Part shown: one piece after another, positions 1-64,000 of the stretch
Layout of the letters: each line of letters starts with the position of its first letter
Numbering within the stretch: position 1 is the first letter of the stretch
Source of the DNA: an uncultured Planctomycetia bacterium
GTDB lineage: Bacteria; Omnitrophota; Gorgyraeia; 2-02-FULL-51-18
Direction: 5' to 3'
DNA: 64,000 nucleotides
Assembly: GCA_964606485.1 (NCBI GenBank)
Contig: CAZSGP010000001.1
Span: 33,085-97,084 of the forward strand
The notes under the pieces: model-generated
What the model was told of the DNA's origin: nothing
Databases searched by the model: none
What the model saw: only the letters and a program-made list of their open reading frames with translations
Position numbers and translations under genes: made by a program

Positions 1-261
1 GATGTCTTCCACGAAGGCAATGCTCACGGCCTGCTGGCTGCGGTAAAGCACGTCCCAAAAAATCATCGCACTTAAAAGAAGCGGTATAATTTTAGGAATC
101 GTGTTGTTCGACAGCGTTTGAATGTACACCGACACAAATCCCCACACCAAAAGTTCCATCACCGGCCAGAAAATAATTTCTAAAAAGCGGGGGAGGCTGC
201 GCTTGTGAAGGTAAAGATAACGCGAGATCATTGCGCCGATGCGCGTGATGGATTCGTTCAT
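1..261 (-). CDS. ABC-2 family transporter permease, N-terminal part; the gene runs off the window start
   Basis: My own translation of the minus strand from the ATG at 261..259 (overlapping the upstream ATPase stop as ATGA) gives MNESITRIGAMISRYLYLHKRSLPRFLEIIFWPVMELLVWGFVSVYIQTL... with no stop before position 1. The ABC-2 permease-like N-terminus and its position directly downstream of the ABC ATPase support the call. It is absent from the ORF track because it is open-ended. Confidence 0.75.
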   Translation of the reverse strand, partial: MNESITRIGAMISRYLYLHKRSLPRFLEIIFWPVMELLVWGFVSVYIQTLSNNTIPKIIPLLLSAMIFWDVLYRSQQAVSIAFVEDI

Positions 262-998
262 GAGTCCCCCAGCACCAAATCGCCCTTGCGGACAATTTTA
301 ATAAACACTTCGTCGAGACTTTTACTTTTAAACAACGTTTTCACCTCACCCGGTGTTCCTTCGGCGATGGTTTTTCCTTCGTGAATGAATAAAATCCGGT
401 CGCAGACTTCTTCGACCTCTGGCATATTGTGCGAGGTGTAGAGAATGCCCATATTGTTGCGGCTTTGAATTTTTTTTAAGGTTTTTCGCACGGTGTCAGC
501 CATTTCCGGGTCAAGGCTTGCCGTCGGTTCATCGAGCAGTAAAAGCTCAGGGTCATTCAAGAGACATTTGACGAGCTGAAGCCTTGTTTTTTCGCCGGCC
601 GACAGCGCGCCCGTGATTCTATTTTCTAGATCCGCGATGTCGAATATTTTTAAAAGCGAACCAACTTTTTCTTTGGCGTTTTGCACGCAGTAAAGCTTCG
701 AGAATATTTTTAAATTTTCCGAAACCTTTAAATTCGACGGCAGTTGCACATAAGCCGATGAAAAATTAAGACGTTTGGAAATTTCATGGTGATCTTTGAT
801 GGGGGATTTTCCAAACACCTTTGCTTCGCCCGAAGAAGGGGAGAGAAGTCCCAGTAAAATGTGAATCGCCGTGGTTTTTCCGGCTCCATTGGGCCCAAGC
901 AGTCCCAAAATTTCGCCCGGGTTCAAGGTGAACGAAAGATCGTCGAGCGCTTTGGTGTCCGCGTAGTTCTTTGAAAGCTTTTTGGTTTCAATCAGCAT
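258..998 (-). CDS. ABC transporter ATP-binding protein (ABC-2 / NatA-like exporter ATPase)
   Basis: Walker A GPNGAGKTT, ABC signature LSAGEKTRL and Walker B LLLDEPT are all present. Length is 246 aa. Confidence 0.93.
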   Translation of the reverse strand: MLIETKKLSKNYADTKALDDLSFTLNPGEILGLLGPNGAGKTTAIHILLGLLSPSSGEAKVFGKSPIKDHHEISKRLNFSSAYVQLPSNLKVSENLKIFSKLYCVQNAKEKVGSLLKIFDIADLENRITGALSAGEKTRLQLVKCLLNDPELLLLDEPTASLDPEMADTVRKTLKKIQSRNNMGILYTSHNMPEVEEVCDRILFIHEGKTIAEGTPGEVKTLFKSKSLDEVFIKIVRKGDLVLGDS

Positions 999-1039
999 TG
1001 TTGTATAATCTCCCCATTAAATTAGCACAGGGAGATGGC

Positions 1040-1474
1040 ATGAAAAAGCAATACTTTGTCTATTCGTTTGTTTTCATTTTCACAATTTTACTTTTAAACG
1101 GCTGTGCAACGGCGCCTAAAAAAACAGCCGGACCGAGCCATGAAGAACAAGTGGCTCAACTTCAAAATGAAGTGCAGGCTAAAGATCAGCAGATTCAGGA
1201 ATTGCAGTATCAGCTTCAAAACACTCAAGCGCCGATGGTTTCCGGAAATTCCAACTACTCCAAATCAAGCCGCTCCAGCAAATTTATTAAAGCGTCCGGC
1301 GTTTCCGTGTTGGATGTCCAAAGGGCCTTAGAGAGAGCCGGTTTTGATCCAGGACCCGCAGACGGTCAAATGGGCAAAAAAACCAAATCCGCTATCAAAG
1401 CGTTTCAGCGAAAGAATAATTTGAAAGCCGACGGCGTCGTGGGCGAACGCACCTGGTCCGCCTTGAAGGGCTAG
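1040..1474 (+). CDS. lipoprotein with coiled-coil/Gln-rich linker and C-terminal peptidoglycan-binding (PG_binding_1-like) domain
   Basis: A signal peptide and lipobox (ILLLNGC) follow the internal Met at 1040, which is preceded by GGAGA. The C-terminus LDVQRALERAGFDPGPADGQMGKKTKSAIKAFQRKNNLKADGVVGERTWSAL matches the PG-binding repeat. The 971 start in the ORF track lacks a signal peptide. Confidence 0.8.
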   Translation: MKKQYFVYSFVFIFTILLLNGCATAPKKTAGPSHEEQVAQLQNEVQAKDQQIQELQYQLQNTQAPMVSGNSNYSKSSRSSKFIKASGVSVLDVQRALERAGFDPGPADGQMGKKTKSAIKAFQRKNNLKADGVVGERTWSALKG

Positions 1475-1475
1475 C

Positions 1476-1808
1476 ATGTTTATTCACATGGTGCTTTTTA
1501 AAATTAAAAAGCAGCATGTCTCGGTTTACCGGCGTGATTGCAAGCTCTGGTCGAAGGAAGTCACAAAGGCTCCGGGTTTTTTGGGGGTTCACACGCTTTT
1601 TCGCACAAATGAAAAAGACCAGGTTGCCTCTCTTTATATGTGGAAGAACGAAAACGCTCATAACCGTTTTATGAGCAAACACCACGACCGGCTGGTCTCT
1701 CTGTCAAAATGCCCGGTTTCGGTGTTAGGGTATTTTAATTTCGAAACCTCCGAGCAGCGCGCGCTAAAATCAGTCGGAGAATTCTGGCGGTCCCGGAAAT
1801 CTAACTAA
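1476..1808 (+). CDS. small conserved hypothetical protein (possible ABM/ferredoxin-like fold)
   Basis: A 110-aa ORF is tightly packed between neighbouring genes. Weak resemblance to antibiotic-biosynthesis-monooxygenase-like proteins (WKNENAHNRFMSKHHD). The functional call is uncertain. Confidence 0.5.
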   Translation: MFIHMVLFKIKKQHVSVYRRDCKLWSKEVTKAPGFLGVHTLFRTNEKDQVASLYMWKNENAHNRFMSKHHDRLVSLSKCPVSVLGYFNFETSEQRALKSVGEFWRSRKSN

Positions 1809-3190
1809 TGGAACAAATGCATTCTCTCGCGCTCTTAATTCCCGAAATTAAAGAGCTTTTAAAAGAGAAAAACTTTACGCTCGTGCGGCAAGTCATCCGC
1901 GAATGCGTGCCAATTGAGCTTGCCGACTGCTGGAAAAAATTTGAAGAGGACGAGCGTCTCCAGCTTTTCAAATTACTTCCTGCAGCGAGCGCACTCCGCC
2001 TTTTTGAAGTGCTCGAGATGGACGATCAGCGAGCACTTTTGGGGCGTTTGAATGACGAAAACGTAACCCCGCTTCTTGAAGGCATGTCCTCGCCGGATCT
2101 GGCCAAAATTTTTCACAAGATGAATCCGCGCTTTGTCAAAAAAATGACAAGTCTCATCAAACGCCAAGAAGCGCTCGCGCATATTGATCTGGTCATGAAA
2201 TACCCCGAGCACACGGTTGGAAATTTGATGCACCCGGAGTACGTAAAGCTCTCTCCAAAGCTCACCGCCAAACAAGCGTTGCTCGTCATGCAAGCCGTCG
2301 CGCGTCCGAATCAAAAAGAACATTTGTACGAGCTTTATGTCACCGACGAAGAGGGGAAAGTGCTCGGAAGTTTGAGCCTGCAGGATTTGGTGAGTGCCCC
2401 CGAAGATGAAAAGCTCGTGAAGATTATGTCCTCGGTGGAAGGCATTAAAATTCGTCCCGAAACCGACCAAGAAGAAGCCACGAAGATTTTTTCCAAATAC
2501 AATTTAAGCTCCGCACCCGTGATCGATGAATCTGGAAAAATGATGGGTGTTTTGACGACCAAGGACATGATCTCCATTGTTCGCCAGGAAGCCACCGAAG
2601 ACATCGCAAAAATGGCCGGTACCCGCGCCAAAGACTTGCGCGAAGAGTCCTCCTTTAAAATCGTGTTCTTTCGTATGCCGTGGCTTGTTGTAACGCTTTT
2701 GGGCGGTATGTTTATTTCAGTGATTATCCGCCACTTCGAACCGATTTTGGCCAAAGCCGTAGCACTCGCTGCTTTTTCTCCGCTCATCGCCGGTATGGGT
2801 GGAAACGTCGGGTCGCAGTCGGCAACGATTATGGTGCGAAGTCTGGCGCTGGGACATCTCAACGAACGAGCCGATCAATTTAAAGCAATTTTCCGCGAAT
2901 TCAGAGTCGGGGTGATGCTGGGTGGGATTTATGGCGTCGCACTTGCAGGCTTTGCTTATTTAGTTTACGGACATCAATATGGTTACCAGTTCGGCATCGT
3001 GGTCGCGGTTGGAATGGGAACGTCCATGACGGTTGCCGCGACAATGGGAGCCGTTGAGCCCATTATTTTTCATCGTCTTGGCATTGACCCGGCGACCGCC
3101 ACCGGTCCGCTCATCACCACCATCACCGACATTATCTCTAACTTCACGTATTTTTCGCTCGCCACCGCACTCTTAATGCACCTTTTGTAA
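1808..3190 (+). CDS. mgtE: magnesium transporter MgtE
   Basis: The MgtE N-domain, tandem CBS region and C-terminal membrane domain with the GGNVGSQSATIMVRSLALG motif are all present. Length is 460 aa. Confidence 0.93.
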   Translation: MEQMHSLALLIPEIKELLKEKNFTLVRQVIRECVPIELADCWKKFEEDERLQLFKLLPAASALRLFEVLEMDDQRALLGRLNDENVTPLLEGMSSPDLAKIFHKMNPRFVKKMTSLIKRQEALAHIDLVMKYPEHTVGNLMHPEYVKLSPKLTAKQALLVMQAVARPNQKEHLYELYVTDEEGKVLGSLSLQDLVSAPEDEKLVKIMSSVEGIKIRPETDQEEATKIFSKYNLSSAPVIDESGKMMGVLTTKDMISIVRQEATEDIAKMAGTRAKDLREESSFKIVFFRMPWLVVTLLGGMFISVIIRHFEPILAKAVALAAFSPLIAGMGGNVGSQSATIMVRSLALGHLNERADQFKAIFREFRVGVMLGGIYGVALAGFAYLVYGHQYGYQFGIVVAVGMGTSMTVAATMGAVEPIIFHRLGIDPATATGPLITTITDIISNFTYFSLATALLMHLL

Positions 3191-3191
3191 G

Positions 3192-3647
3192 ATGCCGCAC
3201 ATCCACGAGCTTTACGATTTTGTGGTTTCCGTTTTCATCGTCTACCAAAAAAAAGTGCTGCTCATTTATCACAAAAGCTACAACGAGTGGCTCCCTATCG
3301 GCGGACACATTGAACTCAATGAAGATCCGGAAGAAGCGCTGTACCGGGAAATTCAAGAAGAGTGCGGCCTGAAAGTAAAAATTCTGTCAAAAGCGCCGCC
3401 CATTGCACACCGGCACGTGAAACCAATTCCGACCCCGGATTATGTGGACGCGCACCGCATCAGCGCCTCGCACAAACACGTCGCATTTGTTTATTTTGGA
3501 ACGTCGAAATCCGATCAAGTGAAATTGCACACCCGCGAGCATCGCGAGTTTGCATGGGTTTCCAAAAAAGAGCTGAAGAATCCAAAATACAAACTCACGA
3601 AGTCCATTTTGTTTTACTGCGAGAAGGCGCTCGAGCGATGCGCATAA
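3192..3647 (+). CDS. Nudix hydrolase
   Basis: Canonical Nudix box GGHIELNEDPEEALYREIQEECGL (G-x5-E-x7-REUxEExGU). Confidence 0.9.
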   Translation: MPHIHELYDFVVSVFIVYQKKVLLIYHKSYNEWLPIGGHIELNEDPEEALYREIQEECGLKVKILSKAPPIAHRHVKPIPTPDYVDAHRISASHKHVAFVYFGTSKSDQVKLHTREHREFAWVSKKELKNPKYKLTKSILFYCEKALERCA

Positions 3648-4132
3648 CTGTCATTGCATTGGGTATTTTCATGTTTTTGTCGGCACCGCTTTTTGCCGAG
3701 CAAATCCTCATCGGCCCGGATTTAGATGGCATGATCGACATTAAAGAAGGTTCTAGTTTTACCGTGCTTTCCAAAAGCCCTCAAAAAATTTCGCTCCAGC
3801 AGGGTGAGTTGATGATGGTGCAGGAAGGTCAGGGAGCGCCCCCCATCCAAATTCTTACACCCTCCGGTCTCGTGGAGCTCGGTTCCGGCGGAGCCATGAT
3901 TCAAGCAGGTTCAAGCGGCACTTCTGTGCGCGTGTTCGGAGACCGAGTCAAATTCGGAAACAAAACCGTGACTGAAGGATTTGCCTACACACAGCCTGCT
4001 AAAAAAGGGAAGTCTGCGCTCACGCGTCTTGAGTTTCGCGATTACGAAAAATGGACGGTCTGGATCCGCAAATGGTACGAAAAAAAAGACGATTTTATTT
4101 ATGAGCGCGTTGAAAAGGAGATGGACTGGTGA
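3638..4132 (+). CDS. exported hypothetical protein
   Basis: An internal Met (MRITVIALGIFMFLSAPLFAEQ) gives a clean signal peptide. The longer 3362 start in the ORF track overlaps the Nudix gene in another frame and is low-complexity. Confidence 0.6.
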   Translation: MRITVIALGIFMFLSAPLFAEQILIGPDLDGMIDIKEGSSFTVLSKSPQKISLQQGELMMVQEGQGAPPIQILTPSGLVELGSGGAMIQAGSSGTSVRVFGDRVKFGNKTVTEGFAYTQPAKKGKSALTRLEFRDYEKWTVWIRKWYEKKDDFIYERVEKEMDW

Positions 4133-5064
4133 TCGCAACGATTACGCTTAATCCTTCAATAGATCAGTACCTGGTTGTGCCCGACTTGCACAAAGACGAC
4201 ACCAATCGCGCGAGCTCCGTCGTGAATTTTGCCGGCGGAAAAGGCGCCAATGTTTCGAAAGTCGTGCGCGAACTGGGTGGCCTCACTCACGCTTACGCGC
4301 TGCTCGGAGGTTTTGTGGGTGAATTTTGGAAGCAGTTGATCGTCTCGCTCGACATTCCATTTACGGCGTCGTGCGTCAAAGGCGAAACGCGCATCAACAC
4401 CATTCTGACAGATGTGAAAGATAAAACACAGACGCGCGTGAGTGCGCCGGGACCACACGTCACTCAAAAAGAAATCCAAATTTTTTTAAAAAGCCTTTTA
4501 AGCATCAAAAGAAAACCGTTTGCCTGGGCGCTCGGAGGAAGTCTTGCCAAAGGAATGCCGGAAGATACGTACCGGAATTTTGTGGCGCATCTTCAGAAAC
4601 AGGGCGTTTATAGCGTGCTCGACACCGACGGCCCCGCACTTAAAATCGGACTGAAGGCCAAGCCGTTTATGATCAAGCCCAATGAACATGAACTTGAACG
4701 CCTCATGGGTCATTCATTTAAAAATACAAGCCAGTATCTAAAGGCTGGTCGTGCGCTCGTCGAGAGCGGCGTTTCCATCGCGGTGATTTCGCTCGCCGCA
4801 AAGGGCGCTTTGTTTATTACGAAGCACAAAGCGTTTCACGTGTCGACGCCAAAGGTTGAAGTTAAAAGTAAGGTAGGGGCGGGCGATTCATTGATCGGCG
4901 GCTTCCTTCTTGGCCTCTCCCGAAACAAATCTCTCGAAGAATCCGCCCGGCTCGGGGTCGCCGCTTCCACTAGTGCCGTGATGCGCGAAGCGCCACGGCT
5001 TTGTGTCAAAGCAGACATCCCCAAACTCCTCTCCAAAATAAAGATCAGCTCGTTTCCAGCCTGA
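4129..5064 (+). CDS. PfkB-family carbohydrate kinase (1-phosphofructokinase / tagatose-6-P kinase-like)
   Basis: N-terminus MIATITLNPSIDQ, GGKGANVS, and the C-terminal VGAGDSLIGG anion hole typical of the FruK/PfkB ribokinase superfamily. Confidence 0.82.
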   Translation: MIATITLNPSIDQYLVVPDLHKDDTNRASSVVNFAGGKGANVSKVVRELGGLTHAYALLGGFVGEFWKQLIVSLDIPFTASCVKGETRINTILTDVKDKTQTRVSAPGPHVTQKEIQIFLKSLLSIKRKPFAWALGGSLAKGMPEDTYRNFVAHLQKQGVYSVLDTDGPALKIGLKAKPFMIKPNEHELERLMGHSFKNTSQYLKAGRALVESGVSIAVISLAAKGALFITKHKAFHVSTPKVEVKSKVGAGDSLIGGFLLGLSRNKSLEESARLGVAASTSAVMREAPRLCVKADIPKLLSKIKISSFPA

Positions 5065-5119
5065 TTGCAGACGACTCTCAACTAGAGTATAATAGCCTCT
5101 CTTTAAGGAGGAGTGCGCA

Positions 5120-5668
5120 ATGCATCACGAAGAATGTTGTGAAGAAAGAACGTTACAAATCGGCCAAAAGGCCCCTGATTTTGCGGCACAGGCACTTATG
5201 CCGGACGGAAGCTTTAAAGAAGTAAAGCTTTCCGATTATAAGGGGAAGTGGGTCGTTCTATTTTTCTATCCTCTCGATTTCACGTTTGTTTGCCCGACGG
5301 AAATTAAGAGTTTCAATCAGCACCTCGATCAGTTTAAGAAATTAAACGTCGAAATCTTGGGTGCCAGCACCGACAGCGTGTATTCTCACAAGGCTTGGTC
5401 CGAAAAAGAATTGGGCAAAATTAATTTCCCGATCTTGGGCGACACCAATCACTCGGTCTCCAGAGGATTCAACGTTCTCTTGGAAGATAAAGGAATTGCG
5501 CTTCGTGGAACGTTTATCATTGATGCCAATGGCGTATTAAAATCCGCCGTCGTCAACGATCTTCCCGTTGGCCGCAGTGTCGATGAGACGCTTCGCACCG
5601 TGCAAGCCCTTCAGACCGGTAAACTTACCGGTTGCGAGTGGAAGCCCGGCGAAAAGACGCTGAATTAA
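5120..5668 (+). CDS. peroxiredoxin (AhpC/TSA family, 2-Cys type)
   Basis: FTFVCPTEI peroxidatic Cys motif and LQIGQKAPDF N-terminus. An AGGAGG-like RBS (aaggagg) lies upstream. Confidence 0.92.
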   Translation: MHHEECCEERTLQIGQKAPDFAAQALMPDGSFKEVKLSDYKGKWVVLFFYPLDFTFVCPTEIKSFNQHLDQFKKLNVEILGASTDSVYSHKAWSEKELGKINFPILGDTNHSVSRGFNVLLEDKGIALRGTFIIDANGVLKSAVVNDLPVGRSVDETLRTVQALQTGKLTGCEWKPGEKTLN

Positions 5669-5680
5669 AATTATCTCAAC

Positions 5681-5777
5681 TACGCGACGGGTCCTGCCGG
5701 CGGTTGTCCGTTCGAAAGCCACCTTCGGTGTTTTCGATACGGACGCCTACCGCCGTCACCCGTCGCGTAATTTTTTA
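5681..5777 (+). terminator. large GC-rich stem-loop with T-run after the peroxiredoxin gene (complex rho-independent terminator or structured RNA)
   Basis: The 12-bp perfect outer inverted repeat TACGCGACGGGT ... ACCCGTCGCGTA encloses additional internal pairing (GGCGG/CCGCC, GTCCG/CGGAC). It is followed by ATTTTTT. Confidence 0.6.
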
Positions 5778-5815
5778 AACCCCCACATGTCAGCGCCGTC
5801 TCTTGGTGTGAACAA

Positions 5816-7141
5816 GTGAATAAAAAATCTCTCGCTCTTCAAATTGTCCAAACGCTCCGCAAAAATAATTACGAAGCTTATTTTGTCGGTGGTTGTGTCC
5901 GTGATCTGCTTCTCAAAAAGAATCCCAAAGATTTTGATGTGGCGACGAATGCCACGCCGAAGCAAGTTCAGAAACTCTTTCCTAAAACCGTAGCGGTGGG
6001 CGCTCAATTTGGCGTCGTCGTCGTGATGATCGAGGGCCAATCCTTTGAAGTGGCAACCTTCCGTGCGGACGGAGGCTATCAGGACGGCCGGCGTCCGACA
6101 TCGGTAGAATTCACAAACGCTAAAGAAGATGCGGTGCGCCGCGATTTTACGGTGAACGGCCTTTTTTACGATCCGGTCTCCAGAAAAGTTTTTGATTGGG
6201 TCGATGGGCAGAAGGATTTAAAAAAGCGCGTGATTCGAGCGATCGGCGATCCGATAAGACGCTTCAACGAAGACAAGCTCCGCATGCTGCGCGCCGTGCG
6301 ATTTGCGAGTGTCCTGAATTTCAAAATAGAACCTAAAACATTTTCGGCCATTCAAAAGCTCCACAAAGAAATTCACGCCGTGAGTGCCGAGCGCATTCGC
6401 GAGGAACTCGTGAAAATGTTTACCGGCCCAAATCCTGCTGGCGCCATGGAGCTTTTGGACAAATCTGGTCTTCTCAAAGAAATTTTACCGGAAGTCGAGC
6501 GCATGAAAGGCGTCGAACAACCCAAGCAGTTTCACCCGGAAGGTGATGTGTTCAAGCACACCAAACTTTTGCTAAAACAGTTGAAGAATCCGGACGTGGT
6601 CTTAGCATTTGGCGCGCTTCTGCACGACGTCGGAAAGCCGCCGACGTTTAGGCGCGCGGACCGCATTCGTTTTAACGGCCACGAAAACGTCGGCGCGCGC
6701 ATGACTGAGAAAATTTTGGAACGCCTGCGCTTTTCGAATGATCTAAAGGAAAAAATCACCGCCTGCGTTGAAGGGCATATGCGTTTTAAAGACGTAAAAC
6801 AGATGCGCGAGAGCACACTTAAGAAATTTATGCAGCGCGAAACCTTTGATACGGAGCTTGAGCAGCACCGCATCGATTGCCTGGCAAGTCATGGCGACTT
6901 GACAAACTGGCGCTTCTTAAAGAGAATCAGGAAATCACTTGGGCAAAAAGACATTAAGCCCGATCCGCTCATCAGCGGGAGTGACTTGATTGCGATGGGG
7001 CTTAAGCCTGGGCCGGTGTTTGGAGAAATTTTAAAGGCCGTCGAAATTCAACAGCTTGAAAGAAAAGTTTCTACTAAAGAAGAAGCATTGAGTTGGGTGA
7101 AACAAAATAGTCCACGGAGACCAAATGAACAATCTAAATGA
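5816..7141 (+). CDS. cca: CCA tRNA nucleotidyltransferase with HD domain
   Basis: GGCVRDLLL plus DFD nucleotidyltransferase motifs, a poly(A) polymerase head domain, and a C-terminal HD domain (HDVGK). Length is 441 aa. Confidence 0.88.
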   Translation: MNKKSLALQIVQTLRKNNYEAYFVGGCVRDLLLKKNPKDFDVATNATPKQVQKLFPKTVAVGAQFGVVVVMIEGQSFEVATFRADGGYQDGRRPTSVEFTNAKEDAVRRDFTVNGLFYDPVSRKVFDWVDGQKDLKKRVIRAIGDPIRRFNEDKLRMLRAVRFASVLNFKIEPKTFSAIQKLHKEIHAVSAERIREELVKMFTGPNPAGAMELLDKSGLLKEILPEVERMKGVEQPKQFHPEGDVFKHTKLLLKQLKNPDVVLAFGALLHDVGKPPTFRRADRIRFNGHENVGARMTEKILERLRFSNDLKEKITACVEGHMRFKDVKQMRESTLKKFMQRETFDTELEQHRIDCLASHGDLTNWRFLKRIRKSLGQKDIKPDPLISGSDLIAMGLKPGPVFGEILKAVEIQQLERKVSTKEEALSWVKQNSPRRPNEQSK

Positions 7142-7757
7142 TCTGTCCTTATTCGAACTTTTAAAAACCGGCGGCGCGACCGTTGTGATTTTGCTGCTCT
7201 GCTCGGTGGTGTCTCTGGCAATTGCGCTCGAGCGCTTTTTTTATTATCTCAAGCGCTCAAAGACAAAACTGGAAGATTTTATGCCTCGCGTCAAAGAAGC
7301 GTTGAAAGACAAAGACACTCAACGCGCCCTTCAAATTTGCGTGATGTCAGAAGCGCCCTTTTCCAAGGTGGCTCAAAAGGGAATAGCACAGTGGGGTCAT
7401 AGCGAAACAACTGTCTCGAACGCCATGGAGCGCGAGATTGCGCTCGAAACAAGCAAGCTGCAGCGCGGCATTGGCATTAACGGAACGATTGGCAGTGTGG
7501 CGGTGTACATCGGTCTCTTTGGAACGGTGCTCGGCATCATCCGCGCGTTTCATGATATCTCACAAAAAAGCTCAGGCGGTATGAACGTCGTCATCAACGG
7601 CATCTCAGAAGCGCTCATTTGCACCGCGGTGGGTCTTGTGGTCGCCGTGCCGGCCGTTATTTTTTATAATTATTTTATCAAGCGAATCGATAGCTTCGTA
7701 CTCGACATGGAGCTCTGCGCCTCCGAAATTTTGGACCTCTCTAGAGACTCAAAATGA
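7125..7757 (+). CDS. MotA/TolQ/ExbB-family proton channel
   Basis: Three transmembrane segments, the MotA_ExbB family signature region, and translational coupling with the downstream ExbD. Confidence 0.85.
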   Translation: MNNLNDLSLFELLKTGGATVVILLLCSVVSLAIALERFFYYLKRSKTKLEDFMPRVKEALKDKDTQRALQICVMSEAPFSKVAQKGIAQWGHSETTVSNAMEREIALETSKLQRGIGINGTIGSVAVYIGLFGTVLGIIRAFHDISQKSSGGMNVVINGISEALICTAVGLVVAVPAVIFYNYFIKRIDSFVLDMELCASEILDLSRDSK

Positions 7758-8176
7758 AGCGGCAAAAAATCCGTAAAGAGCCCATCTCTGAAATCAACAT
7801 CACGCCTTTTACGGACGTTATTTTAGTCATCCTTGTTATTTTTATGATCGCGACTCCCTTGCTCTCCCAGCAGGGCGCGGAGTCCAAGATCGAAGTGCGA
7901 CTGCCGCAGGGTTCTGCAGAGACCACCCAGTCCAAGGCGGACGCGCCGCTTGTGGTCTCTGTGAACGCCGGAAATGAAGTTTATATCGACAAAGTCCGCG
8001 TTCCCGTTGAAAATTTAAAGAAAGAACTTGCTGCGCGCTACAAAATTTCCAAATTCTCCGGAATTCTCGTGCGAGCCGACAAAACCGCCGCTGTAAATGC
8101 CCTCGTGAAAGTTCTAGACTCCGCCAAACAAGCCGGCATTCAGAAGCTCGGCGTGGCCATCGAGCAGGGCAAGTAA
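7754..8176 (+). CDS. ExbD/TolR biopolymer transport protein
   Basis: N-terminal TM helix (EINITPFTDVILVILVIFM) followed by a periplasmic domain. Length is 140 aa. Confidence 0.85.
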   Translation: MKRQKIRKEPISEINITPFTDVILVILVIFMIATPLLSQQGAESKIEVRLPQGSAETTQSKADAPLVVSVNAGNEVYIDKVRVPVENLKKELAARYKISKFSGILVRADKTAAVNALVKVLDSAKQAGIQKLGVAIEQGK

Positions 8177-8232
8177 GATCCCTCGTTTCGCTCAGGATCA
8201 CAATCAACGATTGTCAATTTTGTTAAAAAGAG

Positions 8233-8262
8233 TTGAAATCTTATAAGAAATTGTGGTAGGAT
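8233..8262 (+). promoter_or_regulatory. candidate sigma70-type promoter for the HTH gene
   Basis: TTGAAA, an 18-nt spacer, then TAGGAT. It is followed by the RBS gaaaggaag and the ATG at 8290. Confidence 0.4.
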
Positions 8263-8289
8263 ACTTCCATTGAGAAAGGAAGTAAAATC

Positions 8290-8505
8290 ATGACAGACGA
8301 GAAAAGACCACAACGCACGCAGATTATGACGCTCAAGGAAGTAGCGAAGTATTTGGGCGTTCATTCGATGACTGTGTACCGCTTGCTCAAAGAGAAAAAA
8401 CTCCCCGGATTTAAAGTGGGCGGGCAGTGGCGCACCAAGAAAGAAGTTTTAGACAATTATCTCCTGAAAGAAATCGACAAGAGCTCCGAAGGAAAGAAAA
8501 AATAA
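8290..8505 (+). CDS. excisionase-family helix-turn-helix DNA-binding protein (paralog 1)
   Basis: MTLKEVAKYLGVHSMTVYRLLKEKKLPGFKVGGQWRTKKEVLDNYL matches the excisionase/MerR-like HTH. About 69% identical to the ORF at 16528. Confidence 0.85.
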   Translation: MTDEKRPQRTQIMTLKEVAKYLGVHSMTVYRLLKEKKLPGFKVGGQWRTKKEVLDNYLLKEIDKSSEGKKK

Positions 8506-9410
8506 AAGCTTCTTTAGTTGACGGTCGCGAGCGCGGCCGTAAGATTGCGCAAGTTCTTTGGATAACGCTAGTTTTAAACTGGGCGGTTTCCCTCGGGAAA
8601 ATCGTTTTCGGTTTTATGACGAGCTGTATGGTGATTGTTGCGGATGGATTCCATTCCTTTGCAGATGGAACCTCCAATATCGTTGGGCTTGTGGCGGTGC
8701 ATATCGCCCAGCATCCCGCCGATGACGATCATCCCTACGGGCACCATAAGTTCGAAACATTTGCATCCGTTTTAATTTCGCTCTTTCTATTTGTGCTGGC
8801 TTTCGAAGTATTTCGCAAGGCGATCGAAGGATTTTTTAGCCCCATGGTCCCGCAGATTAGCCGAGCAAGCTTCGGGGTGATGATCGTAACGCTCGCCGTG
8901 AATCTCTTCGTGGCTTTTTACGAGCGCCGGCAGGGTCAGAAGCTAAAAAGTGATTTTTTGGTTAGCGATTCTTGGCACACGATGACGGATATATTTTTGA
9001 CGCTCGGCGTGCTAGCCGCACTTGTCGGGATTCAGCGCGGCATTCCGCATTTGGATTCAGTGGTTTCGATTGCGATCGCCATATTTATTGTCTTAGCGGC
9101 CATTAATATTTTGAGGCGTGGTTTGGACGTTCTGGTGGACAAAGCAGTTATCGATCCCAAAAAAATCGAGATGATTGCAAGAGGTGTGGCGGGCGTCCAG
9201 GACTGTCACGAAATTCGTACACGAGGCAACGCGCATAATATTTATGTGGATTTGCACGTTTTGGTGGATGGGCATATGAGTGTTCTTGCCTCACACGGCC
9301 TTGCAAACCAAGTTGAGAGTCGAATTCGCAAAGAGATTGAAGGGGTCGGAGACGTAATGGTTCACGTGGAACCAGTCTCACATGACCATAAAGAAGTAGA
9401 AGGGTCGTAG
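8427..9410 (+). CDS. cation diffusion facilitator (CDF) family metal efflux transporter; start codon uncertain
   Basis: TM helices with the HSFADG metal site motif and a C-terminal cytoplasmic domain (HEIRTRGNAHNIYVDLHVLVD). The only in-frame ATG upstream of TM1 (8427) overlaps the HTH gene by 79 nt. The true start may be non-canonical. Confidence 0.85.
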   Translation: MAHQERSFRQLSPERNRQELRRKEKIKASLVDGRERGRKIAQVLWITLVLNWAVSLGKIVFGFMTSCMVIVADGFHSFADGTSNIVGLVAVHIAQHPADDDHPYGHHKFETFASVLISLFLFVLAFEVFRKAIEGFFSPMVPQISRASFGVMIVTLAVNLFVAFYERRQGQKLKSDFLVSDSWHTMTDIFLTLGVLAALVGIQRGIPHLDSVVSIAIAIFIVLAAINILRRGLDVLVDKAVIDPKKIEMIARGVAGVQDCHEIRTRGNAHNIYVDLHVLVDGHMSVLASHGLANQVESRIRKEIEGVGDVMVHVEPVSHDHKEVEGS

Positions 9411-9416
9411 GAGCAC

Positions 9417-9785
9417 ATGGCTAAAAAGAAGATATTGGTGGTGGATGATGAGCAAGGGTTTCTCCAGCTCATGAGAGATTATTTTAAGCCGCTCGGGTAC
9501 GACGTGAACATTGCCTCCAATTTAGAAGACGCCATTGTTGCGTTTCGTCAGGAGCGCCCCAAGGTGGTGCTCCTTGATTTCAACATGCCGCTGATTACCG
9601 GCGAAAAGTTTTTGCCTCTCTTGCAAAGCGTCGAGCCGATGGTTCGCGCGATTGTCGTTTCCGGATGCCTCGTTGAGGAAGTAGAGGAGAAATTTAAAGG
9701 CCTCGGCTATTTCGCTTTCTTCCGCAAAGGGGATCTCTCCTTAGAAAAACTTCGTCAGAGCGTCGACGAAGCTCTCGCGTACTAA
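9417..9785 (+). CDS. stand-alone response-regulator receiver domain protein
   Basis: KILVVDDE ... LLDFNMP ... receiver fold with no output domain. Length is 122 aa. Confidence 0.85.
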   Translation: MAKKKILVVDDEQGFLQLMRDYFKPLGYDVNIASNLEDAIVAFRQERPKVVLLDFNMPLITGEKFLPLLQSVEPMVRAIVVSGCLVEEVEEKFKGLGYFAFFRKGDLSLEKLRQSVDEALAY

Positions 9786-9827
9786 ATTCATTACATTAAA
9801 ATCACTAGAAATTTTCTATTTTGGAGT

Positions 9828-9853
9828 GTATACTTATACCAGGTATGGGTATA
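9828..9853 (+). promoter_or_regulatory. imperfect inverted repeat, candidate CsoR operator upstream of csoR
   Basis: Half-sites TATACTTATACC and GGTATGGGTATA pair at 10 of 12 positions. The repeat overlaps the RBS region of csoR. Confidence 0.45.
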
Positions 9854-9865
9854 GGAGGGTGAATC

Positions 9866-10135
9866 ATGCTGAACGACACTACGAAAACCGATGTTTATTC
9901 TCGTTTAAAAAAAATTGAGGGTCAGGTGCGCGGCCTTGAAAAAATGGTCGACGAAAAACGTTATTGTATGGATATTTTAAATCAGGTAGCCGCGGTGCGC
10001 AGTGCACTGGATAGTGTTAGTATGGTCATGCTCAAGCGGCATATGGAAACCTGTGTTTCAAGCGCAATTCGAGATGGTCGCTCAAAAGCGGTGATTGATG
10101 AGATTATTGATTCGGTGGGGAGGTTTGTACGATGA
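9866..10135 (+). CDS. csoR: CsoR/RcnR-family metal-sensing transcriptional repressor
   Basis: DUF156 fold with the C-H-C ligand pattern (YCMDIL ... HMETC). It sits immediately upstream of a heavy-metal RND efflux operon. Confidence 0.85.
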   Translation: MLNDTTKTDVYSRLKKIEGQVRGLEKMVDEKRYCMDILNQVAAVRSALDSVSMVMLKRHMETCVSSAIRDGRSKAVIDEIIDSVGRFVR

Positions 10136-11334
10136 ATTCTAAGGGAAGCTCGCTTATTCGGATTTTATTGGTCGCGCTCATTATTTTAGGGGTCATCGGT
10201 GGAATTTTTTATGTCCGAACCAAAGGAGGTTTTAGTTCGAAGAGTGCGTCTACCCATGCCCATCAGGCGAAATACCATTGCCCTATGCACCCGGACTACG
10301 TTTCGGACAAACCGGGTGATTGCCCCATTTGTCATATGAAACTCGTTTTGATGCCGACTCAAGAGATGGATTTAGCGGCTTCCAAGGATGATTCTAAGGA
10401 ATCCTGCGCGGTTCATGAATGCTCTATGATGAAAGAAGGCCAGTCGTGTCCCATGCTTGTTATTTCTGAAAAGGGCGAGTGGATGGAATGCCCCGTTTGT
10501 AGGCAGAAAATCGATGAAAAAAAAGAGCAGCTCTCTGAGGCGGGTTACGCGGCGATCTTGCTTAGCCCCGAAAAGCAGCAGATGATCGGCGTGCGGAAAG
10601 TGGATGTTGCTAAGCGCACCATGACCAAAACCCTTCACGTGCCTGGAAAAATTGCGTACGACCCTGAGCTTTATCAGGCCCAGATTGAATATTTAAAAGC
10701 GCTGAAGCAGGTTAAGTACGCGCCTGTTCAGGCTACCTGGGTCAAAAGTTTAATGGAAAGCGTGCGCGTCAAAATGGTGCTGATGGGCCTTGATCAGACT
10801 ATGATTTCTCAAATTGCCAAGCAAACCATTGCCGACAAAAGCTTGATTTCGTTAGAGCCAAATGGCAGCGCTTGGATTTATGCCAATATTTTTGAATACG
10901 AAATCGGTCTTGTGAAATCGGGAGATAAAATCACGATTGATGCGCCGTCTTTATCCGGAAAGACTTTAGAGGGAGAAATTCGCGCGATCGACGCTCTGGT
11001 GGACCCTGTGACGCGCACGGTGAAAGTCCGGGCGGTCGTGCAAAATCAAAATGGATTGCTCAAGTCCGACATGTTTGTGAATGTGCAACTTAAAACGAAT
11101 TTGGGAGACGTGCTGGCTGTTCCGGAAGAGTCGGTGTTCTTATCGGGCAAGCGCGCCTTTATTTTTGTGGATAAAGGGGAAGGATTGTTCGACCCGCGTC
11201 CGGTGGTGCTAGGCAGCTTAGCGGACGGTTTTTACGAAGTTAAAAGCGGCGCATTGGAAGGGGAAAAGGTGCTCGCCAACGGTAATTTTCTAGTGGATTC
11301 CGAAAGTAAGTTAAAAGCGGCACTTTCCCAATAA
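10132..11334 (+). CDS. cusB: RND efflux periplasmic adaptor (CusB-like) with N-terminal heavy-metal-binding domain
   Basis: YHCPMHPDYVSDKPGDCPICHMKL is an HMBD-type motif. CxxC and CPVC pairs follow, then the membrane-fusion-protein beta-barrel/lipoyl regions. Confidence 0.85.
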   Translation: MNSKGSSLIRILLVALIILGVIGGIFYVRTKGGFSSKSASTHAHQAKYHCPMHPDYVSDKPGDCPICHMKLVLMPTQEMDLAASKDDSKESCAVHECSMMKEGQSCPMLVISEKGEWMECPVCRQKIDEKKEQLSEAGYAAILLSPEKQQMIGVRKVDVAKRTMTKTLHVPGKIAYDPELYQAQIEYLKALKQVKYAPVQATWVKSLMESVRVKMVLMGLDQTMISQIAKQTIADKSLISLEPNGSAWIYANIFEYEIGLVKSGDKITIDAPSLSGKTLEGEIRAIDALVDPVTRTVKVRAVVQNQNGLLKSDMFVNVQLKTNLGDVLAVPEESVFLSGKRAFIFVDKGEGLFDPRPVVLGSLADGFYEVKSGALEGEKVLANGNFLVDSESKLKAALSQ

Positions 11335-11352
11335 TTTTAAGTCGAGGCTCTG

Positions 11353-14300
11353 ATGATTGAAAAATTAATCGAGTTTTCTGCCAAAAATAAATTCCTCGTT
11401 CTCATTCTAACGGCTGTAGCCGTGGTTTTTGCGGTTGTTTGTCTGCGCCGCGTGCCTCTCGACGCCATTCCCGATCTTTCTGACACGCAAGTCATTGTGT
11501 ATTCGCGCTGGGACCGCAGTCCCGATATTTTAGAAGACCAGGTGACGTACCCCATTGTCAGCGCTTTGCTTGGCGCGCCCAAAGTAAAAGATATCCGCGC
11601 TTTTTCCGATTTTGGATTTTCGTATGTGTACGTGATTTTCGAAGACGGCACCGATATTTACTGGGCGCGAAGCCGGGTGCTCGAGTATTTGAATAAAATT
11701 CTCCCCAATCTTCCGGAGGGCGTCAAAACAGAGCTTGGTCCCGACGCCACGGGTGTGGGTTGGGTGTATCAGTATGCGCTAGTCGACCATAGTGGCAAGC
11801 GATCGCTTGCGGAACTCAGGTCTTATCAGGATTGGAATTTGCGCTACAGCCTTCAATCGGTTCCAGGCGTCGCGGAAGTAGCGTCCATCGGCGGATTTCA
11901 AAAGCAGTATCAGATCAATGTGGACCCTAATAAATTATCCGCAGCGAGTGTGACTTTGAGTGAGGTTATTGAAGCGGTTCGCGCCGGCAATAACGATGTC
12001 GGTGGGCGGCTCATGGAAATAGGCGGCGCCGAATACATGGTGCGCGGCCGCGGCTATGCCAAATCAACAGCTGACTTAGAAAATATTGTCGTTAAAACGG
12101 ATAACAAAGGTACGCCAATTCTCGTTCGAAACGTCGCTTCCGTCGTGATGGGGCCGCAGATCCGCCGAGGCGTTTCTGATTTGGACGGGGAAGGCGATAC
12201 TGTTGGCGGCATCATTGTGATGCGCTCGGGTGAAAATGCGCTCAATGTGATTGACCGCGTCAAAGAGCGCATTCGGGAATTAAAACCCTATTTGCCGGAG
12301 GGAGTTGAAATTATCCCGACGTATGACCGCTCGGAGCTGATTCATCGCGCCATTCATACGCTGACGAGTCAGCTGCGCGAAGAAATGATTATCGTAAGCC
12401 TCATCATCCTTATATTTTTATGGCATATTCCATCGGCTATTATTCCAATTGTGACGATACCCGTGTCGGTGCTCTTAGCGTTCATCCCGATGTATTTCAT
12501 GGGCCTTACCTCTAATATCATGTCGCTTGCGGGTATTGCCATCTCCATTGGCGTTTTGGTAGACGGAGCGATTGTGGAAGTGGAGAACGCCTATAAAAAA
12601 TTAGAAATTTGGCAGGAGGAGGGGCGAAAGGGGGATTTTCATGAGGTGCGTCTCAACGCTCTGAAGGAAGTGGGGCCGTCGGTCTTTTTTTCACTTCTCG
12701 TGATCGCGGTGGCGTTTATGCCGATTTTTACTTTGGTGGATCAAGAGGGTCGTCTATTTAAACCATTGGCTTTTAGTAAAAATATTGCGATGGCGATTGC
12801 GGCGCTCCTCGCGGTAACCCTCGATCCGGCGCTTCGTATGCTTTTTACGCGCATGGATGGATTTACCTTTAAGCCTAAATGGGCCGCAAATATTGTGAAC
12901 GCGGTCACCGTCGGAAAGTATTACTCAGAAGAAAAACACCCAATTAGCCGAAGACTTTTCAAAATTTACGAACCGGCAGTTCGCTTTACGCTGAAGTATA
13001 AAAAAGCAACCATCGCTGGCGCCATTATTTTATTTTTAGCGACGATTCCCGCGTACCTGCATCTTGGGACAGAATTCATGCCGCCCTTAAATGAGGGCGC
13101 TATTTTATACATGCCCACGACACTTCCGGGAATATCCGTCACGGAAGCGCAAAAGCTATTGCAGTCTCAGGATAAAATACTCAAAAGTTTTCCAGAGGTG
13201 GAGCGTGTATTTGGAAAAGCGGGGCGCGCCGAAACGTCGACGGACCCTGCTCCATTTTCAATGATGGAAACCACCGTGGTTTTAAAACCAAAAGATCAGT
13301 GGCGCAAAGGGTTGAGCTACGAAGATTTGGTGAATGAGATGGACCAAAAACTTCAAATTCCGGGTGTCACGAACGCGTGGACCATGCCGATTAAAAACCG
13401 CATTGACATGCTGTCGACCGGTATCCGCACCCCCGTAGGTGTGAAGATTTACGGGTCCGACTTGAATACGATTGAAAAAATTGGAAAAGACGTAGAGCTT
13501 GCCGTTCGGGACGTGAAAGGCGTGCGCAGTGTGTACGCCGAGCGCGTGGCGGGTGGGTATTTCCTGGATTTTGATTTTAAGCGCGAGGAGCTTGCGCGTT
13601 ACGGCCTCTCAATGGAATCTGCACAGGAAGCCATCATGTCTGCCATTGGCGGGGACAATGTCACAACAGTGATCGAAGAGCGTGAGCGATACTCGGTGAA
13701 CGTGCGCTACGCGCGTGAATTTCGAGAAAATGTAGAAGATTTAAAGCGAGTGCTTGTGTCGACACCGGCGGGCTTGCAAATCCCACTGGCTCAAATTTCC
13801 GAGATTCGCATGGTCCAAGGACCATCCATGATTCGCGATGAAAATGGCCGGCTTTCCGGATACGTTTATGTCGACATGGCTGGCCGCGACGTTGGTAGCT
13901 TTGTAAACGACGCCAAAAAAGCGGTGTCTGAGCGCGTGATGGTTCCCGAAGGGTACTCCATTCTTTGGAGCGGGCAGTACGAAAATATGATCCGTGTGCA
14001 GAAGCGACTCATGCTCGTTGTACCACTAACCTTATTCTTAATTATCTTTCTGCTTTATTGGAATACTCATTCGTGGGTAAAGACCGGCATCGTGATGCTC
14101 GCTGTCCCATTTTCACTGATCGGCGCCATTTGGTTTCAGCATTTTTTAGGTTACAACATTTCCATCGCGTCGTGGGTCGGAATGATCGCTTTGATGGGGC
14201 TCGATGCCGAGACGGGTGTGTTCATGTTGCTGTACCTCGACATTTCCTACAAAGAAGCAGTGGATAAAAATAAAATGAATTCAAAGACCGACCTCGAAGA

Positions 14301-14526
14301 AGCGGTGATTCACGGCGCCGTGAAACGCATTCGCCCCAAAATGATGACGGTGTGCGCAGCCATGATCGGGCTCTTGCCGATCATGTGGTCGTTTGGAACA
14401 GGTGCGGACATGATGAAGCGCATCGCAGCCCCCATGATCGGCGGCCTTTTGACCAGTTTTGTAATGGAGTTATTGGTTTATCCGCCCATTTATTATTGGT
14501 GGAAGTCCAAACATGTCAAAAGCTGA
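11353..14526 (+). CDS. cusA: CusA/CzcA-family heavy-metal efflux RND transporter
   Basis: 1057 aa with 12 TM helices and two large periplasmic loops, as in the HME-RND family. Confidence 0.93.
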   Translation: MIEKLIEFSAKNKFLVLILTAVAVVFAVVCLRRVPLDAIPDLSDTQVIVYSRWDRSPDILEDQVTYPIVSALLGAPKVKDIRAFSDFGFSYVYVIFEDGTDIYWARSRVLEYLNKILPNLPEGVKTELGPDATGVGWVYQYALVDHSGKRSLAELRSYQDWNLRYSLQSVPGVAEVASIGGFQKQYQINVDPNKLSAASVTLSEVIEAVRAGNNDVGGRLMEIGGAEYMVRGRGYAKSTADLENIVVKTDNKGTPILVRNVASVVMGPQIRRGVSDLDGEGDTVGGIIVMRSGENALNVIDRVKERIRELKPYLPEGVEIIPTYDRSELIHRAIHTLTSQLREEMIIVSLIILIFLWHIPSAIIPIVTIPVSVLLAFIPMYFMGLTSNIMSLAGIAISIGVLVDGAIVEVENAYKKLEIWQEEGRKGDFHEVRLNALKEVGPSVFFSLLVIAVAFMPIFTLVDQEGRLFKPLAFSKNIAMAIAALLAVTLDPALRMLFTRMDGFTFKPKWAANIVNAVTVGKYYSEEKHPISRRLFKIYEPAVRFTLKYKKATIAGAIILFLATIPAYLHLGTEFMPPLNEGAILYMPTTLPGISVTEAQKLLQSQDKILKSFPEVERVFGKAGRAETSTDPAPFSMMETTVVLKPKDQWRKGLSYEDLVNEMDQKLQIPGVTNAWTMPIKNRIDMLSTGIRTPVGVKIYGSDLNTIEKIGKDVELAVRDVKGVRSVYAERVAGGYFLDFDFKREELARYGLSMESAQEAIMSAIGGDNVTTVIEERERYSVNVRYAREFRENVEDLKRVLVSTPAGLQIPLAQISEIRMVQGPSMIRDENGRLSGYVYVDMAGRDVGSFVNDAKKAVSERVMVPEGYSILWSGQYENMIRVQKRLMLVVPLTLFLIIFLLYWNTHSWVKTGIVMLAVPFSLIGAIWFQHFLGYNISIASWVGMIALMGLDAETGVFMLLYLDISYKEAVDKNKMNSKTDLEEAVIHGAVKRIRPKMMTVCAAMIGLLPIMWSFGTGADMMKRIAAPMIGGLLTSFVMELLVYPPIYYWWKSKHVKS

Positions 14527-15580
14527 TTGCTGTCACGCTACGCAAGAAGCGACTAGCCCTCATTCTCACCCAAGAAAAAAGTTTTATAAAAATTCCAATT
14601 TATGGATAACGATCATTTTTGCTTTGTTGTATTTAGGCGCATGCTGCTTTTCAAAATTTCATTTTTTCAGAGAAACGGTCGGCATGTATTTTGGACAAAT
14701 GATTTGGGCTGTGACGCTGGGTTGGCTTCTAGGGGGCGTTTTAGACCGTTACGTGCCGCGCGAATATGTCTCCAAACTGCTTTCTCGGAATAAAAAACGG
14801 TCGATTGGCTATGCGGTGTTGCTGGGATTTTTGATGAGCGCTTGCAGTCACGGAATATTGGCACTTTCGATAGAGCTTCACAAAAAAGGGGCGTCAAATC
14901 CGGTCGTCGTAAGCTTTTTACTGGCAAGCCCCTGGGCGAATTTGCCAATTACGCTGTTGCTAGTGGGATTATTTGGCCTAAAAGCGCTTTATATTATTTT
15001 TGGAGCGCTGGTCGTGGCTTTGACGACGGGCTTGATTTTTCAACGACTCGAAAAATGGAGACTCATCGAAAGCAATCCTTTTACGTTGAATCTCGAGGTT
15101 GGATTTTCGGTGCGCGCGGACATTGCTCGTCGGCTTAAAAATTATAAATTTAGTTTCCGATCTCTACTGCTAGACGGGAAGGCAATTTTGTTGGGTTCGT
15201 GGGCTCTCGTCGAAATGACATGGGGCTGGATTCTTCTAGGTGTGGGTTTATCAGCTTTGTCAGCCGCTCTGATCCCGCCCGATATTTTTAAAAATTATAT
15301 GGGTCCGACATTCACGGGGATGCTTGCGACTTTGTTGCTGGCCACGGTGCTGGAAGTTTGTTCGGAAGGCACTGCTCCGCTCAGTTTTGAAATTTTTAAA
15401 CAAACAGGAGCGTTTGGAAATGCTTTTGTATTTCTGATGGCCGGTGTTATTACAGACTATACGGAGATTGGGCTCATCTGGAAAAATATCGGTCGCAAAA
15501 CAGCACTCTGGATACCGGCGATTGCCGTGCCTCAAGTTCTCATTTTGGGGCTTCTTGCGAATTTCATCTTTCGTTGTTAG
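14513..15580 (+). CDS. DUF318/ArsP-like permease (SO_0444-type putative Cu/Zn efflux permease) with Cys/His-rich N-terminus
   Basis: N-terminal CCHATQEATSPHSHP followed by about 8 TM helices. Its operon position after cusA supports a metal-transport role. Confidence 0.65.
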   Translation: MSKADCCHATQEATSPHSHPRKKFYKNSNLWITIIFALLYLGACCFSKFHFFRETVGMYFGQMIWAVTLGWLLGGVLDRYVPREYVSKLLSRNKKRSIGYAVLLGFLMSACSHGILALSIELHKKGASNPVVVSFLLASPWANLPITLLLVGLFGLKALYIIFGALVVALTTGLIFQRLEKWRLIESNPFTLNLEVGFSVRADIARRLKNYKFSFRSLLLDGKAILLGSWALVEMTWGWILLGVGLSALSAALIPPDIFKNYMGPTFTGMLATLLLATVLEVCSEGTAPLSFEIFKQTGAFGNAFVFLMAGVITDYTEIGLIWKNIGRKTALWIPAIAVPQVLILGLLANFIFRC

Positions 15581-15608
15581 TCTATTACCATAGAAAAAGG
15601 GAGTACCC

Positions 15609-16349
15609 ATGAAAAAACAAGCCATTTTGACCGTAGTAGGTATTGCAGTTGCACTGTTTGCGGTGAGCATTCTAAAAAATGTTGCCACAGGTACCGCAAT
15701 TTCAACGACACTTTCGCAGGTGATGCACGCATCTGTGAAGCTTGGAAAAACAAATATTAGTTTTGCCAAGGCAGCAATCAAGCTCGAAAATATTCAAATT
15801 TCAAACCCCAGCGGTTTTCCGGCTGGCGTGATGGTGGATGTCCCGCTCGTGGCGATTGATTTTCAGCCAGCGGAGCTTTTGCAGAAAAAGATCCATTTTG
15901 GAAACGTGGCACTGGATCTCAAAGAGCTTGTCGTGGTTAAAAATAAAGCCGGTGAGATTAATCTGAATGCCCTTAAACCCAAAGAGGACGCAAAAGACAA
16001 AGAAAAGAAGCCGACCAAGTCGGATTATAAACTTCAGATCGACAGGCTTGATTTGAGCATTGGTAAGGTTGTTTATATGGACTATAGCGGCGGAGGAGAG
16101 CCGAAAGTTCAGACCTTCGATATCAACATTAAGAATCGGGAATTTAAGAACATTTCAAACCCCACCGCCATGGTGAGCGTGATCATGATGGAGGCTTTAA
16201 CGCGCACCACTTTATCTAAAATCACCAATTTGGATGTAGGTTTTCTTAAAGATCAGGCCGGTGACGTGCTTTCGGGGAGTCTTGGACTCGTAGGGGATGG
16301 GGCCGACAAGGTTCAATCCACTGCCAAAAGTTTGCTTAAGCTATTTTAA
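15609..16349 (+). CDS. exported hypothetical protein
   Basis: Signal peptide MKKQAILTVVGIAVALFAVS. An RBS (aaaagggag) lies upstream. No confident family match. Confidence 0.6.
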   Translation: MKKQAILTVVGIAVALFAVSILKNVATGTAISTTLSQVMHASVKLGKTNISFAKAAIKLENIQISNPSGFPAGVMVDVPLVAIDFQPAELLQKKIHFGNVALDLKELVVVKNKAGEINLNALKPKEDAKDKEKKPTKSDYKLQIDRLDLSIGKVVYMDYSGGGEPKVQTFDINIKNREFKNISNPTAMVSVIMMEALTRTTLSKITNLDVGFLKDQAGDVLSGSLGLVGDGADKVQSTAKSLLKLF

Positions 16350-16373
16350 GCTAATTTCATCCTTTTAAGAATA

Positions 16374-16418
16374 AACCGTAACTCTTTGTATTCAATGGGG
16401 TTACGGTTTATTATTTTT
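16374..16418 (+). terminator. rho-independent terminator
   Basis: Perfect 10-bp stem AAACCGTAAC / GTTACGGTTT with an 18-nt loop, followed by a T-run. Confidence 0.7.
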
Positions 16419-16459
16419 AGTAAATATATTATATAATTAGTTAAGAATACATAGAAAAG

Positions 16460-16488
16460 TTGACAAATACTAATTATTAATGTATGGT
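16460..16488 (+). promoter_or_regulatory. candidate sigma70 promoter
   Basis: TTGACA, a 17-nt spacer, then TATGGT, inside an about 110-nt AT-rich tract upstream of the second HTH gene. Confidence 0.5.
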
Positions 16489-16527
16489 TTCCATAGATTG
16501 TTACGCGTTCGAGGGAGGACGCTTATT

Positions 16528-16767
16528 ATGGAACCTATGAATAATAGCAATAACGCTGATTCGGCAAAGCCGCACAAGGTCTCTTCAAAACGGACCCAAA
16601 TCATGACAACCAAGGAACTTGCAAAGTACCTGGGAGTGCATGAGATGACGGTTTACCGCTGGCTTAAAAAAGGGGTAATCCCTGGCTTTAAGATCGGTGG
16701 GCGCTGGCGCAGCAAGAAGGATTTGCTCGACGCTTATCTGATGAATCAACAGCCTCACGCAGCCTAA
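16528..16767 (+). CDS. excisionase-family helix-turn-helix DNA-binding protein (paralog 2)
   Basis: MTTKELAKYLGVHEMTVYRWLKKGVIPGFKIGGRWRSKKDLLDAYL. The start is set at MEPMNN with an RBS (gagggagga); the ORF track begins at 16480. Confidence 0.8.
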   Translation: MEPMNNSNNADSAKPHKVSSKRTQIMTTKELAKYLGVHEMTVYRWLKKGVIPGFKIGGRWRSKKDLLDAYLMNQQPHAA

Positions 16768-16814
16768 AGCTTGCAGCGTGTGGATTGCCTTGATCTGATA
16801 TAATTCTTCGGGTC

Positions 16815-17270
16815 ATGGAAAAAAGTTGGATCGTAGACGGCTACAATTTACTTCACAGTGGTGACAGGTGTTCATCACAAAAGCAGTCCCGTGAGGATCT
16901 TCTCACGAAACTCGCGAACTTTGCCTCGGTGGAGATGAGCCGCGTCACGGTCGTCCTTGATGGCAAGGGACCTCAGTCGGAGCTCGACAAATACCACACC
17001 TCGTTTTTCGAGGCGGTGTACTCTCAAGAGATTCCGGCCGATGCGTTCATCGAAAAGTTAGCCTCCAAAAGCCCTTCTAAACTAGCAACGACAGTGGTAA
17101 CATCGGACCGTGCCATTCAGAACATGGCTTTCGGCTCAGGTGTTTGTGTGGTGAGTTCCAGCGAGTTTAGCCAAACCCTAAAAGAATTTGACAAGAATTT
17201 AAACGACACGTTATTTAAAAAGAAATTTGAATCCCATGGCTTCAATCGTCCTTTCGAAAAAAAATTTTGA
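16815..17270 (+). CDS. NYN-domain (YacP-like) predicted RNase
   Basis: The N-terminus WIVDGYNLLH and TVVLDGKG are characteristic of the YacP/NYN family. Confidence 0.8.
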   Translation: MEKSWIVDGYNLLHSGDRCSSQKQSREDLLTKLANFASVEMSRVTVVLDGKGPQSELDKYHTSFFEAVYSQEIPADAFIEKLASKSPSKLATTVVTSDRAIQNMAFGSGVCVVSSSEFSQTLKEFDKNLNDTLFKKKFESHGFNRPFEKKF

Positions 17271-18393
17271 TCACCCATGGATTTACCGGAGTCTGATCCG
17301 GGAAATCACGGGAACTCCCGTAGATGGATCTGTTGTGGACGTGCTGTCTTCGTCGAAGCAGTTTCTTGCAAAGGCCTACTTTAATTCCAAATCTGAAATC
17401 ACCGTTCGAGCGCTCACGCGCGAAAATCGGCCCATTGATGCTTCCTTTTTTTCTGAAAAAATTAAAAAGGCTGTTGAGTATCGCAAACGCTTTGTGACCG
17501 ATACGAATGCTTACCGCCTTATTTCTAGCGAAGCGGATGATCTTCCGGGTGTGATCGTTGATTTTTATGCAGATATTCTCGTCCTGCAAATTTTAACACT
17601 CGGCATGGAAAAAATGCGGCCACTCATTTTAGCGGCCCTGGAAGCGCATGTTTCGGTAAAGGGAATTTACGAGAAGAGTGATTCTAATTCGAGATCCCTG
17701 GAGGGGTTGGAGCCAAGGGTGGGTTGGATTCGTCAGGATTGTGGAGCGGATGTAGAAGTTTATGAAGGAAAAATTCGTTATTCAGTCCCACTCGGCGGGG
17801 GACATAAAACGGGGTTTTATTTGGATCAACGCGAAAACCGTTTAGGCCTTGCTGCTTCACCCATTCGCGGAAAAGTACTCGATGCTTTTTGTTATACCGG
17901 GGGGTTTGGTTTGCATCTAGCCGCCAAAGGCTGCCAAGTTTTGGGGATTGACCAAAGTGAAGAGGCTTTAAAGCAGGCGGAGGCAAACCGCGAACTCAAT
18001 GGGATTTCTAAAGACAGACTCCAGTTTAAGTGCGCCAATGTTTTTGATGAGCTCAAAAATTTTGACAAGGCGAAGGAAAAATTCGACTGCGTGATTTTGG
18101 ACCCGCCCTCATTTGTGAAGCGTAAAAAAGAGCTCGATGGAGCTCTTTCCGGTTACAAAGAAATCATCCTCCGTTCCCTTAAAATTTTAAACCCCGAATC
18201 TTATTTGTCTGTTTTTTCCTGCTCTTATCACGTGGGGGACGATCTTTTGATGCAGGTCGTGCTCAACGCAGCCTTCGACACCCGCCGGGAAATCAAACTG
18301 ATCAAATTTTTAAAACAGTCGGTCGATCACCCCATCAACCCTTTTATCCCCGAATCGTACTATCTCAAAGGCTTTCTATTTTTTGTCCAATAA
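17227..18393 (+). CDS. class I SAM-dependent rRNA methyltransferase, RlmI-like (PUA plus MTase)
   Basis: N-terminal PUA-like region, then VLDAFCYTGGFGLHLA (SAM motif I) and ILDPPSF (motif IV). The exact start is uncertain; 17227 and 17236 are both possible. Confidence 0.85.
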   Translation: MNPMASIVLSKKNFDHPWIYRSLIREITGTPVDGSVVDVLSSSKQFLAKAYFNSKSEITVRALTRENRPIDASFFSEKIKKAVEYRKRFVTDTNAYRLISSEADDLPGVIVDFYADILVLQILTLGMEKMRPLILAALEAHVSVKGIYEKSDSNSRSLEGLEPRVGWIRQDCGADVEVYEGKIRYSVPLGGGHKTGFYLDQRENRLGLAASPIRGKVLDAFCYTGGFGLHLAAKGCQVLGIDQSEEALKQAEANRELNGISKDRLQFKCANVFDELKNFDKAKEKFDCVILDPPSFVKRKKELDGALSGYKEIILRSLKILNPESYLSVFSCSYHVGDDLLMQVVLNAAFDTRREIKLIKFLKQSVDHPINPFIPESYYLKGFLFFVQ

Positions 18394-18521
18394 ATAAGTC
18401 ATAACCTACTGTTATAAATAAGGTTATAGATCTATTAAATCGCTATCTTCTGCTTGATTTCAGCCACTTCTAATGTAAACTTTAATTAAGGATAGTTAAT
18501 ATTAATTATTCTTAGTAAGGA

Positions 18522-21500
18522 ATGCATATGAGTGGATTTTTAAAACAAAGGGTTTTGGCCCTCTGCTTAATTCTTGTTTTTGGAATTGAGCAGGCCGCTT
18601 TTTGTCTGCCCCAAGACTGGACCGTTGAAAGTGGAGACGTTAGCTTCAATGTCTCCGAAGATAACAGCATGCTTACGATCAATGCCTCGAACAACGCCAT
18701 CATTAACTTCGGAAGCTTTAATATCGGACAGGGGGAAATGGTTCAGTTTATCCAACCCGGAATGGATAGCTCAGTCCTCTCAAGAGTCACGGGTGGAGGA
18801 AGCTCAGACATCTTCGGCTCACTCTTCTCGAACGGACAGTTAGTCCTTATTAACCAAAACGGCATTACCTTCCACGACACCGCTAATGTTCAAGTCGGAA
18901 GTCTCATTGCCTCTACGCTCGACATTCAATCAAGTCTTTATCTCTCAAACCAGTTCACCTTTGAAAAACTAAACAACTCTAACCCTGCCTCTATCTTTAA
19001 CGAAGGAACCATTACAGCTCGAGACGGAGGATCTATTGCTCTGTTATCCGACCAACAAATTCTAAACTCAGGATCCATCACTGCAAACCTTGGAAGCATC
19101 GCCTTAGGTGTTGGTGAAAAACAAACCATCTCCTTTGATAACAACGGTCTAATAAATCTAATTATCGAGTCACCTATCACCACCTCCGGGGTGGGATTAG
19201 GTATCACAAACGCTAGTACGGGTCTTCTACAGGCTAACGGGGGAAGAATCAATCTCTCGGTTAAGACACTCAATGATGTGCTCGATACACTCATTAACAA
19301 CGAAGGAATAATTGAAGCCACACAGGCCGTGGAGAGAGATGGGGAGATTGTGTTTGAGGCCAATGGGATTGTGGAAACAAGAGGCACGATTTCAACGACC
19401 AACCTTTTTATAAATGACAAGACGACGCTCAATGCCCATGACACTCGTTTTAACATTGAAGGCGATTGGAATAATCACGGCGCCTTTAACGGCCAAGAGT
19501 CGACGGTGGAGTTTTTGGGAGCAAAAAATATCCACTATATTTATGGCGATTCTGATTTTTATAATCTCCAAGCCTATGGTTCTAATCGAGCCATATTTTT
19601 TGAGTCACAAAAGCTTCAAAGGGTCTATGGGAAGTTGGATCTCGTTGGTGAATTCGCGAATTTACTTAAAATTCACTCCACTGTTTTAGGGTCTCGTTAT
19701 TTCTTGGATGTTTTGGGGGATTCCCATCTTGATTTCGTGGACGTGCAAGACTCGGCACAGCTTGGCGGAGATGAAATTTTGATCACTCGTTCTCATTCGG
19801 ATGGAAATATATCTGGCTGGAATGCGGATCCTGAATGGACGAATGGAACCGGTGATGGTTTTTGGAACACGGGACTGAATTGGGACAGCGGCGTGGTTCC
19901 GGGAGGCGGCAATACGGTTACGTTTACAGGAAATACAGGTCTTTACCCACAATCCGATGGCAACATGACGCTGAACGCCAACCCAACGATTGCGAATCTC
20001 ACCATCGGCGCGGGTTACGCGGGAATATTTGATTTGAATGGAAATACGATCACCATTACGAATTCATTTACACAAAATGGCGGAACCGTGGCTGGAACGG
20101 GCGGCGGCACCATCGAAGTGCAGGCGGGAGGCGCGTCTGTTAACGGCGGCGCCGCAGGTACATGGACAGGCGGCCGACTTTTCATGAATGTTGGCGGTAG
20201 TGTGACCTGGACTCCTGGAAGTGTTTCTTGGTATGACGTACAAGCCAATCTTCCTGGCGGCGGATGCTGTGACAATTTGACGATTAACGGAGGCGATGCG
20301 CTTGTTACCAATAGCTTCACGCTCAACGGCGCAGAGCTAGCTAGCGGAAATATTAATCTTCAGGGAAATTTATTTATCGCCAACGGCGCTTATGGTGGTG
20401 GTTCCATAACCTTGATGGGAACAGGTCTTCAGGAAATTTCGCAATCAGCCGGATCTTCACCGAATGTGATTATCAATAAAGCCTCGGGCACTGCGCGCAT
20501 TGCGACCGGGTCGATTGATTACACCTTTCAAAGCGGGCGGACGTTCACAATGACGTCCACCGGAACCGGCGTTTTTGATTTGAACGGAAAAACGATGATC
20601 GTTCCTAATTTTACCCAAACCGCAGGAACCGTGACCGACTCTGTGGGTGGGGGGATCTTGCGGGTGACCGGCGCCATGACCGGTGTGGCCGGCAGTTGGA
20701 CGGCCGGCTCCATGGACTTAAATAATGCCGGCAATTTTACCTGGACGCCCGGATCAACTTCCTACTATGACGTGAGCGTTCATCTCCCAGGTGGCGGTTG
20801 CTGCGATAATCTCACTGTTTCCGGAGGCAGCGCAAATGTCACCCATGATCTTACGCTGAATAGCGTTGAAATCAGCTCAGGGAATATCAATGTTCAAAGA
20901 AATCTCATCATGACGGCCAACGTCGCCGGAGGCGCAGGCAGTGTCACATTAAACGGTACCGGAGCTCAAACAATTAGCCAGGGAGCCGGCGGTTCGGCGC
21001 CAAATATCACGATCAATAAAGCCTCTGGCGTGGCATCCATTGACAGCGGTTCTTCGGATATTTCGCTTCAAAGCGGAAGAACGTTTACGATTACGGACAC
21101 AGGATCTGGAAATTTCGATTTGAATAATAAACTCTTAATCACCCCGCACTTTGTGCAAACCGCGGGCACCGTAGCCGGAACAGGCGGTGGCACATTGCGT
21201 GTGACGCAGCCCGGCGGCACGAGTGGTGTTGCGGGGACGTGGACCGGCGGGACACTTCATCTTAACCAAGGTGGAAATTTTGACTGGACTCCCGGCAATG
21301 TAAATTATTACAACGTGAACGTTGATTTTTATGGCGGCGGCTGTTGTGACACCTTTCGATTATTGGGCGGAAGTCAGACAGCTGTTATCACCAATAATCT
21401 TACATTAACGGGTGGCGAATATATGGCGGGGATCTTTGATGTGAGAGGAAATATCACGACTGCCGCAGGCTGGGCGGGTGGCATTGCCTGGTTTACGTTG

Positions 21501-24500
21501 TCAGGCTCCAATAACCAAACGATTGATTTCTCTTTAGGCAATGATCCGGACGGAAATTTTACGATCAATAAATCGGCCGGAACCGTCTCTCTGCTCTCTG
21601 ATTGGGTCTTGGACACGGCGGGTCAGGATTTAACAATCACTTCCGGTGCGCTGGATCTTGATGGGCACAATTTAACGGTGAATGATCAATTTACGATAGG
21701 CGACAACGGGATTTTAAGATTGCTGGGGAGTGAAACCGTTTCAGCGATCGACGCCAACACCGGAACAATTGTTTTTGACGCGCCGGGCGGAGGAGCGCTT
21801 CCCGGAATACCAGGAGGTGCAGGCTCTTACTACGGGGTTGGTTTCGCCGGAGCGGGAAGTTGGACGCTTGGAGCAGATCTTAATATTTCAGGAAATTTCT
21901 TACTTCAAGATACGGCAACGGTCAATTTCCAAAACCACAATCTTGCAATGGGCGGCAGTTTCCAAAAATCAGCGGGGTCTACTCTCAGCAATCTTGGCCT
22001 AACCACGCTCAATGCCACTGGGTTGGCCGCCGCTAAAACGATTACGACGAATGGATATAATTTTTCCAATATGACGGTCAATGGCGCCAATCGTCAGTGG
22101 GATATGCAAGATCAATTGCATGTCACCGGAGATTTGAATATTATTGCCGGTACTTTAAATCTAGCTGGCAGTAATTTAGTGGTCGACAGCACGTTTACCA
22201 ACAACGGAACGCTAGCGATGATCGGTGCTGAAACCGTTTCGAGCATCGATGCCGGAAATGTCAGCGTTTCTTACACCGGCACCGGAACCTACAATAGCCT
22301 TTCACTCGGAAATTCCTACTACAACCTGACGTTTAACGGAGCCGGAACCTGGAATTTAAATTCAGATCTCACGGTGACCAATGACCTCACGCTGACACAA
22401 GGGACACTCGATTTGAATAGCCGCAATTTAGCGGTGACGAATAATTTTGTCGTGGGCGCTTCGGGAAATTTAAGACTGCAGGGCAGCGAAACGGTCTCTG
22501 CAATCGACACCAATAACGGAACTGTTACTTATTATGGAGCTGGAAATTACACGGCCGCTTCGGGCGGTCTCGTGACAGGCGACACGTATAATAATTTAGT
22601 GTTTAACGGTCCCGGAACTTGGGAGCTCGATAATAATCTGACTGTGAATAATAATCTTACCCTTACTCAAGGAACGGTGGATATTAATGCGCACAATCTC
22701 GCCGTCACGACGAATTTTAGTATCGGAGCCACCGGAAATTTACGCCTACAAGGCGCTGAAACTGTTTCAACGATAAACACCAACAACGGAACCGTGACTT
22801 ACGACGGCGCCGGGAATTACACCGCAGCGGCGGGAGGGCTTGTCGCGGGCGACACCTATAACAATCTGGTATTTAATGGTTCGGGAACTTGGGCTCTGGA
22901 CAATAATCTTACTGTGAATAACAGTCTGACGCTCACACAAGGCACGCTGGATTTGGAAGGACGCAATCTCAGTGTTACCGGCACTTTTTCTAACGACGCG
23001 GCACTTCGACTTCAAAATACCGAAACGATCACCTTCACCAGCGGCTTCGATACGAACTCTGGTACCGTTATTTACGACGGGGCTGGCACCTACGGAGCTT
23101 TACGGGCGGCGATGGGAAATGATTATCACAATCTGACACTGACCGGTGCGGGTACATATAATTTGGGTGGCGTGATCAACGTGGAAGGGGATTTCTCTAA
23201 CACAGCCACTCTGAATCACTCCGGCACTCTAATTTTAGACAATGCGAGCGTCACCTCTAATATCAACGGCTCAAGCACATTTAATAATCTCACCATTAAT
23301 GCGGGTAAGACTGTTCGTTTTGCGGCGGCAACAACAACGTCGGTCACCGGAACATTCTCCGCTCAAGGTGTGGCTCTTAACCAGATCACTCTTTCTAGTC
23401 AAACGCCGGGTCAAACCTGGAACATCAATCCGAACGCCCCAGGAGCACTCTTAGATTATCTGAATATTCAAGATTCGATCAACACATCGGGAGTTTTGCT
23501 AAATCCGGCAAACTCGGTGAATCTTGGCAATACGACGCTTTGGTTCCCGGTCCCGGTGGTTGCGGATCAAAATACTGCCTCGGTAAGTCAGGGGGTTATC
23601 GCGATTCAAGACTCAATTAATATCACACAGCCCTCAAATACCGCCCCAGTTGTTTCAGATAACACGCAGCAGCCAGCAGCTTCCCCGGTGTCCGAACCCC
23701 AGCCGGAGGAGCAGCCTGTTTCCTCAGAATCTAAAGTAGAGAGCGACCCCAGTGCGGAGCCTGCAGTGGTGGAGGCCAGCACCGAAACCAAGAAGGAAGA
23801 GAAGAAAGATGAGGAGCAGGCTAGCGAAAGCGAAGAGCCCGCGCAAGAAACCAAGCAGACAGACTCAAAAGAAAACAAGCCTTCAGCAGCAGCGCAGTCT
23901 GTGGAAGTACCGCAAGAGCATCTCCAAGAGCCGATGACAAAAAGTGATCCATTTGATTTTGATAAAACGCTTCAATTCGGTAAAAAAGGCGAAGATTATA
24001 TTTCGGCAAATACCAGCGAAGTAGACGTGAACGAGGGCTCGGTGACCGTGAATGGGCATTTGGTGTACGACGGTGAAAAAGCTTATGTTAAAAATTTTAG
24101 GGACGATCAACGTAACACCGTTTCCACTTCGACCGCGCTTCACATGAGAGGGGTTTATATTGTGACGAGCGAGGGTATGGATGTACTGAGAGCCAAAGTC
24201 CACCAGCCGCTCAATACTCATAATACCGCGTCACCTCTCGTGGATATCGCTGAGTCGAATCAAAAAAATGAAGTTTATTTATTTTCGAAAGGCAAACAGC
24301 TGTCGGTGATGAATACCAATTCTTTCAATGTGAAAGATTATCCGGTTTTAAAAGAGGGTTCGTCCGATGCCCTGATAAGTCCCGACGATAAACAAGCGTT
24401 CGTCACGAACGCCTTTACGGATGAGGTGACGGTTTTAAATTTAAAAGACCATTCCAAAGCACAAACCTTTGAATCTGGAGCGATGCCGCTTCAAGCCACA

Positions 24501-25031
24501 ATTTCAAATGACGGACGCAATCTCTTCGTGTCCAATACGCTCGACGGAACCGTTTCAAAAATTGATTCAAAAACCGGAAAAATGTTAAACACGTTTCAAG
24601 CGGGCACTCTGCCTTATGGGCTTTATGTTTCCAAAAACGGCGAGACGCTTTTTGCATCCGATTATAAAGAGGGCGTTGTGAGAGTGCTAGATACGACATC
24701 CGGAATCGAAAAAGCGAAGATTTCTGTCGGCGACGGGCCGTATTTGCTGGAAGCGGACGCCAAAGAGAACATTCTCCTCGTTTCAAACCGCAAAGATAAC
24801 ACCGTCTCTGTGATTGATATGGCGACGCTGACGGAGCGCACCAAGATTTCAGTTGGGGATCGTCCAATGGGCATGGCCATTACCCCAGAAGGTGATAAAG
24901 CATACGTCGCCAATCAACTGTCCAATACGGTTTCTTTGATTGATCTCAAATCCAACCGGGTTTTAGAAAATATTCCGACTGACTCGGCGCCCTCGCGAAT
25001 TCTTATCGGGGGTCATAAGGAGAAGGGCTGA
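18522..25031 (+). CDS. giant secreted TPS-domain exoprotein (TpsA-like adhesin) with beta-helix repeats, acidic Pro/Glu/Ser linker and C-terminal YVTN beta-propeller
   Basis: Signal peptide, then the filamentous-hemagglutinin N-terminal (TPS) domain with SVLSRVTGGGSSDIFGSLFSNGQLVLINQNGITF (NPNGI-type motif). Long Asn/Thr/Gly-rich parallel beta-helix repeats follow. The EPQPEEQP...KKEEKKDEEQ linker is followed by at least five YVTN-type propeller repeats (AFVTNAFTDEVTV, LFVSNTLDGTVSKID, AYVANQLSNTVSLID). Confidence 0.9.
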   Translation: MHMSGFLKQRVLALCLILVFGIEQAAFCLPQDWTVESGDVSFNVSEDNSMLTINASNNAIINFGSFNIGQGEMVQFIQPGMDSSVLSRVTGGGSSDIFGSLFSNGQLVLINQNGITFHDTANVQVGSLIASTLDIQSSLYLSNQFTFEKLNNSNPASIFNEGTITARDGGSIALLSDQQILNSGSITANLGSIALGVGEKQTISFDNNGLINLIIESPITTSGVGLGITNASTGLLQANGGRINLSVKTLNDVLDTLINNEGIIEATQAVERDGEIVFEANGIVETRGTISTTNLFINDKTTLNAHDTRFNIEGDWNNHGAFNGQESTVEFLGAKNIHYIYGDSDFYNLQAYGSNRAIFFESQKLQRVYGKLDLVGEFANLLKIHSTVLGSRYFLDVLGDSHLDFVDVQDSAQLGGDEILITRSHSDGNISGWNADPEWTNGTGDGFWNTGLNWDSGVVPGGGNTVTFTGNTGLYPQSDGNMTLNANPTIANLTIGAGYAGIFDLNGNTITITNSFTQNGGTVAGTGGGTIEVQAGGASVNGGAAGTWTGGRLFMNVGGSVTWTPGSVSWYDVQANLPGGGCCDNLTINGGDALVTNSFTLNGAELASGNINLQGNLFIANGAYGGGSITLMGTGLQEISQSAGSSPNVIINKASGTARIATGSIDYTFQSGRTFTMTSTGTGVFDLNGKTMIVPNFTQTAGTVTDSVGGGILRVTGAMTGVAGSWTAGSMDLNNAGNFTWTPGSTSYYDVSVHLPGGGCCDNLTVSGGSANVTHDLTLNSVEISSGNINVQRNLIMTANVAGGAGSVTLNGTGAQTISQGAGGSAPNITINKASGVASIDSGSSDISLQSGRTFTITDTGSGNFDLNNKLLITPHFVQTAGTVAGTGGGTLRVTQPGGTSGVAGTWTGGTLHLNQGGNFDWTPGNVNYYNVNVDFYGGGCCDTFRLLGGSQTAVITNNLTLTGGEYMAGIFDVRGNITTAAGWAGGIAWFTLSGSNNQTIDFSLGNDPDGNFTINKSAGTVSLLSDWVLDTAGQDLTITSGALDLDGHNLTVNDQFTIGDNGILRLLGSETVSAIDANTGTIVFDAPGGGALPGIPGGAGSYYGVGFAGAGSWTLGADLNISGNFLLQDTATVNFQNHNLAMGGSFQKSAGSTLSNLGLTTLNATGLAAAKTITTNGYNFSNMTVNGANRQWDMQDQLHVTGDLNIIAGTLNLAGSNLVVDSTFTNNGTLAMIGAETVSSIDAGNVSVSYTGTGTYNSLSLGNSYYNLTFNGAGTWNLNSDLTVTNDLTLTQGTLDLNSRNLAVTNNFVVGASGNLRLQGSETVSAIDTNNGTVTYYGAGNYTAASGGLVTGDTYNNLVFNGPGTWELDNNLTVNNNLTLTQGTVDINAHNLAVTTNFSIGATGNLRLQGAETVSTINTNNGTVTYDGAGNYTAAAGGLVAGDTYNNLVFNGSGTWALDNNLTVNNSLTLTQGTLDLEGRNLSVTGTFSNDAALRLQNTETITFTSGFDTNSGTVIYDGAGTYGALRAAMGNDYHNLTLTGAGTYNLGGVINVEGDFSNTATLNHSGTLILDNASVTSNINGSSTFNNLTINAGKTVRFAAATTTSVTGTFSAQGVALNQITLSSQTPGQTWNINPNAPGALLDYLNIQDSINTSGVLLNPANSVNLGNTTLWFPVPVVADQNTASVSQGVIAIQDSINITQPSNTAPVVSDNTQQPAASPVSEPQPEEQPVSSESKVESDPSAEPAVVEASTETKKEEKKDEEQASESEEPAQETKQTDSKENKPSAAAQSVEVPQEHLQEPMTKSDPFDFDKTLQFGKKGEDYISANTSEVDVNEGSVTVNGHLVYDGEKAYVKNFRDDQRNTVSTSTALHMRGVYIVTSEGMDVLRAKVHQPLNTHNTASPLVDIAESNQKNEVYLFSKGKQLSVMNTNSFNVKDYPVLKEGSSDALISPDDKQAFVTNAFTDEVTVLNLKDHSKAQTFESGAMPLQATISNDGRNLFVSNTLDGTVSKIDSKTGKMLNTFQAGTLPYGLYVSKNGETLFASDYKEGVVRVLDTTSGIEKAKISVGDGPYLLEADAKENILLVSNRKDNTVSVIDMATLTERTKISVGDRPMGMAITPEGDKAYVANQLSNTVSLIDLKSNRVLENIPTDSAPSRILIGGHKEKG
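20028..21654 (+). repeat. three in-frame 540-nt (180-aa) coding repeats inside the exoprotein gene, each with a GGGCCD vicinal-Cys motif
   Basis: Repeat units start FDLNG(N/K) at about 20028, 20574 and 21114. Each contains WTPG...YYDV...GGGCCD. They are diverged at about 50% aa identity. Confidence 0.85.
22317..23126 (+). repeat. three tandem in-frame 270-nt (90-aa) repeats (YNNLVFNG-PGTW...NLTLTQGT-DL...NLAVT...NLRLQG-ETVS...NNGTVTY-GAGNYTAA) with more degenerate copies upstream from about 21780
   Basis: Direct reading of the translated ORF shows units beginning near 22317, 22587 and 22857. They share about 75% aa identity. Confidence 0.85.
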
Positions 25032-25056
25032 TTGCCTAGTGTGATATAATTCACTC

Positions 25057-25959
25057 ATGAGAAAATCAACTCTGTGGATTATTATTCTCGGCACTCTCAT
25101 TTCATCGCATGCATCCGCTTTCAAGCTTTCCGGTTTTGAAACTCCCGAAAGTTTTCTGGTGGACCCCGAAGATGGTTCTTATTACGTATCCAATATTAGC
25201 GGCGACCCTCTTGCTAAAGATTCAAATGGCTACATCTCTAAAATTACAGCCAACGGAAACACAGTGGTCCAAAAATTTATCGGCGAAAAGAAAGACGAAA
25301 TGCCGCTACACGCCCCGAAGGGCCTGCTCATCAGCGGAAAAATTCTTTTTGTCACTGACATCGATACGGTAAAAGGGTTTTACAAATCAAACGGAAAGCC
25401 CGCGGTACTCGTTGATTTGGCCGGTTGGAATGTGACGTTTCTAAATGATCTTGCCATGGATAAAGACGGGCTAATTTATGTGAGCGACATGCTCGCCAAC
25501 CGGATTTTTTCGATTAACCCCAAAAAAAATTACGAAGTGAAACTATTCAAGTCCGGTCCGGAACTCGGAAACCCAAACGGCTTAATGGTGAATCCTAAAA
25601 CCAAGTATTTGATGGTGGTGACATGGGGATCCGGTCAGATTTTGGAAATTGACCGTCGCACCGGAAAAGTGTTTGTGGTTAAAAAGGGTCTGATGGGTCT
25701 CGATGGAATTGATTCTGACGGAGAAGGAAATCTTTACGTCTCTAGTTTCCAAAAAGGGGAAATTTATAAAATTCCGAATCTTGGCCGCGGGACGCTCACC
25801 ACTTTCGAGGGGGGTCTTAAGACGCCGGCCGATATTTCTTTTGACCGCAAACGCAAAGAAGTTCTAGTGCCGTCTTTCGAAGGAAACACGGTGGAAACTG
25901 TTCCGGTGGTTCCAGTTAAAAAGGCCGAAAAAAGTAAGGATCTTAAGGTAGTAGAGTAG
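25057..25959 (+). CDS. secreted beta-propeller protein (SMP-30/gluconolactonase/NHL-like)
   Basis: Signal peptide MRKSTLWIIILGTLISSHASA. Repeated YVS / DG blade-like motifs. The family assignment is tentative. Confidence 0.6.
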   Translation: MRKSTLWIIILGTLISSHASAFKLSGFETPESFLVDPEDGSYYVSNISGDPLAKDSNGYISKITANGNTVVQKFIGEKKDEMPLHAPKGLLISGKILFVTDIDTVKGFYKSNGKPAVLVDLAGWNVTFLNDLAMDKDGLIYVSDMLANRIFSINPKKNYEVKLFKSGPELGNPNGLMVNPKTKYLMVVTWGSGQILEIDRRTGKVFVVKKGLMGLDGIDSDGEGNLYVSSFQKGEIYKIPNLGRGTLTTFEGGLKTPADISFDRKRKEVLVPSFEGNTVETVPVVPVKKAEKSKDLKVVE

Positions 25960-27367
25960 ATTCGATCGCGCGCTGACTAAACGCGATGAGTTCGTTTGGA
26001 AAGATTCCCAAGATCACAATTCCCGCAAAAAGCAGAATCCCTAAAATCTTAGCCCCCGTGCAAAGCTTGATCTCTGAGCTAGTTTTGGGCTTTTCAAGAT
26101 AAGCGTGTTTGACGAGTGTGAGATAGTAAAAAAGCGAAACCACGCTATTCAGAACGCCCCATAGCACTAAAAACCAATGCCCTTTGTCCATAGAGGCGGA
26201 GAACAAAATCCATTTACCTGTGAAGCCGACAAGCGGGGGAATGCCCGCAAGCGACAATAAGCTCAGCAAAAGAATCAGTGCGGTGAAGGGTGATTTTTCG
26301 GCCAAACCATCAAAGTGAGAAACCTGCGGGTTGTCGGTATTTTCAGCGCGCGAGACGACGAGTACAGTGAAAAATGCTCCGGTGTTCATGAGCACGTAGG
26401 CGACGGCATAAAAAAAGCTCGAGGTATACGCTTCAAAACTTCCAGCGAGCAAGCCCACTAAAATGTAACCCGCTTGCGCGATGCTTGAGTAGGCTAGAAT
26501 TCTTTTCACATCCGTCTGGACGAGGGCGGCAGCGTTACCAAGCGTCATCGATACAAACGCGATCACGCCAAGCATAGAAATAAGATTCGGCGAAAGCCCT
26601 AAGAAAATAAAAACACGAATGATAATGGCCACCGCTGCGGCCTTCGAGGCTGTGGCGATGAGTGTTGTGACAGGCGTGGCCGATGCTTCGTATACATCCG
26701 GCGCCCAGAAGTGAAACGGCGCTGCGGAGAGCTTAAAGAAAAACGAAAATAGTACAAAAATAAATCCAAGCACAAACGCGGGTTGCGTCATGTGTGCTGT
26801 GATGTGCGAAGAGATTTCTGGAAGTGATACGCTGCCGGAGACCCCAGCCATTAAACTCATGCCCCAGAGTAAAATGCCGCTTGTGGCTGCACCGAAAATT
26901 AAATATTTCGAGCTAGACTCCGCCACGCGGTAGTCCTTGCGAAGTGCCGATAGAAGGTAGAGCGAGTAGGATGAAAGTTCGAGTGAGACGTAAAGAGTTA
27001 AGAAATTCACGGCACTTGTCATCATCATCATTCCGAGTGTGGCTGTGGTTGCAAAAAGGAAATACTCCCCTCGGCGATGATCCGGAATCGAAATCGAGCT
27101 TTTCGTGAGAGCGAGCACCAAACAAAGGGCGAGTGCTAAAAGCGCTTTAAAGCCCTGCGATAAAAGGTCAATGCGGTATGTTCCTGAAAATAGAGTGATG
27201 GAGTATTGAAAGGTGTAAAAACAAACCCCGAGTGTGACGAGAGCTAGGCCTAGCAGAACCCCATTTTGAGATTTGCAGGAGCTGTCTTTTTTGACAACGA
27301 GGCCGATCAAGGTCATTGTCATCATGGCGGATAGTAAAATTTCAGGAAGCAGTGCCAATAGTTTCAT
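25943..27367 (-). CDS. nuoN: NADH-quinone oxidoreductase subunit N
   Basis: 474-aa antiporter-like subunit at the distal end of the nuo operon. Supported by operon order. Confidence 0.9.
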   Translation of the reverse strand: MKLLALLPEILLSAMMTMTLIGLVVKKDSSCKSQNGVLLGLALVTLGVCFYTFQYSITLFSGTYRIDLLSQGFKALLALALCLVLALTKSSISIPDHRRGEYFLFATTATLGMMMMTSAVNFLTLYVSLELSSYSLYLLSALRKDYRVAESSSKYLIFGAATSGILLWGMSLMAGVSGSVSLPEISSHITAHMTQPAFVLGFIFVLFSFFFKLSAAPFHFWAPDVYEASATPVTTLIATASKAAAVAIIIRVFIFLGLSPNLISMLGVIAFVSMTLGNAAALVQTDVKRILAYSSIAQAGYILVGLLAGSFEAYTSSFFYAVAYVLMNTGAFFTVLVVSRAENTDNPQVSHFDGLAEKSPFTALILLLSLLSLAGIPPLVGFTGKWILFSASMDKGHWFLVLWGVLNSVVSLFYYLTLVKHAYLEKPKTSSEIKLCTGAKILGILLFAGIVILGIFPNELIAFSQRAIESTLLP

Positions 27368-27373
27368 ATTCGT

Positions 27374-28831
27374 TTAAGCCCCTAGTAGCGCCCGAGTGGA
27401 CACTTGAATCCAATTAATGAAAATTTGCGGAAAAAGACCGAAGAAAATAAGACAGCCCACGAGAATAGCGCGCGGGATAAATTGAAACCCGTTAATGTCC
27501 TTGAAATCTGAATGGTGGTGGTTGACCGGACCATAAAAAACTTTTTGAATGGCGGTGAGCACATAATACGCGGTGATGAGGAGCGCAATGATGGACGTGA
27601 TTCCAATCACCGGATACTTTTCAACCGCGGCAATCGTGACGAGAAGTTCTGCCACAAAACTACCCATGCCCGGAAGCCCTAGACCGCAGAGACCGGCAAT
27701 GATGAAAAAGGCTGAGATCTTCGGCGCTTGCTTCGAGAGACCGCCCAGTTCGCTGAGCATGCGGGTGTGGCAACCGTCGTAAATAAAACCGACGCATGCG
27801 AAGAAAAGTGCGGTCATGATGCCGTGAGAGAACATTTGAAGAATCGCGCCATTAAAGCCAGCCGACGTCATGGTAGCAATTCCGAGTAGCACAATGCCCA
27901 TGTGGCTTACACTTGAGTAGCCGATAATGTATTTCATGTCTTTTTGCTGAGTGGCCACGAACGCGCCGTAAACAATGTTGCAGAGCGCGAGCCACGCCGT
28001 AAATTCGGCCCAGTGACGCGCGCCTTCCGGCAAGAGATACACCGCAACGCGTAAAATTCCGAATGCCCCAAGCTTCATAAGCACACCCGCGTGCAACATG
28101 CTTGCCGCAGTGGGGGCTGCCACGTGACCATCTGGCGACCACACGTGAAACGGGAAGCAGGCGGCTAGCACACCAAAGCCCACAAAGAGAGCCAGATATA
28201 AAATATTTTGAACCTGAGGCGTAAAGACCACATTTTCCTTAAGGAGCACAAGATCAAATGTATGGGAGCCGGGAAGCGAGTACATGTAAAGGAAGCCGGC
28301 GAACATCAGCGCGCTTCCAAGTAGGAGATACAACGTAAGTTTCATTGCAGCGTATTGTTTATTGGTCGAACCCCAGACCACGATTAAAAGGTACATCGGG
28401 ATCACGGCAATTTCATAAAAGAGAAAGAAGAAGAAAAGATTCGTTGTCATGAACACCCCGAACACGCCCGCGACCAAAAAGAGCATGTTCGCAAAAAAGT
28501 CTTTCACGCGGTAAGTGACGCTCCAGGAAACCAAAATGCCGCAGAAGATGACGATGGAAGTCAGAAGAATCATCGAAACGTTCAACCCATCGACGGCATT
28601 GGAGTAATTGATGCCGTAACTTGGAATCCAGGTGACATTTTCAACGAACTGGAAAGCACTGCTCGCCGAATTAAATTTAAAACATAGGATAATCGACAGA
28701 ACAAGAGTTGCTGCGGCTGAGATGAGCGAAGTGACTTTGATCAAGGTCTCGCATTTACGGGGCATGAGAAGCACCGCAAAAAGACCCACCACTGGACACA
28801 AAAGAATCGTTGTTAAAATCGGAAAACCCAT
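27374..28831 (-). CDS. nuoM: NADH-quinone oxidoreductase subunit M
   Basis: 485-aa Mrp-antiporter-like subunit. Supported by operon order. Confidence 0.9.
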   Translation of the reverse strand: MGFPILTTILLCPVVGLFAVLLMPRKCETLIKVTSLISAAATLVLSIILCFKFNSASSAFQFVENVTWIPSYGINYSNAVDGLNVSMILLTSIVIFCGILVSWSVTYRVKDFFANMLFLVAGVFGVFMTTNLFFFFLFYEIAVIPMYLLIVVWGSTNKQYAAMKLTLYLLLGSALMFAGFLYMYSLPGSHTFDLVLLKENVVFTPQVQNILYLALFVGFGVLAACFPFHVWSPDGHVAAPTAASMLHAGVLMKLGAFGILRVAVYLLPEGARHWAEFTAWLALCNIVYGAFVATQQKDMKYIIGYSSVSHMGIVLLGIATMTSAGFNGAILQMFSHGIMTALFFACVGFIYDGCHTRMLSELGGLSKQAPKISAFFIIAGLCGLGLPGMGSFVAELLVTIAAVEKYPVIGITSIIALLITAYYVLTAIQKVFYGPVNHHHSDFKDINGFQFIPRAILVGCLIFFGLFPQIFINWIQVSTRALLGA

Positions 28832-28871
28832 CGCTACCTTTCTGTCATTCCCGCGTAGGCGGGAATCTAAA

Positions 28872-30740
28872 CTATCTCAAAACAACTAAAAGAATGACCA
28901 GCACTCCACCCATAATCGAGAGTGTCAGATAATCCTGTAACAATCCATTTTGGATTCCGGACAATACTCGTCCGAGACGCATGACGCTAAAAGCGCTTTG
29001 GTTGACCATGAGGCCATTGATCACCGTGCGGTCAAACCAATCGAGAACCGCACCTAATCTTAGACCCACCTGCTTGACCATAAACGCATACGCATCATCC
29101 AAATAAAATTTATTTTCCAGAACCGAGCGCAAGCCCGAAGGCTTCGATAATTTCTCAAGTGCTTTTTTCGGATCGCGGAATTGCACAAAGGCGATGAGCG
29201 CGGCTGTCACAATTAAAATAGAAGTGGTTACTAGAATTTCAATATTGAGATGCGTTTCTTCACCACCCAGCCAATGCAGAAGCCGACTTCCCATAAAGGA
29301 GGTTCCAGAGAAACCCACAAAAAGTGAAATCAGCGCCAAGCTGACGAGTGGCAGAGCCTTGCAGAATTTGAGCAGCGATGATTCGTGATGCGCTTCATGC
29401 CCATGATGTTTGCCGTGAGACTCTTCCTTTGAAAGCGCGATCACAAAGAATAGTCGGAATGAATAATAAACGGTTAAAAAGCTGACGAGAATGGCTGCGC
29501 CATAGAAAAAGAGACTGTGTTCGCGCAAGGATTCTAGAATCATGTCCTTACTGAAGAATCCGGCAAACGGGAAAATCCCGCAGAGCGAGGCAAGGCCCAG
29601 TGCGAGGGCCGCCATCGAAAGAAGGTCTTTCTTGCCGCCTTTTTTTCCAATTTCAAAAATATCGTTGGTGTGGCATTGGTGAATGAAGGCGCCCGAGGTT
29701 AAGAAAAGAAGCGACTTGAAGTAAGCGTGTGTGGATAAATGAAACATGCCAGCGACCGGTGCGTGTGCGCCAATGCCCATGACCATGAGACCCAGCTGAC
29801 TCACGGTGGAGTAGGCAAGAATCTTTTTGATGTCCCGTTGGACGGTTGCGATCGCCGCGCTCGTGAGCGCTGTGAGTGTGCCGATAACGAGAATCACGTC
29901 TAACGTGTGAGCGGACGCGCTAAATAGACCAAATGCGCGTACCAGTAAGAAAACGCCCGCCGCAACCATGGTGGCGGAGTGAATCAGGGCGCTTACCGGT
30001 GTGGGGCCTTCCATGGCATCCGGGAGCCACACATGAAAGGGGAATTGAGCGGACTTGCCCATGACACCCATGAACACTAAAAGCCCAAGCAGCGTCAACA
30101 TATGAGGCGAGAAAGCCAGTTTTAAATTTTCAGCCGTAAGCAGGGTGAAATTTAAATGCCCAAAGGACAAAAAGAGCAGAACGATGCCCAGATAAAATCC
30201 GAGATCGGCTAGACGGTTAATGACAAATGCTTTGCGGGCGGCCGTCGCGGCACTTGGTTTCTGATACCAAAAACCGATGAGAAGGTAAGACGTTAAACCG
30301 ACAAGCTCCCAGAACAAAAAGGTTTGAAGGAGATTGTTTGAGAGCACCAGTCCCGTCATTGAAAACGAGAAAAAGCTTAAGAATCCAAAGTAGCGCGCGC
30401 GGGACTCATCCTCAGCCATGTAGTAGAACGAAAAGACCTGAACAAAAAAGGCAATGGTGGTGACGAGCGTAATCATTAAAAGATTGATGGGGTCAATCAA
30501 GAAGCCGACCGTTAGCGAATAGGATTCATTGACCGAAAGCCAGAGGCGTTCAAATTGAATGGGGAGCCCCGCTCCGTTTTGGTGAGCCCAGAAAAGGCGA
30601 AGGCTTGCGAGAGCTGCCAGGGCAGCAAAGCCCATGCCCACTGCCGGCGCAATGCGCTTTAAATTTTTAGGTAATAGCTGGATCAATAAAAATGCCACAA
30701 TCGGGGCAAGTTGAATGACCCACAATAACTTTAAATCCAT
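28872..30740 (-). CDS. nuoL: NADH-quinone oxidoreductase subunit L
   Basis: 622-aa subunit with the C-terminal long horizontal helix region. Supported by operon order. Confidence 0.9.
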   Translation of the reverse strand: MDLKLLWVIQLAPIVAFLLIQLLPKNLKRIAPAVGMGFAALAALASLRLFWAHQNGAGLPIQFERLWLSVNESYSLTVGFLIDPINLLMITLVTTIAFFVQVFSFYYMAEDESRARYFGFLSFFSFSMTGLVLSNNLLQTFLFWELVGLTSYLLIGFWYQKPSAATAARKAFVINRLADLGFYLGIVLLFLSFGHLNFTLLTAENLKLAFSPHMLTLLGLLVFMGVMGKSAQFPFHVWLPDAMEGPTPVSALIHSATMVAAGVFLLVRAFGLFSASAHTLDVILVIGTLTALTSAAIATVQRDIKKILAYSTVSQLGLMVMGIGAHAPVAGMFHLSTHAYFKSLLFLTSGAFIHQCHTNDIFEIGKKGGKKDLLSMAALALGLASLCGIFPFAGFFSKDMILESLREHSLFFYGAAILVSFLTVYYSFRLFFVIALSKEESHGKHHGHEAHHESSLLKFCKALPLVSLALISLFVGFSGTSFMGSRLLHWLGGEETHLNIEILVTTSILIVTAALIAFVQFRDPKKALEKLSKPSGLRSVLENKFYLDDAYAFMVKQVGLRLGAVLDWFDRTVINGLMVNQSAFSVMRLGRVLSGIQNGLLQDYLTLSIMGGVLVILLVVLR

Positions 30741-30743
30741 GAC

Positions 30744-31058
30744 TTATCCTTTTAAATCGTTCGCTTTCTCAATGCTGATCGAGTTTTTGACCCGGTACAA
30801 ATAAAGAATCAAGCTTAAACCAATGCTCACTTCCGCGGCGGCCAGAGCGATAATAAAAATCACAAAGACCTGCCCGACGGATTTATCCACTATAGAAAAT
30901 TTATTAAATGCTAAAAAGTTAATGCTCGCCGAATTTAAAATCAGTTCTAGTGAAATCAGAATGGCCACTAAATTGCGGCGAAATAAAAGTCCGGCGATCC
31001 CAATTGAAAAAAGGATTGTGGAAACAAGCAAATAGCTTTGAAGAGATTGGCTTAGCAT
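30744..31058 (-). CDS. nuoK: NADH-quinone oxidoreductase subunit K
   Basis: 104 aa with three TM helices, typical of NuoK. Confidence 0.9.
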   Translation of the reverse strand: MLSQSLQSYLLVSTILFSIGIAGLLFRRNLVAILISLELILNSASINFLAFNKFSIVDKSVGQVFVIFIIALAAAEVSIGLSLILYLYRVKNSISIEKANDLKG

Positions 31059-31549
31059 CAGCTTTTATCTCCCGAGATCACGAGCGCTCCGATAATGGCG
31101 ATGAGAAGCACAACTGAAACCGCTTCAAAGGGAAGAACGGCCTGAGTCATCAACGCGTGACCCACCGTTTTAAGCGAGTAGTCGCCTTCTGTAGAAGTTT
31201 GAGCAAAGCGTGTAGAGCTAATGACTTTCCAAATTCCAAGACCAAGCGCCACGGCTGCCATCACAGAGCGCGCCACTTTTTCTTTGGAGCGAGGCTCGCT
31301 TTCTTTTTGCATGGTTTGAGAGAGCATGATTGCAAAAATAATGGCAATGGAAATTGCGCCGATATAAATAATCACTTCAATCACTGCTAAAAATTCACTG
31401 TTTAAGAAAATGAATATTCCCGCCACACAGAAGAGACAAAGAATCAGCGAGAGCGCGTTGTAGAAAACATTCTTTAGTGCCACGGCTAAAATGGCCGCCG
31501 TGATCATGACCACACAAAGACCGGTGAAAATCCCGTTTGCCAGCATCAT
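31058..31549 (-). CDS. nuoJ: NADH-quinone oxidoreductase subunit J
   Basis: 163 aa. Supported by operon order. Confidence 0.88.
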   Translation of the reverse strand: MMLANGIFTGLCVVMITAAILAVALKNVFYNALSLILCLFCVAGIFIFLNSEFLAVIEVIIYIGAISIAIIFAIMLSQTMQKESEPRSKEKVARSVMAAVALGLGIWKVISSTRFAQTSTEGDYSLKTVGHALMTQAVLPFEAVSVVLLIAIIGALVISGDKS

Positions 31550-32094
31550 GTCGTTGCTCCTGCGGGTGGGGGAGGCGGCGTTGCTGCTGCCGGGGCCGCT
31601 GGTTTTGGAGCGAGTGTCTGACCGGGTGCCAAGAGCGGAATCTTGGTGAGCGGTGTTCCTTTTTTCTCAAAAGGTTCGAGCAAGTCCATAATCATTTCTT
31701 TTTGCGTTATGGCAACCATGTCGTAGTTCGGGGTATCGTGCTTTAAGGCGTCGGTCGGGCAAACATCAATGCACAAACTGCAGAGACTGCAGAGCATGTA
31801 ATTGACTTTAAAATCGGTGAGCACGCGCTTGCCGTCGACGGCACTCTTGCCAACCTCGAGCGACATGCAGCGCGAGGGACAGGTTTTAATGCAGGCGTTA
31901 CAGGCAATGCACTTGTGGTCGTTTGTTTTTTCATCGGTGATGAACGCAATGGGACCTTTGAAGCGCGTCATAGGAATGCGCTCAGTTGGGTAAATCACCG
32001 TCACCGGTTTTTTGAAGAAGTAACGCATTGTCACACCCATACCGGCGATGAGACTGTAAGCGCCTTCCCAGATATCAACTAAATATTTGACCAT
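31546..32094 (-). CDS. nuoI: NADH-quinone oxidoreductase subunit I (2x[4Fe-4S]) with Pro/Ala-rich C-terminal tail
   Basis: CIACNACIKTCP and CSLCSLCIDVCP ferredoxin motifs. The start is set at the internal MVKYLVDIW (the ORF track extends to 32220), giving an ATGA overlap with the nuoH stop. The C-terminal tail reads APKPAAPAAATPPPPPAGATT. Confidence 0.85.
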   Translation of the reverse strand: MVKYLVDIWEGAYSLIAGMGVTMRYFFKKPVTVIYPTERIPMTRFKGPIAFITDEKTNDHKCIACNACIKTCPSRCMSLEVGKSAVDGKRVLTDFKVNYMLCSLCSLCIDVCPTDALKHDTPNYDMVAITQKEMIMDLLEPFEKKGTPLTKIPLLAPGQTLAPKPAAPAAATPPPPPAGATT

Positions 32095-33065
32095 TATTTT
32101 ACAAACAATAAAACGCCTGCCGTTACAAGGAGATTCACGATACCAAACGGAATCAACACTTTCCATGCAAAACTCATGAGCTGATCGCTTCTTAAGCGCG
32201 GAAACGTCCAGCGAATCCACATCACGACGAATACGAGTGCATAAATTTTAATGAGAAGCCAAACAGGACCGGGTAAAAACGGACCTTGCCAGCCACCTAA
32301 GAAAAGTGTCGCTGCGATCGCTGACGAGATAAAAATAGCCGTGTATTCACCAAGGAAAAAGAGCGCAAAGCGCATACCGGAGTACTCGGTGTGAAAGCCG
32401 GCCACAAGTTCGGACTCCGCTTCGGGAATGTCAAACGGCGCACGATTCGCTTCCGCTAAGGCCGAGCAGATGAAAATAACAAATGCCAGCGGCTGAAACA
32501 AAATAAACCAATGATTGGTTTGGGCGAGCACCAAGTCTGTCATTTTAAGTGTCCCAGCAATCATCACGACACCCATGGTCGATAAAAGAAGCGGGATTTC
32601 GTAGGAGATATTTTGCGCCACTGCGCGCATCGACCCCAGTAAGGCGTACTTATTATTAGAAGACCAGCCCGCTGTGAAAATACCGATAAAACTGATGTTG
32701 GTGAGCGAGAAGACGAACAAGAAGCCGACATTTAAGTCTCGCATGATGAAATCTTTAGACAGCGGCAGAATGAGAAACCCACACAGAAGCGGCGCGAAGG
32801 CCAATGCTGGCGCCATGACGTACACGAATTTATCGGCTTGGCTGGGGAGAACAAGCTCTTTGGTGAGTAGCTTGATGGCGTCTGCTACGGTTTGTAAAAG
32901 CCCCTGGGGTCCAACGTGAATGGGGCCACGGCGGATCTGAATACGCGCGGCAACCCGGCGCTCCATCCAGACCAAAAAGAGGGCGTTCACGGAAATAAAT
33001 AAAATTCCGAGTGTTCCGTAAATAACGATTTTTAGAAGTTCTTGAAAATAAAAATTACCAAACAT
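32094..33065 (-). CDS. nuoH: NADH-quinone oxidoreductase subunit H
   Basis: 323-aa NuoH/ND1 family protein (VWMERRVAARIQIRRGP). Confidence 0.92.
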   Translation of the reverse strand: MFGNFYFQELLKIVIYGTLGILFISVNALFLVWMERRVAARIQIRRGPIHVGPQGLLQTVADAIKLLTKELVLPSQADKFVYVMAPALAFAPLLCGFLILPLSKDFIMRDLNVGFLFVFSLTNISFIGIFTAGWSSNNKYALLGSMRAVAQNISYEIPLLLSTMGVVMIAGTLKMTDLVLAQTNHWFILFQPLAFVIFICSALAEANRAPFDIPEAESELVAGFHTEYSGMRFALFFLGEYTAIFISSAIAATLFLGGWQGPFLPGPVWLLIKIYALVFVVMWIRWTFPRLRSDQLMSFAWKVLIPFGIVNLLVTAGVLLFVK

Positions 33066-33136
33066 TTAACATTCCCAATGTAGGGGCGCGGTTTACCGCG
33101 CCCATTTTTGGGCGGGATGAATCCCGCCCCTACGTT

Positions 33137-34759
33137 TTATCGATCGATTTCTGGTAAAACAATATCAATACTTCCCAATACCGCCACCACGTCGGAGACG
33201 AGGCAGCCCGGAAGCATATCCACAATTGCATTCAAATTCGAAAAAGACGGTGTTCTTAGCTTAATCCGGTAAGGATTCAGCGTTCCGTCGCTCACTAAAT
33301 AAATTCCAAATGATCCGCGAGGCGACTCTACCGCCGAGTAATACTCACCCTTCGGCACATTTTTGGGAAGTTTCCCAAGTGTGACCGGTCCTTCGGGCAT
33401 TTGGGAGATTACTTGCTCAATAATTTTTAAACTTTCATGCATTTCCTCGACTCGGACATTGAAGCGCGCAAAAATATCGCCCTCGGTGCGGGTAGGGACT
33501 TTAAAATCAAGTTTCGGATAAATGGAATACGGCTCATTGCGTCTCAAATCAAACTCAACGCCGCAAGCACGTAGCGTTGGCCCTGTTACGCCGTAGGCGA
33601 GAGCGGATTCGCGCTTTAAATAGCCCAGTTTCTGAACGCGGTGTTTGAAAATAACGTTCTTTGTGATCAACGTGTCGTAATCTTTTAAATGTTGGCGAAA
33701 GTGCGGAATAAAGGACTTGATCGCCGGAATCATTTGCGGAGGAATATCTTTGTCGAGCCCGCCAAAGCGGAAATAATCGTAGGTCAAGCGTTCGCCGGTG
33801 GCGAGTTCCAAAATATCTAATAATTTTTCGCGGTCATCAAAGCAATAAAAGAAGGGGGTGAAGGCTCCCAAATCCATTAGGAAAGTTCCAAGCCACAACA
33901 AATGAGAGGTGATGCGGTTTAGTTCTGCGCAAAGCACGCGAATGTATTCGACGCGCGCAGGAGGTTCAATGCCCATGGCTTTTTCAATCGCAATGGCATA
34001 GCCAAAGTTGTAGCTCATCGCACCGATGTAATCAAGTCGACCCATGTTCGGCCAGCAGGCGAGATAATTTTGGATTTCCATCATCTTTTCGTGATGACGG
34101 TGCGAGTAGCCAAGCACCGGCTCGCCGTCTAAGACGCGTTCGCCGTCCAAATGAAGCAAGACGCGCAACACGCCGTGCGTGCTAGGGTGCTGAGGACCCA
34201 AATTCAAATAATAATCTTTTTGGTGTTGCGTGATGGACTTGGGGTATTGAATTTCAAACCCATCTTTGTCTTCATTAATCAGTTTCAAGCTTTGCTCAAC
34301 GTCGGACCCCGCCGGCTCACCCTTAAAGCTTTTTAAGAGCGGGTGAATGGTCGAGCTATCTGGAAGCAAAATTCTTTTTAAGTCCGGGTGTCCTTCAAAA
34401 CGAATGCCGAACATGTCGTACACTTCGCGTTCGAGCCAATTGGCCGCGCTATAGACCGAAGAGATGCTGGGCGCGCTGTTGGCTGCTTTGTCGACGAGAA
34501 TTTTCACGCAGGAGCGCTGAGTGTTTTCATATTTATTGAAGTGATAAACAATTTCAAAGCATTCGGCAAAGTCGACGGCGGTGAGCGATTCTAAAAAATA
34601 CCCTTGAGTCAAATATTCATGCGCAACTTCTTTAATTTTATTTTGCGCGACAATGGCTTCAAAGAGAATTCCCGATTTTTGAATGTCTTTTTCAACAAAT
34701 TCTTCAGGCTTAATGGTTTCTAAAAGCCAGGATTTGATGTTTTTTTCGAGGACGGCCAT
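33137..34759 (-). CDS. nuoCD: fused NADH-quinone oxidoreductase subunits C and D (NuoCD)
   Basis: N-terminal 30-kDa (NuoC) region followed by the 49-kDa NuoD region (LNLGPQHPSTHGVLRV). Total 540 aa. Confidence 0.92.
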   Translation of the reverse strand: MAVLEKNIKSWLLETIKPEEFVEKDIQKSGILFEAIVAQNKIKEVAHEYLTQGYFLESLTAVDFAECFEIVYHFNKYENTQRSCVKILVDKAANSAPSISSVYSAANWLEREVYDMFGIRFEGHPDLKRILLPDSSTIHPLLKSFKGEPAGSDVEQSLKLINEDKDGFEIQYPKSITQHQKDYYLNLGPQHPSTHGVLRVLLHLDGERVLDGEPVLGYSHRHHEKMMEIQNYLACWPNMGRLDYIGAMSYNFGYAIAIEKAMGIEPPARVEYIRVLCAELNRITSHLLWLGTFLMDLGAFTPFFYCFDDREKLLDILELATGERLTYDYFRFGGLDKDIPPQMIPAIKSFIPHFRQHLKDYDTLITKNVIFKHRVQKLGYLKRESALAYGVTGPTLRACGVEFDLRRNEPYSIYPKLDFKVPTRTEGDIFARFNVRVEEMHESLKIIEQVISQMPEGPVTLGKLPKNVPKGEYYSAVESPRGSFGIYLVSDGTLNPYRIKLRTPSFSNLNAIVDMLPGCLVSDVVAVLGSIDIVLPEIDR

Positions 34760-34763
34760 CGGA

Positions 34764-35405
34764 TTATCCTTGCGCCGGGGCCGCTGGCGCTGCCGGAGCG
34801 GGAGGAGGAACTGGTTTTCTAAATTCCGCTCGAGAAATGGCGTTTTTGTATTCGGCCGGGCGATTGTCCTGAGAGTCTTTGACCACCGCAGGCGACATAT
34901 GCGCTTGGAGTTTTCCGGAGATAATTTGTTTTTTGAGTTCTAAGAGTCCGGCAATCAGCGCTTCGGGGCGGGGCGGACAGCCCGGAACGTAAACATTCAC
35001 CGGAATAATTTTATCAATGCCTTCCAAAATGCCGTACTGGCCCGGGTATTTGAATGGACCGCCGGCAGTCGCACAACCACCAAGCGCAATCACATACTTG
35101 GGAGCAGGCATCTGGTCATACAGCGTCTTAATACAAGGAACCATCTTGCGGGAAATCGTCCCAGCCACAATCATTAAGTCCGATTGACGAGGAGAGGGGC
35201 GAGCGACGCCAAAGCCAAAACGGTCTAAATCAAAGCGCGCCGCGCCCCCGGCCATAAATTCAATGGCACAACAGGCTAGTCCAAAGGTGAGCGGCCAGAG
35301 AGAATTTGCGCGCGCCAAATTGAACGCATCTTCCACTCTAAAAAAATTCACAAGACCTGGAGCGGGCGTCTGAGTGTTCATGAGTTCATTCGTGTTTACT
35401 TCCAT
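34764..35405 (-). CDS. nuoB: NADH-quinone oxidoreductase subunit B with Pro/Ala-rich C-terminal tail; start uncertain
   Basis: CCAIEFMA and GCPPRP motifs. The C-terminal tail reads [16 protein letters not shown]. The start is chosen at MEVNTNEL; the ORF track's longer N-terminus would overlap nuoA heavily. Confidence 0.85.
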
Positions 35406-35761
35406 TCGAACAAGCCCCTTCTCCACGCATACAGAATGGCAAAAGAAAGAATCAGTAGAAAAATCACAAGCTCCAGAAATACGATGGGGCTTAACCACTC
35501 GCGGTAACCGACGAGCACGGGAAAAAGAAATGCGGTTTCTACGTCGAACACTAAAAAGATAAGCGCAAAAAGATAATAGTTAACGTCAAATTGAATCCAA
35601 GCACTACCGATCGGTACTTCCCCGCTCTCGTAAGGATCGGAAGCGCGCTCTCCACGGCTTTTGTGGCTAATGAAAAGAGGAAGAATGGTATTTACGACGA
35701 CAAAGCCGATGCCGATGATCAAAAAACCGAGTACGTAGGAATAATCGTGCAGAAGAGACAT
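35396..35761 (-). CDS. nuoA: NADH-quinone oxidoreductase subunit A
   Basis: 121 aa with three TM helices. It is the first gene of the operon, with a divergent promoter region upstream. Confidence 0.9.
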
Positions 35762-35828
35762 TCAAACTCCAAAAGTTTATCCGCAAAGTATATAAAAAGC
35801 GCACTTTGAAGTCAACGCCTCTCGGGTT

Positions 35829-37487
35829 ATGATAGTCGGCGCCTTTATGAGAAAAACAACACTGATTTTTTTAAGCCTGCTTCTTCTAAGCGGAACCTTG
35901 TTCTTTTACCGCTTGGGGAGCCGGACCTTGCGCAATCCAGACGAGGGCCGTTATGCCGAAATCGCCCGTGGGATGGTGTTGCGTCAGGATTGGGTGGAGC
36001 CGAGACTTTTCGGGGTTGATTACCTGAGTAAGCCTGTGCTCTTTTATTGGCTGCTGATGATATCCTTTAAGGTATTTGGGTTCACCGAGTTTGCGGCTCG
36101 ATTCATGCCGGCCTTGTTCGGGCTTCTGGGGGTGATAGCGACTTTTATTTTTGCCAAGCGCTTCTACGGAGAGCGAGCAGCCGTCTTTTCCACACTGATT
36201 TTGGCCACCAACTACTGGTATTTGCAGGTGGGCCGCTACGTTCTCATCGACATGGTTCTGAGCTTTTTTCTGGTAGCGGCTCTGTACTGCTTTTATGCGG
36301 CTCTGCAGATTCCGTCCAAAAGAACTGTTTATTTGACCGCGTTTTATGTGCTGACGGGACTTGCTTTTCTCACGAAGGGGCTTGTTGCTTTGGTGCTCCC
36401 AGGTTTTACGCTGTTTGTTTACGCGTTCTGGACTAAAAACGCCCGCATCATTCTTCTTAAAAAGCATTGGTTTTTCGGCGCGCTCATTGTTCTGGCGGTA
36501 GCTTTGCCCTGGTTTTGGAAAATTTCTGTCGCGGAGCCCGAATTTTTAAATCAATTTTTCTGGCACGAGCATTTCAATCGCTTCGTTTCCAGTGATTTTG
36601 AACATCAAAGCCCCTGGTATTATTTGATTCTGATGACCCCGGTGCTTTTTTTGCCGTGGCCGATTCTTCCGGAGCCATTCTTCTCAAAAAATGTATTTAA
36701 AGAAAAATTTTTACTGGCTGGAATTTTGTGTCCCATTATTTTTTACTCGATTTCAAAAACCAAGCTGCCAACTTATATTTTGCCGGCATTTCCTTTTTTA
36801 GCGATGTGGGTGGGCAGAGCGTGGGCTGATTGGACCCAAGGAGCAAAGTCATCCGTAAAAATTTCCAGCTTCATTTTAGCGGTGCTGTGTCTTGCTGGTT
36901 TAGTGACGGCGATTGGTGCGCCAAGCGTTGGACCGAAGCTCGTCAAAAAATTCCCTATGGAAGCCGCAGAAGATATACAAGAAATGGGTTGGATGCTTAC
37001 GGTGGGTGCTGGTGCCGCTTTTTGGGCACTCAAAAAAAATAGGCGAACACTTGTTTTTGCGGCGCTTGTTGCGACCCTCGCGTTTTCGACCGTGCCCGTC
37101 ATGGAAATGATTCAAAAGAAAAATTCGCTTTATACCACGGAACACTTTGCCAAATATTTAAAGCCTCAGCTAAAGCAGGGTGATCTTGTTCTGCTTTATG
37201 GGTCACCTGGAGCGTTTTATGATTTTCAATTTTACTTGGATCATCCGGTCCAGGTGATGAGTTTGGAAGGGGAGCTTGAGCTTGCCAACGACAACCCTTT
37301 CGAAGATCTAATCGAAAAAGAACAGGTAAAAAGCACAGCATTAAAATACTTAATAAAGAACAAAACTCCTTTTTATTGCCTGATGCGCCGCTCCGATTTC
37401 GAGGGATTTGACGAGGAAACTCGTAAAAATTTAAGCGCCCTTAAAGAAGACCCCAGAAAAATCTTAGTTCAAAGCCGCACGCCTTGA
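35829..37487 (+). CDS. ArnT/PMT-family (GT39/GT83) membrane glycosyltransferase
   Basis: N-terminal DEGRY motif (RNPDEGRYAEIARGM), about 11 TM helices and a C-terminal periplasmic domain. Confidence 0.85.
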   Translation: MIVGAFMRKTTLIFLSLLLLSGTLFFYRLGSRTLRNPDEGRYAEIARGMVLRQDWVEPRLFGVDYLSKPVLFYWLLMISFKVFGFTEFAARFMPALFGLLGVIATFIFAKRFYGERAAVFSTLILATNYWYLQVGRYVLIDMVLSFFLVAALYCFYAALQIPSKRTVYLTAFYVLTGLAFLTKGLVALVLPGFTLFVYAFWTKNARIILLKKHWFFGALIVLAVALPWFWKISVAEPEFLNQFFWHEHFNRFVSSDFEHQSPWYYLILMTPVLFLPWPILPEPFFSKNVFKEKFLLAGILCPIIFYSISKTKLPTYILPAFPFLAMWVGRAWADWTQGAKSSVKISSFILAVLCLAGLVTAIGAPSVGPKLVKKFPMEAAEDIQEMGWMLTVGAGAAFWALKKNRRTLVFAALVATLAFSTVPVMEMIQKKNSLYTTEHFAKYLKPQLKQGDLVLLYGSPGAFYDFQFYLDHPVQVMSLEGELELANDNPFEDLIEKEQVKSTALKYLIKNKTPFYCLMRRSDFEGFDEETRKNLSALKEDPRKILVQSRTP

Positions 37488-37512
37488 CAACCCTATAGAG
37501 CGCGTGTATACT
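37484..37512 (+). promoter_or_regulatory. candidate sigma70 promoter for the lipoprotein gene
   Basis: TTGACA, a 17-nt spacer, then TATACT. Confidence 0.45.
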
Positions 37513-37571
37513 CGCCCACAAAAGGCAGACTTATCATCCATTTTCACTCATTTCAAACGAAGGAAATCTTA

Positions 37572-38105
37572 ATGAAGCGCATTCAATTTGGTCTGGTGAT
37601 GTTTATTTGCGTGGCAGTGCTCAGTGCAGGTTGCTTTAAGAAGTCAAACGAACAGGCGGGCTTAACGGGTCTTGAGAATTCTACTAGCGAAGAATTAGCT
37701 CAGCTTCCTCAAGCCAGCAGCACCTCCACTCAACAGACAGGTGTTGAGGTTCTTCCAATCGAAGCTAGCCCCGTGACTCAGTCTGCGGCGATGGGTATCC
37801 CGGTAACAGCCCCTTCGACCTACTCTTCGACTTCAGCCGTTGAATCCGTTTCAGCTCCTGCGTCTACGGACAAGCTTTCCCGCGACAAGGAAATCCAAAC
37901 CGCTTTGAAAAATGCGGGTCTGTACCACGGAGCTATTGATGGAAAAATTGGTCCTGGCACCAAAAAAGCGATCCAAGCTTTCCAAACAAGCCATGGCCTG
38001 AAGGCAGACGGCAAGGTCGGCCCAAAAACATGGGCGGCTTTAGAGGCTTTTTTAAGCTCGAGCAGCACTTCTTCCACAGCTGCAACGGCATCTAGCCAAC
38101 AGTAA
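37572..38105 (+). CDS. lipoprotein with Ser/Thr-rich linker and C-terminal peptidoglycan-binding domain
   Basis: Lipobox LSAGC. The C-terminus DKEIQTALKNAGLYHGAIDGKIGPGTKKAIQAFQTSHGLKADGKVGPKTWAALE. Same architecture as the ORF at 1040..1474. Confidence 0.85.
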   Translation: MKRIQFGLVMFICVAVLSAGCFKKSNEQAGLTGLENSTSEELAQLPQASSTSTQQTGVEVLPIEASPVTQSAAMGIPVTAPSTYSSTSAVESVSAPASTDKLSRDKEIQTALKNAGLYHGAIDGKIGPGTKKAIQAFQTSHGLKADGKVGPKTWAALEAFLSSSSTSSTAATASSQQ

Positions 38106-38120
38106 GCGATTTTCTTTTAA

Positions 38121-38151
38121 ACCCCCCCGGAGATCCCGGGGGGTTTTTTGT
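38121..38151 (+). terminator. rho-independent terminator
   Basis: CCCCCCCGG-AGAT-CCCGGGGGG hairpin followed by TTTTTTGTTT. Confidence 0.85.
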
Positions 38152-38230
38152 TTCTATTCAATCCTATAAAAATTGTATGTTTTTTAATCAATTCTTAGTA
38201 TAATTATAGGGTTGGAGGGTATGTCTAAGA

Positions 38231-39679
38231 ATGATAGTTATCGTTGTTACGATTGCCATTATTGTCGGTATTATTGGCGCTGTGGCACTTGTGAAGACCG
38301 CACAATCCCAGAAAGAGATCGACGTCAATGTTTTGGACGTCAAAAAAATTTCCCTCGACACTTCTACCATTCCTAATGCGATCCGCGACAAAGTGAAGAA
38401 GCTTCCTCTTCGCGGTGAAAACACCGAAGAGACGGTGAAGGCTATTTCTAAGATGGTTGAAGAGCAAACGCATCAAATGCTACAGGACATTAAAGACGAG
38501 TACTCTGTGAAGTACCAAGTCATTGAGCAGCAGAAAAACAAAGAAGTGGAAGTGGTTAAGAAAGAGTATGAACAAGTTAAGGAAAAATACGATGAGGCTA
38601 GTAAAAATTTTAAAAAGGTAGAAAAAGAAAAACAGCAGACGGACGCTGTGGTGAAGAGTATTGCCGAAGGACTCGTGGTGGTGAATCAAAAAGGGGAAGT
38701 GCTGCTCATGAACCCGACTGCCGAAAAATTACTGGGTGTCGGCAAGAAAAATAATATCGGCAAGAACATCATGGATACGGCATCTGACGATCTTATGATT
38801 TCGCTCAGCAAGCCCGCTGGCGACGGCGATGACAAAGTGATAGAATACAAGGCCAAAGACGAAAATACGAAGAAGATCCTGCGCTCCTCCAGCGCTATAA
38901 TTCAGAATGAGAATGGGGAAACCGTTGGAATGGTAAACATTCTAACGGACGTCACCAAGCAAAAAGAGCTAGATGAAATAAAAAATAAATTTTTGTCAAA
39001 CGTGACGCACGAGCTTCGTACGCCGATCGTGGCCATGCAAAAGGCGATTGCGATCTTGATGAATCCGCAGGCCGGTTCTTTGAATGAAACGCAGCAGAAT
39101 TTTTTTAATATCATCACCCGCAATATGGCTCATTTGAGCCGCTTGGTTGAGGATCTTCTTGATGTCGCGAAGATTGAGGCGGGGAAGATGCAGATTAAAA
39201 TTGCTCCAAATCGGCTGGATAAAGTAATCGTCGACGCGTGCGAAACGCTCGACACTTGGGCGAAGTCCAAGAATATTCAGATGGATAGAGAAATTGATAA
39301 AAGTTTACCGGAGTTTCCTTTTGACCCAGGGAGAATTACCCAAGTTTTAAACAACTTGATTAGTAACGCGGTGAAGTTTACGCCAACAGGGGGAAAGATT
39401 ACGGTTAAAAGCGGCTGGTCGAAGGATATGTCTAAAGTTGAGGTGCGCGTGATGGATACCGGAGTGGGCATCTCTAAAGAAGATCAGAGAAAGCTTTTTG
39501 GACGTTTCGAGCAGTTTGGGGATCAGCAGGGAATCATGGGGACGGGTTTGGGCCTTTCGATCACGAAAGAGATTATCGAGCGCCACGGAGGAGAGATTTC
39601 CGTGGAAAGCGAGCCTAAAAAAGGAGCAACATTTATGTTTTCCTTGCCGATCCGGCCCCACGTGCAAGCTAAATTTTAA
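38231..39679 (+). CDS. sensor histidine kinase (TM, coiled-coil, PAS, HisKA, HATPase_c)
   Basis: HisKA H-box [12 protein letters not shown] plus N, G1 and G2 boxes ([24 protein letters not shown]). Confidence 0.9.
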
Positions 39680-39702
39680 CAGTTTTAACAGGAGGTTGTA
39701 AG

Positions 39703-40095
39703 ATGTCGTCTCAAATTAAAATTCTTCTGATTGATGATCAACCAGATTTTTTAGCTACCATGTCCTTTTGGATGAAATCCAAAGGTTATGAAGTTCAGAC
39801 TGCTCCGGACGGATCAGCGGGCGTGGAAGCCGTGCGGCAGGGCGGGATGGATTTGGTTTTTATTGATTTTAAAATGCCGGTGATGAACGGGGTTGAAGCG
39901 CTCACCAAAATTCGCGAATTCAACAAGACCATTCCTGTGATCATGGTCACCGCACACGCCGATGACGCGATGGTGCATCAACTCAAAGATTTGAATATTG
40001 CAGGATTTTTCTCCAAAATGGGCGAGTTCGAGGAGCTTGAGCAGGTTTTGAGCGTCGTGCTTCGCCGCCTCAAAAAAACACCGACCGCCGAATGA
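39703..40095 (+). CDS. stand-alone response-regulator receiver domain protein
   Basis: KILLIDDQ ... FIDFKMP receiver fold with no output domain. Adjacent to the histidine kinase. Confidence 0.88.
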
Positions 40096-41222
40096 AATTT
40101 AAGGCATTCCCCGCAGCTTTAGCGGTATTTTTTTGTTTTTCAGCTTATGCCGCCACCGATGAAAGTGTTGTTTCAATCGGGGTGGTGGCGCCGCTCACTG
40201 GTGATCAGGCCTATATCGGAACGGGTGTTCAGCAAGGCGTCCAAATGGCTGTCGAAGACGCCAATATCAAGGGTCCTGTTTTTGGAAACACCAAACTAAA
40301 AGTTCTGCCGCTTGATGACCAGCATAATCCTACCCAAGCGGTGCTTGCGGCGAACAAATTTGCGGCAGACAGTTCGGTGGTGGCCGTGGTCGGACATTTT
40401 AATTCGAGCTGCAGCAAGGCTGCGTCTTCCATTTACCACGAAGCGCGTTTAGCACAAATCAGTCCCGGTTCCACCAATCCTGAAATATCCAAACAAGGGT
40501 ACGACACTTTTTTTCGCGTGTGCGCAACGGATGATGTGCAGGCTCCGGCAGGGGCAGATTTTATTTTTAAAAAATTGGGCCTTAAAAAAATTATTTTAAT
40601 TGATGATCAAACCACTTACGGGAAGGGGCTTGCCGACGAGCTCGATAAGCGCTTTAAGAGTCTCGGTGGAGAAGTGCTTTTTAGAAGCGGAATCACGCAG
40701 GGCGAAAAAGATTTTACACCGCTTTTAACCAAAGTAAAATCCATGAAGCCGGAGCTTGTGTTTTACGGCGGGGTATACCCAGAGCTCGCTTTGCTTCTCA
40801 AGCAAGCCAAAAAAATAGGTCTGAGTGTGCCTTGGATGGGAGGCGACGGAATTTTTGACGTGACCTTGATTCAGCTTGCGGGCGCTTCCAGTGAGGGCGT
40901 ATATTCGACGATGATCGGTGTCGATCCCCATTCGCTACCGGCGGCACAAGACTTTGTCGCACGGTATGAGGCGCGGTATGGCGAGATTGGTTCATATTCC
41001 TCGTACGCCTATGATGCTACGAATATTTTAATTGAAGCCATCCGGAAGGCGGGTCGTCCTGACCGCGAAGCGGTGCTCAAAGAAGTTCACGCCACCAAAG
41101 ATTTCCCGGGAATTTTAGGGCCGGTGAATTTTGACGCAAACGGCGACGCCATCGGTAAGAGCATTGGTATTTTTCAAGTTCAAGGTGGAAAATTTGTTTT
41201 CTTGCAAGAGGTAGGGGCGTGA
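40092..41222 (+). CDS. livK: branched-chain amino acid ABC transporter substrate-binding protein (LivK/LivJ-like)
   Basis: Signal peptide and a periplasmic-binding-protein type I fold. It sits upstream of livHMGF. Confidence 0.88.
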
Positions 41223-41272
41223 TTCATCACGCCCTTCTTTAAATACGGGCGCAATGAATTGCGCCCCTACGA

Positions 41273-42181
41273 TTGATGGATCTTTTCCTACAACAACTCC
41301 TCAACGGCCTCACCATTGGCATGATGTACGCGCTGATTGCGCTTGGGTACACCATGGTCTACGGCGTCATTCAGCTGATTAATTTCGCGCACGGTGAAAT
41401 TTTTATGAGTGGGGCGTATCTGGCGATGACCGCGATGAGTCTCGCGGCCCTCTGGTTTGTCGGCGCACCTTTTTGGGCTCTGCTTATTTTTATTTTTGTT
41501 TTTTCGATGCTTGGTTCTGGAATATTAGGCGCTGTCATCGAAAAAGTTGCCTACCGGCCCCTTCGAAAATCACCGAAACTTAGCGCGCTGATCACTTCTA
41601 TCGGCGTTTCCTTTTTTTTGCAGAATGCCGTGATGCTTTTGTATGGCTCGAAAGAGCAAAACGTTCCCGAAATCATTCCAACCGTGATTTTTAATGTGGG
41701 AAACGTCTCAATCTCGCTGATTCAGATCATCGTGTTTAGCGTCTCGACGGGCCTTATGCTAATGCTAACCTGGTTTATAAAAAATACGATGATGGGTAAG
41801 GCGATGCGTGCTACTGCGGAGAACCCGGATGCAGCGAAGCTCGTGGGGATTCCTGTGAATCGGGTGATTCTCTCAACATTTGTGCTGGGGTCAATGCTCG
41901 CCTCGGTGGCGGGGGCACTGTTTGGAATGACGTACGGGAGCATTAGTTTTCATGACGGGTACTTGGCGGGCTTAAAAGCTTTTACGGCGGCGGTGCTAGG
42001 CGGCATTGGGAGCGTTCCGGGCGCGATGCTGGGCGGTGTGCTGCTCGGCGTTGTCGAAGGTTTTGGCGCCGGCTATTTTTCATCCCAGTGGAAAGACGTG
42101 TTTGCTTTTATTCTTTTAGGAGCGGTTCTAATTTTGCGTCCCTCAGGACTGCTTGGCGAAAATACTCCGGATAAAGTTTGA
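41273..42181 (+). CDS. livH: branched-chain amino acid ABC transporter permease LivH
   Basis: 302-aa permease of the LivH family. Confidence 0.9.
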   Translation: MMDLFLQQLLNGLTIGMMYALIALGYTMVYGVIQLINFAHGEIFMSGAYLAMTAMSLAALWFVGAPFWALLIFIFVFSMLGSGILGAVIEKVAYRPLRKSPKLSALITSIGVSFFLQNAVMLLYGSKEQNVPEIIPTVIFNVGNVSISLIQIIVFSVSTGLMLMLTWFIKNTMMGKAMRATAENPDAAKLVGIPVNRVILSTFVLGSMLASVAGALFGMTYGSISFHDGYLAGLKAFTAAVLGGIGSVPGAMLGGVLLGVVEGFGAGYFSSQWKDVFAFILLGAVLILRPSGLLGENTPDKV

Positions 42182-43134
42182 GAAAACGACACACTTTTTT
42201 TCAAATTCTTGTAGTTTGCGGAACGCTTGCGCTCTTTCCGCTTATCGACCACAACGCGTATCACATAGACGTGATGACGAATGTGGGTATCTACGCGATT
42301 CTCGCCATGGGTTTAAATGTGGGTGTGGGTCTTGCGGGACTTCTCAATCTCGGTTACGCCGCTTTTTTTGCGATCGGTGCGTATGCGTACGCGCTCCTCA
42401 ATCTCCACTGGCATTGTCCGTTTTGGATTGGGCTCCCACTTGCCGGAATCTGCTCTATGTTCTTTGGAGTGCTGATTGGGCTCCCGTCGATTCGCGTGAG
42501 AGGGGATTACCTGGCTATCACCACGCTGGGCTTTGGCGAAATTGTAAGAATTGTGTTTAATAATTCTGACGCCTGGAGCGGCGGGCCAAACGGCTTGCTT
42601 GGTATCGACCGGCCGAATTTTTTTGGATTTTCATTTTCGGTGAATGCCACGCCGTATTATTATCTCACCGTTGTTCTCATCGGAATCACCGCATTTCTTT
42701 TATTCATGCTTTGCCGCTCTAAAATCGGCCGCGCACTCGTGGCCATTCGTGAAGACGAACTCGCCGCTTCTTGCATGGGTGTAAACGTAGTGCAAATTAA
42801 GCTTATTGCTTTTGGCATCAGTGCGTTCATTGCGGGAGTTGCGGGTTCGGTATTTGCGGCTAAGCAAACCATTGTGACGCCGGATAGTTTCGATTTTGTA
42901 TTTTCCGTTTTAATTTTAGCCATGGTCGTGCTCGGGGGTCTCGGCAATATTTGGGGGGCAGCGCTTGGGGCGCTCGTGCTCGGGATTTTACCTGAGCTTT
43001 TACGCGAATTCGCCAATTACCGCATGTTGATTTTCGGAATGCTGATGGTTGTGATGATGATTTTTAGGCCTCAAGGAATTCTCGGGAGCCAACTCATTAA
43101 ACGCGAATTCGGCGCATCGCGTGAGGGAAAATAA
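42178..43134 (+). CDS. livM: branched-chain amino acid ABC transporter permease LivM
   Basis: 318-aa LivM-family permease, translationally coupled to livH. Confidence 0.88.
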   Translation: MRKRHTFFQILVVCGTLALFPLIDHNAYHIDVMTNVGIYAILAMGLNVGVGLAGLLNLGYAAFFAIGAYAYALLNLHWHCPFWIGLPLAGICSMFFGVLIGLPSIRVRGDYLAITTLGFGEIVRIVFNNSDAWSGGPNGLLGIDRPNFFGFSFSVNATPYYYLTVVLIGITAFLLFMLCRSKIGRALVAIREDELAASCMGVNVVQIKLIAFGISAFIAGVAGSVFAAKQTIVTPDSFDFVFSVLILAMVVLGGLGNIWGAALGALVLGILPELLREFANYRMLIFGMLMVVMMIFRPQGILGSQLIKREFGASREGK

Positions 43135-43863
43135 ATGACGCTTTTGGACGTGCGCGGCATTCATAAAAACTTCGGAGGTGTAGCGGCCGTGAATGGCGTA
43201 AGCTTGAAGCTTGGTTATGGCGAAATTGTCGGGCTGATTGGCCCCAACGGCGCAGGCAAAACCTCCTTTTTTAATTGTGTCACAGGACTTATCAAGATCG
43301 ACGGCGGTGAAATTTTATTCGATCAAGGCCGTGAGCGGCTCGATGGACTTTCGCCCAACAGAATCGTAAAACTTGGCGTTGCGCGCACGTTTCAAAATCT
43401 AAGAATTTTTAAACACATGACAGTGATCGAAAACGTCTCGGTTGGGTTTCATTTGCAGAAAAAAAGAGACCGCGAAATTTTTTACGAGAGCGGAAAGCTT
43501 CTTGAAATGGTGGGGCTTTCCGGAAAAGAAAATGAAATCGCGGTGAATTTGTCCTATGGCGGGCAAAAGCGCTTGGAGATTGCTCGGGCGCTGGGTTGCC
43601 AGCCGAAGCTGCTCTGTCTTGATGAGCCGGTGGCTGGGATGAATCCGAGCGAAAAAGAAGAGATTGTGGGTTTGATCCGGAAGATTCGCGCAACCGGCGT
43701 TTCGATTTTAATCATCGAGCACGATATGAAAGTGGTGATGCCGCTATCCGACAAAGTGTTCGTGATGGACCAGGGTGAAAAAATTGCCGAAGGCGCTCCG
43801 CTTGACGTGCAGAATAACCCAAGAGTGATTCAGGCGTATCTCGGGGAGGCGACCCTTGCTTGA
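43135..43863 (+). CDS. livG: branched-chain amino acid ABC transporter ATPase LivG
   Basis: GPNGAGKTS Walker A, LSYGGQKRLEIARAL signature and the LivG-specific C-terminus. Confidence 0.92.
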   Translation: MTLLDVRGIHKNFGGVAAVNGVSLKLGYGEIVGLIGPNGAGKTSFFNCVTGLIKIDGGEILFDQGRERLDGLSPNRIVKLGVARTFQNLRIFKHMTVIENVSVGFHLQKKRDREIFYESGKLLEMVGLSGKENEIAVNLSYGGQKRLEIARALGCQPKLLCLDEPVAGMNPSEKEEIVGLIRKIRATGVSILIIEHDMKVVMPLSDKVFVMDQGEKIAEGAPLDVQNNPRVIQAYLGEATLA

Positions 43864-44560
43864 ACTAAAGCACGTTTACACGCGCTACGCAAATGTGGAG
43901 TGCCTCAAAGGAATTAATCTTGCTGTAAAGGCGGGGGAGATTGTGGCGCTTCTCGGAGCCAATGGCGCCGGCAAAACCACGGTGCTAAAAACCATTTCAG
44001 GGCTTGTGGCGCCCTCAGCCGGCGAAGTCTTTTTAAAGGGAAAATCCATTTCGGCCCTTGAAGCGCATGAAGTGGTGAAGCTCGGCATTGCCCACGTTCC
44101 CGAGGGCCGGAAAATATTTCAACGGCTTTCGGTTTTAGAAAATTTAGAACTCGGCTCTTTTACGCGAAATGATAAAAAAGAAATTCGGTCTGACCTCGAC
44201 GAAATTTTTAAAACATTTCCCATTCTCAAAAAGCGACTTGCTCAAAAAGCAGGAACACTTTCTGGGGGAGAGCAGCAGATGCTCGCGATTGGCCGCGGGC
44301 TCATGTCGCGGCCGGCGGTGTTGCTGCTAGATGAACCGTCACTCGGTCTCGCACCCATTTTGGTTTCTCAAATTTTTGGAATGATCGAAGCCATTCACAA
44401 AAAAGGAACGACGATTCTCTTGGTTGAACAAAACGCACACATGGCGCTTAAGGTGGCGTCGCGCGCGTATGTTTTAGAGACGGGGGAAATGGTGTTGGAA
44501 GGAAAATCGTCCGACTTAAAAAGTAATCCGAAAGTGCAGAGCGCGTATTTGGGTGGCTAG
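43856..44560 (+). CDS. livF: branched-chain amino acid ABC transporter ATPase LivF
   Basis: GANGAGKTT Walker A, LSGGEQQMLAIGRGL signature and LLLDEPS Walker B. Confidence 0.92.
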   Translation: MLELKHVYTRYANVECLKGINLAVKAGEIVALLGANGAGKTTVLKTISGLVAPSAGEVFLKGKSISALEAHEVVKLGIAHVPEGRKIFQRLSVLENLELGSFTRNDKKEIRSDLDEIFKTFPILKKRLAQKAGTLSGGEQQMLAIGRGLMSRPAVLLLDEPSLGLAPILVSQIFGMIEAIHKKGTTILLVEQNAHMALKVASRAYVLETGEMVLEGKSSDLKSNPKVQSAYLGG

Positions 44561-44576
44561 GTCGCGCTCTTTTTTA
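44539..44576. terminator. rho-independent terminator at the liv operon end (possibly bidirectional)
   Basis: AGAGCGCG ... CGCGCTCT 8-bp stem followed by TTTTTT. It overlaps the livF stop. Confidence 0.6.
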
Positions 44577-44763
44577 AAACGAAATTGAGTTTTCCGGATT
44601 TATCGAGCGTAATATCCAACAAGCGGTCTTGGAGCGATTTTTTGTGTTTAGTGCAGAGAAGCACCGGAAACATCTCATCGGGCATCGGCACGACATTGGT
44701 AACCGTTTCGATTTCGACGTTTTGACTGGACCCGCAAACTGAGCAAATTTTTTCGAGATTCAT
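44557..44763 (-). CDS. small hypothetical protein with CxxC...CxxH zinc-ribbon-like motif
   Basis: 68-aa ORF convergent to livF, carrying CSVCGS ... LLCTKH. There is no homology evidence, so it may be spurious. Confidence 0.3.
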   Translation of the reverse strand: MNLEKICSVCGSSQNVEIETVTNVVPMPDEMFPVLLCTKHKKSLQDRLLDITLDKSGKLNFVLKKSAT

Positions 44764-44935
44764 GGCTAATTAATTTGCATTCTACCGAATTTTTCCTGAC
44801 TTGTCAAAGATAATCAAAATTGGTTAATTCTGATTAAACTCGCTAAGAAGAAATTTTCGAATTTCTCGACTTAGGCGCTGGTATTCTCGGCTCCCGTCAG
44901 GCATACTTTGTTCACCGTTTTCTAGCGGCCAAACT

Positions 44936-47900
44936 ATGCCCATATTTAACAAACATTTTAAATTTAAAAAAATTAGTTTCTTGAGAGCTATTTCTTTAGC
45001 TTTGTTAATGGCCTTTATAGGTCAAGATCTTCTCTGGGCTAGTCCTGATCTCAAATTTGAACACCCCACTCAAAATCTCAAATGGGCCAAAAGTATTCTC
45101 CCTAGTCTTCCCGAAACTGTCGTAAAACTAGAAGATGCCTGGAAGGCCTGCCTGCCGGTAGGCAAGGGGCCGGACCCCTCTGGCACCGTGATTCTTATTC
45201 AAGACGCTCACACGAATCCTTCAGGGCAGATGAATTTGGCCAAGACGTTGGATCTTGTCTTATCTAGTCGGCGGGACCTGTCAGCGACTCATATCTTCCT
45301 CGAAGCGGGAACCGGCGACGACTCTCTGTCGTATCTAAGAAAGAACGGCTCTCTCAAAGATCGTCAACAGATCGCCATGAAATATTTAAAAAAAGGCGAA
45401 CTTCATGGAGAGGAATATTTAGATCTTACTTCGAATCACAACATTACGCTCTGGGGCGTTGAAGACAAAGTACTTTACTTAAAAGCACTTCGAGACTACA
45501 AAGTCGTTGCATCCCAAAGAAGCAAGTTTCAAAACACTCTCGATAAAATCAAAGTCACGACTCAAGTTTTAAAACCTAGAATCTTAAACCCACTGCTCTT
45601 GTCTCTTGAAGACAGTCGCCAGAAATTTCAAAAAGGGGAGCTCTCCTTTACGGAATATGCAGATTTTCTTTTGACGCTTCAAAAATCAGTAGAAAGCTCC
45701 CATACTTATTCTCATCTTACGAAGCTCGGCAAATTCAAGGGTTTGGAGCAAAAACTCGCGGCTCGGAAAGTGTCGGCCCGCCATCAAAAAGCGATTGTAA
45801 GCCGGCTTCTTAAAGCGTCCAAGGCGCTAGATTACGCACAGGTGCTGAGCGAGCAAAAAGCGCTCGAGCTTGAACTCTTTCAGGCGCTTATCCAAAACGA
45901 AGAGGAGCGGCGATTCATTGATTGCATTAAACTCCAGGAGTTTTACCGGAAACTTTTTAATTTCTCGCTGACACCGGAGGAATACAAAGAATTTAAAAGT
46001 TTGAACTTAAATATTCAATCGCTGACTGGCTTTCTCAACCGTCAAATTATGTCTCTAGGAAGTTACTACGAGAACGCTTTATTTCTTGAGCCGGGGTTTG
46101 ATGAAGTGATTCAAAAGGCTGAAGACTTCTATGGGTTGACACTCAAGCGCGATGAGAAATTTGTTGAGAATATGCTGAGTCAAAGCGAGAAGCAGCGGGT
46201 GGCGGCGGTAGGTGTCCGTCTCGAAAACACCGAAGGTGGCTTTCGAACGGACAACCGCCAGGCAGCCTGCCTGCCGGCAGGCAGGGACCCGCTGCGGACG
46301 GCCGCCGTTCTGATTACAGGTGGTTACCACACTCCCAATCTCAAAAACATTCTGAAATCCAAAAATATTTCCTACATTTCCCTGATTCCCCAGGTGACTC
46401 AAGAAACCAATCAGAAACGATACGAAAAAATTCTCTTTGGTCAAAATCTTCAAGAGAGCCATTTTCCCAAAATTCAAGGAGCGGTTCCAAGTTCTATGAT
46501 GACGGCCCCTCAGGCTGAGGTTGCGGGGAGTCGGTTGGTGGGGGAAATCGCGGCGCTACCTCGCAATTCCACCCCGGAGGTGGTGATAGGTTGCCAAAAA
46601 GTTAGTTTTGGCGCCCGCCTAGCAATCATCGTCATGCCACATTTGTCGGTTCCGCTAGCGATGAGTAAGCGGGCTTTCGGAGTTGCATCCAGTTTTCTGG
46701 GACACGAAAAAGCGGTGATTGAGGATTATTCGCTGAAGGTTGCGAAAGAGCTGAAGGAAGACGGTTTTAATTTTCACAAAAAAGAATACAAGAACATGCT
46801 TTTCCGGTGTCTCGAAGTGTTATTTGCGCCCGCTTTTTTGGAGAACACCCAACAGAAACTGATTTTGATCGGCAAAATGGAGGATTTTCTTAAAGAATTT
46901 AAAATGATTCTCGGTAATTTCAGACCGGCAAAAAATGAGGAGATGTCGGATTTTTCGGTGGTGGACATCGGCTGGTATTTTCTGGTTCGACTTTTAACCA
47001 TTCAAAGTATGAAAGTGCAGTGGACTCCGCATGATCAGATGGCTGCTCATGATGATTTGCTTAGGCGAGCGATTGCAACGGTGTTGAGAGACGCCAAGGC
47101 CTTGCAGTCCGATGCCAGGTTATTTTTCGAAATCAATAAGGAATTTGCGCTTCGCGCCGAGAAAATGATGAGGGCAGTTGGAAGTCTTTCGTTGTCTCAG
47201 GATTTTCGCACTCGTTTTTTTCATGCGCTTGAATGGTTTGTGAGCTACGTCGAAAATCCCTCTGCGGATTTTGAGGATGACGCCGTTACGGTTAAGGAAT
47301 TAGTTTCTTTTGAGCCGGTGGGCAAGTCGATTGCTAAAGAAGCCGCTGAAAATCGGATCACCGAAGATTTGCTAAATCGACTGCGACTCGTGTTTGCTCC
47401 GGTGGAAAGCCCGGAAGAAGAAATTTGGCACGAACCGCTGGATTACTTTGCAAGTTTGCTGAATCCCGAAAAAATAAGAGTGATGCAACTGTCTCCGGCT
47501 ATGGGTTTTCAAGATCAACCCGTCGATGGTGACACTAGCGGTTTATCGAGAACATTTCTTTTTCAAATTAGGTGGTTTGAGGCGCTAACTCAGAAAAACC
47601 ACAGCTATAACCGGTGGATTGTGCCGGACATGGACGCTTATCTTGAACCACTAATTGCGGAGCTAAGTTCCGACCCGAGTGCCATTGACCGGTGTCTCAG
47701 CAAGCTTCCGGATTATTTCTCAAGCGCCGGACCGTCCCCCGAGCGTATGACCTTGCGCGAGTATTTGGGATTAGACAGCGTCATCTTAAGTGACCGCGCC
47801 CGCATGTCTCTTCTTTTTTTTCAGGAATTAAAAAAAGCGTCAATTCGACAGAATGCCAGCGTATTTTTACTACGCGAGCATGATTTAACTCTGGGTTCCA

Positions 47901-50900
47901 CTGTGGTGAGACACGGAGCTCACAAGAAACGAACCAATCATTTGGAAGGCCTACTTAAAACAGGGCCGGTTTTAGTGCTAGGCTCTTTTGTTTTTGATGT
48001 GGAAACGACGGACGATTGGTTTGGGCTTTGTGTAGGAGACAAACAAATTGTTCGAATCAATCAGGAAAAATCAGATTATGTGGGAGGTTCTACGGCCTAT
48101 CACTTAATGGACGCTGTTGTTTTTACCGTTACGCAACTCGCGGAGAGCTTTAGTTGGGGAGCGGGTTCTTTGAAAACATCGGGCGTTTACATCAAGGATT
48201 CCGAAGGACTTAACCCTAAGCTCAGAGAATTTTTAGAACACGTGAAAAAGGAGCACGAAGGACAGCTTCAGGCTGGGTTGGCCGCTGATTTGAAGCAGCA
48301 GGCCTTGGGTAAAATTCATTATGTTGTTGTTACTAGAGTGACCGACGGGGAACGGGCACCGATTGAAAGGAGTCCGGAGAATAAGCGGACTCCGGCCGGA
48401 TCGTTGAGCGGCGCCCGCCTTGCGGCGTCACCGAAGTTTTGGCGCATAAAAAAATCGGTAGGGGGTTCGAGTGCGACGACAATCGGGGATCTCAAAATGA
48501 GCGCAATTCAAATTGCGGGCGAAATTGTCGACGCCGTGCATGGGCAAGTGCAAAAAGATAAATCTGCCGTGATGAGTGCTGAGAAGATGAAAAATCTGCT
48601 CTCGGGAATTATTGATAACGCTCTCGACGCCATTCAAGATGGTTTTCCTTCTCACAAATACGAAGGCGCGGAAATAGAGATCGAAGCCATTATTGGACAC
48701 GGCCGGCTTATCTTAAAAGTCAGTGATAATGGCGCGCCTTTTAGCAATGAAGCGATGGCGAATGCGGGTCGGCGAAGGTTTACCACTAAAGATCCTGATT
48801 TTGAAGGCAAGATTTATTATGGCGGTAACGGTATTTTTCTTAAGCGCACGTCTGAGCAAGTCAGGGGTTTGGGTGGAAAAATGTCGATTAGAAATTTTGC
48901 CGATCGCCAAGGCTCATGTGTGTCATTTAACCTGCCTTTCGAAGTTCCGTTGGGCGCGCGACTCGCCAGCACCCGTGATTTTAATCAAATGAGTGCGCAG
49001 GAAGTGCGAGCGACTTTGAAGGATCTTAAAGATTCCAAAGAAATAAAGGCCAAATCCATTTCAAAGGAATGGCAGGCTTTTCGAGCGTTCGGGAAGAGAC
49101 GCGTTGCGGGTGTTGTGGTGGTTCGTAAGATTGGCGGACGTTGGAGCTTTTTGATGGCCCGGCGAACCAATCACGGGGACAATGCGGGGCTCTTTACATT
49201 TCCCGCTGGAAAAAAAGAGAGGGGCGAGCCCGTTAAAAAGGCAGCTTCGAGAGAGCTTTCCGAAGAAGGTAAGATTTCGGTAAATTCCAACCGGTTGAAA
49301 ATTATGTTGGATGAATTTTACGGGTATAAACGGGAAATTCTTTTAAATTACTACGTTTTCGTCGACGCATCTGAAGAAAGTGAGATTGCGCCAACAAAGG
49401 AGCTCGACCATTTTACATGGGTTCCTCTGGATGAAATTATTTTGTCGAAACCTGGCGAATCCGCAAAAGCGGTCACGGCGTGGCTTGCGCTCAAAAATAC
49501 AGATTTAGCCAACATTGAAATTATCAGCGGAATTAATCCTAACGGACTCGAAAGCCTCCGAAATGTTTTTGCCAAAGTTTATGAACGCATCGAATCGAAG
49601 GAAAGTGCTGCGGCGCGGCTCGCCCAAGAAAGCCCCAATCCATTTTTTACAAAATCTGAATTTGAAGAAGCATGCCGAGCGTTAAAAGGTGTGGTGGTGA
49701 GAACGCCGTTGAGACGCTTAGAGCGAATGAGTAAGGCCGCCGGAAAACCGGTTTTCCTCAAGAACGAAGCCGAGCAAATCGGGGAAGCGTTTAAAATTAG
49801 AGGTGTTTACTACCAGGTTTATTGCGCGGTCCGCGAAGCAATCCAAGATGGGTTTAATTTTCTGGAAAATTTCTTAATTATTTTCACGCAGTCTACCGGC
49901 AACCACGGAATTGCCATGATTTTATCGGTGGCAAAAATCGTTAATTCGTTTGGGCAAAATAAAATCCTGCCAATTGTTTTTACATTCAAAGAGCTTCCGC
50001 CGGTGAAACGTTTTTTTATGGAGAAGGCGCTCGGCGAATACCGCAAGGCGAGCGGCAACCCCACTGCCGGAAAAATTGTGGACGAGGTGGATGGAAAACA
50101 GTTTGAGCATTACTCGGAAATGGTCCGGCACCGGAATTTATTTAAAGAAGAAAACGCCGCTGTGGCGCGCTACATGTCGCACGCGGACCCGAATATCATG
50201 CTTGGTCACGGCTCGGCGGGAATTGAAATTCATGAGCAATTAAACGAGGCGGGAATAGGGCCGAATAAAAAAGTGACACTCATTCTTCCGATTGGCGCGG
50301 GCGGGCCGCTCGGAATTGCCGCGGCACTTAAGCTTTCAAGGTCAAACGTAACGGTTGTAATGGTTCAGTGTCCGGATTTTGACGCATTTGTGCGAACGCT
50401 TCGGAGCGGAAAAACCCAGACCAACCCTAAGAAGGATCCCAAAGCTTATCTCCTCAACGGAAAGACAGTTTTTTTAAGAACGCTTGCGGACGGCATTGCA
50501 GTGGACGGCCCCGAAAATGAGCGCGCCGTTGAGATTGCACGCGAGTTTGTCGATCTCTCAGTTGTGGTAGATGACGCCCACGCAGTGGATAACGCCGGTG
50601 TCACGGTGTACCGCGATTTGCAAAAAAGTTTTGAAGAGACTCGGAAGCCGGTCGAAAGCGTGCGCGTGGGTGGGACCGCGGCGATTGCGGCACAAGCGAT
50701 TATCAATTTTAAAAATCGTCCCGAAATAAAAAATGCCGACGCAATTGTGGTGCTCGGAACCGAAGGAAATGTGATTGAAGAACTCACTGAGCATTTAGCG
50801 GGGCAGTCGATTCGGTATAGAGACGATGAACTATCAGTTGCGCTTATTCGGCAGGTTGATGAAAAGCCGTTAACCGTCGAGCAGGTATTCAGTTTACCAG

Positions 50901-53221
50901 CGTTTAAAAAATACCCTGGACTTGATGTTGAAGATATCGAAAAGCTAATTCTTTTGGCAAACCGGAACCTTGAAAGGGATCGGGAGAATTTTAGAATTGG
51001 ACTTCGAAATGAAAAAAAAGCGTATCTTTTTAAAATCCGGCTAATGCAAGGCGGGCGCGGATTTTCTACGGCGGGCGCGCGGCTGGCCAAACGCAAGGAC
51101 CCCAAAAATCCCAGACTCAAGTCCTGGACCGCTTCTTCCGAGCTCAACAAAGCGGTGAACGGTCCAATCCGAATCATCGGCCAATCTTTTGGTTTTCCGG
51201 AGACGCCGGAGGAAATGGATGCGTACCGGAGCATTGTCACAGCTTTCAAGACGCATAGCGGTAATAAACCAATTGATGTGACGGTTGAATTCATGGGGTA
51301 TCTCATAGCCAGCTACCTTTTTGGTTACGGAGATTCCCAAAAAACGCTCGAACTGTTGGAAGGCTTGAGAGACAAGCCCAGAGAGCTTCGCGCTGAAATG
51401 TTTAAAGGCGACTTTTTGCCGATGATGGTCGCCGTTGCAACATTGATGCAGGCTGGAAGCGTTCGTCGGCTGATTGAAGAGGGCAAGGGTCCATTTTATT
51501 TATTCGACGAAACTTTTTTTGATGAGGGCGTTAATGAGCGCTGTATAAATTTAAGTGTGGCATTTTGGCCCACAGCCTTAAAGACACTTTACGAAAGTAT
51601 CCAATTTTTGGAGTTTACCGGAAATTTTAAAAAAGCCATCGATGTCTTAGATAATTTTATGCTAGTTATTTCATACATCAAAAGTATCGATTCAGCGTTT
51701 TCGGAAGACGAGCTTTTAGAATGGCGCCAGCGTTTAACAGAAGCGATGCAAACGGTCGAGCAGGCTAGGGCGAATAAATCGGCCGGCGCGCGGCTTGCCC
51801 ACCCCTCGCAAAAAAAAGAAAGGGTTCAGAAAGCATACAGAGGCGTTCTGAAGAGGGCTATTTTGGTGTCATCGCAACTAAAACTGCTGATGCGAACTCA
51901 CAATGAAGTGCGTGACGATCACTTTCGTCGCGACGAAGCCATGCGTGTTTTGCACGACACGCGCCGGGCTCTTTTTTCGAAATCCGATTTGATAAAAGCG
52001 GTCGCTATAGATGACCGGGCGGGATCCGAATCTTGGCTGCCCGAAGAACGCGCCGCATGTATCTGGACACTGTATTTTTTAAGTTCTTCCTTAGATAGTT
52101 GGGTGGGGCAGAGATATTTCAGCGATTACTCAACCGATGAGGAGGAACATAGTCTTCGATTTGACCGTTTAAATTGGCACGAAATTCGTCCTCTGCTTAA
52201 ACAATTGCGAAGAAACCCAAACGAAAGTCCGCTCGTTAAAAGGGCGATCCGCAATGTCTTCCGCCGCGCTCAAGGCTCGAGGCTCGTCAAAGATACTGTT
52301 TATAATTTCAGTCTCCGCGTTTTCGATGCAACCCGGCAGTCGGGCGTTCTGGCCCTCAGTTTAGGTGAGGCGACCGACGTGTTGCTGGTTAATTTTCAGT
52401 TTGACGAAGCTCAAAACATACTTCACCTGACTTATAATGACGGGACCATTTCCGTGAAAAATCCAAAAGCGATTCCACATTCCGACCGTTCGAATTTAAG
52501 CGCGTCTCTCAAAGGATTTGAAATTCCGGAAAAGGAATTGGCGGATTTGCCCGAGGTTTCAGCCCAATTCCAGAAAGCCGCGAATGCATTTAAGTCATTG
52601 CCGGCCGATTTTTTCACGCAGACTTCTAAAATAATCCGCTTGAGAGCGAGCTCATTTATTCGTAACAACTCTCCTCACAAAAAGGAATGGATCCGCTGGT
52701 TTTTGGCGTCGATTGCGGATTTTAAAAAATACGGAGCCACTGTGGTTTTAGAAGAAGACGAAGTTTCCGCGGAGATTATTTCTGCTGCGGGATCGGACGT
52801 GCCTCTTTTTGAATTAAAAAAAGGGGAGAAGCTGCCGTTTGAATCCAAAAATATTTCTCGCATTGAAATCCTTAATCCAAAATCAACCGGATCGTATAAC
52901 GACAAAACATCGACTTATCTATTTGGAATGGAAGCCGGTGGAGCCGGACTGCAAAATATTTCACTTCTCCTGCATCTAGCACTCATCGAAGCCGAGGTGG
53001 GTGTTGAAAATATGCAAGCCGGAAATAAAAAATTTGAAGTGTATCAAAGAGTTTACGAATCGATTCACGGAGCGATTTCAGATCCCGAAGGTTTTGTGGA
53101 GTTTAGCTTAGGAACAGTTATTTTAGGAGCAGCTCAGCATTTTGGGCTTGCAGCTCTTCGTGTCGAGTCGCTGATTCGGGCGACAGCTCTCGGCGCGCGC
53201 ATGGCGCTGCAGGCCGCTTAA
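44936..53221 (+). CDS. giant (2761 aa) exported multidomain protein with embedded GHKL-ATPase-like, Nudix and PLP fold-type-II domains, punctuated by a recurring GAR[LM]A motif
   Basis: N-terminal signal-like segment (KHFKFKKISFLRAISLALLMAFIGQDLLWA). Residues about 1175-1335 carry N/G1/G2-like boxes (IIDNALDAI, VSDNGAPF, YYGGNGIFL). The Nudix box AGKKERGEPVKKAASRELSEEGKI lies near nt 49207-49272. The PLP domain has VVRTPL ... FKIRG ... STGNHG ... PIGAGGPLGIAAA ... ADGIAVD across nt about 49690-50760. The remainder is mostly helical. Confidence 0.85.
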   Translation: MPIFNKHFKFKKISFLRAISLALLMAFIGQDLLWASPDLKFEHPTQNLKWAKSILPSLPETVVKLEDAWKACLPVGKGPDPSGTVILIQDAHTNPSGQMNLAKTLDLVLSSRRDLSATHIFLEAGTGDDSLSYLRKNGSLKDRQQIAMKYLKKGELHGEEYLDLTSNHNITLWGVEDKVLYLKALRDYKVVASQRSKFQNTLDKIKVTTQVLKPRILNPLLLSLEDSRQKFQKGELSFTEYADFLLTLQKSVESSHTYSHLTKLGKFKGLEQKLAARKVSARHQKAIVSRLLKASKALDYAQVLSEQKALELELFQALIQNEEERRFIDCIKLQEFYRKLFNFSLTPEEYKEFKSLNLNIQSLTGFLNRQIMSLGSYYENALFLEPGFDEVIQKAEDFYGLTLKRDEKFVENMLSQSEKQRVAAVGVRLENTEGGFRTDNRQAACLPAGRDPLRTAAVLITGGYHTPNLKNILKSKNISYISLIPQVTQETNQKRYEKILFGQNLQESHFPKIQGAVPSSMMTAPQAEVAGSRLVGEIAALPRNSTPEVVIGCQKVSFGARLAIIVMPHLSVPLAMSKRAFGVASSFLGHEKAVIEDYSLKVAKELKEDGFNFHKKEYKNMLFRCLEVLFAPAFLENTQQKLILIGKMEDFLKEFKMILGNFRPAKNEEMSDFSVVDIGWYFLVRLLTIQSMKVQWTPHDQMAAHDDLLRRAIATVLRDAKALQSDARLFFEINKEFALRAEKMMRAVGSLSLSQDFRTRFFHALEWFVSYVENPSADFEDDAVTVKELVSFEPVGKSIAKEAAENRITEDLLNRLRLVFAPVESPEEEIWHEPLDYFASLLNPEKIRVMQLSPAMGFQDQPVDGDTSGLSRTFLFQIRWFEALTQKNHSYNRWIVPDMDAYLEPLIAELSSDPSAIDRCLSKLPDYFSSAGPSPERMTLREYLGLDSVILSDRARMSLLFFQELKKASIRQNASVFLLREHDLTLGSTVVRHGAHKKRTNHLEGLLKTGPVLVLGSFVFDVETTDDWFGLCVGDKQIVRINQEKSDYVGGSTAYHLMDAVVFTVTQLAESFSWGAGSLKTSGVYIKDSEGLNPKLREFLEHVKKEHEGQLQAGLAADLKQQALGKIHYVVVTRVTDGERAPIERSPENKRTPAGSLSGARLAASPKFWRIKKSVGGSSATTIGDLKMSAIQIAGEIVDAVHGQVQKDKSAVMSAEKMKNLLSGIIDNALDAIQDGFPSHKYEGAEIEIEAIIGHGRLILKVSDNGAPFSNEAMANAGRRRFTTKDPDFEGKIYYGGNGIFLKRTSEQVRGLGGKMSIRNFADRQGSCVSFNLPFEVPLGARLASTRDFNQMSAQEVRATLKDLKDSKEIKAKSISKEWQAFRAFGKRRVAGVVVVRKIGGRWSFLMARRTNHGDNAGLFTFPAGKKERGEPVKKAASRELSEEGKISVNSNRLKIMLDEFYGYKREILLNYYVFVDASEESEIAPTKELDHFTWVPLDEIILSKPGESAKAVTAWLALKNTDLANIEIISGINPNGLESLRNVFAKVYERIESKESAAARLAQESPNPFFTKSEFEEACRALKGVVVRTPLRRLERMSKAAGKPVFLKNEAEQIGEAFKIRGVYYQVYCAVREAIQDGFNFLENFLIIFTQSTGNHGIAMILSVAKIVNSFGQNKILPIVFTFKELPPVKRFFMEKALGEYRKASGNPTAGKIVDEVDGKQFEHYSEMVRHRNLFKEENAAVARYMSHADPNIMLGHGSAGIEIHEQLNEAGIGPNKKVTLILPIGAGGPLGIAAALKLSRSNVTVVMVQCPDFDAFVRTLRSGKTQTNPKKDPKAYLLNGKTVFLRTLADGIAVDGPENERAVEIAREFVDLSVVVDDAHAVDNAGVTVYRDLQKSFEETRKPVESVRVGGTAAIAAQAIINFKNRPEIKNADAIVVLGTEGNVIEELTEHLAGQSIRYRDDELSVALIRQVDEKPLTVEQVFSLPAFKKYPGLDVEDIEKLILLANRNLERDRENFRIGLRNEKKAYLFKIRLMQGGRGFSTAGARLAKRKDPKNPRLKSWTASSELNKAVNGPIRIIGQSFGFPETPEEMDAYRSIVTAFKTHSGNKPIDVTVEFMGYLIASYLFGYGDSQKTLELLEGLRDKPRELRAEMFKGDFLPMMVAVATLMQAGSVRRLIEEGKGPFYLFDETFFDEGVNERCINLSVAFWPTALKTLYESIQFLEFTGNFKKAIDVLDNFMLVISYIKSIDSAFSEDELLEWRQRLTEAMQTVEQARANKSAGARLAHPSQKKERVQKAYRGVLKRAILVSSQLKLLMRTHNEVRDDHFRRDEAMRVLHDTRRALFSKSDLIKAVAIDDRAGSESWLPEERAACIWTLYFLSSSLDSWVGQRYFSDYSTDEEEHSLRFDRLNWHEIRPLLKQLRRNPNESPLVKRAIRNVFRRAQGSRLVKDTVYNFSLRVFDATRQSGVLALSLGEATDVLLVNFQFDEAQNILHLTYNDGTISVKNPKAIPHSDRSNLSASLKGFEIPEKELADLPEVSAQFQKAANAFKSLPADFFTQTSKIIRLRASSFIRNNSPHKKEWIRWFLASIADFKKYGATVVLEEDEVSAEIISAAGSDVPLFELKKGEKLPFESKNISRIEILNPKSTGSYNDKTSTYLFGMEAGGAGLQNISLLLHLALIEAEVGVENMQAGNKKFEVYQRVYESIHGAISDPEGFVEFSLGTVILGAAQHFGLAALRVESLIRATALGARMALQAA

Positions 53222-53237
53222 GAGGCGCAATATTCTT

Positions 53238-53267
53238 TTGACGTTCCACGTTCATTTGATAAGATAG
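53238..53267 (+). promoter_or_regulatory. candidate promoter for the tRNA cluster
   Basis: TTGACG, a 16-17 nt spacer, then TAAGAT upstream of tRNA-Leu. Confidence 0.4.
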
Positions 53268-53301
53268 CGGGTCTCAGGTGGGAGAGTAAATTTTTTTCAG
53301 G

Positions 53302-53383
53302 GGCGGATGGCGAAACTGGCAGACGCGCAAGCCTTAGGAGCTTGTGGGGCAACCCTTGGAGGTTCAAATCCTCTTCCGCCCAC
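53302..53383 (+). tRNA. tRNA-Leu (anticodon TAG), type II with long variable arm
   Basis: Acceptor stem GGGCGGA / TCCGCCC. Anticodon stem CAAGC / GCTTG with loop CTTAGGA. Variable arm GGGGCAACCC. T-arm GGAGG-TTCAAAT-CCTCT. Discriminator A. No encoded CCA. Confidence 0.85.
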
Positions 53384-53531
53384 GATTTTTTAAGCGGCTC
53401 GAGAGGATTTGAAGTGAGCGCCGTGTTTATGAGTTGCGACCTTAGGGGAGCAACGAATGGCGCGAGTGGCCGACCCGGAGCGGACATGCAATGCCGCGCA
53501 GGGCGCCAAATCCTCTTCCGCCCATAGATTT

Positions 53532-53607
53532 GCGGGAGTAACTCAGCGGCTAGAGTGCCACCTTGCCAAGGTGGACGTCGAGGGTTCGAATCCCTTCTCC
53601 CGCTCCA
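53532..53607 (+). tRNA. tRNA-Gly (anticodon GCC), CCA encoded
   Basis: GCGGGAG acceptor, D-arm ACTCAGCGGCTAGAGT, anticodon loop TTGCCAA, T-arm GAGGG-TTCGAAT-CCCTT, then CTCCCGC-T-CCA. Length 76 nt. Confidence 0.92.
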
Positions 53608-53635
53608 GTTTTTTGTTGTACAATTTTAGGACTCA

Positions 53636-54100
53636 ATGAAAATTGTCGATTTCTTAAACGATAAGGCGATTGTCGCCGACCTCAAGTCTTCTAATAAAGA
53701 AGACATTCTGCGAGAGCTTGTCGATATTCTCGCGAAGGCTGAAGGGATTCGTAATAAAGAAGAGCTCGTCAAGACGCTCTTAGCGCGTGAGGCGCTGGGC
53801 TCGACCGGCATCGGTCAAGGCGTGGGTATTCCGCATGGTAAAACTAACTCCGTTAAAAAATTAGTCGCAGCTTTCGGACTGTGCCGTCAAGGTGTAAACT
53901 TCGAAGCGTTGGACGGCGAGCCGGTTTATATTTTCTTTTTGCTCGTCGCCCCCGAAGATTCTGCCGGACCGCATTTAAAGGGACTCGCCCGGATTTCCCG
54001 TTTGCTCAAAGATAAATTTTTCAGAGAATCCCTCAAAAGCCTCACCGACGAGAAGATGATCTACAAGCTTCTCAAAGACGAAGACTCCAAAAAGCCGTGA
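53636..54100 (+). CDS. ptsN: PTS IIA-Ntr-type nitrogen regulatory protein
   Basis: PTS_EIIA_2 fold with the conserved His (GIGQGVGIPHGK). Length is 154 aa. Confidence 0.88.
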   Translation: MKIVDFLNDKAIVADLKSSNKEDILRELVDILAKAEGIRNKEELVKTLLAREALGSTGIGQGVGIPHGKTNSVKKLVAAFGLCRQGVNFEALDGEPVYIFFLLVAPEDSAGPHLKGLARISRLLKDKFFRESLKSLTDEKMIYKLLKDEDSKKP

Positions 54101-54156
54101 AACCCGGGGGAAAGCTTTCCGCGCCCCTCTACCAGAAGACGATAAGGTAAAAATCA

Positions 54157-55425
54157 ATGGGTCTTTTTAAATGGCTTTACCCAGGCATGCGCGTCAAGCG
54201 GTGGATCGTGCTGTGCTCTTTGGGAATTATCTTATCTTCGATGGGCTTTGTCCTTACGATTATTGAAGATCAGAAAACGAGCGGCAGTCTCGTGGTGCTC
54301 CTGGGTGTTGGGCTTGTAGCGATGAGCATCCGCAAAATTATTAAATCCGTTGTCACCGTTTTATTGCCTCAGCGCGAAAATGAACTCGTTAACATTATGT
54401 ATCAGAAGCGGTATCTCGAGCGCGGGCCGAAAGTCGTGGCCATTGGCGGCGGCTCCGGACTCTCCGTTTTACTCCACGGTTTAAAAGAGTTTACTTCCAA
54501 CATCACGGCTGTTGTGACGGTGGCTGACGACGGCGGATCTTCCGGGCGGCTGCGCAGTCAATTTAATATCCCGCCTCCGGGAGACATTCGCAACTGCTTG
54601 GTTGCGCTGGCTGACTCCGAAGCGCTGATGTCCGAACTTTTTCAATTTCGCTTCGAAGAATCGGGCGCGTTCGAAGGTCATAATTTTGGAAATCTTTTTA
54701 TTTTAGCGATGCTCAAGGTCACCGGAGGTGATTTTGAAAAAGCCATTCGCGAATCCAGTAAAGTTTTGGCGATTCGCGGACGCGTGGTGCCCTCTACTTT
54801 AAAGAGAGTGACGTTGACGGCTGAGCACAAAGACGGAACGCGCACCGAGGGCGAGAGCAATATCGGAAAAGCCAAAAGCCCAATTGAGAGACTTTATTTA
54901 AAACCGGAAGGGTGTGCCGCAGCGCAAGACGCGATTACCGCCATTGAGCAAGCAGACGTGGTGGTGATTGGCCCCGGAAGTTTGTACACGAGCATACTGC
55001 CTAATTTACTCATTGATGATTTGAGTGCCGCCCTTGCGCGTTCGGGCGCCCCAAAAGTTTATGTGTGCAATATCATGACTCAAGCCCACGAAACCGATAA
55101 TTTAACCGCTTTCGATCACGTAAATGCGATTATTGAACACACGCGTCCCGATGTTTTAAGCCACGTGCTCGTCAACACCGGCACGATTCCGCCCAGCATT
55201 CTCAAAAAGTACGCTACCGAAGAAGCATTTCCAGTGACGGCGGATGTGGACCGCATTAAAAGTCTAGGTTACGAGGTGATTGCCACGAACATTGCGCTTT
55301 CAGCAAACATGGTTCGTCATAACTCAAGACGCGTTGCGAGAATTGTGGTGGAACTCGTTCAGACGCTTAAGAAAAAGCAGGTTGAGGAAAAAAAGAGGCC
55401 AAGACCCTCGTATGCCCGCCGGTAA
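54157..55425 (+). CDS. YvcK/UPF0052 (CofD-like) gluconeogenesis-factor family protein with N-terminal two-TM extension
   Basis: VVAIGGGSGLSVLLHGLK and the downstream conserved YvcK core. The first roughly 75 aa are predicted to be membrane-embedded (LCSLGIILSSMGFVLTII ... LVVLLGVGLVAMSI). Confidence 0.85.
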   Translation: MGLFKWLYPGMRVKRWIVLCSLGIILSSMGFVLTIIEDQKTSGSLVVLLGVGLVAMSIRKIIKSVVTVLLPQRENELVNIMYQKRYLERGPKVVAIGGGSGLSVLLHGLKEFTSNITAVVTVADDGGSSGRLRSQFNIPPPGDIRNCLVALADSEALMSELFQFRFEESGAFEGHNFGNLFILAMLKVTGGDFEKAIRESSKVLAIRGRVVPSTLKRVTLTAEHKDGTRTEGESNIGKAKSPIERLYLKPEGCAAAQDAITAIEQADVVVIGPGSLYTSILPNLLIDDLSAALARSGAPKVYVCNIMTQAHETDNLTAFDHVNAIIEHTRPDVLSHVLVNTGTIPPSILKKYATEEAFPVTADVDRIKSLGYEVIATNIALSANMVRHNSRRVARIVVELVQTLKKKQVEEKKRPRPSYARR

Positions 55426-57322
55426 AAAGAAAAATTTCATTTTTTGTGTTCACGCTCACCAGCCCGTCGGAAATTTCGGCTCTGTTTTTGAAGAGGCTTA
55501 CGAACGCTCCTATCGTCCATTTTTTGAAGTCGTTTCAGCGCACCCTGCCGTAAAAGTTTCCGCTCATTTTTCGGGAAGCCTGTTGGATTGGCTTGCCGAA
55601 CATCACCCGGAATTTATTTCAAAGCTCAAGTCCATGGCTCAAAGCGGCCAAATTGAATTTTTGGGCGGCGCTTATTACGAGGCGATTTATGGCATGATTC
55701 CGGCTAAGGATTTAAAAGGACAGATTCTGAAGATGCGCGCGAAGTTGCGCGAGTTTTTTGGCGTAGAGTTTGAAGGGGTCTGGCTCACCGAGCGCGTGTG
55801 GGATGCCCAGCTGCCAGCGCTTTTAAAATCAGCGAAGGTAAATTTTACAATTCTCGATGATCTGCACTTTGAAAATAGCGGGGTTCAGGCGCCGGTGACT
55901 GGTTTTTACAAAGCGGGGACCGGGAAAAACTCGCTTGATCTTTTTGCGTCGATGAAAGATCTACGCTATCTTATGCCGTTTCAGAAGGCCGAGAAAACGC
56001 TCGAATTTTTTCACGCGGCGACAGCTCAAGAAAATGATGTTTGGGTTTTTGCCGATGATTGTGAGAAGTTCGGTATGTGGCCCGGAACCTACGACTGGGT
56101 GTACGGCCAAAAGTGGCTCGACCAATTTTTTACGCTGATTGAAAATGATGAGCAGATTCAGATGTGTCATTTTTCGGAAGTCCGAAAATCCTGCAAATCC
56201 AAAGGCACTCTGAGCATTAAACACGCCAGTTACACTGAAATGATGGAGTGGTCGGGAGGGCGTTTCTACAATTTTTTTGAAAAGTACGCGGAGAGCGGGT
56301 ACATGCGCGACCGTATGGAATCGGTGAGTCGCCGCGCCCAGCGCTCAAAGGAAGCACTTAATTTTCTCTATAAAGCGCAGTGCAACTGCTCGTACTGGCA
56401 CGGCGTATTCGGAGGGCTTTACTTGCATCACCTGCGTTCGGCGGTATTTGAAAATCTCATCGCTGCCGACAAAATTTTGGAAAAAAAGCCGCTCGCGTCC
56501 AAAGAAAAACTTGGGGCCGAGACGCATTATAAAATCCGTCAGAACGAGATCGTTTCTTATTTGAACGCAGGCTTAGGCGGCGCGCTCGAGGAGATTGATT
56601 ATCTTCCAAAGACGGTGAATCTGATGTGCAATTTAATGCGCCGTAAGGAAATTTATCACGAGGTGGCGCATTCTAAAAAAGCCAAAGAGGGGTCCGATGA
56701 GCCGCTCTCGATTCATGACATGCTTGGCTCTAAAGAGAAAGATCTGGATAAGCACCTTTTTTATGACCCCTATCGTCGCTTTTCTTTTTTGGATCACTTT
56801 TTTGGCTCGACTATCTCAAATGAAGAATTTTTGAGGGCAAGCTACATTGAAACCGGTGATTTTGCCGGAAAGCCGTTTCGAGCGAAGCAGGTGCGGGTGA
56901 CGGGTAGGTCGGGTTGGGTGCTTGAGCGAAAGGCGGGAGCGCTGTTGGTGCAAAAGACCTTCTTGCCTTTAAAGGCCAATACGCTCGAAGTTCGCTACCG
57001 GATTAAAAATGTTTCAAAGAAAACATTTTCGGCGGTTTGGGGAACGGAGTTTAATTTTTCGATCGGTGATCCCTACGCGAATCAGGGTGTGAGGGTGGAG
57101 GGAGTCCGGGAGTGGGTGTTTAAAGATTCCTGGAGAAATCTTGAGATTTCACTCACGACTGACCGGGAAAGCACCTTCTTGACCGCGCCTATTGAAACCG
57201 TTTCAGAGTCAGAATCGGGGCTTGAGCGCACATTTCAGGAGCTCGGGGCCTTGGTTCAAGTGCCACTCCGGCTTGAGCCGGGAGCCTTGCACGAACAAAT
57301 CTTTAAACTGGCGATCAATTAA
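55412..57322 (+). CDS. glycoside hydrolase family 57 protein (alpha-glucan-acting enzyme)
   Basis: N-terminal CVHAHQPVGNF and WLTERVWD are typical of GH57. The start is chosen at the internal MPAGKKK (55412); the ORF-track start at 55280 lies wholly inside yvcK. Confidence 0.82.
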   Translation: MPAGKKKNFIFCVHAHQPVGNFGSVFEEAYERSYRPFFEVVSAHPAVKVSAHFSGSLLDWLAEHHPEFISKLKSMAQSGQIEFLGGAYYEAIYGMIPAKDLKGQILKMRAKLREFFGVEFEGVWLTERVWDAQLPALLKSAKVNFTILDDLHFENSGVQAPVTGFYKAGTGKNSLDLFASMKDLRYLMPFQKAEKTLEFFHAATAQENDVWVFADDCEKFGMWPGTYDWVYGQKWLDQFFTLIENDEQIQMCHFSEVRKSCKSKGTLSIKHASYTEMMEWSGGRFYNFFEKYAESGYMRDRMESVSRRAQRSKEALNFLYKAQCNCSYWHGVFGGLYLHHLRSAVFENLIAADKILEKKPLASKEKLGAETHYKIRQNEIVSYLNAGLGGALEEIDYLPKTVNLMCNLMRRKEIYHEVAHSKKAKEGSDEPLSIHDMLGSKEKDLDKHLFYDPYRRFSFLDHFFGSTISNEEFLRASYIETGDFAGKPFRAKQVRVTGRSGWVLERKAGALLVQKTFLPLKANTLEVRYRIKNVSKKTFSAVWGTEFNFSIGDPYANQGVRVEGVREWVFKDSWRNLEISLTTDRESTFLTAPIETVSESESGLERTFQELGALVQVPLRLEPGALHEQIFKLAIN

Positions 57323-57327
57323 GCTTT

Positions 57328-57609
57328 ATGTTTATTAAAAAGAAGATTAAAATCAAGAACCCGCAGGGCCTGCACGCAAGGCCGGCTTCGGTATTTGTGA
57401 AGATTGCCAACAAATACGAGTCGGACATTAGTGTCAAAAAAGGCTCAGAAAAAGTAAGCGGGAAGTCCATTATGGGTCTTTTGATGCTGGCCGCAAGCCA
57501 AGGCAGCACGATTGAGATTGAAGTCAGCGGGTCGGACGCTATTTTAGCCATGAAAGAATTAGAGGAGTTTTTGTTAAACGATTCCGATGAAAAGCCAAAA
57601 GTCAGTTAA
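57328..57609 (+). CDS. ptsH: phosphocarrier protein HPr
   Basis: Active-site GLHARPAS (His15). Length is 93 aa. Confidence 0.92.
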   Translation: MFIKKKIKIKNPQGLHARPASVFVKIANKYESDISVKKGSEKVSGKSIMGLLMLAASQGSTIEIEVSGSDAILAMKELEEFLLNDSDEKPKVS

Positions 57610-59347
57610 ACTTAAAGGAATTGCCGCGTCGCCTGGCATTGCTGTCGGGAAAGCGTTTTTGCTCGATTCCGAAGAGCTCTCGATCCCGCGCCGTAGCATC
57701 AAAGAATCCGAAATTCCCAAAGAGATCACGCGCTTTGAAGATGCTCTTACGCGTACACGCGCGGAAATTCTTAACATCCGCGACAAGATCACCGATGAAA
57801 TCGGCAAAGATCACGGCGATATTTTTAATGCCCACCTTTTAGTCATTGAAGACCGCGCGCTTATTGAGGAAGTGATTGAGCGCGTTAAAAAAGAAAAACT
57901 CACCTGCGATTACGTATTGTCGCAAGTTCTTAAAAAATACATCCAATCCTTTTTAAAAATTGACGACGAATACCTACGCGAGCGCGTCAGCGATATTAAC
58001 GACGTTGGCCGGCGCATCATTCGCCACCTCGTCGGAGGACGTAAAACATCTTTGGCGGACATTAAAGAAAAAGTAATTGTGGTGGCGTATGACCTGTCAC
58101 CCAGCGACACCGCCGTGATGCACCGCAAGAACGTGATCGGCTTTGTGACGGATATCGGTGGACGCACTTCTCACACCGCCATCATGGCGAAATCTTTAGA
58201 AATTCCGGCCGTGGTGGGTATTGAAGTCGCGACACATCGCATTAAGGAAGGCGATACGATTATTGTCGACGGCGCTCAAGGCGTGGCCATTGTAAATCCG
58301 ACCGCCGCAGATCTTGCCAAATACAAAACCGACAAAGCCCGTTACGTGGAGTTTAATCGCGGCCTAAAGAAAATGAAGGACCTGGCTTGCGTGACGTCGG
58401 ATGGCCGGCGCATCGAACTTGCGGCCAATATCGAACTTCCAGAAGAAACCACGTCGGTGCTAGCGCATGGCGCCAATGGCATCGGGCTTTACCGCAGCGA
58501 ATTTTTGTACATGAACCGTTCCGGTCTTCCCAAGGAAGAGGAGCAGTTTGAGGCCTATAAAAAAGTGGTCAAAGAAATGGCGCCCAAGCCTGTCATTATC
58601 CGCACCTTTGATTTGGGCGGCGATAAATTCTTATCACATTTAGAAATGCCGCACGAAATGAATCCGTTTTTAGGCTGGAGAGCGATCCGGTTTTGTCTCG
58701 CGCGCCCTGAAATTTTCAAAGTTCAGCTCAGAGCCATTTTAAGAGCGAGCGCTTTCGGAAAGCTGCGCATGATGTACCCGATGATTTCGGGGATTACCGA
58801 GCTGCAGCAAGCCAATAAATTACTCGCGGAAGCCAAGCAGGAACTGCGCGCTAAAAAAATGTCCTTCGACGACAAGATTGAAGTCGGGGCGATGATTGAA
58901 ATCCCTTCTGCTGCACTCACCTGTGACATCCTGGCGCGGGAAGTGGATTTTTTCAGTATCGGCACAAACGATCTTATTCAATACGCGCTGGCGGTGGACC
59001 GTATCAACGAAAAAATTGCCTATCTGTACGAACCGGCGCATCCTGCGGTTTTGCGTCTCATTAAAATGATTATCGAAACGGGACACGCTAAAAATATCTG
59101 GGTCGGGATGTGCGGCGAGATGGCAGGGGACCGGCTTTTAACGCCGCTTCTTGTGGGTTTGGGTTTGGATGAGATTTCTGTATCGCCCTTGCTTTTGCCG
59201 GAAGTTAAAAAGATTATCCGCTCGCTTAATTTTAAAGAATGCCGCCAGATGGTCGACGAAGCGCTTAAGCTGAGTTCCGGCGAAGAAGTGATGGAATTTT
59301 TAAAATCCCAATCGCTCAAGCTCATTCGAAAAACGGCTGCTTCCTAA
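57587..59347 (+). CDS. ptsI: phosphoenolpyruvate-protein phosphotransferase (PTS Enzyme I)
   Basis: Phosphohistidine domain (GGRTSHTAIMA) and the PEP-utilising domain. Length is 586 aa. Confidence 0.93.
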   Translation: MKSQKSVKLKGIAASPGIAVGKAFLLDSEELSIPRRSIKESEIPKEITRFEDALTRTRAEILNIRDKITDEIGKDHGDIFNAHLLVIEDRALIEEVIERVKKEKLTCDYVLSQVLKKYIQSFLKIDDEYLRERVSDINDVGRRIIRHLVGGRKTSLADIKEKVIVVAYDLSPSDTAVMHRKNVIGFVTDIGGRTSHTAIMAKSLEIPAVVGIEVATHRIKEGDTIIVDGAQGVAIVNPTAADLAKYKTDKARYVEFNRGLKKMKDLACVTSDGRRIELAANIELPEETTSVLAHGANGIGLYRSEFLYMNRSGLPKEEEQFEAYKKVVKEMAPKPVIIRTFDLGGDKFLSHLEMPHEMNPFLGWRAIRFCLARPEIFKVQLRAILRASAFGKLRMMYPMISGITELQQANKLLAEAKQELRAKKMSFDDKIEVGAMIEIPSAALTCDILAREVDFFSIGTNDLIQYALAVDRINEKIAYLYEPAHPAVLRLIKMIIETGHAKNIWVGMCGEMAGDRLLTPLLVGLGLDEISVSPLLLPEVKKIIRSLNFKECRQMVDEALKLSSGEEVMEFLKSQSLKLIRKTAAS

Positions 59348-59353
59348 CGCTTC

Positions 59354-60103
59354 ATGGTCGCTATTATTCTTGCCGCAGGTTACGCCACACGACTTTACCC
59401 TCTTACCGAAAACCAACCCAAATGCCTTTTAGAGGTTGCGGGAAAAACCATTCTCGACGCGCTTTGTGAAAAGTTAGATGCGCTCGAAAACTTGAACCGC
59501 ATTGTGATCGTTACGAACGCCAAGTTTTATCGCATCTTGACGGATTGGAGTCAAAAAGCGCCTCACCGCGTGCGGATTGAGGTGCTAAACGATGGCACGA
59601 CGTCCAATGACACGCGTTTAGGGGCAACCGGTGACCTAAGTTTCGCCATTCAACAATCCAAAATTGACGATGATATTTTGCTGCTTGCTAGCGACAATTT
59701 ATTCGAAGAAGATCTAAAAGGGTTCACGAGTTTTGTCCATTCCCAGAAAAATGAAATCTGTGTGGCCGTGTATGACATTCAAGATAAAAACCTCGCTAAA
59801 AACACCTTCGGTGTGCTCGAACTGGATGCAAAATCACAGGTCGTGAGCATTGAAGAAAAGCCGGCTGAGCCTAAATCGAGTCTCATTGGGATGGGGATTT
59901 ATTATTTACCTAAGACTAAAATCAGTCGGATTGGACAGTATTTGGCTGACCCTGAGGCCAAAGACGCGCCGGGTTATTTTTTCCGCTGGCTGCTCGATTA
60001 TGAAAAAATTTTCGGTTTTCGATTTAAAGGCCTATGGTATGATATCGGGAATTTGGAAGCGCTTCAAAACGCGAATATCATTTTTTCGAAGCTAAAACAT
60101 TAA
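59354..60103 (+). CDS. sugar-phosphate nucleotidyltransferase (NTP_transferase domain)
   Basis: N-terminal AIILAAGYATRLYPLT G-rich loop typical of RmlA/GlmU-N-type enzymes. Confidence 0.8.
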   Translation: MVAIILAAGYATRLYPLTENQPKCLLEVAGKTILDALCEKLDALENLNRIVIVTNAKFYRILTDWSQKAPHRVRIEVLNDGTTSNDTRLGATGDLSFAIQQSKIDDDILLLASDNLFEEDLKGFTSFVHSQKNEICVAVYDIQDKNLAKNTFGVLELDAKSQVVSIEEKPAEPKSSLIGMGIYYLPKTKISRIGQYLADPEAKDAPGYFFRWLLDYEKIFGFRFKGLWYDIGNLEALQNANIIFSKLKH

Positions 60104-60122
60104 AAAATAGAAGAGAGAAATC

Positions 60123-61265
60123 ATGAGAGCCAAGAGTTGTTTATTTACTTCCGAGAGCGTTACCGAAGGTCACCCCGATAAAGTCGCGGACCAGATCTCC
60201 GACTCAGTATTAGATGCGATTCTAGCAAAAGACCCTACCGGTCGCGTTGCTTGCGAGACGCTCGTGACCACCGGTTTAGCATTTGTGGCGGGAGAAGTCA
60301 CGACGTCCTGCTACGTGGACATTCCTAAAATTGTTCGAAACACGATTAAAGAGATTGGTTATGACAGCCACGGCGCGGGATTTGATTACAATACTTGCTC
60401 AGTGGTGACCTCTATTCAAGGTCAATCGCCCGATATCGCCATGGGCGTCGACACGGGTGGAGCAGGCGACCAAGGCATGATGTTTGGTTATGCGACTGAT
60501 GAAACGCCAGAGCTCATGCCGCTCCCGATTTCTCTAGCGCATCGCCTCGCGCGCCGCGTCTCTGAACTACGTAAAAATAAATCATTAGAATATTTAAGGC
60601 CTGACGGTAAATCTCAGGTGACGGTCGAATATGTAAACGACAGACCTGTTCGCGTGGACACCGTGGTGGTGAGCGTTCACCATGACCGCAAGACGCATTT
60701 GAAAACGATCACGCAAGACATGAAAAAGCTTGTGATCGAAAAAGTGATCCCTGCGCACTATCTCGATAAAAAAACAAAAATCTACATCAACCCAACCGGC
60801 CGCTTTGAAGTGGGCGGTCCTCAGGCGGATACCGGTTTAACCGGCCGCAAAATCATTGCCGATACTTACGGCGGAGTCGGTGCGCATGGCGGCGGAGCGT
60901 TTTCGGGCAAAGATCCAACAAAGGTGGACCGCTCAGCGTGCTACATGGCGCGTTACATTGCTAAAAACATTGTCGCGGCAAAGCTTGCCACAAAATGTGA
61001 AATTCAGCTGGCGTACGCTATCGGAATTGCAGAGCCTGTTTCGGTGATGGTGAATACCTTTGGAACCGGAAAATTATCGGAACCCGAACTCACGAAGCTT
61101 GTTCGGCGGAATTTTAATTTGACGCCGGCCGGAATTATCCGCGACCTAAAACTGCGCCGTCCGATTTACAAGGCGACCGCGGCTTACGGACATTTTGGAC
61201 GCACCGAAGAAGGTTTTAGCTGGGAAGAAATTGACAAAGTCTCGCAACTCAAAAAAGGAATTTAG
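60123..61265 (+). CDS. metK: S-adenosylmethionine synthetase
   Basis: [21 protein letters not shown] and other MetK signatures. Length is 380 aa. Confidence 0.95.
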
Positions 61266-61269
61266 GAAA

Positions 61270-62529
61270 ATGGCAAAGTCTGATATTACGGATCTCAAGT
61301 TAGCACCTAAGGGAAAAGCGCGTATTGAATGGGCCGGCACACAAATGCCGGTGCTCGAGCGCATTCGCGAGCGTTTTTCGAAAGAAAAACCCCTAAAAGG
61401 AATGAAGCTTTCAGCTTGTCTTCACGTGACTTGTGAAACTGCGAACTTGATGGTGGCGCTGAAGGCCGGTGGAGCAGACTTGGTTTTGGTGGCCTCCAAT
61501 CCTCTCAGCACTCAAGACGACGTGGCGGCTTCTCTCGTTAAAGATTTTGGAATCTGCACTTTGGCCCGCCGCGGCGAAGACCGTAAAACTTATTACGATC
61601 ATATCTACGCTGCGCTAAACCATCAGCCTCATATGACGATGGACGATGGAGCGGATTTGGTTTCAGCCATCCACAAAGAGCCTGCGAAGTATAAAAAGAA
61701 CATCATTGGTGGAACCGAAGAGACAACGACTGGCGTGATTCGCCTGCGCAGTCTCGAGGGACAGGGCAAGCTTCTTTTCCCGATCGTGGCCGTCAACGAC
61801 GCCAACACTAAGCATTTATTTGATAACCGTTACGGCACCGGCCAGTCGACGATGGACGGTGTGATTCGCGCGACCAACGTTCTGATTGCGGGTTCAACCG
61901 TCGTGGTTTGTGGTTACGGATGGTGCGGACGCGGTGTGGCGACACGCGCGCGGGGCATGGGCGCTAAAGTCATTGTCACCGAAGTCGATCCCTTGAAGGC
62001 TCTCGAAGCCGTCATGGACGGTTTCCAAGTGATGCCGATGGCGGACGCTGTCAAAACCGGTCAAATTTTTGTAACCGTCACAGGAAATACCAGCGTCATT
62101 CGCAAAGAGCATTTTCTAAAGATGCCTGATCGCGCCATTGTCTGCAACTCTGGTCACTTTGACGTTGAGATTGATGTCGCGGCCTTGCAGAAAACCGCTA
62201 AAAAAGTGCGCCCCATGCGCGAAAACGTGGAAGAGTTCACACTGCCAGGCGGCAAGCGCGTTTATGTGCTGGCGCAGGGAAGACTCGTGAATCTGAGTGC
62301 GGCCGAAGGACATCCAGCGATGGTGATGGATATGAGTTTCGCTAACCAAGCGCTTTCCGCTGAGTGGGTAGCCAAAAACATCGATACGCTCGAAAATAAG
62401 GTCTACTCCGTGCCCGAAGACATCGATAAAGAAATTTCATCGATTAAACTTAAGACGATGGGCGTCAACATTGACCGCCTGACACCTGAGCAGGAAAAAT
62501 ACCTCTCCGCTTGGGAAGCGGGAACTTAA
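61270..62529 (+). CDS. ahcY: adenosylhomocysteinase
   Basis: AhcY family with NAD-binding GYGWCGRG. The start is chosen at the internal MAKSDITD with an RBS (aggaa); the ORF-track start at 61195 overlaps metK. Confidence 0.92.
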   Translation: MAKSDITDLKLAPKGKARIEWAGTQMPVLERIRERFSKEKPLKGMKLSACLHVTCETANLMVALKAGGADLVLVASNPLSTQDDVAASLVKDFGICTLARRGEDRKTYYDHIYAALNHQPHMTMDDGADLVSAIHKEPAKYKKNIIGGTEETTTGVIRLRSLEGQGKLLFPIVAVNDANTKHLFDNRYGTGQSTMDGVIRATNVLIAGSTVVVCGYGWCGRGVATRARGMGAKVIVTEVDPLKALEAVMDGFQVMPMADAVKTGQIFVTVTGNTSVIRKEHFLKMPDRAIVCNSGHFDVEIDVAALQKTAKKVRPMRENVEEFTLPGGKRVYVLAQGRLVNLSAAEGHPAMVMDMSFANQALSAEWVAKNIDTLENKVYSVPEDIDKEISSIKLKTMGVNIDRLTPEQEKYLSAWEAGT

Positions 62530-62530
62530 T

Positions 62531-63619
62531 TTAAGAAGTGTTTTTAATTAAGTAAATTCCAGAAGCGGCAAGCAGGATGTTGGCCATCCATGCCGCGAGA
62601 ATCGGGGGGAGATGGCCTCCTTTGCCCATGGCAAGTGAAACCGATTCGATCGCATAGTAAATCACGATCACCACTAAACCTGTCCCAAACCCTGCGGCAG
62701 CATTTTGACGCACACCGCGCATGGCGAGCGGCGCTCCCATCACCATCACGACGAGTGCTGTAAACGAAAAGGCGACCCGGTAATAAAAGTCAACCCAGAG
62801 CCGGTTGATCAGTTTGCGGCTGGTGCCCTTTAAATTTTTAATATAACGCCGCAGCTCCGAAGAGCTCATCAGATCAGATTGGGATGCTTCCCGGATAAAA
62901 TCATCCGGTTTTTCGGGAAGATCAAACACCGCTTTAGACGAGAACTCCGGCTCACCCACAATATCTCCCCGGCGGTTTAGGTTTTGTTTGAGCGATTCGT
63001 ATAAAATCCAGCGGCCGTCTTCGAAGCGCACTTTTTTGGCGGTGATCTTCATTTGTTGAGGCTCGGTGGGGTTGTCCTCAAAAATCACCACGTCGTGGAG
63101 CGTTTGATTTATTACTTCAAATTCTCTGGCAAAAATCATCCGGTGGTTTTGCCCGTAGTAAGTGAGATTAGAAATCGAGCGATCTTTTAAATCCTTTTTC
63201 CCTTTTAAGATTAGCCCTTGCATGATCGATTGAGAATTAATTTTAGATTGTGGCACCCACTTTTCGCCCGAGGCAAAGAGAAGCATGCTGATCAAAATTC
63301 CAATAAATAAATAGGGGGAGATAATGGTAAAAGCGCTTAAGCCGCCCGTTTTAAGGGCGATGACTTCATGGTGCCGATGCAGGTCTCCGAGAGAAAAGAG
63401 AATGGCGGCGAGGCATGCGATGGGCGCAATTTGCGACATCATCGACGGTAGAAGGTAGAGGTAGTAGGAGAGCACAATTTGTATCGTGACCCCGTGCCGC
63501 AAAAACTCGTTGATGTTGTTGAATAAATCTAGAACCACAAAAAGAAGGACGAGGAGTGCAACCACGTATAGCAGTGATTTAATGAAGTGACTGATGAGAT
63601 AGCGGTCGATGATGCGCAT
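62531..63619 (-). CDS. LptF/LptG-family LPS export permease (YjgP/YjgQ)
   Basis: N-terminus MRIIDRYLISHFIKSLLYVVALLVLLF, a periplasmic beta-jellyroll region and C-terminal TM helices. The start is trimmed to MRIIDRY. Confidence 0.85.
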   Translation of the reverse strand: MRIIDRYLISHFIKSLLYVVALLVLLFVVLDLFNNINEFLRHGVTIQIVLSYYLYLLPSMMSQIAPIACLAAILFSLGDLHRHHEVIALKTGGLSAFTIISPYLFIGILISMLLFASGEKWVPQSKINSQSIMQGLILKGKKDLKDRSISNLTYYGQNHRMIFAREFEVINQTLHDVVIFEDNPTEPQQMKITAKKVRFEDGRWILYESLKQNLNRRGDIVGEPEFSSKAVFDLPEKPDDFIREASQSDLMSSSELRRYIKNLKGTSRKLINRLWVDFYYRVAFSFTALVVMVMGAPLAMRGVRQNAAAGFGTGLVVIVIYYAIESVSLAMGKGGHLPPILAAWMANILLAASGIYLIKNTS

Positions 63620-63620
63620 T

Positions 63621-64000
63621 TTAGGTTCGAAACTTCCGGATGAAGAAAAAGAGGCTAGTCGAACCCAGTACAATGTTCGCAAATTGCAGGCCCAGCACCG
63701 CGTTCACGACTCCCTTTTTTGCCAGGCCATGTCCGCCGATTAAAAGAAGCCAGTAGAGTCCCAGCGCCAAAAGACCCACTCCGAAGCTCATTCGTTTTTC
63801 ACGCCGGTGTGTTCCAATCGCCGCCGCGGCGCCAATCAGCAAAAATACAATGCTCGACATGGCGAGGGCTGCTTTATTTTGAATTTCAGCGGCGAGCGAG
63901 TAAGTGTCTTTGATGCCCTCTTCTTTTAAGCGCGAAATCTCGCTCTTAATTTCTTTCACGGACATGTCTTTTGGTTTCTTGGTAATTTCTCCTGTTTCTT
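63621..64000 (-). CDS. LptF/LptG-family permease, C-terminal part; the gene continues beyond the window end
   Basis: C-terminal TM helices (AALAMSSIVFLLIGAAAAIG ... ). The frame stays open upstream of 63965 to position 64000 by my own translation (ETGEITKKPKDM...). Confidence 0.75.
   Translation of the reverse strand, partial: ETGEITKKPKDMSVKEIKSEISRLKEEGIKDTYSLAAEIQNKAALAMSSIVFLLIGAAAAIGTHRREKRMSFGVGLLALGLYWLLLIGGHGLAKKGVVNAVLGLQFANIVLGSTSLFFFIRKFRT

What the first reader, a model, noticed from the sequence alone, without database searches (positions are those of the whole stretch)
18522..25031. Orphan two-partner-secretion (TPS) exoprotein: TPS domain, beta-helix and YVTN propeller, with no TpsB partner in the window
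The N-terminus carries a clear hemagglutination-activity/TPS domain (..VLSRVTGGGSSDIFGSLFSNGQLVLINQNGITF..). TPS domains normally require an adjacent FhaC/ShlB-type TpsB transporter, and none is encoded within 18 kb on either side. Downstream is a secreted beta-propeller protein and upstream is rlmI. A YVTN beta-propeller C-terminus on a TpsA-type beta-helix is an unusual architecture. It may be a surface adhesin or S-layer-like fibre of this lineage.
Basis: partly seen in the sequence, partly recalled or inferred. Interest (0 to 1): 0.65.

Follow-up and report, generated by a model that had tools for sequence, protein, structure and literature searches.

The report
Inserted TpsA adhesin gene lacking TpsB
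This is a genuine two-partner-secretion fibre protein tipped with a seven-bladed propeller, inserted alone into a conserved housekeeping gene block of an Omnitrophota-like bacterium, so its outer-membrane transporter is probably encoded elsewhere: an ordinary kind of system in an uncommon but already documented arrangement.

Summary
ORF 18522-25031 (+) is intact; its true start is probably 18528. It has a signal peptide and a TPS domain (Pfam 81.9 bits against a cut-off of 33.5), and the N-terminal model's best PDB matches are the HMW1, EtpA and HxuA secretion domains. About 1,200 residues of internal repeats and an acidic linker follow. The C-terminus is a YVTN propeller whose best match is PDB 1L0Q. 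No TpsB is encoded anywhere in the 64 kb.

TPS+YVTN recurs in at least seven cluster representatives. Three of the four homologues with retrievable context have a convergent ShlB-type TpsB abutting the gene, and so do 7 of 7 more distant relatives with enough flank.

In relatives (56-59% NuoN identity), rlmI lies directly beside the propeller gene or nuoN. So the window's TpsA is a lineage-specific insertion that arrived without a TpsB. Its mature TPS domain (aa 29-274) is 100% identical to that of a second, otherwise ~31%-identical TpsA (P0002), probably a paralogue in the same genome. This suggests one shared, unlinked TpsB, an arrangement the TPS literature already documents. The rest of the genome could not be reached, so the TpsB remains unfound.

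Verdict: new member of a known kind, modest interest.

The parts
17227..18393 (+). RlmI-like rRNA methyltransferase gene: left boundary of the insertion and part of the conserved host block
   Evidence: PUA_3 + Methyltrans_SAM. Orthologues at 51-54% identity lie directly beside the SGL-like gene or nuoN in L020 and L022; L021 holds only a 58-residue rlmI fragment (66% identical) at its contig end, in the same position.
18394..18521 (+). 128-nt AT-rich leader, with inverted repeat ATAACCT/AGGTTAT and Shine-Dalgarno-like AAGGA at 18517-18521
   Evidence: Read directly. No sigma-70 consensus match. In L022 the corresponding rlmI-to-SGL spacer is only ~33 nt.
18522..25031 (+). TpsA-type exoprotein gene, 2169 aa (probable true start 18528, 2167 aa)
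18522..18605 (+). Sec-type signal peptide (aa 1-28: basic N-region, hydrophobic core, AAFC|LPQD)
   Evidence: Read from the sequence. Helix at aa 5-20 in the model. Homologues share the A-x-A-LP junction. This part differs from P0002.
18606..19343 (+). TPS 'cassette' (aa 29-274): the mature TPS secretion domain, 246/246 identical to P0002 aa 47-292
   Evidence: Pfam TPS covers aa 45-291. Fold matches HMW1, EtpA and HxuA. The NPNG motif is present as NQNG at aa 111-114.
19842..21476 (+). Three ~180-aa repeats (aa ~440-985, 45-63% identical), each with a vicinal Cys-Cys in GGGCCD
21477..23381 (+). About seven ~90-aa repeats (aa ~985-1620, up to 76% identical); presumed beta-helical stalk
   Evidence: No Pfam or PDB sequence match.
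23547..23990 (+). Pro/Glu/Ser/Lys/Gln-rich low-complexity linker (aa ~1676-1823)
   Evidence: Composition computed.
23991..25028 (+). C-terminal module (aa 1824-2169): short beta-strand lead-in plus a seven-bladed YVTN propeller
   Evidence: TIGR02276 and PF21783. Model pLDDT 91.5. Best PDB match 1L0Q. 33-49% identical (MAFFT alignment) in P0002-P0005 and P0009.
25057..25959 (+). Secreted SGL/SMP-30-like propeller gene: right boundary of the insertion and part of the conserved host block, not of the TPS system
   Evidence: PF08450. Unrelated to the TpsA propeller, E 0.09. 59-60% orthologues sit next to rlmI in L021 and L022.

Best explanation
The gene encodes a bona fide type Vb (two-partner secretion) passenger.

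How it is built and exported: a Sec signal peptide takes it to the periplasm. The HMW1/EtpA-type TPS domain (aa 29-274) is the address tag recognised by the POTRA domains of a TpsB (ShlB/FhaC-type Omp85) channel. The repeat-built stalk of ~1,200 residues is threaded out and folds outside the cell. A flexible acidic linker then presents a seven-bladed YVTN propeller, which is the conserved ligand-binding head of this small family.

How it got here: in this genome the gene was inserted alone between rlmI and a conserved propeller gene next to the nuo operon, so it has no transporter of its own.

What exports it: secretion most likely depends on a TpsB encoded elsewhere in the genome. That TpsB would be shared with at least one paralogue (P0002) whose mature TPS domain is kept 100% identical, probably by gene conversion, so that one channel recognises both.

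Likely role: cell-surface adhesion of a host-dependent Omnitrophota-like cell to a partner or prey.

Shown: the TpsA identity, the domain anatomy, the absence of a TpsB from the window, the insertion, and the identical cassette.
Inferred: the existence and sharing of an unlinked TpsB, the beta-helical stalk, the topology, and the adhesin role.
For: TPS and YVTN domains score above curated cut-offs. Both folds were confirmed with confident models.

Same-architecture homologues carry an abutting convergent TpsB in L001, L005 and L006. All 7 related TpsA loci with enough flank have an adjacent TpsB. The family is therefore TpsB-dependent.

Synteny: in L022 the order is HTH17-NYN-rlmI-SGL-nuoN, and L021 shows rlmI-SGL-nuoN as far as its contig extends. 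In L020 rlmI abuts nuoN. None has a TpsA or TpsB there. The window and these relatives are roughly equidistant, so one gain is more parsimonious than three losses.

GC and GC3 of the gene match the host genes, and there are no flanking repeats.

Residues 29-274 are 246/246 identical to P0002, while the rest is ~31% identical. Ten housekeeping proteins of this organism have no relative at 90% identity among about 15 billion proteins. An independent Logan assembly breaks inside the cassette. Together these point to a second copy in the same genome.

The review PMC5422565 states that other genetic arrangements exist and that some TpsBs secrete more than one TpsA. PMC10066038 supports host-dependent lifestyles and large adhesins in Omnitrophota.
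Against: No TpsB of this genome was found. None of the 120 best TpsB hits lies on a contig of 546,306 bp (the window's) or 164,235 bp (P0002's). Two candidates with the right source signature belong to other organisms. The genome is absent from the GTDB-representative and JGI collections.

That P0002 comes from the same genome is inferred, not shown.

The NPNG motif reads NQNG. This variant is shared by 4 of the 26 aligned sequences, two of which are the window protein and P0002 with the identical cassette.

The direction of the event, insertion rather than loss, rests on parsimony without a rooted tree.

No expression or localisation data exist.
Confidence: 0.6

Rival explanations
1. True orphan. 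The genome has no TpsB, so the protein is either stranded or degraded in the periplasm (a gene on its way to decay) or exported by another Omp85-family or unknown route.
For: No TpsB in the 64-kb window. No close TpsB was detected on either cassette-bearing contig.
Against: The 6.5-kb ORF is intact, with a good ribosome-binding site. Its TPS domain is kept identical to that of a paralogue whose passenger has diverged to ~31%, which indicates ongoing selection or conversion on the transporter-recognition domain. All relatives examined use TpsBs. The search scored only 8000 word-sharing candidates and listed 120, and the genome's other contigs could not be examined. No TpsB-independent export of a TPS-domain protein is described in the review consulted.
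Confidence: 0.12
2. Ordinary linked locus. A TpsB lies just outside the window, or the TpsA arrived with a TpsB that was then deleted.
For: Adjacency is the rule in relatives.
Against: The gene is flanked on both sides by the conserved host block, with only 128 nt and 25 nt of spacer and no TpsB remnant. The nearest unexamined DNA is 18 kb upstream and 39 kb downstream. No TpsB hit carries the window contig's length.
Confidence: 0.08
3. Assembly artefact. The contig was mis-joined at the repeated TPS cassette, so the 5' context (rlmI) and the passenger do not belong together.
For: The cassette is multi-copy and breaks a short-read assembly. The 5' junction has no independent confirmation.
Against: The left flank (rlmI) and right flank (the SGL-like gene and nuoN) are neighbours in three independent relatives. 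A chimeric join would be very unlikely to reunite syntenic partners. The 3' junction is confirmed by an independent Logan contig.
Confidence: 0.04
4. The protein is a structural surface-layer or sheath fibre rather than an adhesin.
For: The best structural match of the propeller is a domain of an archaeal S-layer protein.
Against: The resemblance is at the level of a generic YVTN propeller, which occurs in thousands of unrelated secreted proteins. The family is rare and patchy, and the gene is a recent lineage-specific insertion absent from relatives, which does not fit a core envelope component. Characterised TpsAs with this TPS type (HMW1, EtpA, HxuA) are adhesins or ligand binders.
Confidence: 0.1

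Closest known systems
HMW1/HMW2 (Haemophilus influenzae) and EtpA (enterotoxigenic E. coli) TpsA adhesins
   Same: The TPS domain is of the second (HMW1-type) family, without the NPNL hairpin. These are the best structural and sequence matches (2ODL E 2e-17; 8CPK; phmmer 1.8e-33 and 2.8e-25). All are large repeat-built secreted adhesin-type passengers.
   Different: Those genes sit in operons with their TpsB and a glycosyltransferase. They have no C-terminal propeller. Identity here is only 26-29% and is limited to the TPS domain.
TpsAs served by a shared or promiscuous TpsB: Bordetella FhaS/FhaB with FhaC, and the meningococcal TpsA/TpsB systems
   Same: A TpsA without its own transporter is served by the TpsB of a paralogue. 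The review cites Julio and Cotter 2005 for a TpsB that secretes more than one TpsA, and van Ulsen 2008 for promiscuous TpsBs. That fhaS is unlinked to fhaC, and that FhaS and FhaB share a near-identical N-terminus, is from my own memory and was not checked here.
   Different: The partner TpsB here is unidentified. The organism is an uncultured Omnitrophota-like lineage. The shared tract coincides exactly with the mature TPS domain.
TPS+YVTN 'filamentous hemagglutinin family proteins' of Candidatus Omnitrophota MAGs (P0003, P0004 = MFT5207338.1, P0005, P0009, P0505)
   Same: They have the same architecture. The TPS domains (N-terminal ~330 aa) are 47-52% identical and the C-terminal modules 33-41% identical, and the stalk length varies.
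   Different: Three of the four with context have an abutting convergent TpsB. The fourth, P0005, is followed by a second TpsA and its contig then ends. The window copy has no adjacent TpsB, carries unique Cys-Cys motifs, and lies in a housekeeping block.
YVTN beta-propeller of the Methanosarcina mazei surface-layer protein (PDB 1L0Q)
   Same: Seven-bladed YVTN fold, 28% identity, TM 0.78, rmsd 1.6 A; phmmer E 1.8e-37.
   Different: It is an archaeal S-layer protein with PKD domains. It has no TPS domain and no beta-helical stalk.
CdiA/BcpA contact-dependent inhibition toxins
   Same: They are TpsA family members with modular, recombining ends and orphan cassettes.
   Different: This protein has no VENN or pre-toxin motif and no toxin domain, and no immunity gene follows it. 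Here the conserved, exchanged module is the N-terminal TPS domain, not the C-terminus.

Membership tests
TpsA (type Vb / two-partner secretion passenger) | N-terminal Sec signal peptide | tested here: met
   aa 1-28 show a basic N-region, a hydrophobic core and an AAFC|LP junction. The model has a helix at aa 5-20. No dedicated signal-peptide predictor was available.
TpsA (type Vb / two-partner secretion passenger) | TPS secretion domain recognised by the family HMMs above curated thresholds | tested here: met
   PF05860 scores 81.9 bits against 33.5; TIGR01901 scores 66.2 bits against 29.1.
TpsA (type Vb / two-partner secretion passenger) | TPS beta-helix fold | tested here: met
   AlphaFold2 model pLDDT 86.7. 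The top 19 PDB matches are all TPS domains: HMW1, EtpA, HxuA, FHA and HpmA.
TpsA (type Vb / two-partner secretion passenger) | Conserved NPNG turn motif | tested here: inconclusive
   The motif reads NQNG (aa 111-114). N and G are invariant in the 26-sequence alignment, whereas the P varies (NPNG 11, NQNG 4, others 11). The effect of Q on secretion is unknown.
TpsA (type Vb / two-partner secretion passenger) | Cognate TpsB (Omp85 with two POTRA domains) encoded next to it | tested here: not met
   None in the 64-kb window. Adjacency is usual but not defining.
TpsA (type Vb / two-partner secretion passenger) | A TpsB somewhere in the same genome | not testable with these tools
   The source genome is absent from the searchable contig collections. 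The indirect contig-length check found none on the 546-kb contig. Two candidates were excluded by GC content.
TpsA (type Vb / two-partner secretion passenger) | Long beta-helical repeat passenger | tested here: inconclusive
   Two repeat families cover aa ~440-1620, and they are homologous to the passengers of other TpsAs. The region was not modelled and has no Pfam or PDB match.
YVTN / YncE-type beta-propeller | YVTN repeats and a seven-bladed propeller fold | tested here: met
   TIGR02276 114 bits; PF21783 55 bits. The model has 27 strands after aa 62 plus an N-terminal closing strand. The best match is the seven-bladed 1L0Q.
CdiA-type CDI toxin | Pre-toxin VENN motif, C-terminal toxin domain, immunity gene downstream | tested here: not met
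   No VENN or VDNN in the sequence and no toxin Pfam hit. The downstream gene is a conserved host gene.
Mobile element / genomic island cargo | Flanking direct or inverted repeats, integrase or transposase, tRNA target, deviant composition | tested here: not met
   No shared k-mer of 9 nt or more at the junctions, and GC and GC3 resemble the host genes. No recombinase lies nearby. The only tRNAs are at 53.3-53.6 kb.

The most novel reading that the evidence does not exclude
The organism has no TpsB at all. Its TPS-domain fibres (this gene and P0002) would then cross the outer membrane by another route, such as a BamA/TamA-type or unknown channel, with the 100%-identical TPS cassette serving as the shared address for that route. 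A milder version is that Omnitrophota-like nanobacteria diversify propeller-tipped adhesins by shuffling passengers behind a gene-converted, invariant TPS cassette.
Probability: 0.07. Interest if true: 0.7.

Novelty: new member of a known kind. Interest (0 to 1): 0.3.

Why it matters
The finding adds a clean example of how TPS passengers spread inside a genome: a 6.5-kb adhesin gene dropped without its transporter into a conserved housekeeping block. The transporter-recognition domain is kept identical to a paralogue's while the passengers diverge.

It also flags a small, undescribed subfamily of propeller-tipped TpsAs in Omnitrophota-like bacteria. Two Omnitrophota genomics papers that discuss large surface proteins do not mention TPS systems. 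If these cells are host-dependent, as proposed, such fibres are candidates for attachment factors.

It does not challenge how type Vb secretion is understood.

Tried and rejected
(1) Reaching the rest of the genome. Exact look-ups of P0001 and P0002 returned nothing. A MetK look-up worked once but hid the NCBI record, and then failed.

(2) One-scan composite query. I built a real TpsB plus a window TPS tag, with scrambled rows to steer the tool's pattern choice, and tuned it over six viral-collection dry runs. In genome contigs only the tag pattern was accepted, and nothing was confirmed. So the window's genome and P0002's are not among the GTDB representatives.

(3) JGI metagenome scan for more cassette copies: the best hit was 45% identical.

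(4) Guessing the genome's TpsB among hits by source signature, amino-acid composition and a mirror-tree profile. P0190 and P0152 turned out to come from genomes with 60% and 54.5% GC.

(5) Searching with the C-terminal module alone returned only generic short YVTN proteins. The exhaustive profile search was dominated by multi-propeller giants.

(6) Considered and rejected:
- The downstream SGL-like gene as a partner or as a cassette of the TpsA. It is unrelated in sequence and conserved in relatives that lack the TpsA.
- A CDI toxin (no VENN motif, toxin domain or immunity gene).
- Transposon or island cargo (no repeats, recombinase or compositional skew).

Full report
WHAT IS THERE

The ORF lies at exactly 18522-25031 on the + strand and encodes 2169 residues without interruption. 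A Shine-Dalgarno-like AAGGA at 18517-18521 abuts the first ATG but lies 6 nt before a second ATG at 18528. The real product is therefore probably the 2167-residue protein that the public protein collection holds as P0001, on an NCBI contig of 546,306 bp.

Pfam's TPS model scores 81.9 bits against a gathering score of 33.5 (aa 45-291). NCBIfam's filamentous-hemagglutinin N-terminal model scores 66.2 against 29.1. The YVTN repeat model scores 114 bits, and the YncE-type propeller model 55 bits, at aa ~1900-2165.

STRUCTURE

An AlphaFold2 model of residues 1-330, built on 26 homologues, has pLDDT 86.7. Its 19 best matches among solved structures are all TPS secretion domains: HMW1 (E 2e-17), EtpA, HxuA, FHA and HpmA. 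The domain belongs to the second, HMW1-type TPS family, which lacks the NPNL hairpin. Its NPNG turn reads NQNG. In the alignment N and G are invariant but the proline is not: NPNG occurs 11 times, NQNG 4 times, and other variants 11 times.

A model of residues 1824-2169 has pLDDT 91.5. It best matches the seven-bladed YVTN propeller of a Methanosarcina surface-layer protein, 1L0Q (TM 0.78, rmsd 1.6 A, 28% identity).

Between the two ends lie:
- Three ~180-residue repeats (45-63% identical), each with a vicinal Cys-Cys in a GGGCCD motif.
- About seven ~90-residue repeats (up to 76% identical).
- A 148-residue Pro/Glu/Ser/Lys/Gln-rich linker.

This central part matches no Pfam family and no solved chain. 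That it is a beta-helix is an inference from family context.

NO TpsB IN THE WINDOW

Every ORF of at least 150 residues that is not nested inside a larger annotated gene was scanned against Pfam.
- Upstream lie a CusB/AcrB efflux pair, an ArsP permease, an AsmA-like protein, an HTH_17 protein, a NYN/YacP protein and an RlmI-like methyltransferase.
- Downstream lie a 300-residue secreted SGL/SMP-30-like propeller protein and then, convergent, the nuo operon.
- Elsewhere lie transporters, a histidine kinase, a Liv-type ABC system, a 2761-residue multidomain ORF, PTS proteins, MetK and AhcY.

None is an Omp85, ShlB or POTRA protein. tblastn with two Omnitrophota TpsBs gives nothing better than E = 2.1.

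THE FAMILY NORMALLY HAS A TpsB

Proteins with both TPS and YVTN/YncE domains recur in the databases: P0001-P0005, P0009 and P0505. The named ones are labelled Candidatus Omnitrophota 'filamentous hemagglutinin family protein'. An exhaustive profile search with the family's C-terminal module against 1.84 billion representatives found full-length, single-stretch, C-terminal matches only in these proteins, plus one stand-alone 360-residue protein. The family is therefore small.

Genomic context could be retrieved for four members.
- In L001, L005 and L006 a ShlB/POTRA_2-type TpsB abuts the 3' end of the TpsA in convergent orientation. L001 also carries a second TpsA/TpsB pair.
- In L099 the TpsA is followed by a second TpsA, and the contig then ends.

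Eight more distant relatives from JGI metagenomes were also checked. All seven with enough flank have an adjacent TpsB. The architecture is therefore not TpsB-independent; the window copy is the exception.

WHY THE WINDOW COPY HAS NO TpsB

A scan of one genome per GTDB species with the window's NuoN found four close relatives at 56-61% identity. One is labelled Candidatus Omnitrophota and three 'uncultured Planctomycetia'. Everything else was at or below 46%. This supports a PVC/Omnitrophota placement and shows the lineage is deep-branching.

tblastn of the window's proteins against the relatives' loci gives the following gene orders:
- L022: HTH17-NYN-rlmI-SGL-like-(convergent) nuoN, with rlmI and the SGL-like gene about 33 nt apart.
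- L021: rlmI-SGL-like-(convergent) nuoN, as far as its contig extends.
- L020: AsmA-HTH17-NYN-rlmI-nuoN.
- None has a TpsA or TpsB there.

The window has the same block with the 6.5-kb TpsA gene sitting exactly between rlmI and the SGL-like gene. The window and these relatives are roughly equidistant from each other (NuoN 55-66%, NuoM ~80%). A single gain in the window's lineage is therefore more parsimonious than three losses.

The junctions carry no shared repeat of 9 nt or more, no recombinase is nearby, and the gene's GC and GC3 match the host genes. So there is no sign of a transposon, an island or recent foreign origin, and the insertion mechanism is unknown. The flanking synteny also argues against a mis-assembly, because the left and right flanks are natural neighbours.

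A SHARED TPS CASSETTE

The closest homologue, P0002 (1797 residues, NCBI only, on a 164,235-bp contig), is 246/246 identical to the window protein over residues 29-274. [quoted passage not shown] The signal peptide differs, and the rest is only ~31% identical (50% in the propeller).

Ten housekeeping proteins of the window are singletons at 90% identity among about 15 billion proteins. They are seen only on the 546-kb NCBI contig and in one Logan assembly. An independent Logan contig from SRR12487046 starts at about residue 250 of this gene, inside the cassette, as expected where an assembler meets a repeat.

The simplest reading is that P0002 is a paralogue in the same genome and that the TPS domain is homogenised by gene conversion. 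Functionally this fits two passengers addressed to one TpsB. The TPS review states that arrangements other than a single operon exist and that some TpsBs secrete more than one TpsA or are promiscuous (PMC5422565).

WHAT COULD NOT BE SETTLED

The TpsB itself was not found.
- A profile of four Omnitrophota TpsBs retrieved 134 proteins. None of the 120 listed lies on a contig of 546,306 or 164,235 bp.
- The genome is not in the GTDB-representative collection or the JGI metagenomes.
- Two candidates with the right source signature come from organisms with 60% and 54.5% GC, against the window's 47.8%.

A true orphan, with no TpsB in the genome, therefore remains possible. It is disfavoured by the intact ORF, by the conserved recognition domain and by the family's habits.

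FUNCTION

Three things point to an extended surface fibre presenting a ligand-binding propeller:
- The stalk varies in length across the family (members range from 1248 to 2355 residues), while the C-terminal module is conserved at 33-49% identity.
- A flexible acidic linker precedes the propeller.
- The TPS domain is of the type found in adhesins and ligand binders (HMW1, EtpA, HxuA).

Omnitrophota are proposed to be ultra-small and host-dependent, and to use very large surface proteins for cell-cell adhesion (PMC10066038). Neither that paper nor a 2026 preprint on Omnitrophota long proteins mentions TPS systems. The adhesin role, the topology and the ligand are inferences.

VERDICT

This is a real TpsA of a small propeller-tipped subfamily, inserted without its transporter into a conserved block and probably served by a TpsB shared with a paralogue. 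That makes it a new member of a known kind in a documented type of arrangement, so interest is modest (0.3). The only high-novelty reading left open is a genome with no TpsB at all, at about 7%.

Noticed in passing
window 44936-53221 (+): Giant 2761-residue ORF combining HATPase_c (aa 1216-1336), NUDIX (aa 1387-1510) and a PLP-dependent PALP domain (aa 1587-1940). The NUDIX part has a weak hit to PADLOC candidate defence family PDC-S07. The first ~1200 and last ~800 residues have no annotation.
   Followed up: partly
window 19172-19194 (+) and 46569-46591 (-): An exact 23-mer, ACCTATCACCACCTCCGGGGTGG, occurs once inside the TPS cassette and once on the opposite strand inside the giant ORF. Zero matches are expected by chance. 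It contains the palindrome CCACC-TCCGG-GGTGG and remains unexplained.
   Followed up: partly
window 20265-20270, 20799-20804, 21342-21347 (aa 582/583, 760/761, 941/942): Three vicinal Cys-Cys pairs in a GGGCCD motif, one per ~180-residue repeat. None of 12 homologues has any Cys-Cys pair. They may form vicinal disulfides or a metal site in a secreted stalk.
   Followed up: partly
L005 9312-9806; L006 2062-2505 and 2529-4316: A FecR-domain gene lies directly upstream of the TPS+YVTN TpsA in two of the three loci with a TpsB. In L006 a CHASE2-GGDEF gene lies between them, hinting at a dedicated sensory or c-di-GMP control module. It is absent from the window.
   Followed up: no
L003 (Logan SRR12487046_18891); L007/L008; L009: Short-read and MAG contigs repeatedly end at or inside TpsA genes. 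The Logan copy of the window gene starts at about residue 250. Two unrelated TpsB genes lie at contig ends facing a truncated or missing TpsA. TPS loci in these lineages are therefore systematically under-assembled.
   Followed up: partly
window 25057-25959 (+): The secreted SGL/SMP-30-like propeller gene overlaps the 3' end of nuoN by 17 nt in convergent orientation. It is conserved at 59-60% identity in the same position in L021 and L022 but absent from L020.
   Followed up: partly
whole window: The organism is isolated in sequence space. Ten housekeeping proteins are singletons at 90% identity, and the nearest species representatives share only 56-61% NuoN identity. Three of the four are labelled 'uncultured Planctomycetia' and one Candidatus Omnitrophota, so the public taxonomic labels for this clade are inconsistent.
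   Followed up: partly
P0446 (360 aa): A stand-alone protein matches the whole family-specific C-terminal module, lead-in strands plus propeller, at E 1e-123. The module therefore also exists outside TpsA fusions.
   Followed up: no

What the first reader, a model, noticed from the sequence alone, without database searches (positions are those of the whole stretch)
25943..35761. 11-subunit complex I operon lacking the NADH-dehydrogenase module (no nuoE/F/G), with fused nuoCD
The gene order is nuoA-B-CD-H-I-J-K-L-M-N, with nuoH directly after nuoCD (a 71-nt spacer). The absence of nuoEFG implies that the electron donor is not NADH via the canonical N-module. It may be ferredoxin- or F420-type, as in NDH-1 or Fpo-like systems, unless EFG are encoded elsewhere. 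This is physiologically informative for an uncultivated organism.
Basis: partly seen in the sequence, partly recalled or inferred. Interest (0 to 1): 0.55.

Follow-up and report, generated by a model that had tools for sequence, protein, structure and literature searches.

The report
Headless complex I operon in Omnitrophota
The window holds an intact respiratory complex I operon without its NADH-oxidising head, a known kind of enzyme, but the same organism very probably carries the missing head genes in a second, partial complex I cluster on another contig.

Summary
On the minus strand, 25943-35761 holds nuoA-B-CD-H-I-J-K-L-M-N, with fused nuoCD and a 71-nt CD-H spacer. No NuoE/F/G homolog occurs anywhere in the 64-kb window. 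The organism is a Candidatus Omnitrophota MAG. The operon belongs to a large multi-phylum clade of EFG-less operons, the known 'headless' or 11-subunit complex I-like kind. Cofactor and quinone-site residues are intact, except that NuoM lacks the ion-pair lysine (Leu222), which is a clade-wide trait.

The inference that the organism lacks an NADH module is probably wrong. Close relatives carry a second cluster, nuoA-B-C-TPR-D-E-F-G-H-I, without J-N. In at least 3 relatives it is shown by coordinates to lie on the same contig as the headless operon, and about 10 more are inferred from matching contig lengths. The start of this cluster, and a bona fide NuoF, come from the window's own sequencing run (SRR12487046) and from one 401-kb NCBI contig, with composition matching the window.

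The operon therefore most likely encodes a second, non-NADH (probably ferredoxin-fed) quinone reductase and proton pump. Membership of the NDH-1 and Fpo families, and any F420 link, are not supported. It remains open whether its J-N subunits also serve the NADH-type arm. Verdict: new member of a known kind, modest interest.

The parts
35787..35815 (-). sigma-70-like promoter candidate (TTGACT-17-TATACT) in the 67-nt gap upstream of nuoA
   Evidence: 10 of 12 consensus positions, the best site in the region. This is a consensus match only. The total number of promoter-like sites in the region is no higher than in shuffled sequence.
35396..35761 (-). nuoA (121 aa)
   Evidence: PF00507, E = 1.7e-27. 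Asp73 and Glu75 align to E. coli D79 and E81.
34764..35405 (-). nuoB (213 aa), carrier of cluster N2, with a Pro/Ala-rich C-terminal tail
   Evidence: NF005012, 217 bits against a cut-off of 116. Cys45, Cys46, Cys111 and Cys143 align to the E. coli N2 ligands C63, C64, C129 and C158. The start follows the public gene call. Tail sequence.
33137..34759 (-). fused nuoCD (540 aa) with the quinone-site His195 and Tyr244; its D part lacks a segment of about 25-32 aa present in canonical NuoD
   Evidence: PF00329 plus PF00346. The best solved relative is E. coli NuoCD, where the alignment jumps from query 461/468 to chain 491/524. H195 and Y244 align to E. coli H224 and Y273 and are invariant in relatives.
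33066..33136 (-). 71-nt nuoCD-nuoH spacer holding two GC-rich hairpins nested in an outer stem
   Evidence: RNA fold of -37.1 kcal/mol, z = -4.5, matched by 0 of 200 shuffles. No U-run follows on the sense strand. On the antisense strand both hairpins score as terminator-like. Relatives have no spacer at this position.
32094..33065 (-). nuoH (323 aa)
   Evidence: PF00146, E = 2.3e-120. NF004741, 371 bits against a cut-off of 305.
31546..32094 (-). nuoI (182 aa) with two CxxCxxCxxxC motifs (clusters N6a and N6b) and a Pro/Ala-rich C-terminal tail
   Evidence: TIGR01971 and Fer4 families. Motifs at residues 62 and 102.
31058..31549 (-). nuoJ (163 aa)
   Evidence: PF00499, E = 2e-33.
30744..31058 (-). 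nuoK (104 aa)
   Evidence: PF00420, E = 1.5e-24. Glu38 and Glu76 align to E. coli E36 and E72.
28872..30740 (-). nuoL (622 aa), antiporter-like subunit about as long as E. coli NuoL (613 aa)
   Evidence: NF005141, 562 bits against a cut-off of 556. E145, K229, H334, H338, K398 and D399 are conserved relative to E. coli.
27374..28831 (-). nuoM (485 aa), antiporter-like subunit without the TM7 ion-pair lysine (Leu222)
   Evidence: TIGR01972, 472 bits against a cut-off of 264. E140, K253 and E395 are kept, but E. coli K234 aligns to Leu222. Confirmed against plant ND4. All 32 closest NuoM sequences have Leu at this position.
25943..27367 (-). nuoN (474 aa)
   Evidence: TIGR01770, 365 bits against a cut-off of 333. 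E130, K212, K242 and K385 are conserved.

Best explanation
The ten genes form one tightly packed operon in a Candidatus Omnitrophota bacterium. [quoted passage not shown] The parts are the quinone-reducing arm NuoB (cluster N2), fused NuoCD (quinone site) and NuoI (two 4Fe-4S clusters), and the whole membrane arm NuoA, H, J, K, L, M and N.

It most likely takes electrons at NuoI from a soluble low-potential carrier, with reduced ferredoxin the leading candidate. It passes them through N6a, N6b and N2 to a membrane quinone and pumps protons.

The absence of the head is not a recent loss. The EFG-less gene order is ancestral to a large multi-phylum clade. The organism very probably also has an NADH-oxidising module. 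That module is encoded with its own nuoA, B, C, D, H and I in a second cluster on another contig. The headless enzyme would therefore be an additional, donor-specialised entry point to the quinone pool rather than the cell's only complex I.

What is shown: gene content, gene order, cofactor ligands and clade membership. What is shown by linkage evidence: the second cluster occurs in relatives and in the window's own sequencing run. What is inferred: the donor identity, proton pumping, and the assignment of the second contig to the same genome.
For: The ligands are intact. These are the four N2 cysteines, both NuoI cluster motifs, the NuoD His/Tyr pair, and the NuoA, K, L and N charged residues.

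The host is Omnitrophota. The best named hits are Candidatus Omnitrophica, and a 100% identical protein lies on a 546,306-bp NCBI contig.

The same A-B-CD-H-I-J-K-L-M-N order is found in Omnitrophota at 60-80% identity, in a Chlamydiae MAG and in several other phyla. Those phyla are Latescibacterota, Desulfobacterota, Gemmatimonadota, Planctomycetota and Eisenbacteria. E-F-G between D and H appears only in hits at or below 42% identity. In a neighbour-joining tree of NuoD, all D->H operons form one clade, apart from the D->E operons and from Omnitrophota NuoD2.

The second cluster A-B-C-TPR-D-E-F-G-H-I is seen in relatives at known coordinates. In GCA_022072175.1 the two clusters flank a 10,120-aa gene, and the same holds in ERZ27253376. 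They are directly adjacent in JACQQY010000056.1.

For the window organism itself, P0159 (NuoD2) lies in run SRR12487046, the run that also holds the window's operon contig. That contig has GC 0.470 and a tetranucleotide correlation of 0.962 with the window, within the range of the window's own chunks. P0318 on a 401,265-bp contig passes the NuoF equivalog cut-off, 612 against 559 bits.

On function, B. fragilis NUO lacking NuoEFG contributes no NADH:quinone activity (PMC7002350). Inhibitor and proteome data for the D. hafniense 11-subunit enzyme point to PFOR and ferredoxin (PMC11238625). Omnitrophota commonly encode PFOR (PMC10066038).
Against: No donor gene (ferredoxin, PFOR, hydrogenase or flavodoxin) lies next to the operon in the window, so the ferredoxin assignment rests on analogy.

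NuoM lacks the ion-pair lysine that is described as conserved in every antiporter-like subunit (PMC9271201). The pumping stoichiometry or mechanism may therefore differ.

The link between the 401-kb contig and the window's genome is circumstantial. It rests on the same run, the same composition and the precedent of relatives. One unrelated Omnitrophota locus (L009) also reaches a correlation of 0.957, and the identity-pattern test was weak (r = 0.47). NCBI record names could not be retrieved.
Confidence: 0.7

Rival explanations
1. Shared membrane arm. The operon's nuoJ-K-L-M-N are the organism's only copies. They serve two alternative assemblies. One is the headless enzyme (A1, B1, CD1, H1, I1 plus J-N). 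The other is a 14-subunit NADH enzyme built from the second cluster (A2, B2, C2, D2, E, F, G, H2, I2) plus the same J-N.
For: The second cluster stops after nuoI in every Omnitrophota instance read: L089, L093, L095, L099 and L179. The only J-N genes seen near it are those of the headless operon. They lie divergent across one giant gene, or directly adjacent in L008.

In other taxa the same split type of A-I cluster lies convergent to a stand-alone nuoJKLMN. Its NuoM shares the Lys-less SMLHAGVL(M/K)K signature of this operon's NuoM. That kind of membrane arm therefore does accompany NADH-type arms.
Against: Split A-I and J-N arrangements are the rule for the cluster-2 family. None of 34 loci runs from I into J, and J-N often lies outside a 10-kb flank. 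A dedicated J2-N2 cluster elsewhere in the genome is therefore quite possible. Whole genomes could not be searched. NuoH1 and NuoH2 share only about 36% identity, so both would have to fit the same NuoJ, K and N surfaces.
Confidence: 0.35
2. The NuoEFG encoded in the second cluster docks onto this operon's own Q-module (NuoCD1, I1, B1). The operon would then in fact yield an NADH-dependent complex I.
For: NuoEFG probably exist in the genome. Spero et al. note that Syntrophobacter fumaroxidans has one nuoEFG set and two sets of the other genes, which could give two isozymes (PMC4453560).
Against: E, F and G sit between their own D2 and H2 in the second cluster.

The EFG-less order is conserved across many phyla.

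NuoD1 lacks a segment that is present in every EFG-linked NuoD sampled. The segment spans 7-13 residues in 73 D->H operons, against 32 in 7 D->E operons and 83 in NuoD2. This is only a correlation, because cyanobacterial NdhH appears to keep the segment.

B. fragilis headless NUO shows no NADH activity.
Confidence: 0.1
3. The enzyme runs mainly in reverse or without redox chemistry. It would use the proton-motive force to push electrons from quinol to a low-potential carrier, or its antiporter-like subunits would act in cation/proton exchange.
For: Complex I is reversible. A secondary antiport role has been suggested for the headless NDH-I of Prevotella (PMC6560451). The altered charge network in NuoM allows for non-standard coupling.
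Against: All redox ligands and the quinone site are conserved, which argues against a purely non-redox role. Nothing in the window speaks to direction.
Confidence: 0.1
4. The operon is a decaying remnant with no function.
For: One conserved lysine is missing in NuoM.
Against: All ten ORFs are intact and tightly packed. The Lys-to-Leu change, together with a His at position 247, is fixed in all 32 closest homologs across at least 9 phyla. Subunit identities of 57-85% to relatives indicate purifying selection.
Confidence: 0.02

Closest known systems
'Headless' 11-subunit NDH-I (NUO) of Bacteroides and Prevotella
   Same: It has a nuoA-B-CD-H...N operon with fused NuoCD and no NuoEFG. Experiments show that it does not oxidise NADH, and the donor is unknown (PMC7002350; PMC6560451).
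   Different: The phylum differs. Bacteroides-type operons were not among the 80 closest NuoCD relatives. The Bacteroidota that did appear were 14-subunit operons at about 41% identity. Bacteroides is reported to use NQR and NDH2 for NADH, whereas this lineage appears to carry a second, NADH-type nuo cluster.
[quoted passage not shown]
   Same: It has the same subunit set and no N-module. It is proposed to be a menaquinone-reducing entry point for cytoplasmic electrons from PFOR and ferredoxin (PMC11238625). The short NuoD form aligns end to end with NCBIfam NF008974, a 366-aa NuoD model.
   Different: nuoC and nuoD are written as separate genes there (nuoABCDHIJKLMN) and are fused here. All equivalog scores here fall below the cut-offs.
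E. coli-type (clade E) 13-gene complex I with fused NuoCD
   Same: It has a fused NuoCD. E. coli NuoCD is the best-scoring solved relative at 348 bits. Spero et al. find that fusion is nearly confined to clade E (PMC4453560).
   Different: E. coli has nuoE-F-G between CD and H, a NuoD about 32 aa longer and the canonical NuoM Lys234. The window's NuoD falls in a separate clade.
Cyanobacterial and plastid NDH-1 (ferredoxin:plastoquinone oxidoreductase)
   Same: It has 11 homologous core subunits and no N-module, and ferredoxin is the donor. This is the working analogy for the mechanism (PMC8165549).
   Different: NdhH, NdhI, NdhA and similar models score far below their cut-offs. No oxygenic-specific subunits are encoded nearby. 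NdhH and NdhJ are separate genes.
Fpo (F420H2 dehydrogenase) of Methanosarcinales
   Same: The core is homologous. FpoD aligns end to end with the short NuoD form.
   Different: FpoD scores 351 against a cut-off of 600, FpoH 291 against 475, and FpoL 340 against 1050. There is no FpoF or FpoO. The window's CofD-like gene is YvcK.
Split nuoA-I plus nuoJ-N complex I gene arrangement
   Same: The second cluster of this lineage (A-B-C-D-E-F-G-H-I) is of this split type.
   Different: In Omnitrophota a TPR gene sits between nuoC and nuoD. The only J-N genes seen nearby belong to the headless operon.

Membership tests
11-subunit ('headless') complex I-like enzyme | All eleven core subunits A, B, C, D, H, I, J, K, L, M and N are encoded together | tested here: met
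   There are ten genes, with C and D fused.
11-subunit ('headless') complex I-like enzyme | No nuoE, nuoF or nuoG in or beside the operon | tested here: met
   There are no Pfam hits in any window ORF. The best six-frame tblastn hit has E = 0.35.
11-subunit ('headless') complex I-like enzyme | The Q-module is of the complex I type: N2 ligands in NuoB, two 4Fe-4S motifs in NuoI, quinone-site His/Tyr in NuoD, and no NiFe-binding cysteine motifs | tested here: met
   The NuoD N-terminal motif reads LGPQHPSTHG and the C-terminus reads VLPEIDR, with no CxxC motif.
11-subunit ('headless') complex I-like enzyme | Antiporter-like subunits carry the conserved Glu/Lys ion pair, the central Lys and the distal Lys or Glu | tested here: inconclusive
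   NuoL and NuoN are complete. NuoM keeps E140, K253 and E395 but has Leu222 in place of the ion-pair Lys (PMC9271201).
11-subunit ('headless') complex I-like enzyme | The enzyme does not oxidise NADH and uses another donor | not testable with these tools
   This needs biochemistry. It is supported only by analogy.
   This is probable, not proven. NuoD2 and NuoE lie on a contig from the same run with matching composition. A NuoF equivalog lies on a 401,265-bp contig. Relatives hold both clusters on one contig.
Canonical 14-subunit Nuo (clade E, fused CD) | nuoE-F-G lie between nuoCD and nuoH, and the NuoC/D equivalog model is passed | tested here: not met
   H follows CD after 71 nt. NF008728 scores 454 bits against a cut-off of 840. 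The operon falls in a separate clade in the NuoD tree.
Cyanobacterial/plastid NDH-1 | Ndh-type core subunits pass the equivalog cut-offs | tested here: not met
   NdhH scores 364 against 583, NdhI 56 against 302, Ndh subunit 4 370 against 645, and NdhF 440 against 963.
Fpo / F420H2 dehydrogenase | Fpo subunit models are passed, an FpoF input subunit is present, and there is F420 biosynthesis | tested here: not met
   FpoD scores 351 against 600, FpoH 291 against 475, FpoK 92 against 145, and FpoL 340 against 1050. No FpoF is present in the window. The CofD-family ORF is YvcK, with TIGR01826 at 373 bits and TIGR01819 at only 30.
Group 4 membrane-bound [NiFe] hydrogenase (Mbh, Ech, Hyc) | The large subunit has NiFe-ligating CxxC motifs and there are few antiporter-like subunits | tested here: not met
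   Mbh and FHL chains are the weakest solved matches, at 173 and 159 bits against 348 for NuoCD. There are no CxxC motifs. Three full antiporter-like subunits are present.

The most novel reading that the evidence does not exclude
In this Omnitrophota lineage one set of membrane-arm genes, nuoJKLMN of the headless operon, may serve two alternative peripheral arms. One arm is headless and probably ferredoxin-fed (A1, B1, CD1, H1, I1). The other oxidises NADH (A2, B2, C2, D2, E, F, G, H2, I2) and is encoded in a second cluster that has no J-N of its own. The NuoM of this shared arm naturally lacks the ion-pair lysine. The cell would then build two complex I isoforms on a common, atypical proton-pumping module.
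Probability: 0.3. Interest if true: 0.6.

Novelty: new member of a known kind. Interest (0 to 1): 0.33.

Why it matters
For metabolic reconstruction of Omnitrophota, the result corrects two opposite shortcuts. One reads 'complex I present, so NADH feeds the quinone pool' (Seymour et al.). The other reads 'complex I fragmentary, nuoG absent' (2026 preprint).

This lineage appears to have two complex I-type systems. One is a headless 11-subunit operon. The other is a split NADH-type cluster whose short NuoG scores just under the curated threshold, 449 against 470 bits.

For complex I mechanism, there is a large natural clade of NuoM subunits without the Glu/Lys ion-pair lysine. It occurs both in headless operons and next to NADH-type clusters. 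This offers a ready-made test of models that treat that pair as essential.

The operon itself is an ordinary member of a known class.

Tried and rejected
1. I tried to obtain the NCBI assembly and contig names for the window and for the 401-kb contig, to prove that they belong to one MAG. The look-ups returned only Logan or ENA contigs, or nothing.

2. I tried an identity-pattern test to tie NuoD2 (P0159) to the window genome. It was too weak to use, with r = 0.47 and rank 34 of 120.

3. Tetranucleotide similarity is consistent with one genome but not discriminating. One other Omnitrophota species reaches 0.957.

4. I considered whether the three small ORFs after nuoI2 are NuoJ or NuoK. They are not. 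They have no Pfam match, include no convincing membrane proteins, and one is a thioredoxin-like 2Fe-2S ferredoxin at weak score.

5. I considered whether the gene between nuoC2 and nuoD2 is a new redox subunit. It is a TPR protein with a hydrophobic N-terminal segment that looks like a signal or anchor, judged by eye from the sequence.

6. The F420 idea was rejected, because the CofD-family ORF is YvcK.

7. The 71-nt spacer has no Rfam family and does not look like a sense-strand terminator. One similar hairpin lies at 41215-41234, so it is probably a generic intergenic GC hairpin.

8. A literature search found no earlier description of the Lys-less NuoM clade or of the two-cluster layout. That absence is not proof of novelty.

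9. I did not use structure prediction. The tools return no coordinates, so the position of His247 relative to Leu222 could not be measured.


Full report
**1. The observation**

The region 25943-35761 carries ten consecutive minus-strand ORFs whose ends match the finding's coordinates exactly. Pfam and NCBIfam assign them to NuoA, NuoB, NuoC+D (one 540-aa protein with Complex1_30kDa and Complex1_49kDa), NuoH, NuoI, NuoJ, NuoK, NuoL, NuoM and NuoN. E-values range from 1e-24 to 1e-168.

An independent gene call on a public contig with the identical sequence gives the same ten genes. It also fixes the starts of nuoB (213 aa) and nuoI (182 aa).

The genes overlap or lie a few bases apart. The exceptions are a 71-nt gap between nuoCD and nuoH (33066-33136) and a 40-nt gap between nuoL and nuoM.

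None of the other ORFs of at least 120 aa in the 64-kb window has a NuoE, NuoF or NuoG domain. A six-frame tblastn with E. coli and Omnitrophota NuoE/F/G finds nothing better than E = 0.35.

**2. Whose operon it is**

NuoCD has a 100% identical database entry on a 546,306-bp NCBI contig and in Logan run SRR12487046. The next hits are 75-80% identical, and where they are named they are Candidatus Omnitrophica/Omnitrophota. Chlamydiae MAGs follow at about 55%.

The flanks are ordinary. Upstream lies a divergent PMT-family glycosyltransferase. Downstream lie a convergent SMP-30/β-propeller-like gene and a 2,169-aa TPS-domain protein.

**3. Is the enzyme intact?**

I aligned each subunit to E. coli (locus). 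The conserved features are as follows:
- The four N2 cysteines are present in NuoB (C45, C46, C111, C143).
- Both CxxCxxCxxxC motifs are present in NuoI.
- NuoD has the quinone-site His195 and Tyr244.
- NuoA has D73 and E75, and NuoK has E38 and E76.
- NuoL and NuoN carry the complete charged sets.

These rest on my recollection of the E. coli residue numbers, checked against the aligned letters.

There is one exception. In NuoM, the lysine of the Glu/Lys ion pair (E. coli K234) is Leu222. The solved-structure alignment to plant ND4 confirms this. PMC9271201 states that each antiporter-like subunit contains such a pair.

This is not damage. All 32 closest NuoM sequences, from Omnitrophota, Chlamydiae and at least seven other phyla, have Leu there. 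They also share a clade-specific His247, and they keep Glu/Asp140, Lys253 and Glu395.

**4. How common this gene order is**

A scan of one genome per GTDB species with a NuoCD alignment returned 80 loci. I mapped all Nuo subunits on them by tblastn.

Essentially every relative with at least 43% identity has A-B-CD-H-I-J-K-L-M-N. These relatives include Omnitrophota, Latescibacterota, Desulfobacterota, Gemmatimonadota, Planctomycetota, Eisenbacteria, Sumerlaeota, Myxococcota and Verrucomicrobiota. Some have an extra NuoL-like gene.

E-F-G between D and H appears only at or below 42% identity, in Pedobacter, Dyadobacter, Mucilaginibacter, an Anaerolineales MAG and a Myxococcota MAG.

In a rough neighbour-joining tree of NuoD, all D->H operons form one clade that contains the window. 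That clade is separate from E. coli plus the Bacteroidota D->E operons.

The D->H clade also shares a short NuoD. In the stretch corresponding to E. coli 492-523 it has 7-13 residues in 73 sequences, against 32 residues in the seven D->E operons.

The headless state is therefore old and clade-wide. It fits the '11-subunit' or 'headless' complex I-like enzymes already described in Firmicutes and Bacteroidetes (PMC11238625; PMC7002350; PMC6560451).

NCBIfam scores place the subunits with bacterial Nuo, not with Ndh or Fpo. For example, NdhH scores 364 against a cut-off of 583, and FpoD scores 351 against 600.

**5. The twist: nuoEFG are very probably elsewhere in this organism**

One Omnitrophota contig from the scan (L008) shows a second, divergent nuo cluster beside the headless one. 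It reads A-B-C-x-D and is followed by a NuoE fragment.

Searching with that second NuoD gave about 120 Omnitrophota homologs of roughly 450 aa. Many lie on contigs of the same length as those holding the headless NuoCD. The matching lengths are 113793, 213111, 125012, 198795, 310258, 128097, 1594128, 43224, 55353 and 22226 bp.

Coordinates confirm this for two genomes:
- **GCA_022072175.1 (JAJVIE010000003.1).** The headless operon is at about 163-185 kb (reversed), a 10,120-aa gene follows, and the second cluster is at about 207-216 kb.
- **ERZ27253376 (k141_797675).** The layout is the same, around a 9,204-aa gene.

In every instance the second cluster reads (response regulator)-nuoA-B-C-TPR protein-D-E-F-G-H-I. 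It then runs into unrelated genes, and J, K, L, M and N are absent.

The evidence for the window's own organism is as follows:
- NuoD2 protein P0159 occurs in run SRR12487046, the run that contains the window's operon contig. It lies on a 7.8-kb contig reading RR-HK-nuoA-B-C-TPR-D-E, where the contig ends. It is also on a 401,265-bp NCBI contig.
- That contig has GC 0.470, against 0.478 for the window. Its tetranucleotide correlation with the window is 0.962 and the distance is 0.0089. This equals the window's own 7.8-kb chunks, which give 0.94-0.97.
- A NuoF (P0318) on a contig of the same 401,265-bp length passes the NuoF equivalog cut-off, 612 against 559 bits. By eye it also shows glycine-rich and cysteine motifs of the kind I recall for the FMN and N3 sites of NuoF.

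I could not retrieve the assembly accession to prove that both contigs are in one MAG. I put the probability that the window's genome has this cluster at about 0.8.

The short NuoG (527-541 aa) scores 449 bits against a cut-off of 470. This may explain why a recent KO-based survey found nuoG 'entirely absent' in 176 complete Omnitrophota genomes.

**6. What the second cluster means for the first**

The cluster-2 family is a split type. In 34 metagenome loci with enough downstream sequence, nuoI is never followed by nuoJ. In eight loci J-N lie convergent downstream as a stand-alone five-gene unit. In five loci they lie upstream on the same strand.

The NuoM of the convergent stand-alone units also lacks the ion-pair lysine, with Ile or Thr in its place. 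It shares the SMLHAGVL(M/K)K motif of this window's NuoM. The upstream type has the canonical lysine. Lys-less membrane arms are therefore found next to NADH-type arms in other taxa.

In Omnitrophota the only J-N genes seen near cluster 2 are those of the headless operon. This allows, but does not prove, that the operon's membrane-arm genes serve both peripheral arms. A dedicated J2-N2 set elsewhere in the genome is equally plausible, and I could not search for it.

**7. Most likely mechanism**

The operon encodes a functional quinone-reducing proton pump without a built-in NADH dehydrogenase. Electrons would enter at NuoI from a soluble low-potential donor.

Ferredoxin is the leading candidate, for three reasons:
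- Cyanobacterial NDH-1 works this way.
- The D. hafniense data point to PFOR and ferredoxin.
- PFOR is common in Omnitrophota.

No donor gene lies in the window.

Some Desulfobacterota members of the clade do carry candidate input genes beside the operon. These are a NuoE-like gene, a 617-aa HydB/FdsB-type NuoF-like gene, a protein with only the NADH_4Fe-4S domain, and a NuoG/molybdopterin-like protein. This fits the idea, cited, that the headless enzyme is a docking platform for different donors.

The presence of a separate NADH-type cluster in the lineage makes it more likely, not less, that the headless enzyme is specialised for another donor.

**8. Verdict**

The operon is a new member of a known kind.

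The secondary findings are leads worth a specialist's look, but they are not established here. They are the paired clusters in Omnitrophota, the possible shared membrane arm, and the large Lys-less NuoM clade.

Noticed in passing
window 27374-28831 (-), NuoM residue 222; related loci L002-L077: NuoM lacks the TM7 lysine of the Glu/Lys ion pair (E. coli K234 aligns to Leu). The change is fixed in all 32 closest homologs across at least 9 phyla, together with a clade-specific His247. Stand-alone nuoJKLMN units next to NADH-type nuoA-I clusters in metagenomes (L119, L122, L127, L132, L138, L150, L164, L173) also lack it, with Ile or Thr in its place.
   Followed up: partly
window 33137-34759 (-), NuoCD residues ~461-468: The NuoD part lacks about 25-32 residues present in E. 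coli (492-523), mitochondrial, Thermus and cyanobacterial homologs. All 73 EFG-less operons sampled are short, all 7 EFG-containing ones are long, and Omnitrophota NuoD2 is longer still (83 residues). The structural role of the segment was not determined.
   Followed up: partly
window 34764-34900 and 31546-31680 (-), C-termini of NuoB and NuoI: Both NuoB and NuoI end in Pro/Ala-rich tails, for example [16 protein letters not shown] and APKPAAPAAATPPPPPAGATT. The tails are conserved in Omnitrophota headless operons (L002, L004). They are absent from the Chlamydiae homolog and from the second-cluster NuoB2 and NuoI2.
   Followed up: partly
window 33066-33136; also 41215-41234: The nuoCD-nuoH spacer folds into two GC-rich hairpins inside an outer stem (-37 kcal/mol, z = -4.5). 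On the antisense strand they look like terminators. Relatives have no spacer at this position. A similar hairpin follows the periplasmic-binding-protein gene at 41215-41234.
   Followed up: partly
L008 (JACQQY010000056.1); L089, L093, L095, L099, L179; L092 (SRR12487046): Omnitrophota carry a second nuo cluster, nuoA-B-C-(TPR protein)-D-E-F-G-H-I. It has no J-N. It is usually preceded by a response regulator and separated from the headless operon by a single 9,204-14,047-aa gene. A TPR gene inside a nuo operon is unusual.
   Followed up: yes
L053 6741-9075 and 18926-21554; L080 6755-9705; L039 19068-19520: Desulfobacterota members of the EFG-less clade have extra redox genes flanking the operon. 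These are a NuoE-like gene, a 617-aa NuoF-like gene with added Fe-S domains, a protein with only the NADH_4Fe-4S domain, and a NuoG/molybdopterin-like protein. They are candidate alternative input modules.
   Followed up: partly
window 18522-25031 (+) and 44936-53221 (+): The window holds two very long ORFs. One is a 2,169-aa protein with a TPS secretion domain and a C-terminal β-propeller. In relatives the SGL-like gene and the PUA-methyltransferase gene are adjacent, and here this ORF lies between them. The other is a 2,761-aa protein combining HATPase_c, NUDIX and a PLP-dependent enzyme domain.
   Followed up: no
window 54157-55425 (+): A CofD-family ORF next to a PTS EIIA-2 gene is YvcK (TIGR01826, 373 bits), not the F420 biosynthesis enzyme CofD (30 bits). 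It gives no support to an F420-linked reading.
   Followed up: yes
window 25057-25959 (+): A 300-aa SMP-30/gluconolactonase-like (ScyE-family-like) gene lies convergent to nuoN and overlaps it by 17 nt. It keeps this position in Omnitrophota relatives (L002, L004). Its function is unknown.
   Followed up: no

Follow-up and report, generated by a model that had tools for sequence, protein, structure and literature searches.

What is the product of a single gene that seems to join a histidine-kinase-like ATPase, a Nudix hydrolase, and a PLP-dependent enzyme in one polypeptide? The gene lies at 44936..53221 on the forward strand of the window, the 64 000-nucleotide stretch of DNA from an uncultured Planctomycetia bacterium (Omnitrophota in the GTDB lineage) that was analyzed. 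The first-pass annotation had described it as one uninterrupted ORF of 2761 residues, and this is the case: the frame starts with ATG and has zero internal stops. It opens with the N-terminal (head) domain and closes with the C-terminal (tail) domain of a protein family, and at least 63 independently assembled homologues have the same start-to-end layout, so a chimeric assembly of 44936–53221 is very unlikely. The source looks like a metagenome-assembled contig; no positive sign of a false giant ORF, made by an assembly chimera or by frameshift-joined genes, was found. Against it stand the full family architecture, from the signal peptide through the terminal ..QAA, as in dozens of independently assembled homologues, a pentapeptide that is in frame at nine of nine junctions, and the GC content along the ORF, 0.447–0.486, which is inside the range of the whole window. 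We regard the probability of such an artefact as negligible. The gene is flanked by genes for a Liv-type ABC transporter and a PTS, and no signs of a mobile element or virus were seen among its neighbours in the window. A promoter and terminator scan, otherwise uninformative, showed terminator-like hairpins in two places, 3' of the gene upstream and at the giant gene's own stop codon. The features of the ORF are collected in Table 1.

Table 1. Features of the giant protein, with residue numbers and the corresponding positions in the window.
Feature	Residues	Positions	Strand	Remarks
Sec-type signal peptide	1–35	44936..45040	+	Cut predicted after ..LWA
Conserved N-terminal domain	36–506	45041..46453	+	TIKI/TraB/Ere/ChaN-like alpha/beta core
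Linker	507–563	46454..46624	+	Sites GSRLV (531) and GARLA (559); probably disordered
Cargo M1	564–1158	46625..48409	+	Orphan
GARLA	1159–1163	48410..48424	+	M1/M2 border
Cargo M2	1164–1339 (176 aa)	48425..48952	+	Stand-alone GHKL ATPase, without HisKA
GARLA	1340–1344	48953..48967	+	4 aa past the end of the HATPase_c match
Cargo M3	1345–1558	48968..49609	+	Nudix hydrolase
AARLA variant	1559–1563	49610..49624	+	M3/M4 border
Cargo M4	1564–2046	49625..51073	+	Fold-type-II PLP enzyme
GARLA	2047–2051	51074..51088	+	M4/M5 border
Cargo M5	2052–2283	51089..51784	+	No Pfam, NCBIfam, or PDB match
GARLA	2284–2288	51785..51799	+	M5/M6 border
Cargo M6	2289–2446	51800..52273	+	No Pfam, NCBIfam, or PDB match
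GSRLV variant	2447–2451	52274..52288	+	Directly ahead of the C-terminal domain
Conserved C-terminal domain	2452–2761	52289..53218	+	Ends GARMA-LQAA

The three enzyme domains that had been read from the letters were all recovered by Pfam, with their catalytic motifs present: HATPase_c at residues 1216–1336 (E = 3.3e-7), NUDIX at 1387–1510 (E = 1.2e-13; 51.7 bits vs a cut-off of 21), and PALP at 1587–1940 (E = 1.8e-29; 103 bits vs a cut-off of 35). The ATPase boxes, the REx2EE glutamates, and the PLP lysine, which had been named as the residues to check, could each be located. In M2, the N box is IIDNALDAI (1225–1233), the G1 box is VSDNGAPF (1262–1269), and the G2 box is GGNGIFL (1296–1302). 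The Nudix box of M3, GKKERGEPVKKAASRELSEEGKI at residues 1425–1447, keeps the REx2EE glutamates of the consensus GX5EX7REUXEEXGU, has K instead of the final G, and aligns with MutT-like structures. In a PADLOC search, the Nudix module was the only one to give a match, to a candidate defence family. The PLP motifs of M4 are FKIRG (1619–1623), STGNHG (1653–1658), PIGAGGPLG (1785–1793), and ADGIAVD (1851–1857), of which the lysine of FKIRG and the glycine loop PIGAGGPLG align with those of rat serine dehydratase and TdcB. The closest relatives of M4 are stand-alone 'PLP-dependent lyase/thiolase' proteins of about 465 residues, at 40% identity. With one of these, of 469 residues, the 483-residue module shows a near end-to-end match, 40% identity between its residues 8–391 and residues 35–435. 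Assignment of M4 as an IlvA/TdcB orthologue was rejected, since the best score was 54 bits vs the NCBIfam IlvA equivalog cut-off of 379.

The proposal that the protein is a sensor found no support, as there is neither a HisKA domain or H-box nor a receiver domain, and the protein has just one N-terminal hydrophobic segment. A sensor histidine kinase was likewise rejected: HATPase_c stands alone in a 176-residue, motif-bounded module, with no transmembrane sensor segments. The surroundings of the enzyme domains had been described as a helical scaffold. This does not hold for the first 506 and the last 310 residues, which are conserved mixed alpha/beta domains, and what is left of it is about 985 residues (564–1158, 2052–2283, and 2289–2446) without an assigned domain. 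M1 has no match in Pfam, NCBIfam, or the PDB and no homologue among 5.8 billion proteins.

If the three enzymes do not define the protein, what does? The combination had been presented as its defining trait, placeable in no described family. A homologue search, which the first-pass annotation had advised, gave a different picture: the trio is incidental and absent from every homologue, and the protein belongs to a very large, mostly Omnitrophota family that is defined by its head, its tail, and a linker motif. A profile of the head domain retrieved 9555 cluster representatives (50% identity), almost exclusively from Omnitrophota, in which the domain is always N-terminal and the proteins reach 7416 residues; the members that were examined span about 1.5–7.4 kaa. 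The cargo set of our protein is common to no homologue. For 155 homologues, only residues 1–530 are shared and the cargo differs, relatives carrying entirely different enzymes. The hypervariable cargo consists of complete proteins unrelated to one another, and its types in the homologues include sigma factors, CsrA, PEPCK, kinases, and sugar enzymes. Neither the head nor the tail has a match in Pfam, NCBIfam, PADLOC, or PDB-sequence searches. At the level of genomes, 146 matches were obtained and 77 loci were retained, mostly titled Omnitrophota/Omnitrophica or 'uncultured Planctomycetia', with three under other phylum names; the 'uncultured Planctomycetia' titles are probably mislabelled. Several genomes have four to five copies of the family, part of them in tandem. 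The only recurrent neighbours in the 77 loci are further family members and a protein of about 830 residues (12 loci), which from its sequence is taken to be a membrane sensor. Immunity-like neighbour genes were found in none of the 77 loci.

The N-terminus has a K-rich n-region, a 12-residue h-region, and a c-region ending in ..QDLLWA, with the cut predicted before SPD. Among 67 family members, 65 have Ala at position −1 and 49 have Ala or Ser at position −3. Thus, the Sec signal that had been suspected is borne out by its pattern, with cut-site positions that are conserved across the family, although the call is one of sequence pattern alone. Residues 9–35 form a helix in the structure model. 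The mean Kyte–Doolittle hydropathy exceeds 1.4 in three stretches, namely the signal peptide, residues 549–577 around the first site, and one stretch within the PLP domain.

It might be supposed that the hydrophobic N-terminus is merely an inner-membrane tether, and that the protein is a housekeeping polyprotein serving the cytoplasm of its producer, with or without cleavage of the cargo. Most of the cargo across the family consists of regulators and of central-carbon and sugar enzymes, as would suit such a role, and nearly half of the giants of at least 10 kaa have been read as cytoplasmic-face proteins (bioRxiv 10.64898/2026.06.07.730766). However, the h-region is short and the cut site is A-x-A-like and conserved, as in a cleavable signal peptide, and the positive charges are on the N-side of the hydrophobic segment, so the remainder of the protein would lie outside. 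Furthermore, the cargo has diverged widely from canonical orthologues, as the IlvA score of M4 shows, and it is fully exchanged between paralogues whose head domains share 50% identity. We therefore consider a housekeeping role improbable.

The head domain, of about 470 residues, follows directly on the signal peptide with the signature QDAH..E..GVE..RD..GG[YF]H. Our protein has every invariant column and matches the family profile with E = 3e-176. The invariant residues are D90, H92, E123, E176, R405, D406, and H465. Among these, D90-x-H92, E123 (31 residues on), and the His of GG-x-H465 are invariant across 84 sequences and are located after strand ends. The model of the domain has a fold like that of TIKI, TraB, erythromycin esterase (Ere), and ChaN, with the best structural match to ChaN; as in that superfamily, there are about five parallel strands in the core, with flanking helices. 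Active enzymes of the TIKI type, among them the endopeptidases TIKI1 and RRSP (PMC6254334; PMC8191133), have a '2His/2Glu' set composed of E-x-H, a further E about 30 residues on, and the H of the second GxxH (PMC6254334). The D90-x-H92/E123/H465 pattern fits this set, with Asp in place of the first Glu, as far as the sequence can tell. On the basis of the modelled fold and the 2His/2-acid set, we predict that the head is a TIKI-superfamily-like hydrolase domain.

The head differs from the TIKI, TraB/PrgY, Ere, ChaN, and RRSP proteins in this Asp, in a helical insert of about 250 residues in the core, in being joined to a giant cargo array, and in having no sequence-level match to their Pfam or PDB members. 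Within residues 1–560, no Pfam or NCBIfam match was found at E up to 1, and the head-domain family profile found no Ere, ChaN, or TraB chains at E up to 10. A profile of the N-domain alignment gave only spurious coiled-coil matches among PDB sequences. A Foldseek search of the PDB with the entire N-domain model gave nothing significant, probably because the helical insert dominates. The head need not be a peptidase, since its best structural match, ChaN, binds haem, and the Ere proteins are esterases.

The tail, of about 300 residues, consists of a small beta-sheet, a degenerate HAD-like Rossmannoid, and a helical bundle. Residues 2458–2761 match the iterated tail profile with E = 1e-56. In at least 63 homologues, the tail runs to the very C-terminus, and across the family it ends in [AS]-A (..QAA here). 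An active HAD phosphatase was rejected, as there are zero invariant residues and a DxD-like 'IDLDGL' is seen in some members only.

Between the two ends lie six cargo modules, each about as long as an ordinary protein, and every junction carries a pentapeptide with the consensus [GA][AS]R[LM][AST] or a variant of it. The exact form, GAR[LM]A, is found at residues 559, 1159, 1340, 2047, 2284, and 2753. With AARLA at 1559, this makes seven strict sites, and the GSRLV variants at 531 and 2447 bring the total to nine. The proposal that GAR[LM]A marks module boundaries is correct, as the motif brackets HATPase, Nudix, and PALP. A six-frame translation of the window shows the exact motif in six places within the giant ORF and in two outside it, at 508 and at 31286, the latter on the strand opposite to the listed ORFs. 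Across the family, GAR[LM][AS] was observed 449 times vs 2.9 expected, an enrichment of about 150-fold. Arg is absolute at position 3; L or M, and in rare cases F, follows it at position 4, and small residues occupy positions 1, 2, and 5. AARLA ranks second among the variants, with 90 occurrences and a 43-fold enrichment, and variants with S at position 2 or V at position 5 are each enriched. The sequences on either side show no conservation, only an abundance of Ser, Pro, and Glu. In the 77 loci, there are 239 motifs in 174.5 kaa of family ORFs vs 39 in 288 kaa of other ORFs, and at least 26 of these 39 are in large ORFs, cut at the upstream end of the locus, that resemble tandem family members.

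The positions of the sites agree with a role at module borders. Family-wide, the first site has its median position at 593, shortly past the N-domain. In homologues, the motifs bracket adenylate kinase, PEPCK, CsrA (a 94-residue module), sigma-70 r2–r3, HTH, and FHA domains. In 114 alignments of cargo from family members, 18 sites fall inside the alignments vs 107.6 ± 11.4 under random placement, and alignment ends are twofold enriched close to sites. Sites 531, 559, and 2447 are in low-confidence, probably disordered, segments of the two structure models, with pLDDT below 50 across residues 507–570 in the N-domain model and about 35 at GSRLV 2447 in the C-domain model. The 223 motif sites compared comprise 152 distinct 15-mers, with Arg encoded by both CGN and AGR codons. 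A DNA-level recombination or cassette site was rejected because of this free codon variation, including the CGN/AGR switch; judged from these sequences, selection at the motif acts on the peptide, not on the DNA.

Is the pentapeptide a place where the protein is cut? It could instead cap the linkers structurally, or serve as a docking point for another protein or for the conserved end domains, in a multi-enzyme scaffold that stays whole in the periplasm or on the surface. Omnitrophota giants are currently read as surface or 'coat' proteins or as membrane-associated, and the top structural match of the head, ChaN, is a binder and not an enzyme. Furthermore, the last site, GARMA 2753, is within a predicted helix of the C-domain and not in a linker, and part of the family is without the motif. 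On the other hand, a strict pentapeptide with an absolute Arg, variable flanks, and low-confidence surroundings is what one typically sees where a protein is recognised or cleaved, and not in a structural linker, and the invariant 2His/2-acid set favours catalysis by the head. It is hard to see what CsrA, sigma-70, and HTH regulators would do on a tether outside the cytoplasm. Since the cargo combinations are essentially random between paralogues, no conserved pathway is assembled, which also speaks against a scaffold. On balance, an uncut scaffold seems to us somewhat unlikely.

If the protein is cut, the cutter need not be part of it. A separate protease, such as a trypsin-like enzyme of the periplasm or of a host, could cleave the polyprotein after Arg, and the TIKI-like domain would then serve otherwise, as an esterase or in ligand binding or in attachment to a membrane or host. 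The absolute Arg fits trypsin-like specificity, and Ere and ChaN, as relatives of the head, are not proteases. The head motifs also persist where sites are few: 19 of 167 members are nearly without motif sites, yet GG[YF]H is kept in 19 of 19 and QDAH in 17 of 19. However, no conserved protease gene is present beside the family genes in the 77 loci, and the head domain, which directly precedes the first site, is the sole invariant catalytic-looking element that always accompanies the motif. Sites within one protein are also alike. Pairs are identical in 31.3% of cases vs 19.1 ± 0.7% after shuffling, and examples are P0196 with eight GARMA, P0066 with six GTRL[SAT], and P0112 with GARVA. Such co-variation would follow if the sites of a protein are matched to a single cognate recogniser, but it could equally come from a lineage-specific trans protease or from lineage composition. 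Cleavage in trans is, in our judgement, rather unlikely.

We suggest that the protein is an exported polyprotein, or effector array, that is cut at the motif by its own TIKI-like domain, a reading to which we assign a probability of roughly 0.4, with cleavage, the protease role, and the destination all inferred. The family-wide evidence favours the 'multi-enzyme effector or polyprotein' of the first-pass annotation. In the proposed mechanism, the giant protein would be exported via Sec and then cut at the pentapeptides, probably beside the Arg-Leu/Met pair. The TIKI-like domain at the N-terminus of the protein would do the cutting, either in cis or on sister molecules, and cleavage would free the cargo modules as separate proteins. 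These may act as effectors or accessory factors outside the cytoplasm of the producer, possibly in a host or prey cell. Such a role, rather than a housekeeping one, is suggested by the hypervariability of the cargo between close paralogues, by its strong divergence from canonical enzymes, and by the presence of cytoplasm-type enzymes and regulators behind a signal peptide. A destination in another cell is purely what we infer from the type of cargo and the proposed lifestyle of Omnitrophota (PMC10066038). In a still wider reading, which we find doubtful, Omnitrophota would have thousands of self-processing, Sec-exported polyproteins, each cut by its N-terminal TIKI-family peptidase, as a new, non-homologous effector-delivery platform of ultra-small episymbionts or predators, by which cytoplasm-type enzymes and gene regulators, from sigma factors and CsrA to kinases, Nudix and PLP enzymes, and glycolytic and sugar-nucleotide enzymes, would be placed in or on host cells.

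How does this compare with known systems? Omnitrophota giants with many enzymes are already catalogued, and the general phenomenon is therefore not new. Nielsen & Lui (2026) listed those of at least 10 kaa as 'multi-enzyme metabolic clusters' (bioRxiv 10.64898/2026.06.07.730766), and West-Roberts et al. (2023), in the part of their paper available to us, described Archaeovorin and dockerin giants, some of more than 85 000 residues, whose cleavage was ascribed to C39 and S8 peptidase domains at points called unknown. As far as these accounts were accessible, unrelated enzyme Pfams tile one polypeptide there too, usually with a signal peptide; the Pfams include HATPase, Nudix, methyltransferases, and sugar enzymes, and cleavage was speculated on. 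Our protein, with 2761 residues and three Pfam families, is under the 10 000-residue threshold of Nielsen & Lui, with an architecture of the same kind. Their text contains none of 'motif', 'linker', 'cleav-', 'processing', and 'proteoly-' and does not mention the two end domains, and a TIKI-like head and a HAD-like tail were not found in it or in the accessible part of West-Roberts et al. No description of the pentapeptide or the end domains was found in the accessible literature, and searches on Omnitrophota polyproteins and autoprocessing effectors yielded no papers. For work on these giants, we offer a candidate cleavage motif, [GA][AS]R[LM][AST], and a candidate in-built protease with D90, H92, E123, and H465 as putative catalytic residues. 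The motif is also a rule for splitting giants into modules for structure prediction or expression. If the processing is true, the family would make up a sizeable class of polyproteins of cellular origin and a new route by which host-dependent bacteria deploy many enzymes and regulators per gene.

The MARTX toxins are giant secreted proteins with conserved ends and a strain-variable central array of unrelated effector enzymes, which are freed when an in-built protease domain cuts the unstructured regions between them (PMC6315884). A variable, effector-like array between conserved ends was found in the Omnitrophota family as well, and the proposed cutting of linkers by an in-built protease, as the motif suggests it, would be analogous to MARTX autoprocessing. 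However, there is neither a sequence nor a fold relationship, and the two are built of unrelated parts. By Pfam, the Omnitrophota giant lacks the glycine-rich RTX-type repeats of MARTX, both of its ends being globular domains, and by Pfam and PDB sequences, it lacks the C80 cysteine protease domain. It has an N-terminal Sec signal instead of a type-I C-terminal signal, and its candidate protease is TIKI-like and N-terminal and goes with a strict pentapeptide linker. Its cargo is composed of metabolic enzymes and regulators, whereas that of MARTX consists of cytotoxic domains, and, unlike MARTX, the giants have many paralogues per genome. Polymorphic toxins (CdiA, Rhs, and MafB) share with the family a conserved delivery part, a fast-swapped payload, several paralogues per genome, and a short conserved peptide at the border of the variable part. 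They carry one C-terminal toxin next to an immunity gene, whereas the giants carry many internal modules, with cargo that looks metabolic or regulatory and not toxic. Viral polyproteins, like the giants, string complete proteins head to tail in one ORF with short, specific recognition sites, and these sites co-evolve with a protease of the same ORF; the Omnitrophota giants differ from them in that they form a cellular, chromosomal family, carry a Sec signal, and have hypervariable cargo.

The giant gene is a single uninterrupted ORF, with an ATG start and without stops, and the Pfam HMM search recovered the three enzyme domains proposed for it in the first-pass annotation, HATPase_c, NUDIX, and PALP; no further Pfam family was found in the protein at E up to 1. 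Every motif quoted in that annotation was located in the sequence. The PLP lysine and glycine loop align with those of rat serine dehydratase and TdcB, and the Nudix box aligns with MutT-like structures. The description of the PLP part as threonine/serine dehydratase-like agrees with its nearest NCBIfam models, but the score is far below every equivalog cut-off (54 bits vs 379). Residues 8-391 of this 483-aa module are 40% identical to residues 35-435 of a stand-alone 469-aa 'PLP-dependent lyase/thiolase', so that one module corresponds to one whole protein. The GC content across the ORF is inside the range of the window. The Nudix module (aa 1402-1501, window ca. 49139-49438) also matches the PADLOC candidate defence family PDC-S07 (E 3.8e-10), which probably reflects generic Nudix similarity. 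Two antisense ORFs in the gene are assumed to be non-coding shadows of the long sense ORF.

Coordinates of features in the giant protein, its homologues, and the window
Feature	Position	Details
Giant ORF	window 44936..53221 (+)	2761 codons
HATPase_c	aa 1216-1336	Pfam E 3.3e-7; between sites 1159 and 1340
NUDIX	aa 1387-1510	Pfam E 1.2e-13; between sites 1340 and 1559
PALP	aa 1587-1940	Pfam E 1.8e-29; between sites 1559 and 2047
C-terminal domain	aa 2458-2761	profile E 1e-56
GARLA	aa 559, 1159, 1340, 2047, 2284	
GARMA	aa 2753	
AARLA	aa 1559	
GSRLV	aa 531, 2447	
Exact-motif sites	window 46610, 48410, 48953, 51074, 51785, 53192	
Homologue adenylate kinase	between sites 1100 and 1468	
Homologue PEPCK	between sites 1468 and 2064	
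Homologue CsrA	between sites 3997 and 4091	94-aa module for ~60-aa protein
Homologue sigma-70 regions 2-3	between sites 1576 and 2018	
Homologue HTH domain	between sites 2244 and 2415	
Homologue FHA domain	ends 4296	site at 4305
Antisense ORF	window 50446-51306 (-)	286 aa
Antisense ORF	window 46079-46477 (-)	132 aa
Second giant ORF	window 18522-25031 (+)	2169 aa
Liv-type ABC transporter		upstream of giant gene
PTS EIIA (Ntr-type), CofD/YvcK-like gene, GH57 glucanotransferase, PtsI	window 53636-59347 (+)	directly downstream

The enzyme trio, which had been singled out as the point of interest, loses that place, because the relatives share the ends of the protein and carry different domains; the HATPase/Nudix/PLP fusion is one arbitrary cargo combination within a very large family. 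A search of 5.8 billion proteins gave 155 matches of 1.5-4.75 kaa, and those with names are almost all from 'Candidatus Omnitrophota/Omnitrophica'. Only residues 1 to ~530 are common to these homologues, and residues 640-2440 have nothing in common with any of them. Pfam identifies their cargo as phosphoglucomutase, PGI, PGK, aldolase, PEPCK, and adenylate kinase, as sigma-70, SecA-like, and DnaJ domains, and as protein kinases, methyltransferases, and HEAT repeats. A second shared element emerged when the last 330 residues were used to build an iterated profile: a domain of ~300 aa with which at least 63 homologues end exactly. When the profile of the N-terminal (head) domain was searched against 1.84 billion cluster representatives, 9,555 proteins passed an E cut-off of 1e-3 and 6,375 a cut-off of 1e-30; all carry the domain at their N-terminus, and their lengths reach 7,416 aa. 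The species-representative genomes gave 146 matches, from which 77 loci were kept, most of them titled Omnitrophota/Omnitrophica or 'uncultured Planctomycetia' and three with other phylum names. The many records with Planctomycetia titles and the single family-bearing ones titled Eisenbacteria, Auribacterota, and Saccharibacteria (L001, L003, L004, L021, L025, L055, and others in all) are probably mislabelled or contaminated Omnitrophota bins. In several MAGs at least four or five paralogues are spread over different contigs. Family genes are often in tandem; at L014, L041, L046, L050, and L067, large upstream ORFs cut at the locus edge bear the pentapeptide described below. The existence, motif, and architecture of the family are observed with high confidence; its size and taxonomic range, the modularity of its cargo, and the conserved residues and fold class of the head domain are likewise taken as shown. 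An assembly artefact is effectively excluded.

The GAR[LM]A boundaries noticed at first reading are real, and they are the most informative feature of the protein. GAR[LM][AS] occurs 449 times in 120 family proteins, where 2.9 occurrences are expected from composition. Single-substitution counts give the specificity as [G>A][A>S]-R-[L>M>F][A>S>T>V], with Arg absolute; the flanks lack conservation, yet Ser, Pro, and Glu are enriched there. Across the 77 loci, family ORFs (174.5 kaa) contain 239 sites and other ORFs (288 kaa) contain 39, and at least 26 of these 39 are in large ORFs, cut at the upstream end of the locus, that resemble tandem family members. A DNA-level signal was rejected because 223 locus sites comprise 152 different 15-mers and use every synonymous codon, with Arg encoded by both CGN and AGR. 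The codons at the window sites and these locus sites lean to GGC-GCG-CGG compared with the codons that those ORFs use for these residues outside the motif (GGC 69% vs 38%, CGG 51% vs 21%), which could come from translational pausing at module borders or from mutational bias.

The sites mark module borders. Each enzyme domain of the giant protein is bracketed by sites, as are the homologue cargo domains listed in the table, and the median inter-site distance of ~300 aa is the size of an ordinary protein. When cargo was aligned between different members (114 alignments, 52 kaa in total), only 18 sites fell inside an alignment vs 107.6 ± 11.4 for sites placed at random, and 38-40% of alignment ends were within 60 aa of a site vs 20 ± 4.5%. 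In the two structure models, pLDDT drops below 50 in the segments that contain sites 531, 559, and 2447. We suggest that the protein is proteolytically processed at the pentapeptide, because the motif is short and strict, occurs in such low-confidence segments, and separates whole-protein modules, and because CsrA and sigma-factor cargo could hardly act if tethered. A rival is a scaffold that stays uncut; the last site (GARMA 2753) is in a predicted helix, which counts against autoprocessing.

What would recognize these sites? Pairs of sites in the same protein are identical in 31.3% of cases, vs 19.1 ± 0.7% when sites are shuffled across proteins (z 17), most strongly at the L/M and G/A positions. 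GARMA is near-exclusive in some proteins (8 sites in P0196, 6 in P0050), and GTRL[SAT] and GARVA occur in P0066 and P0112, respectively. Since the sites co-vary though the modules are unrelated, this points to one cognate recognizer per protein or per lineage. That recognizer could be a protease acting in trans; no conserved protease gene adjoining the family genes was found in the 77 loci. We favor the head domain as the protease, because it is the sole invariant catalytic-looking element always accompanying the motif and its putative superfamily includes site-specific endopeptidases. Against autoprocessing, 19 of 167 members are nearly site-free yet keep the head motifs (GG[YF]H in 19/19, QDAH in 17/19).

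In 84 aligned N-terminal domains, Q89, D90, H92, N94, E123, G158, G174, E176, Y181, E271, F398, Y399, R405, D406, G462, G463, H465, P485, and Y496 are invariant, and A91 and Q98 are kept in 99%. The AlphaFold2 model from this alignment (pLDDT 80, pTM 0.72) has an alpha/beta core, with strands 84-90, 118-122, 170-175, 457-462, and 479-485, plus a ~250-aa helical insert. Its structural matches include erythromycin esterase EreC (8.3), two Ere-like 'succinoglycan biosynthesis' proteins (8.2, 7.9), HopBA1 (8.2), and a TraB family protein (7.7), followed by the MARTX effector RRSP (6.7) and PMT (6.8); all belong to the TIKI superfamily, with moderate scores. Foldseek gave no significant match with the model, and no sequence-level link of the head domain to this superfamily was found. 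Ere proteins are esterases, and ChaN, the best structural match, is a haem binder. Wnt3a is reportedly cleaved by TIKI1 at the Leu8-Ala9 bond, and the MARTX protease cleaves between Leu and a following small residue; a cut at GARL↓A would fit both specificities, as a lead only. TIKI1 and RRSP are site-specific endopeptidases (PMC6254334, PMC8191133), and active superfamily members have a 2His/2Glu set, in RRSP E3900, H3902, E3930, and H4030 (PMC6254334). The invariant D90-x-H92, E123 (31 residues later), and GG-x-H465 would fit the order and spacing of this set, with Asp in place of the first Glu, and in the model each lies at, or up to 3 residues past, the C-terminal end of a core strand.

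The N-terminus, earlier taken for a Sec signal or membrane anchor, is a textbook Sec signal peptide by sequence pattern, and from this pattern alone the giant protein would be exported. The signal peptide is itself conserved, ..FLxQ[DE]xx[FWY]A↓[AN]P[DE] (window 44936-45040 and 67 family N-termini); such conservation is unusual for Sec signals and may mean that targeting or processing has a step of its own. The free C-terminus is a near-invariant [AS]-A-COOH ending an amphipathic helix, ..R[ML]A.[RK][MAQ][VAI].Q[AS]A (window 53192-53218 and 136 family proteins), which suggests recognition by a partner, e.g., a PDZ-type C-terminal processing peptidase or a secretion/sorting factor. An accessory or effector role beyond the producer's cytoplasm would be in keeping with hypervariable, divergent cargo, multiple paralogues, the signal peptide, and the proposal that Omnitrophota live as host-dependent or predatory cells (PMC10066038). 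The rival here is a housekeeping cytoplasmic polyprotein. The surroundings of the gene are ordinary chromosome; PTS genes adjoin it downstream. Elsewhere in the family, the cargo often includes PEP-utilising and sugar-phosphate enzymes. The second giant ORF in the window carries a TPS (two-partner secretion) domain at its N-terminus and YncE/WD40-like beta-propeller repeats at its C-terminus; the GARLA motif is absent from it, and no TpsB partner was found among the adjacent ORFs scanned. For the full mechanism, an autoprocessing multi-effector protein or polyprotein made of unrelated parts, we estimate a probability of about 0.42.

Omnitrophota multi-enzyme giants of at least 10 kaa, with HATPase and Nudix content and signal peptides, have already been catalogued, with function left open (Nielsen & Lui, bioRxiv 10.64898/2026.06.07.730766). 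The words motif, linker, cleav-, processing, and proteoly- are all absent from that text. In the portions covered, West-Roberts et al. speculate that C39 or S8 peptidase domains do the cutting and call the cleavage points unknown, and no mention of a TIKI-like head or HAD-like tail was found in the portions covered of either paper; neither a candidate cleavage motif nor a candidate built-in peptidase was found described in the literature searched. The interest thus rests not on a three-enzyme fusion but on a large family of polyprotein-like, predicted-exported giants that supplies both candidates. In function the MARTX toxins come closest, by analogy and not membership, since none of MARTX's defining parts is present in the giant protein. 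In those toxins an array of variable effectors lies between conserved ends, and a protease built into the protein cuts the linkers (PMC6315884); conserved ends and a variable cargo array are features of this family as well.
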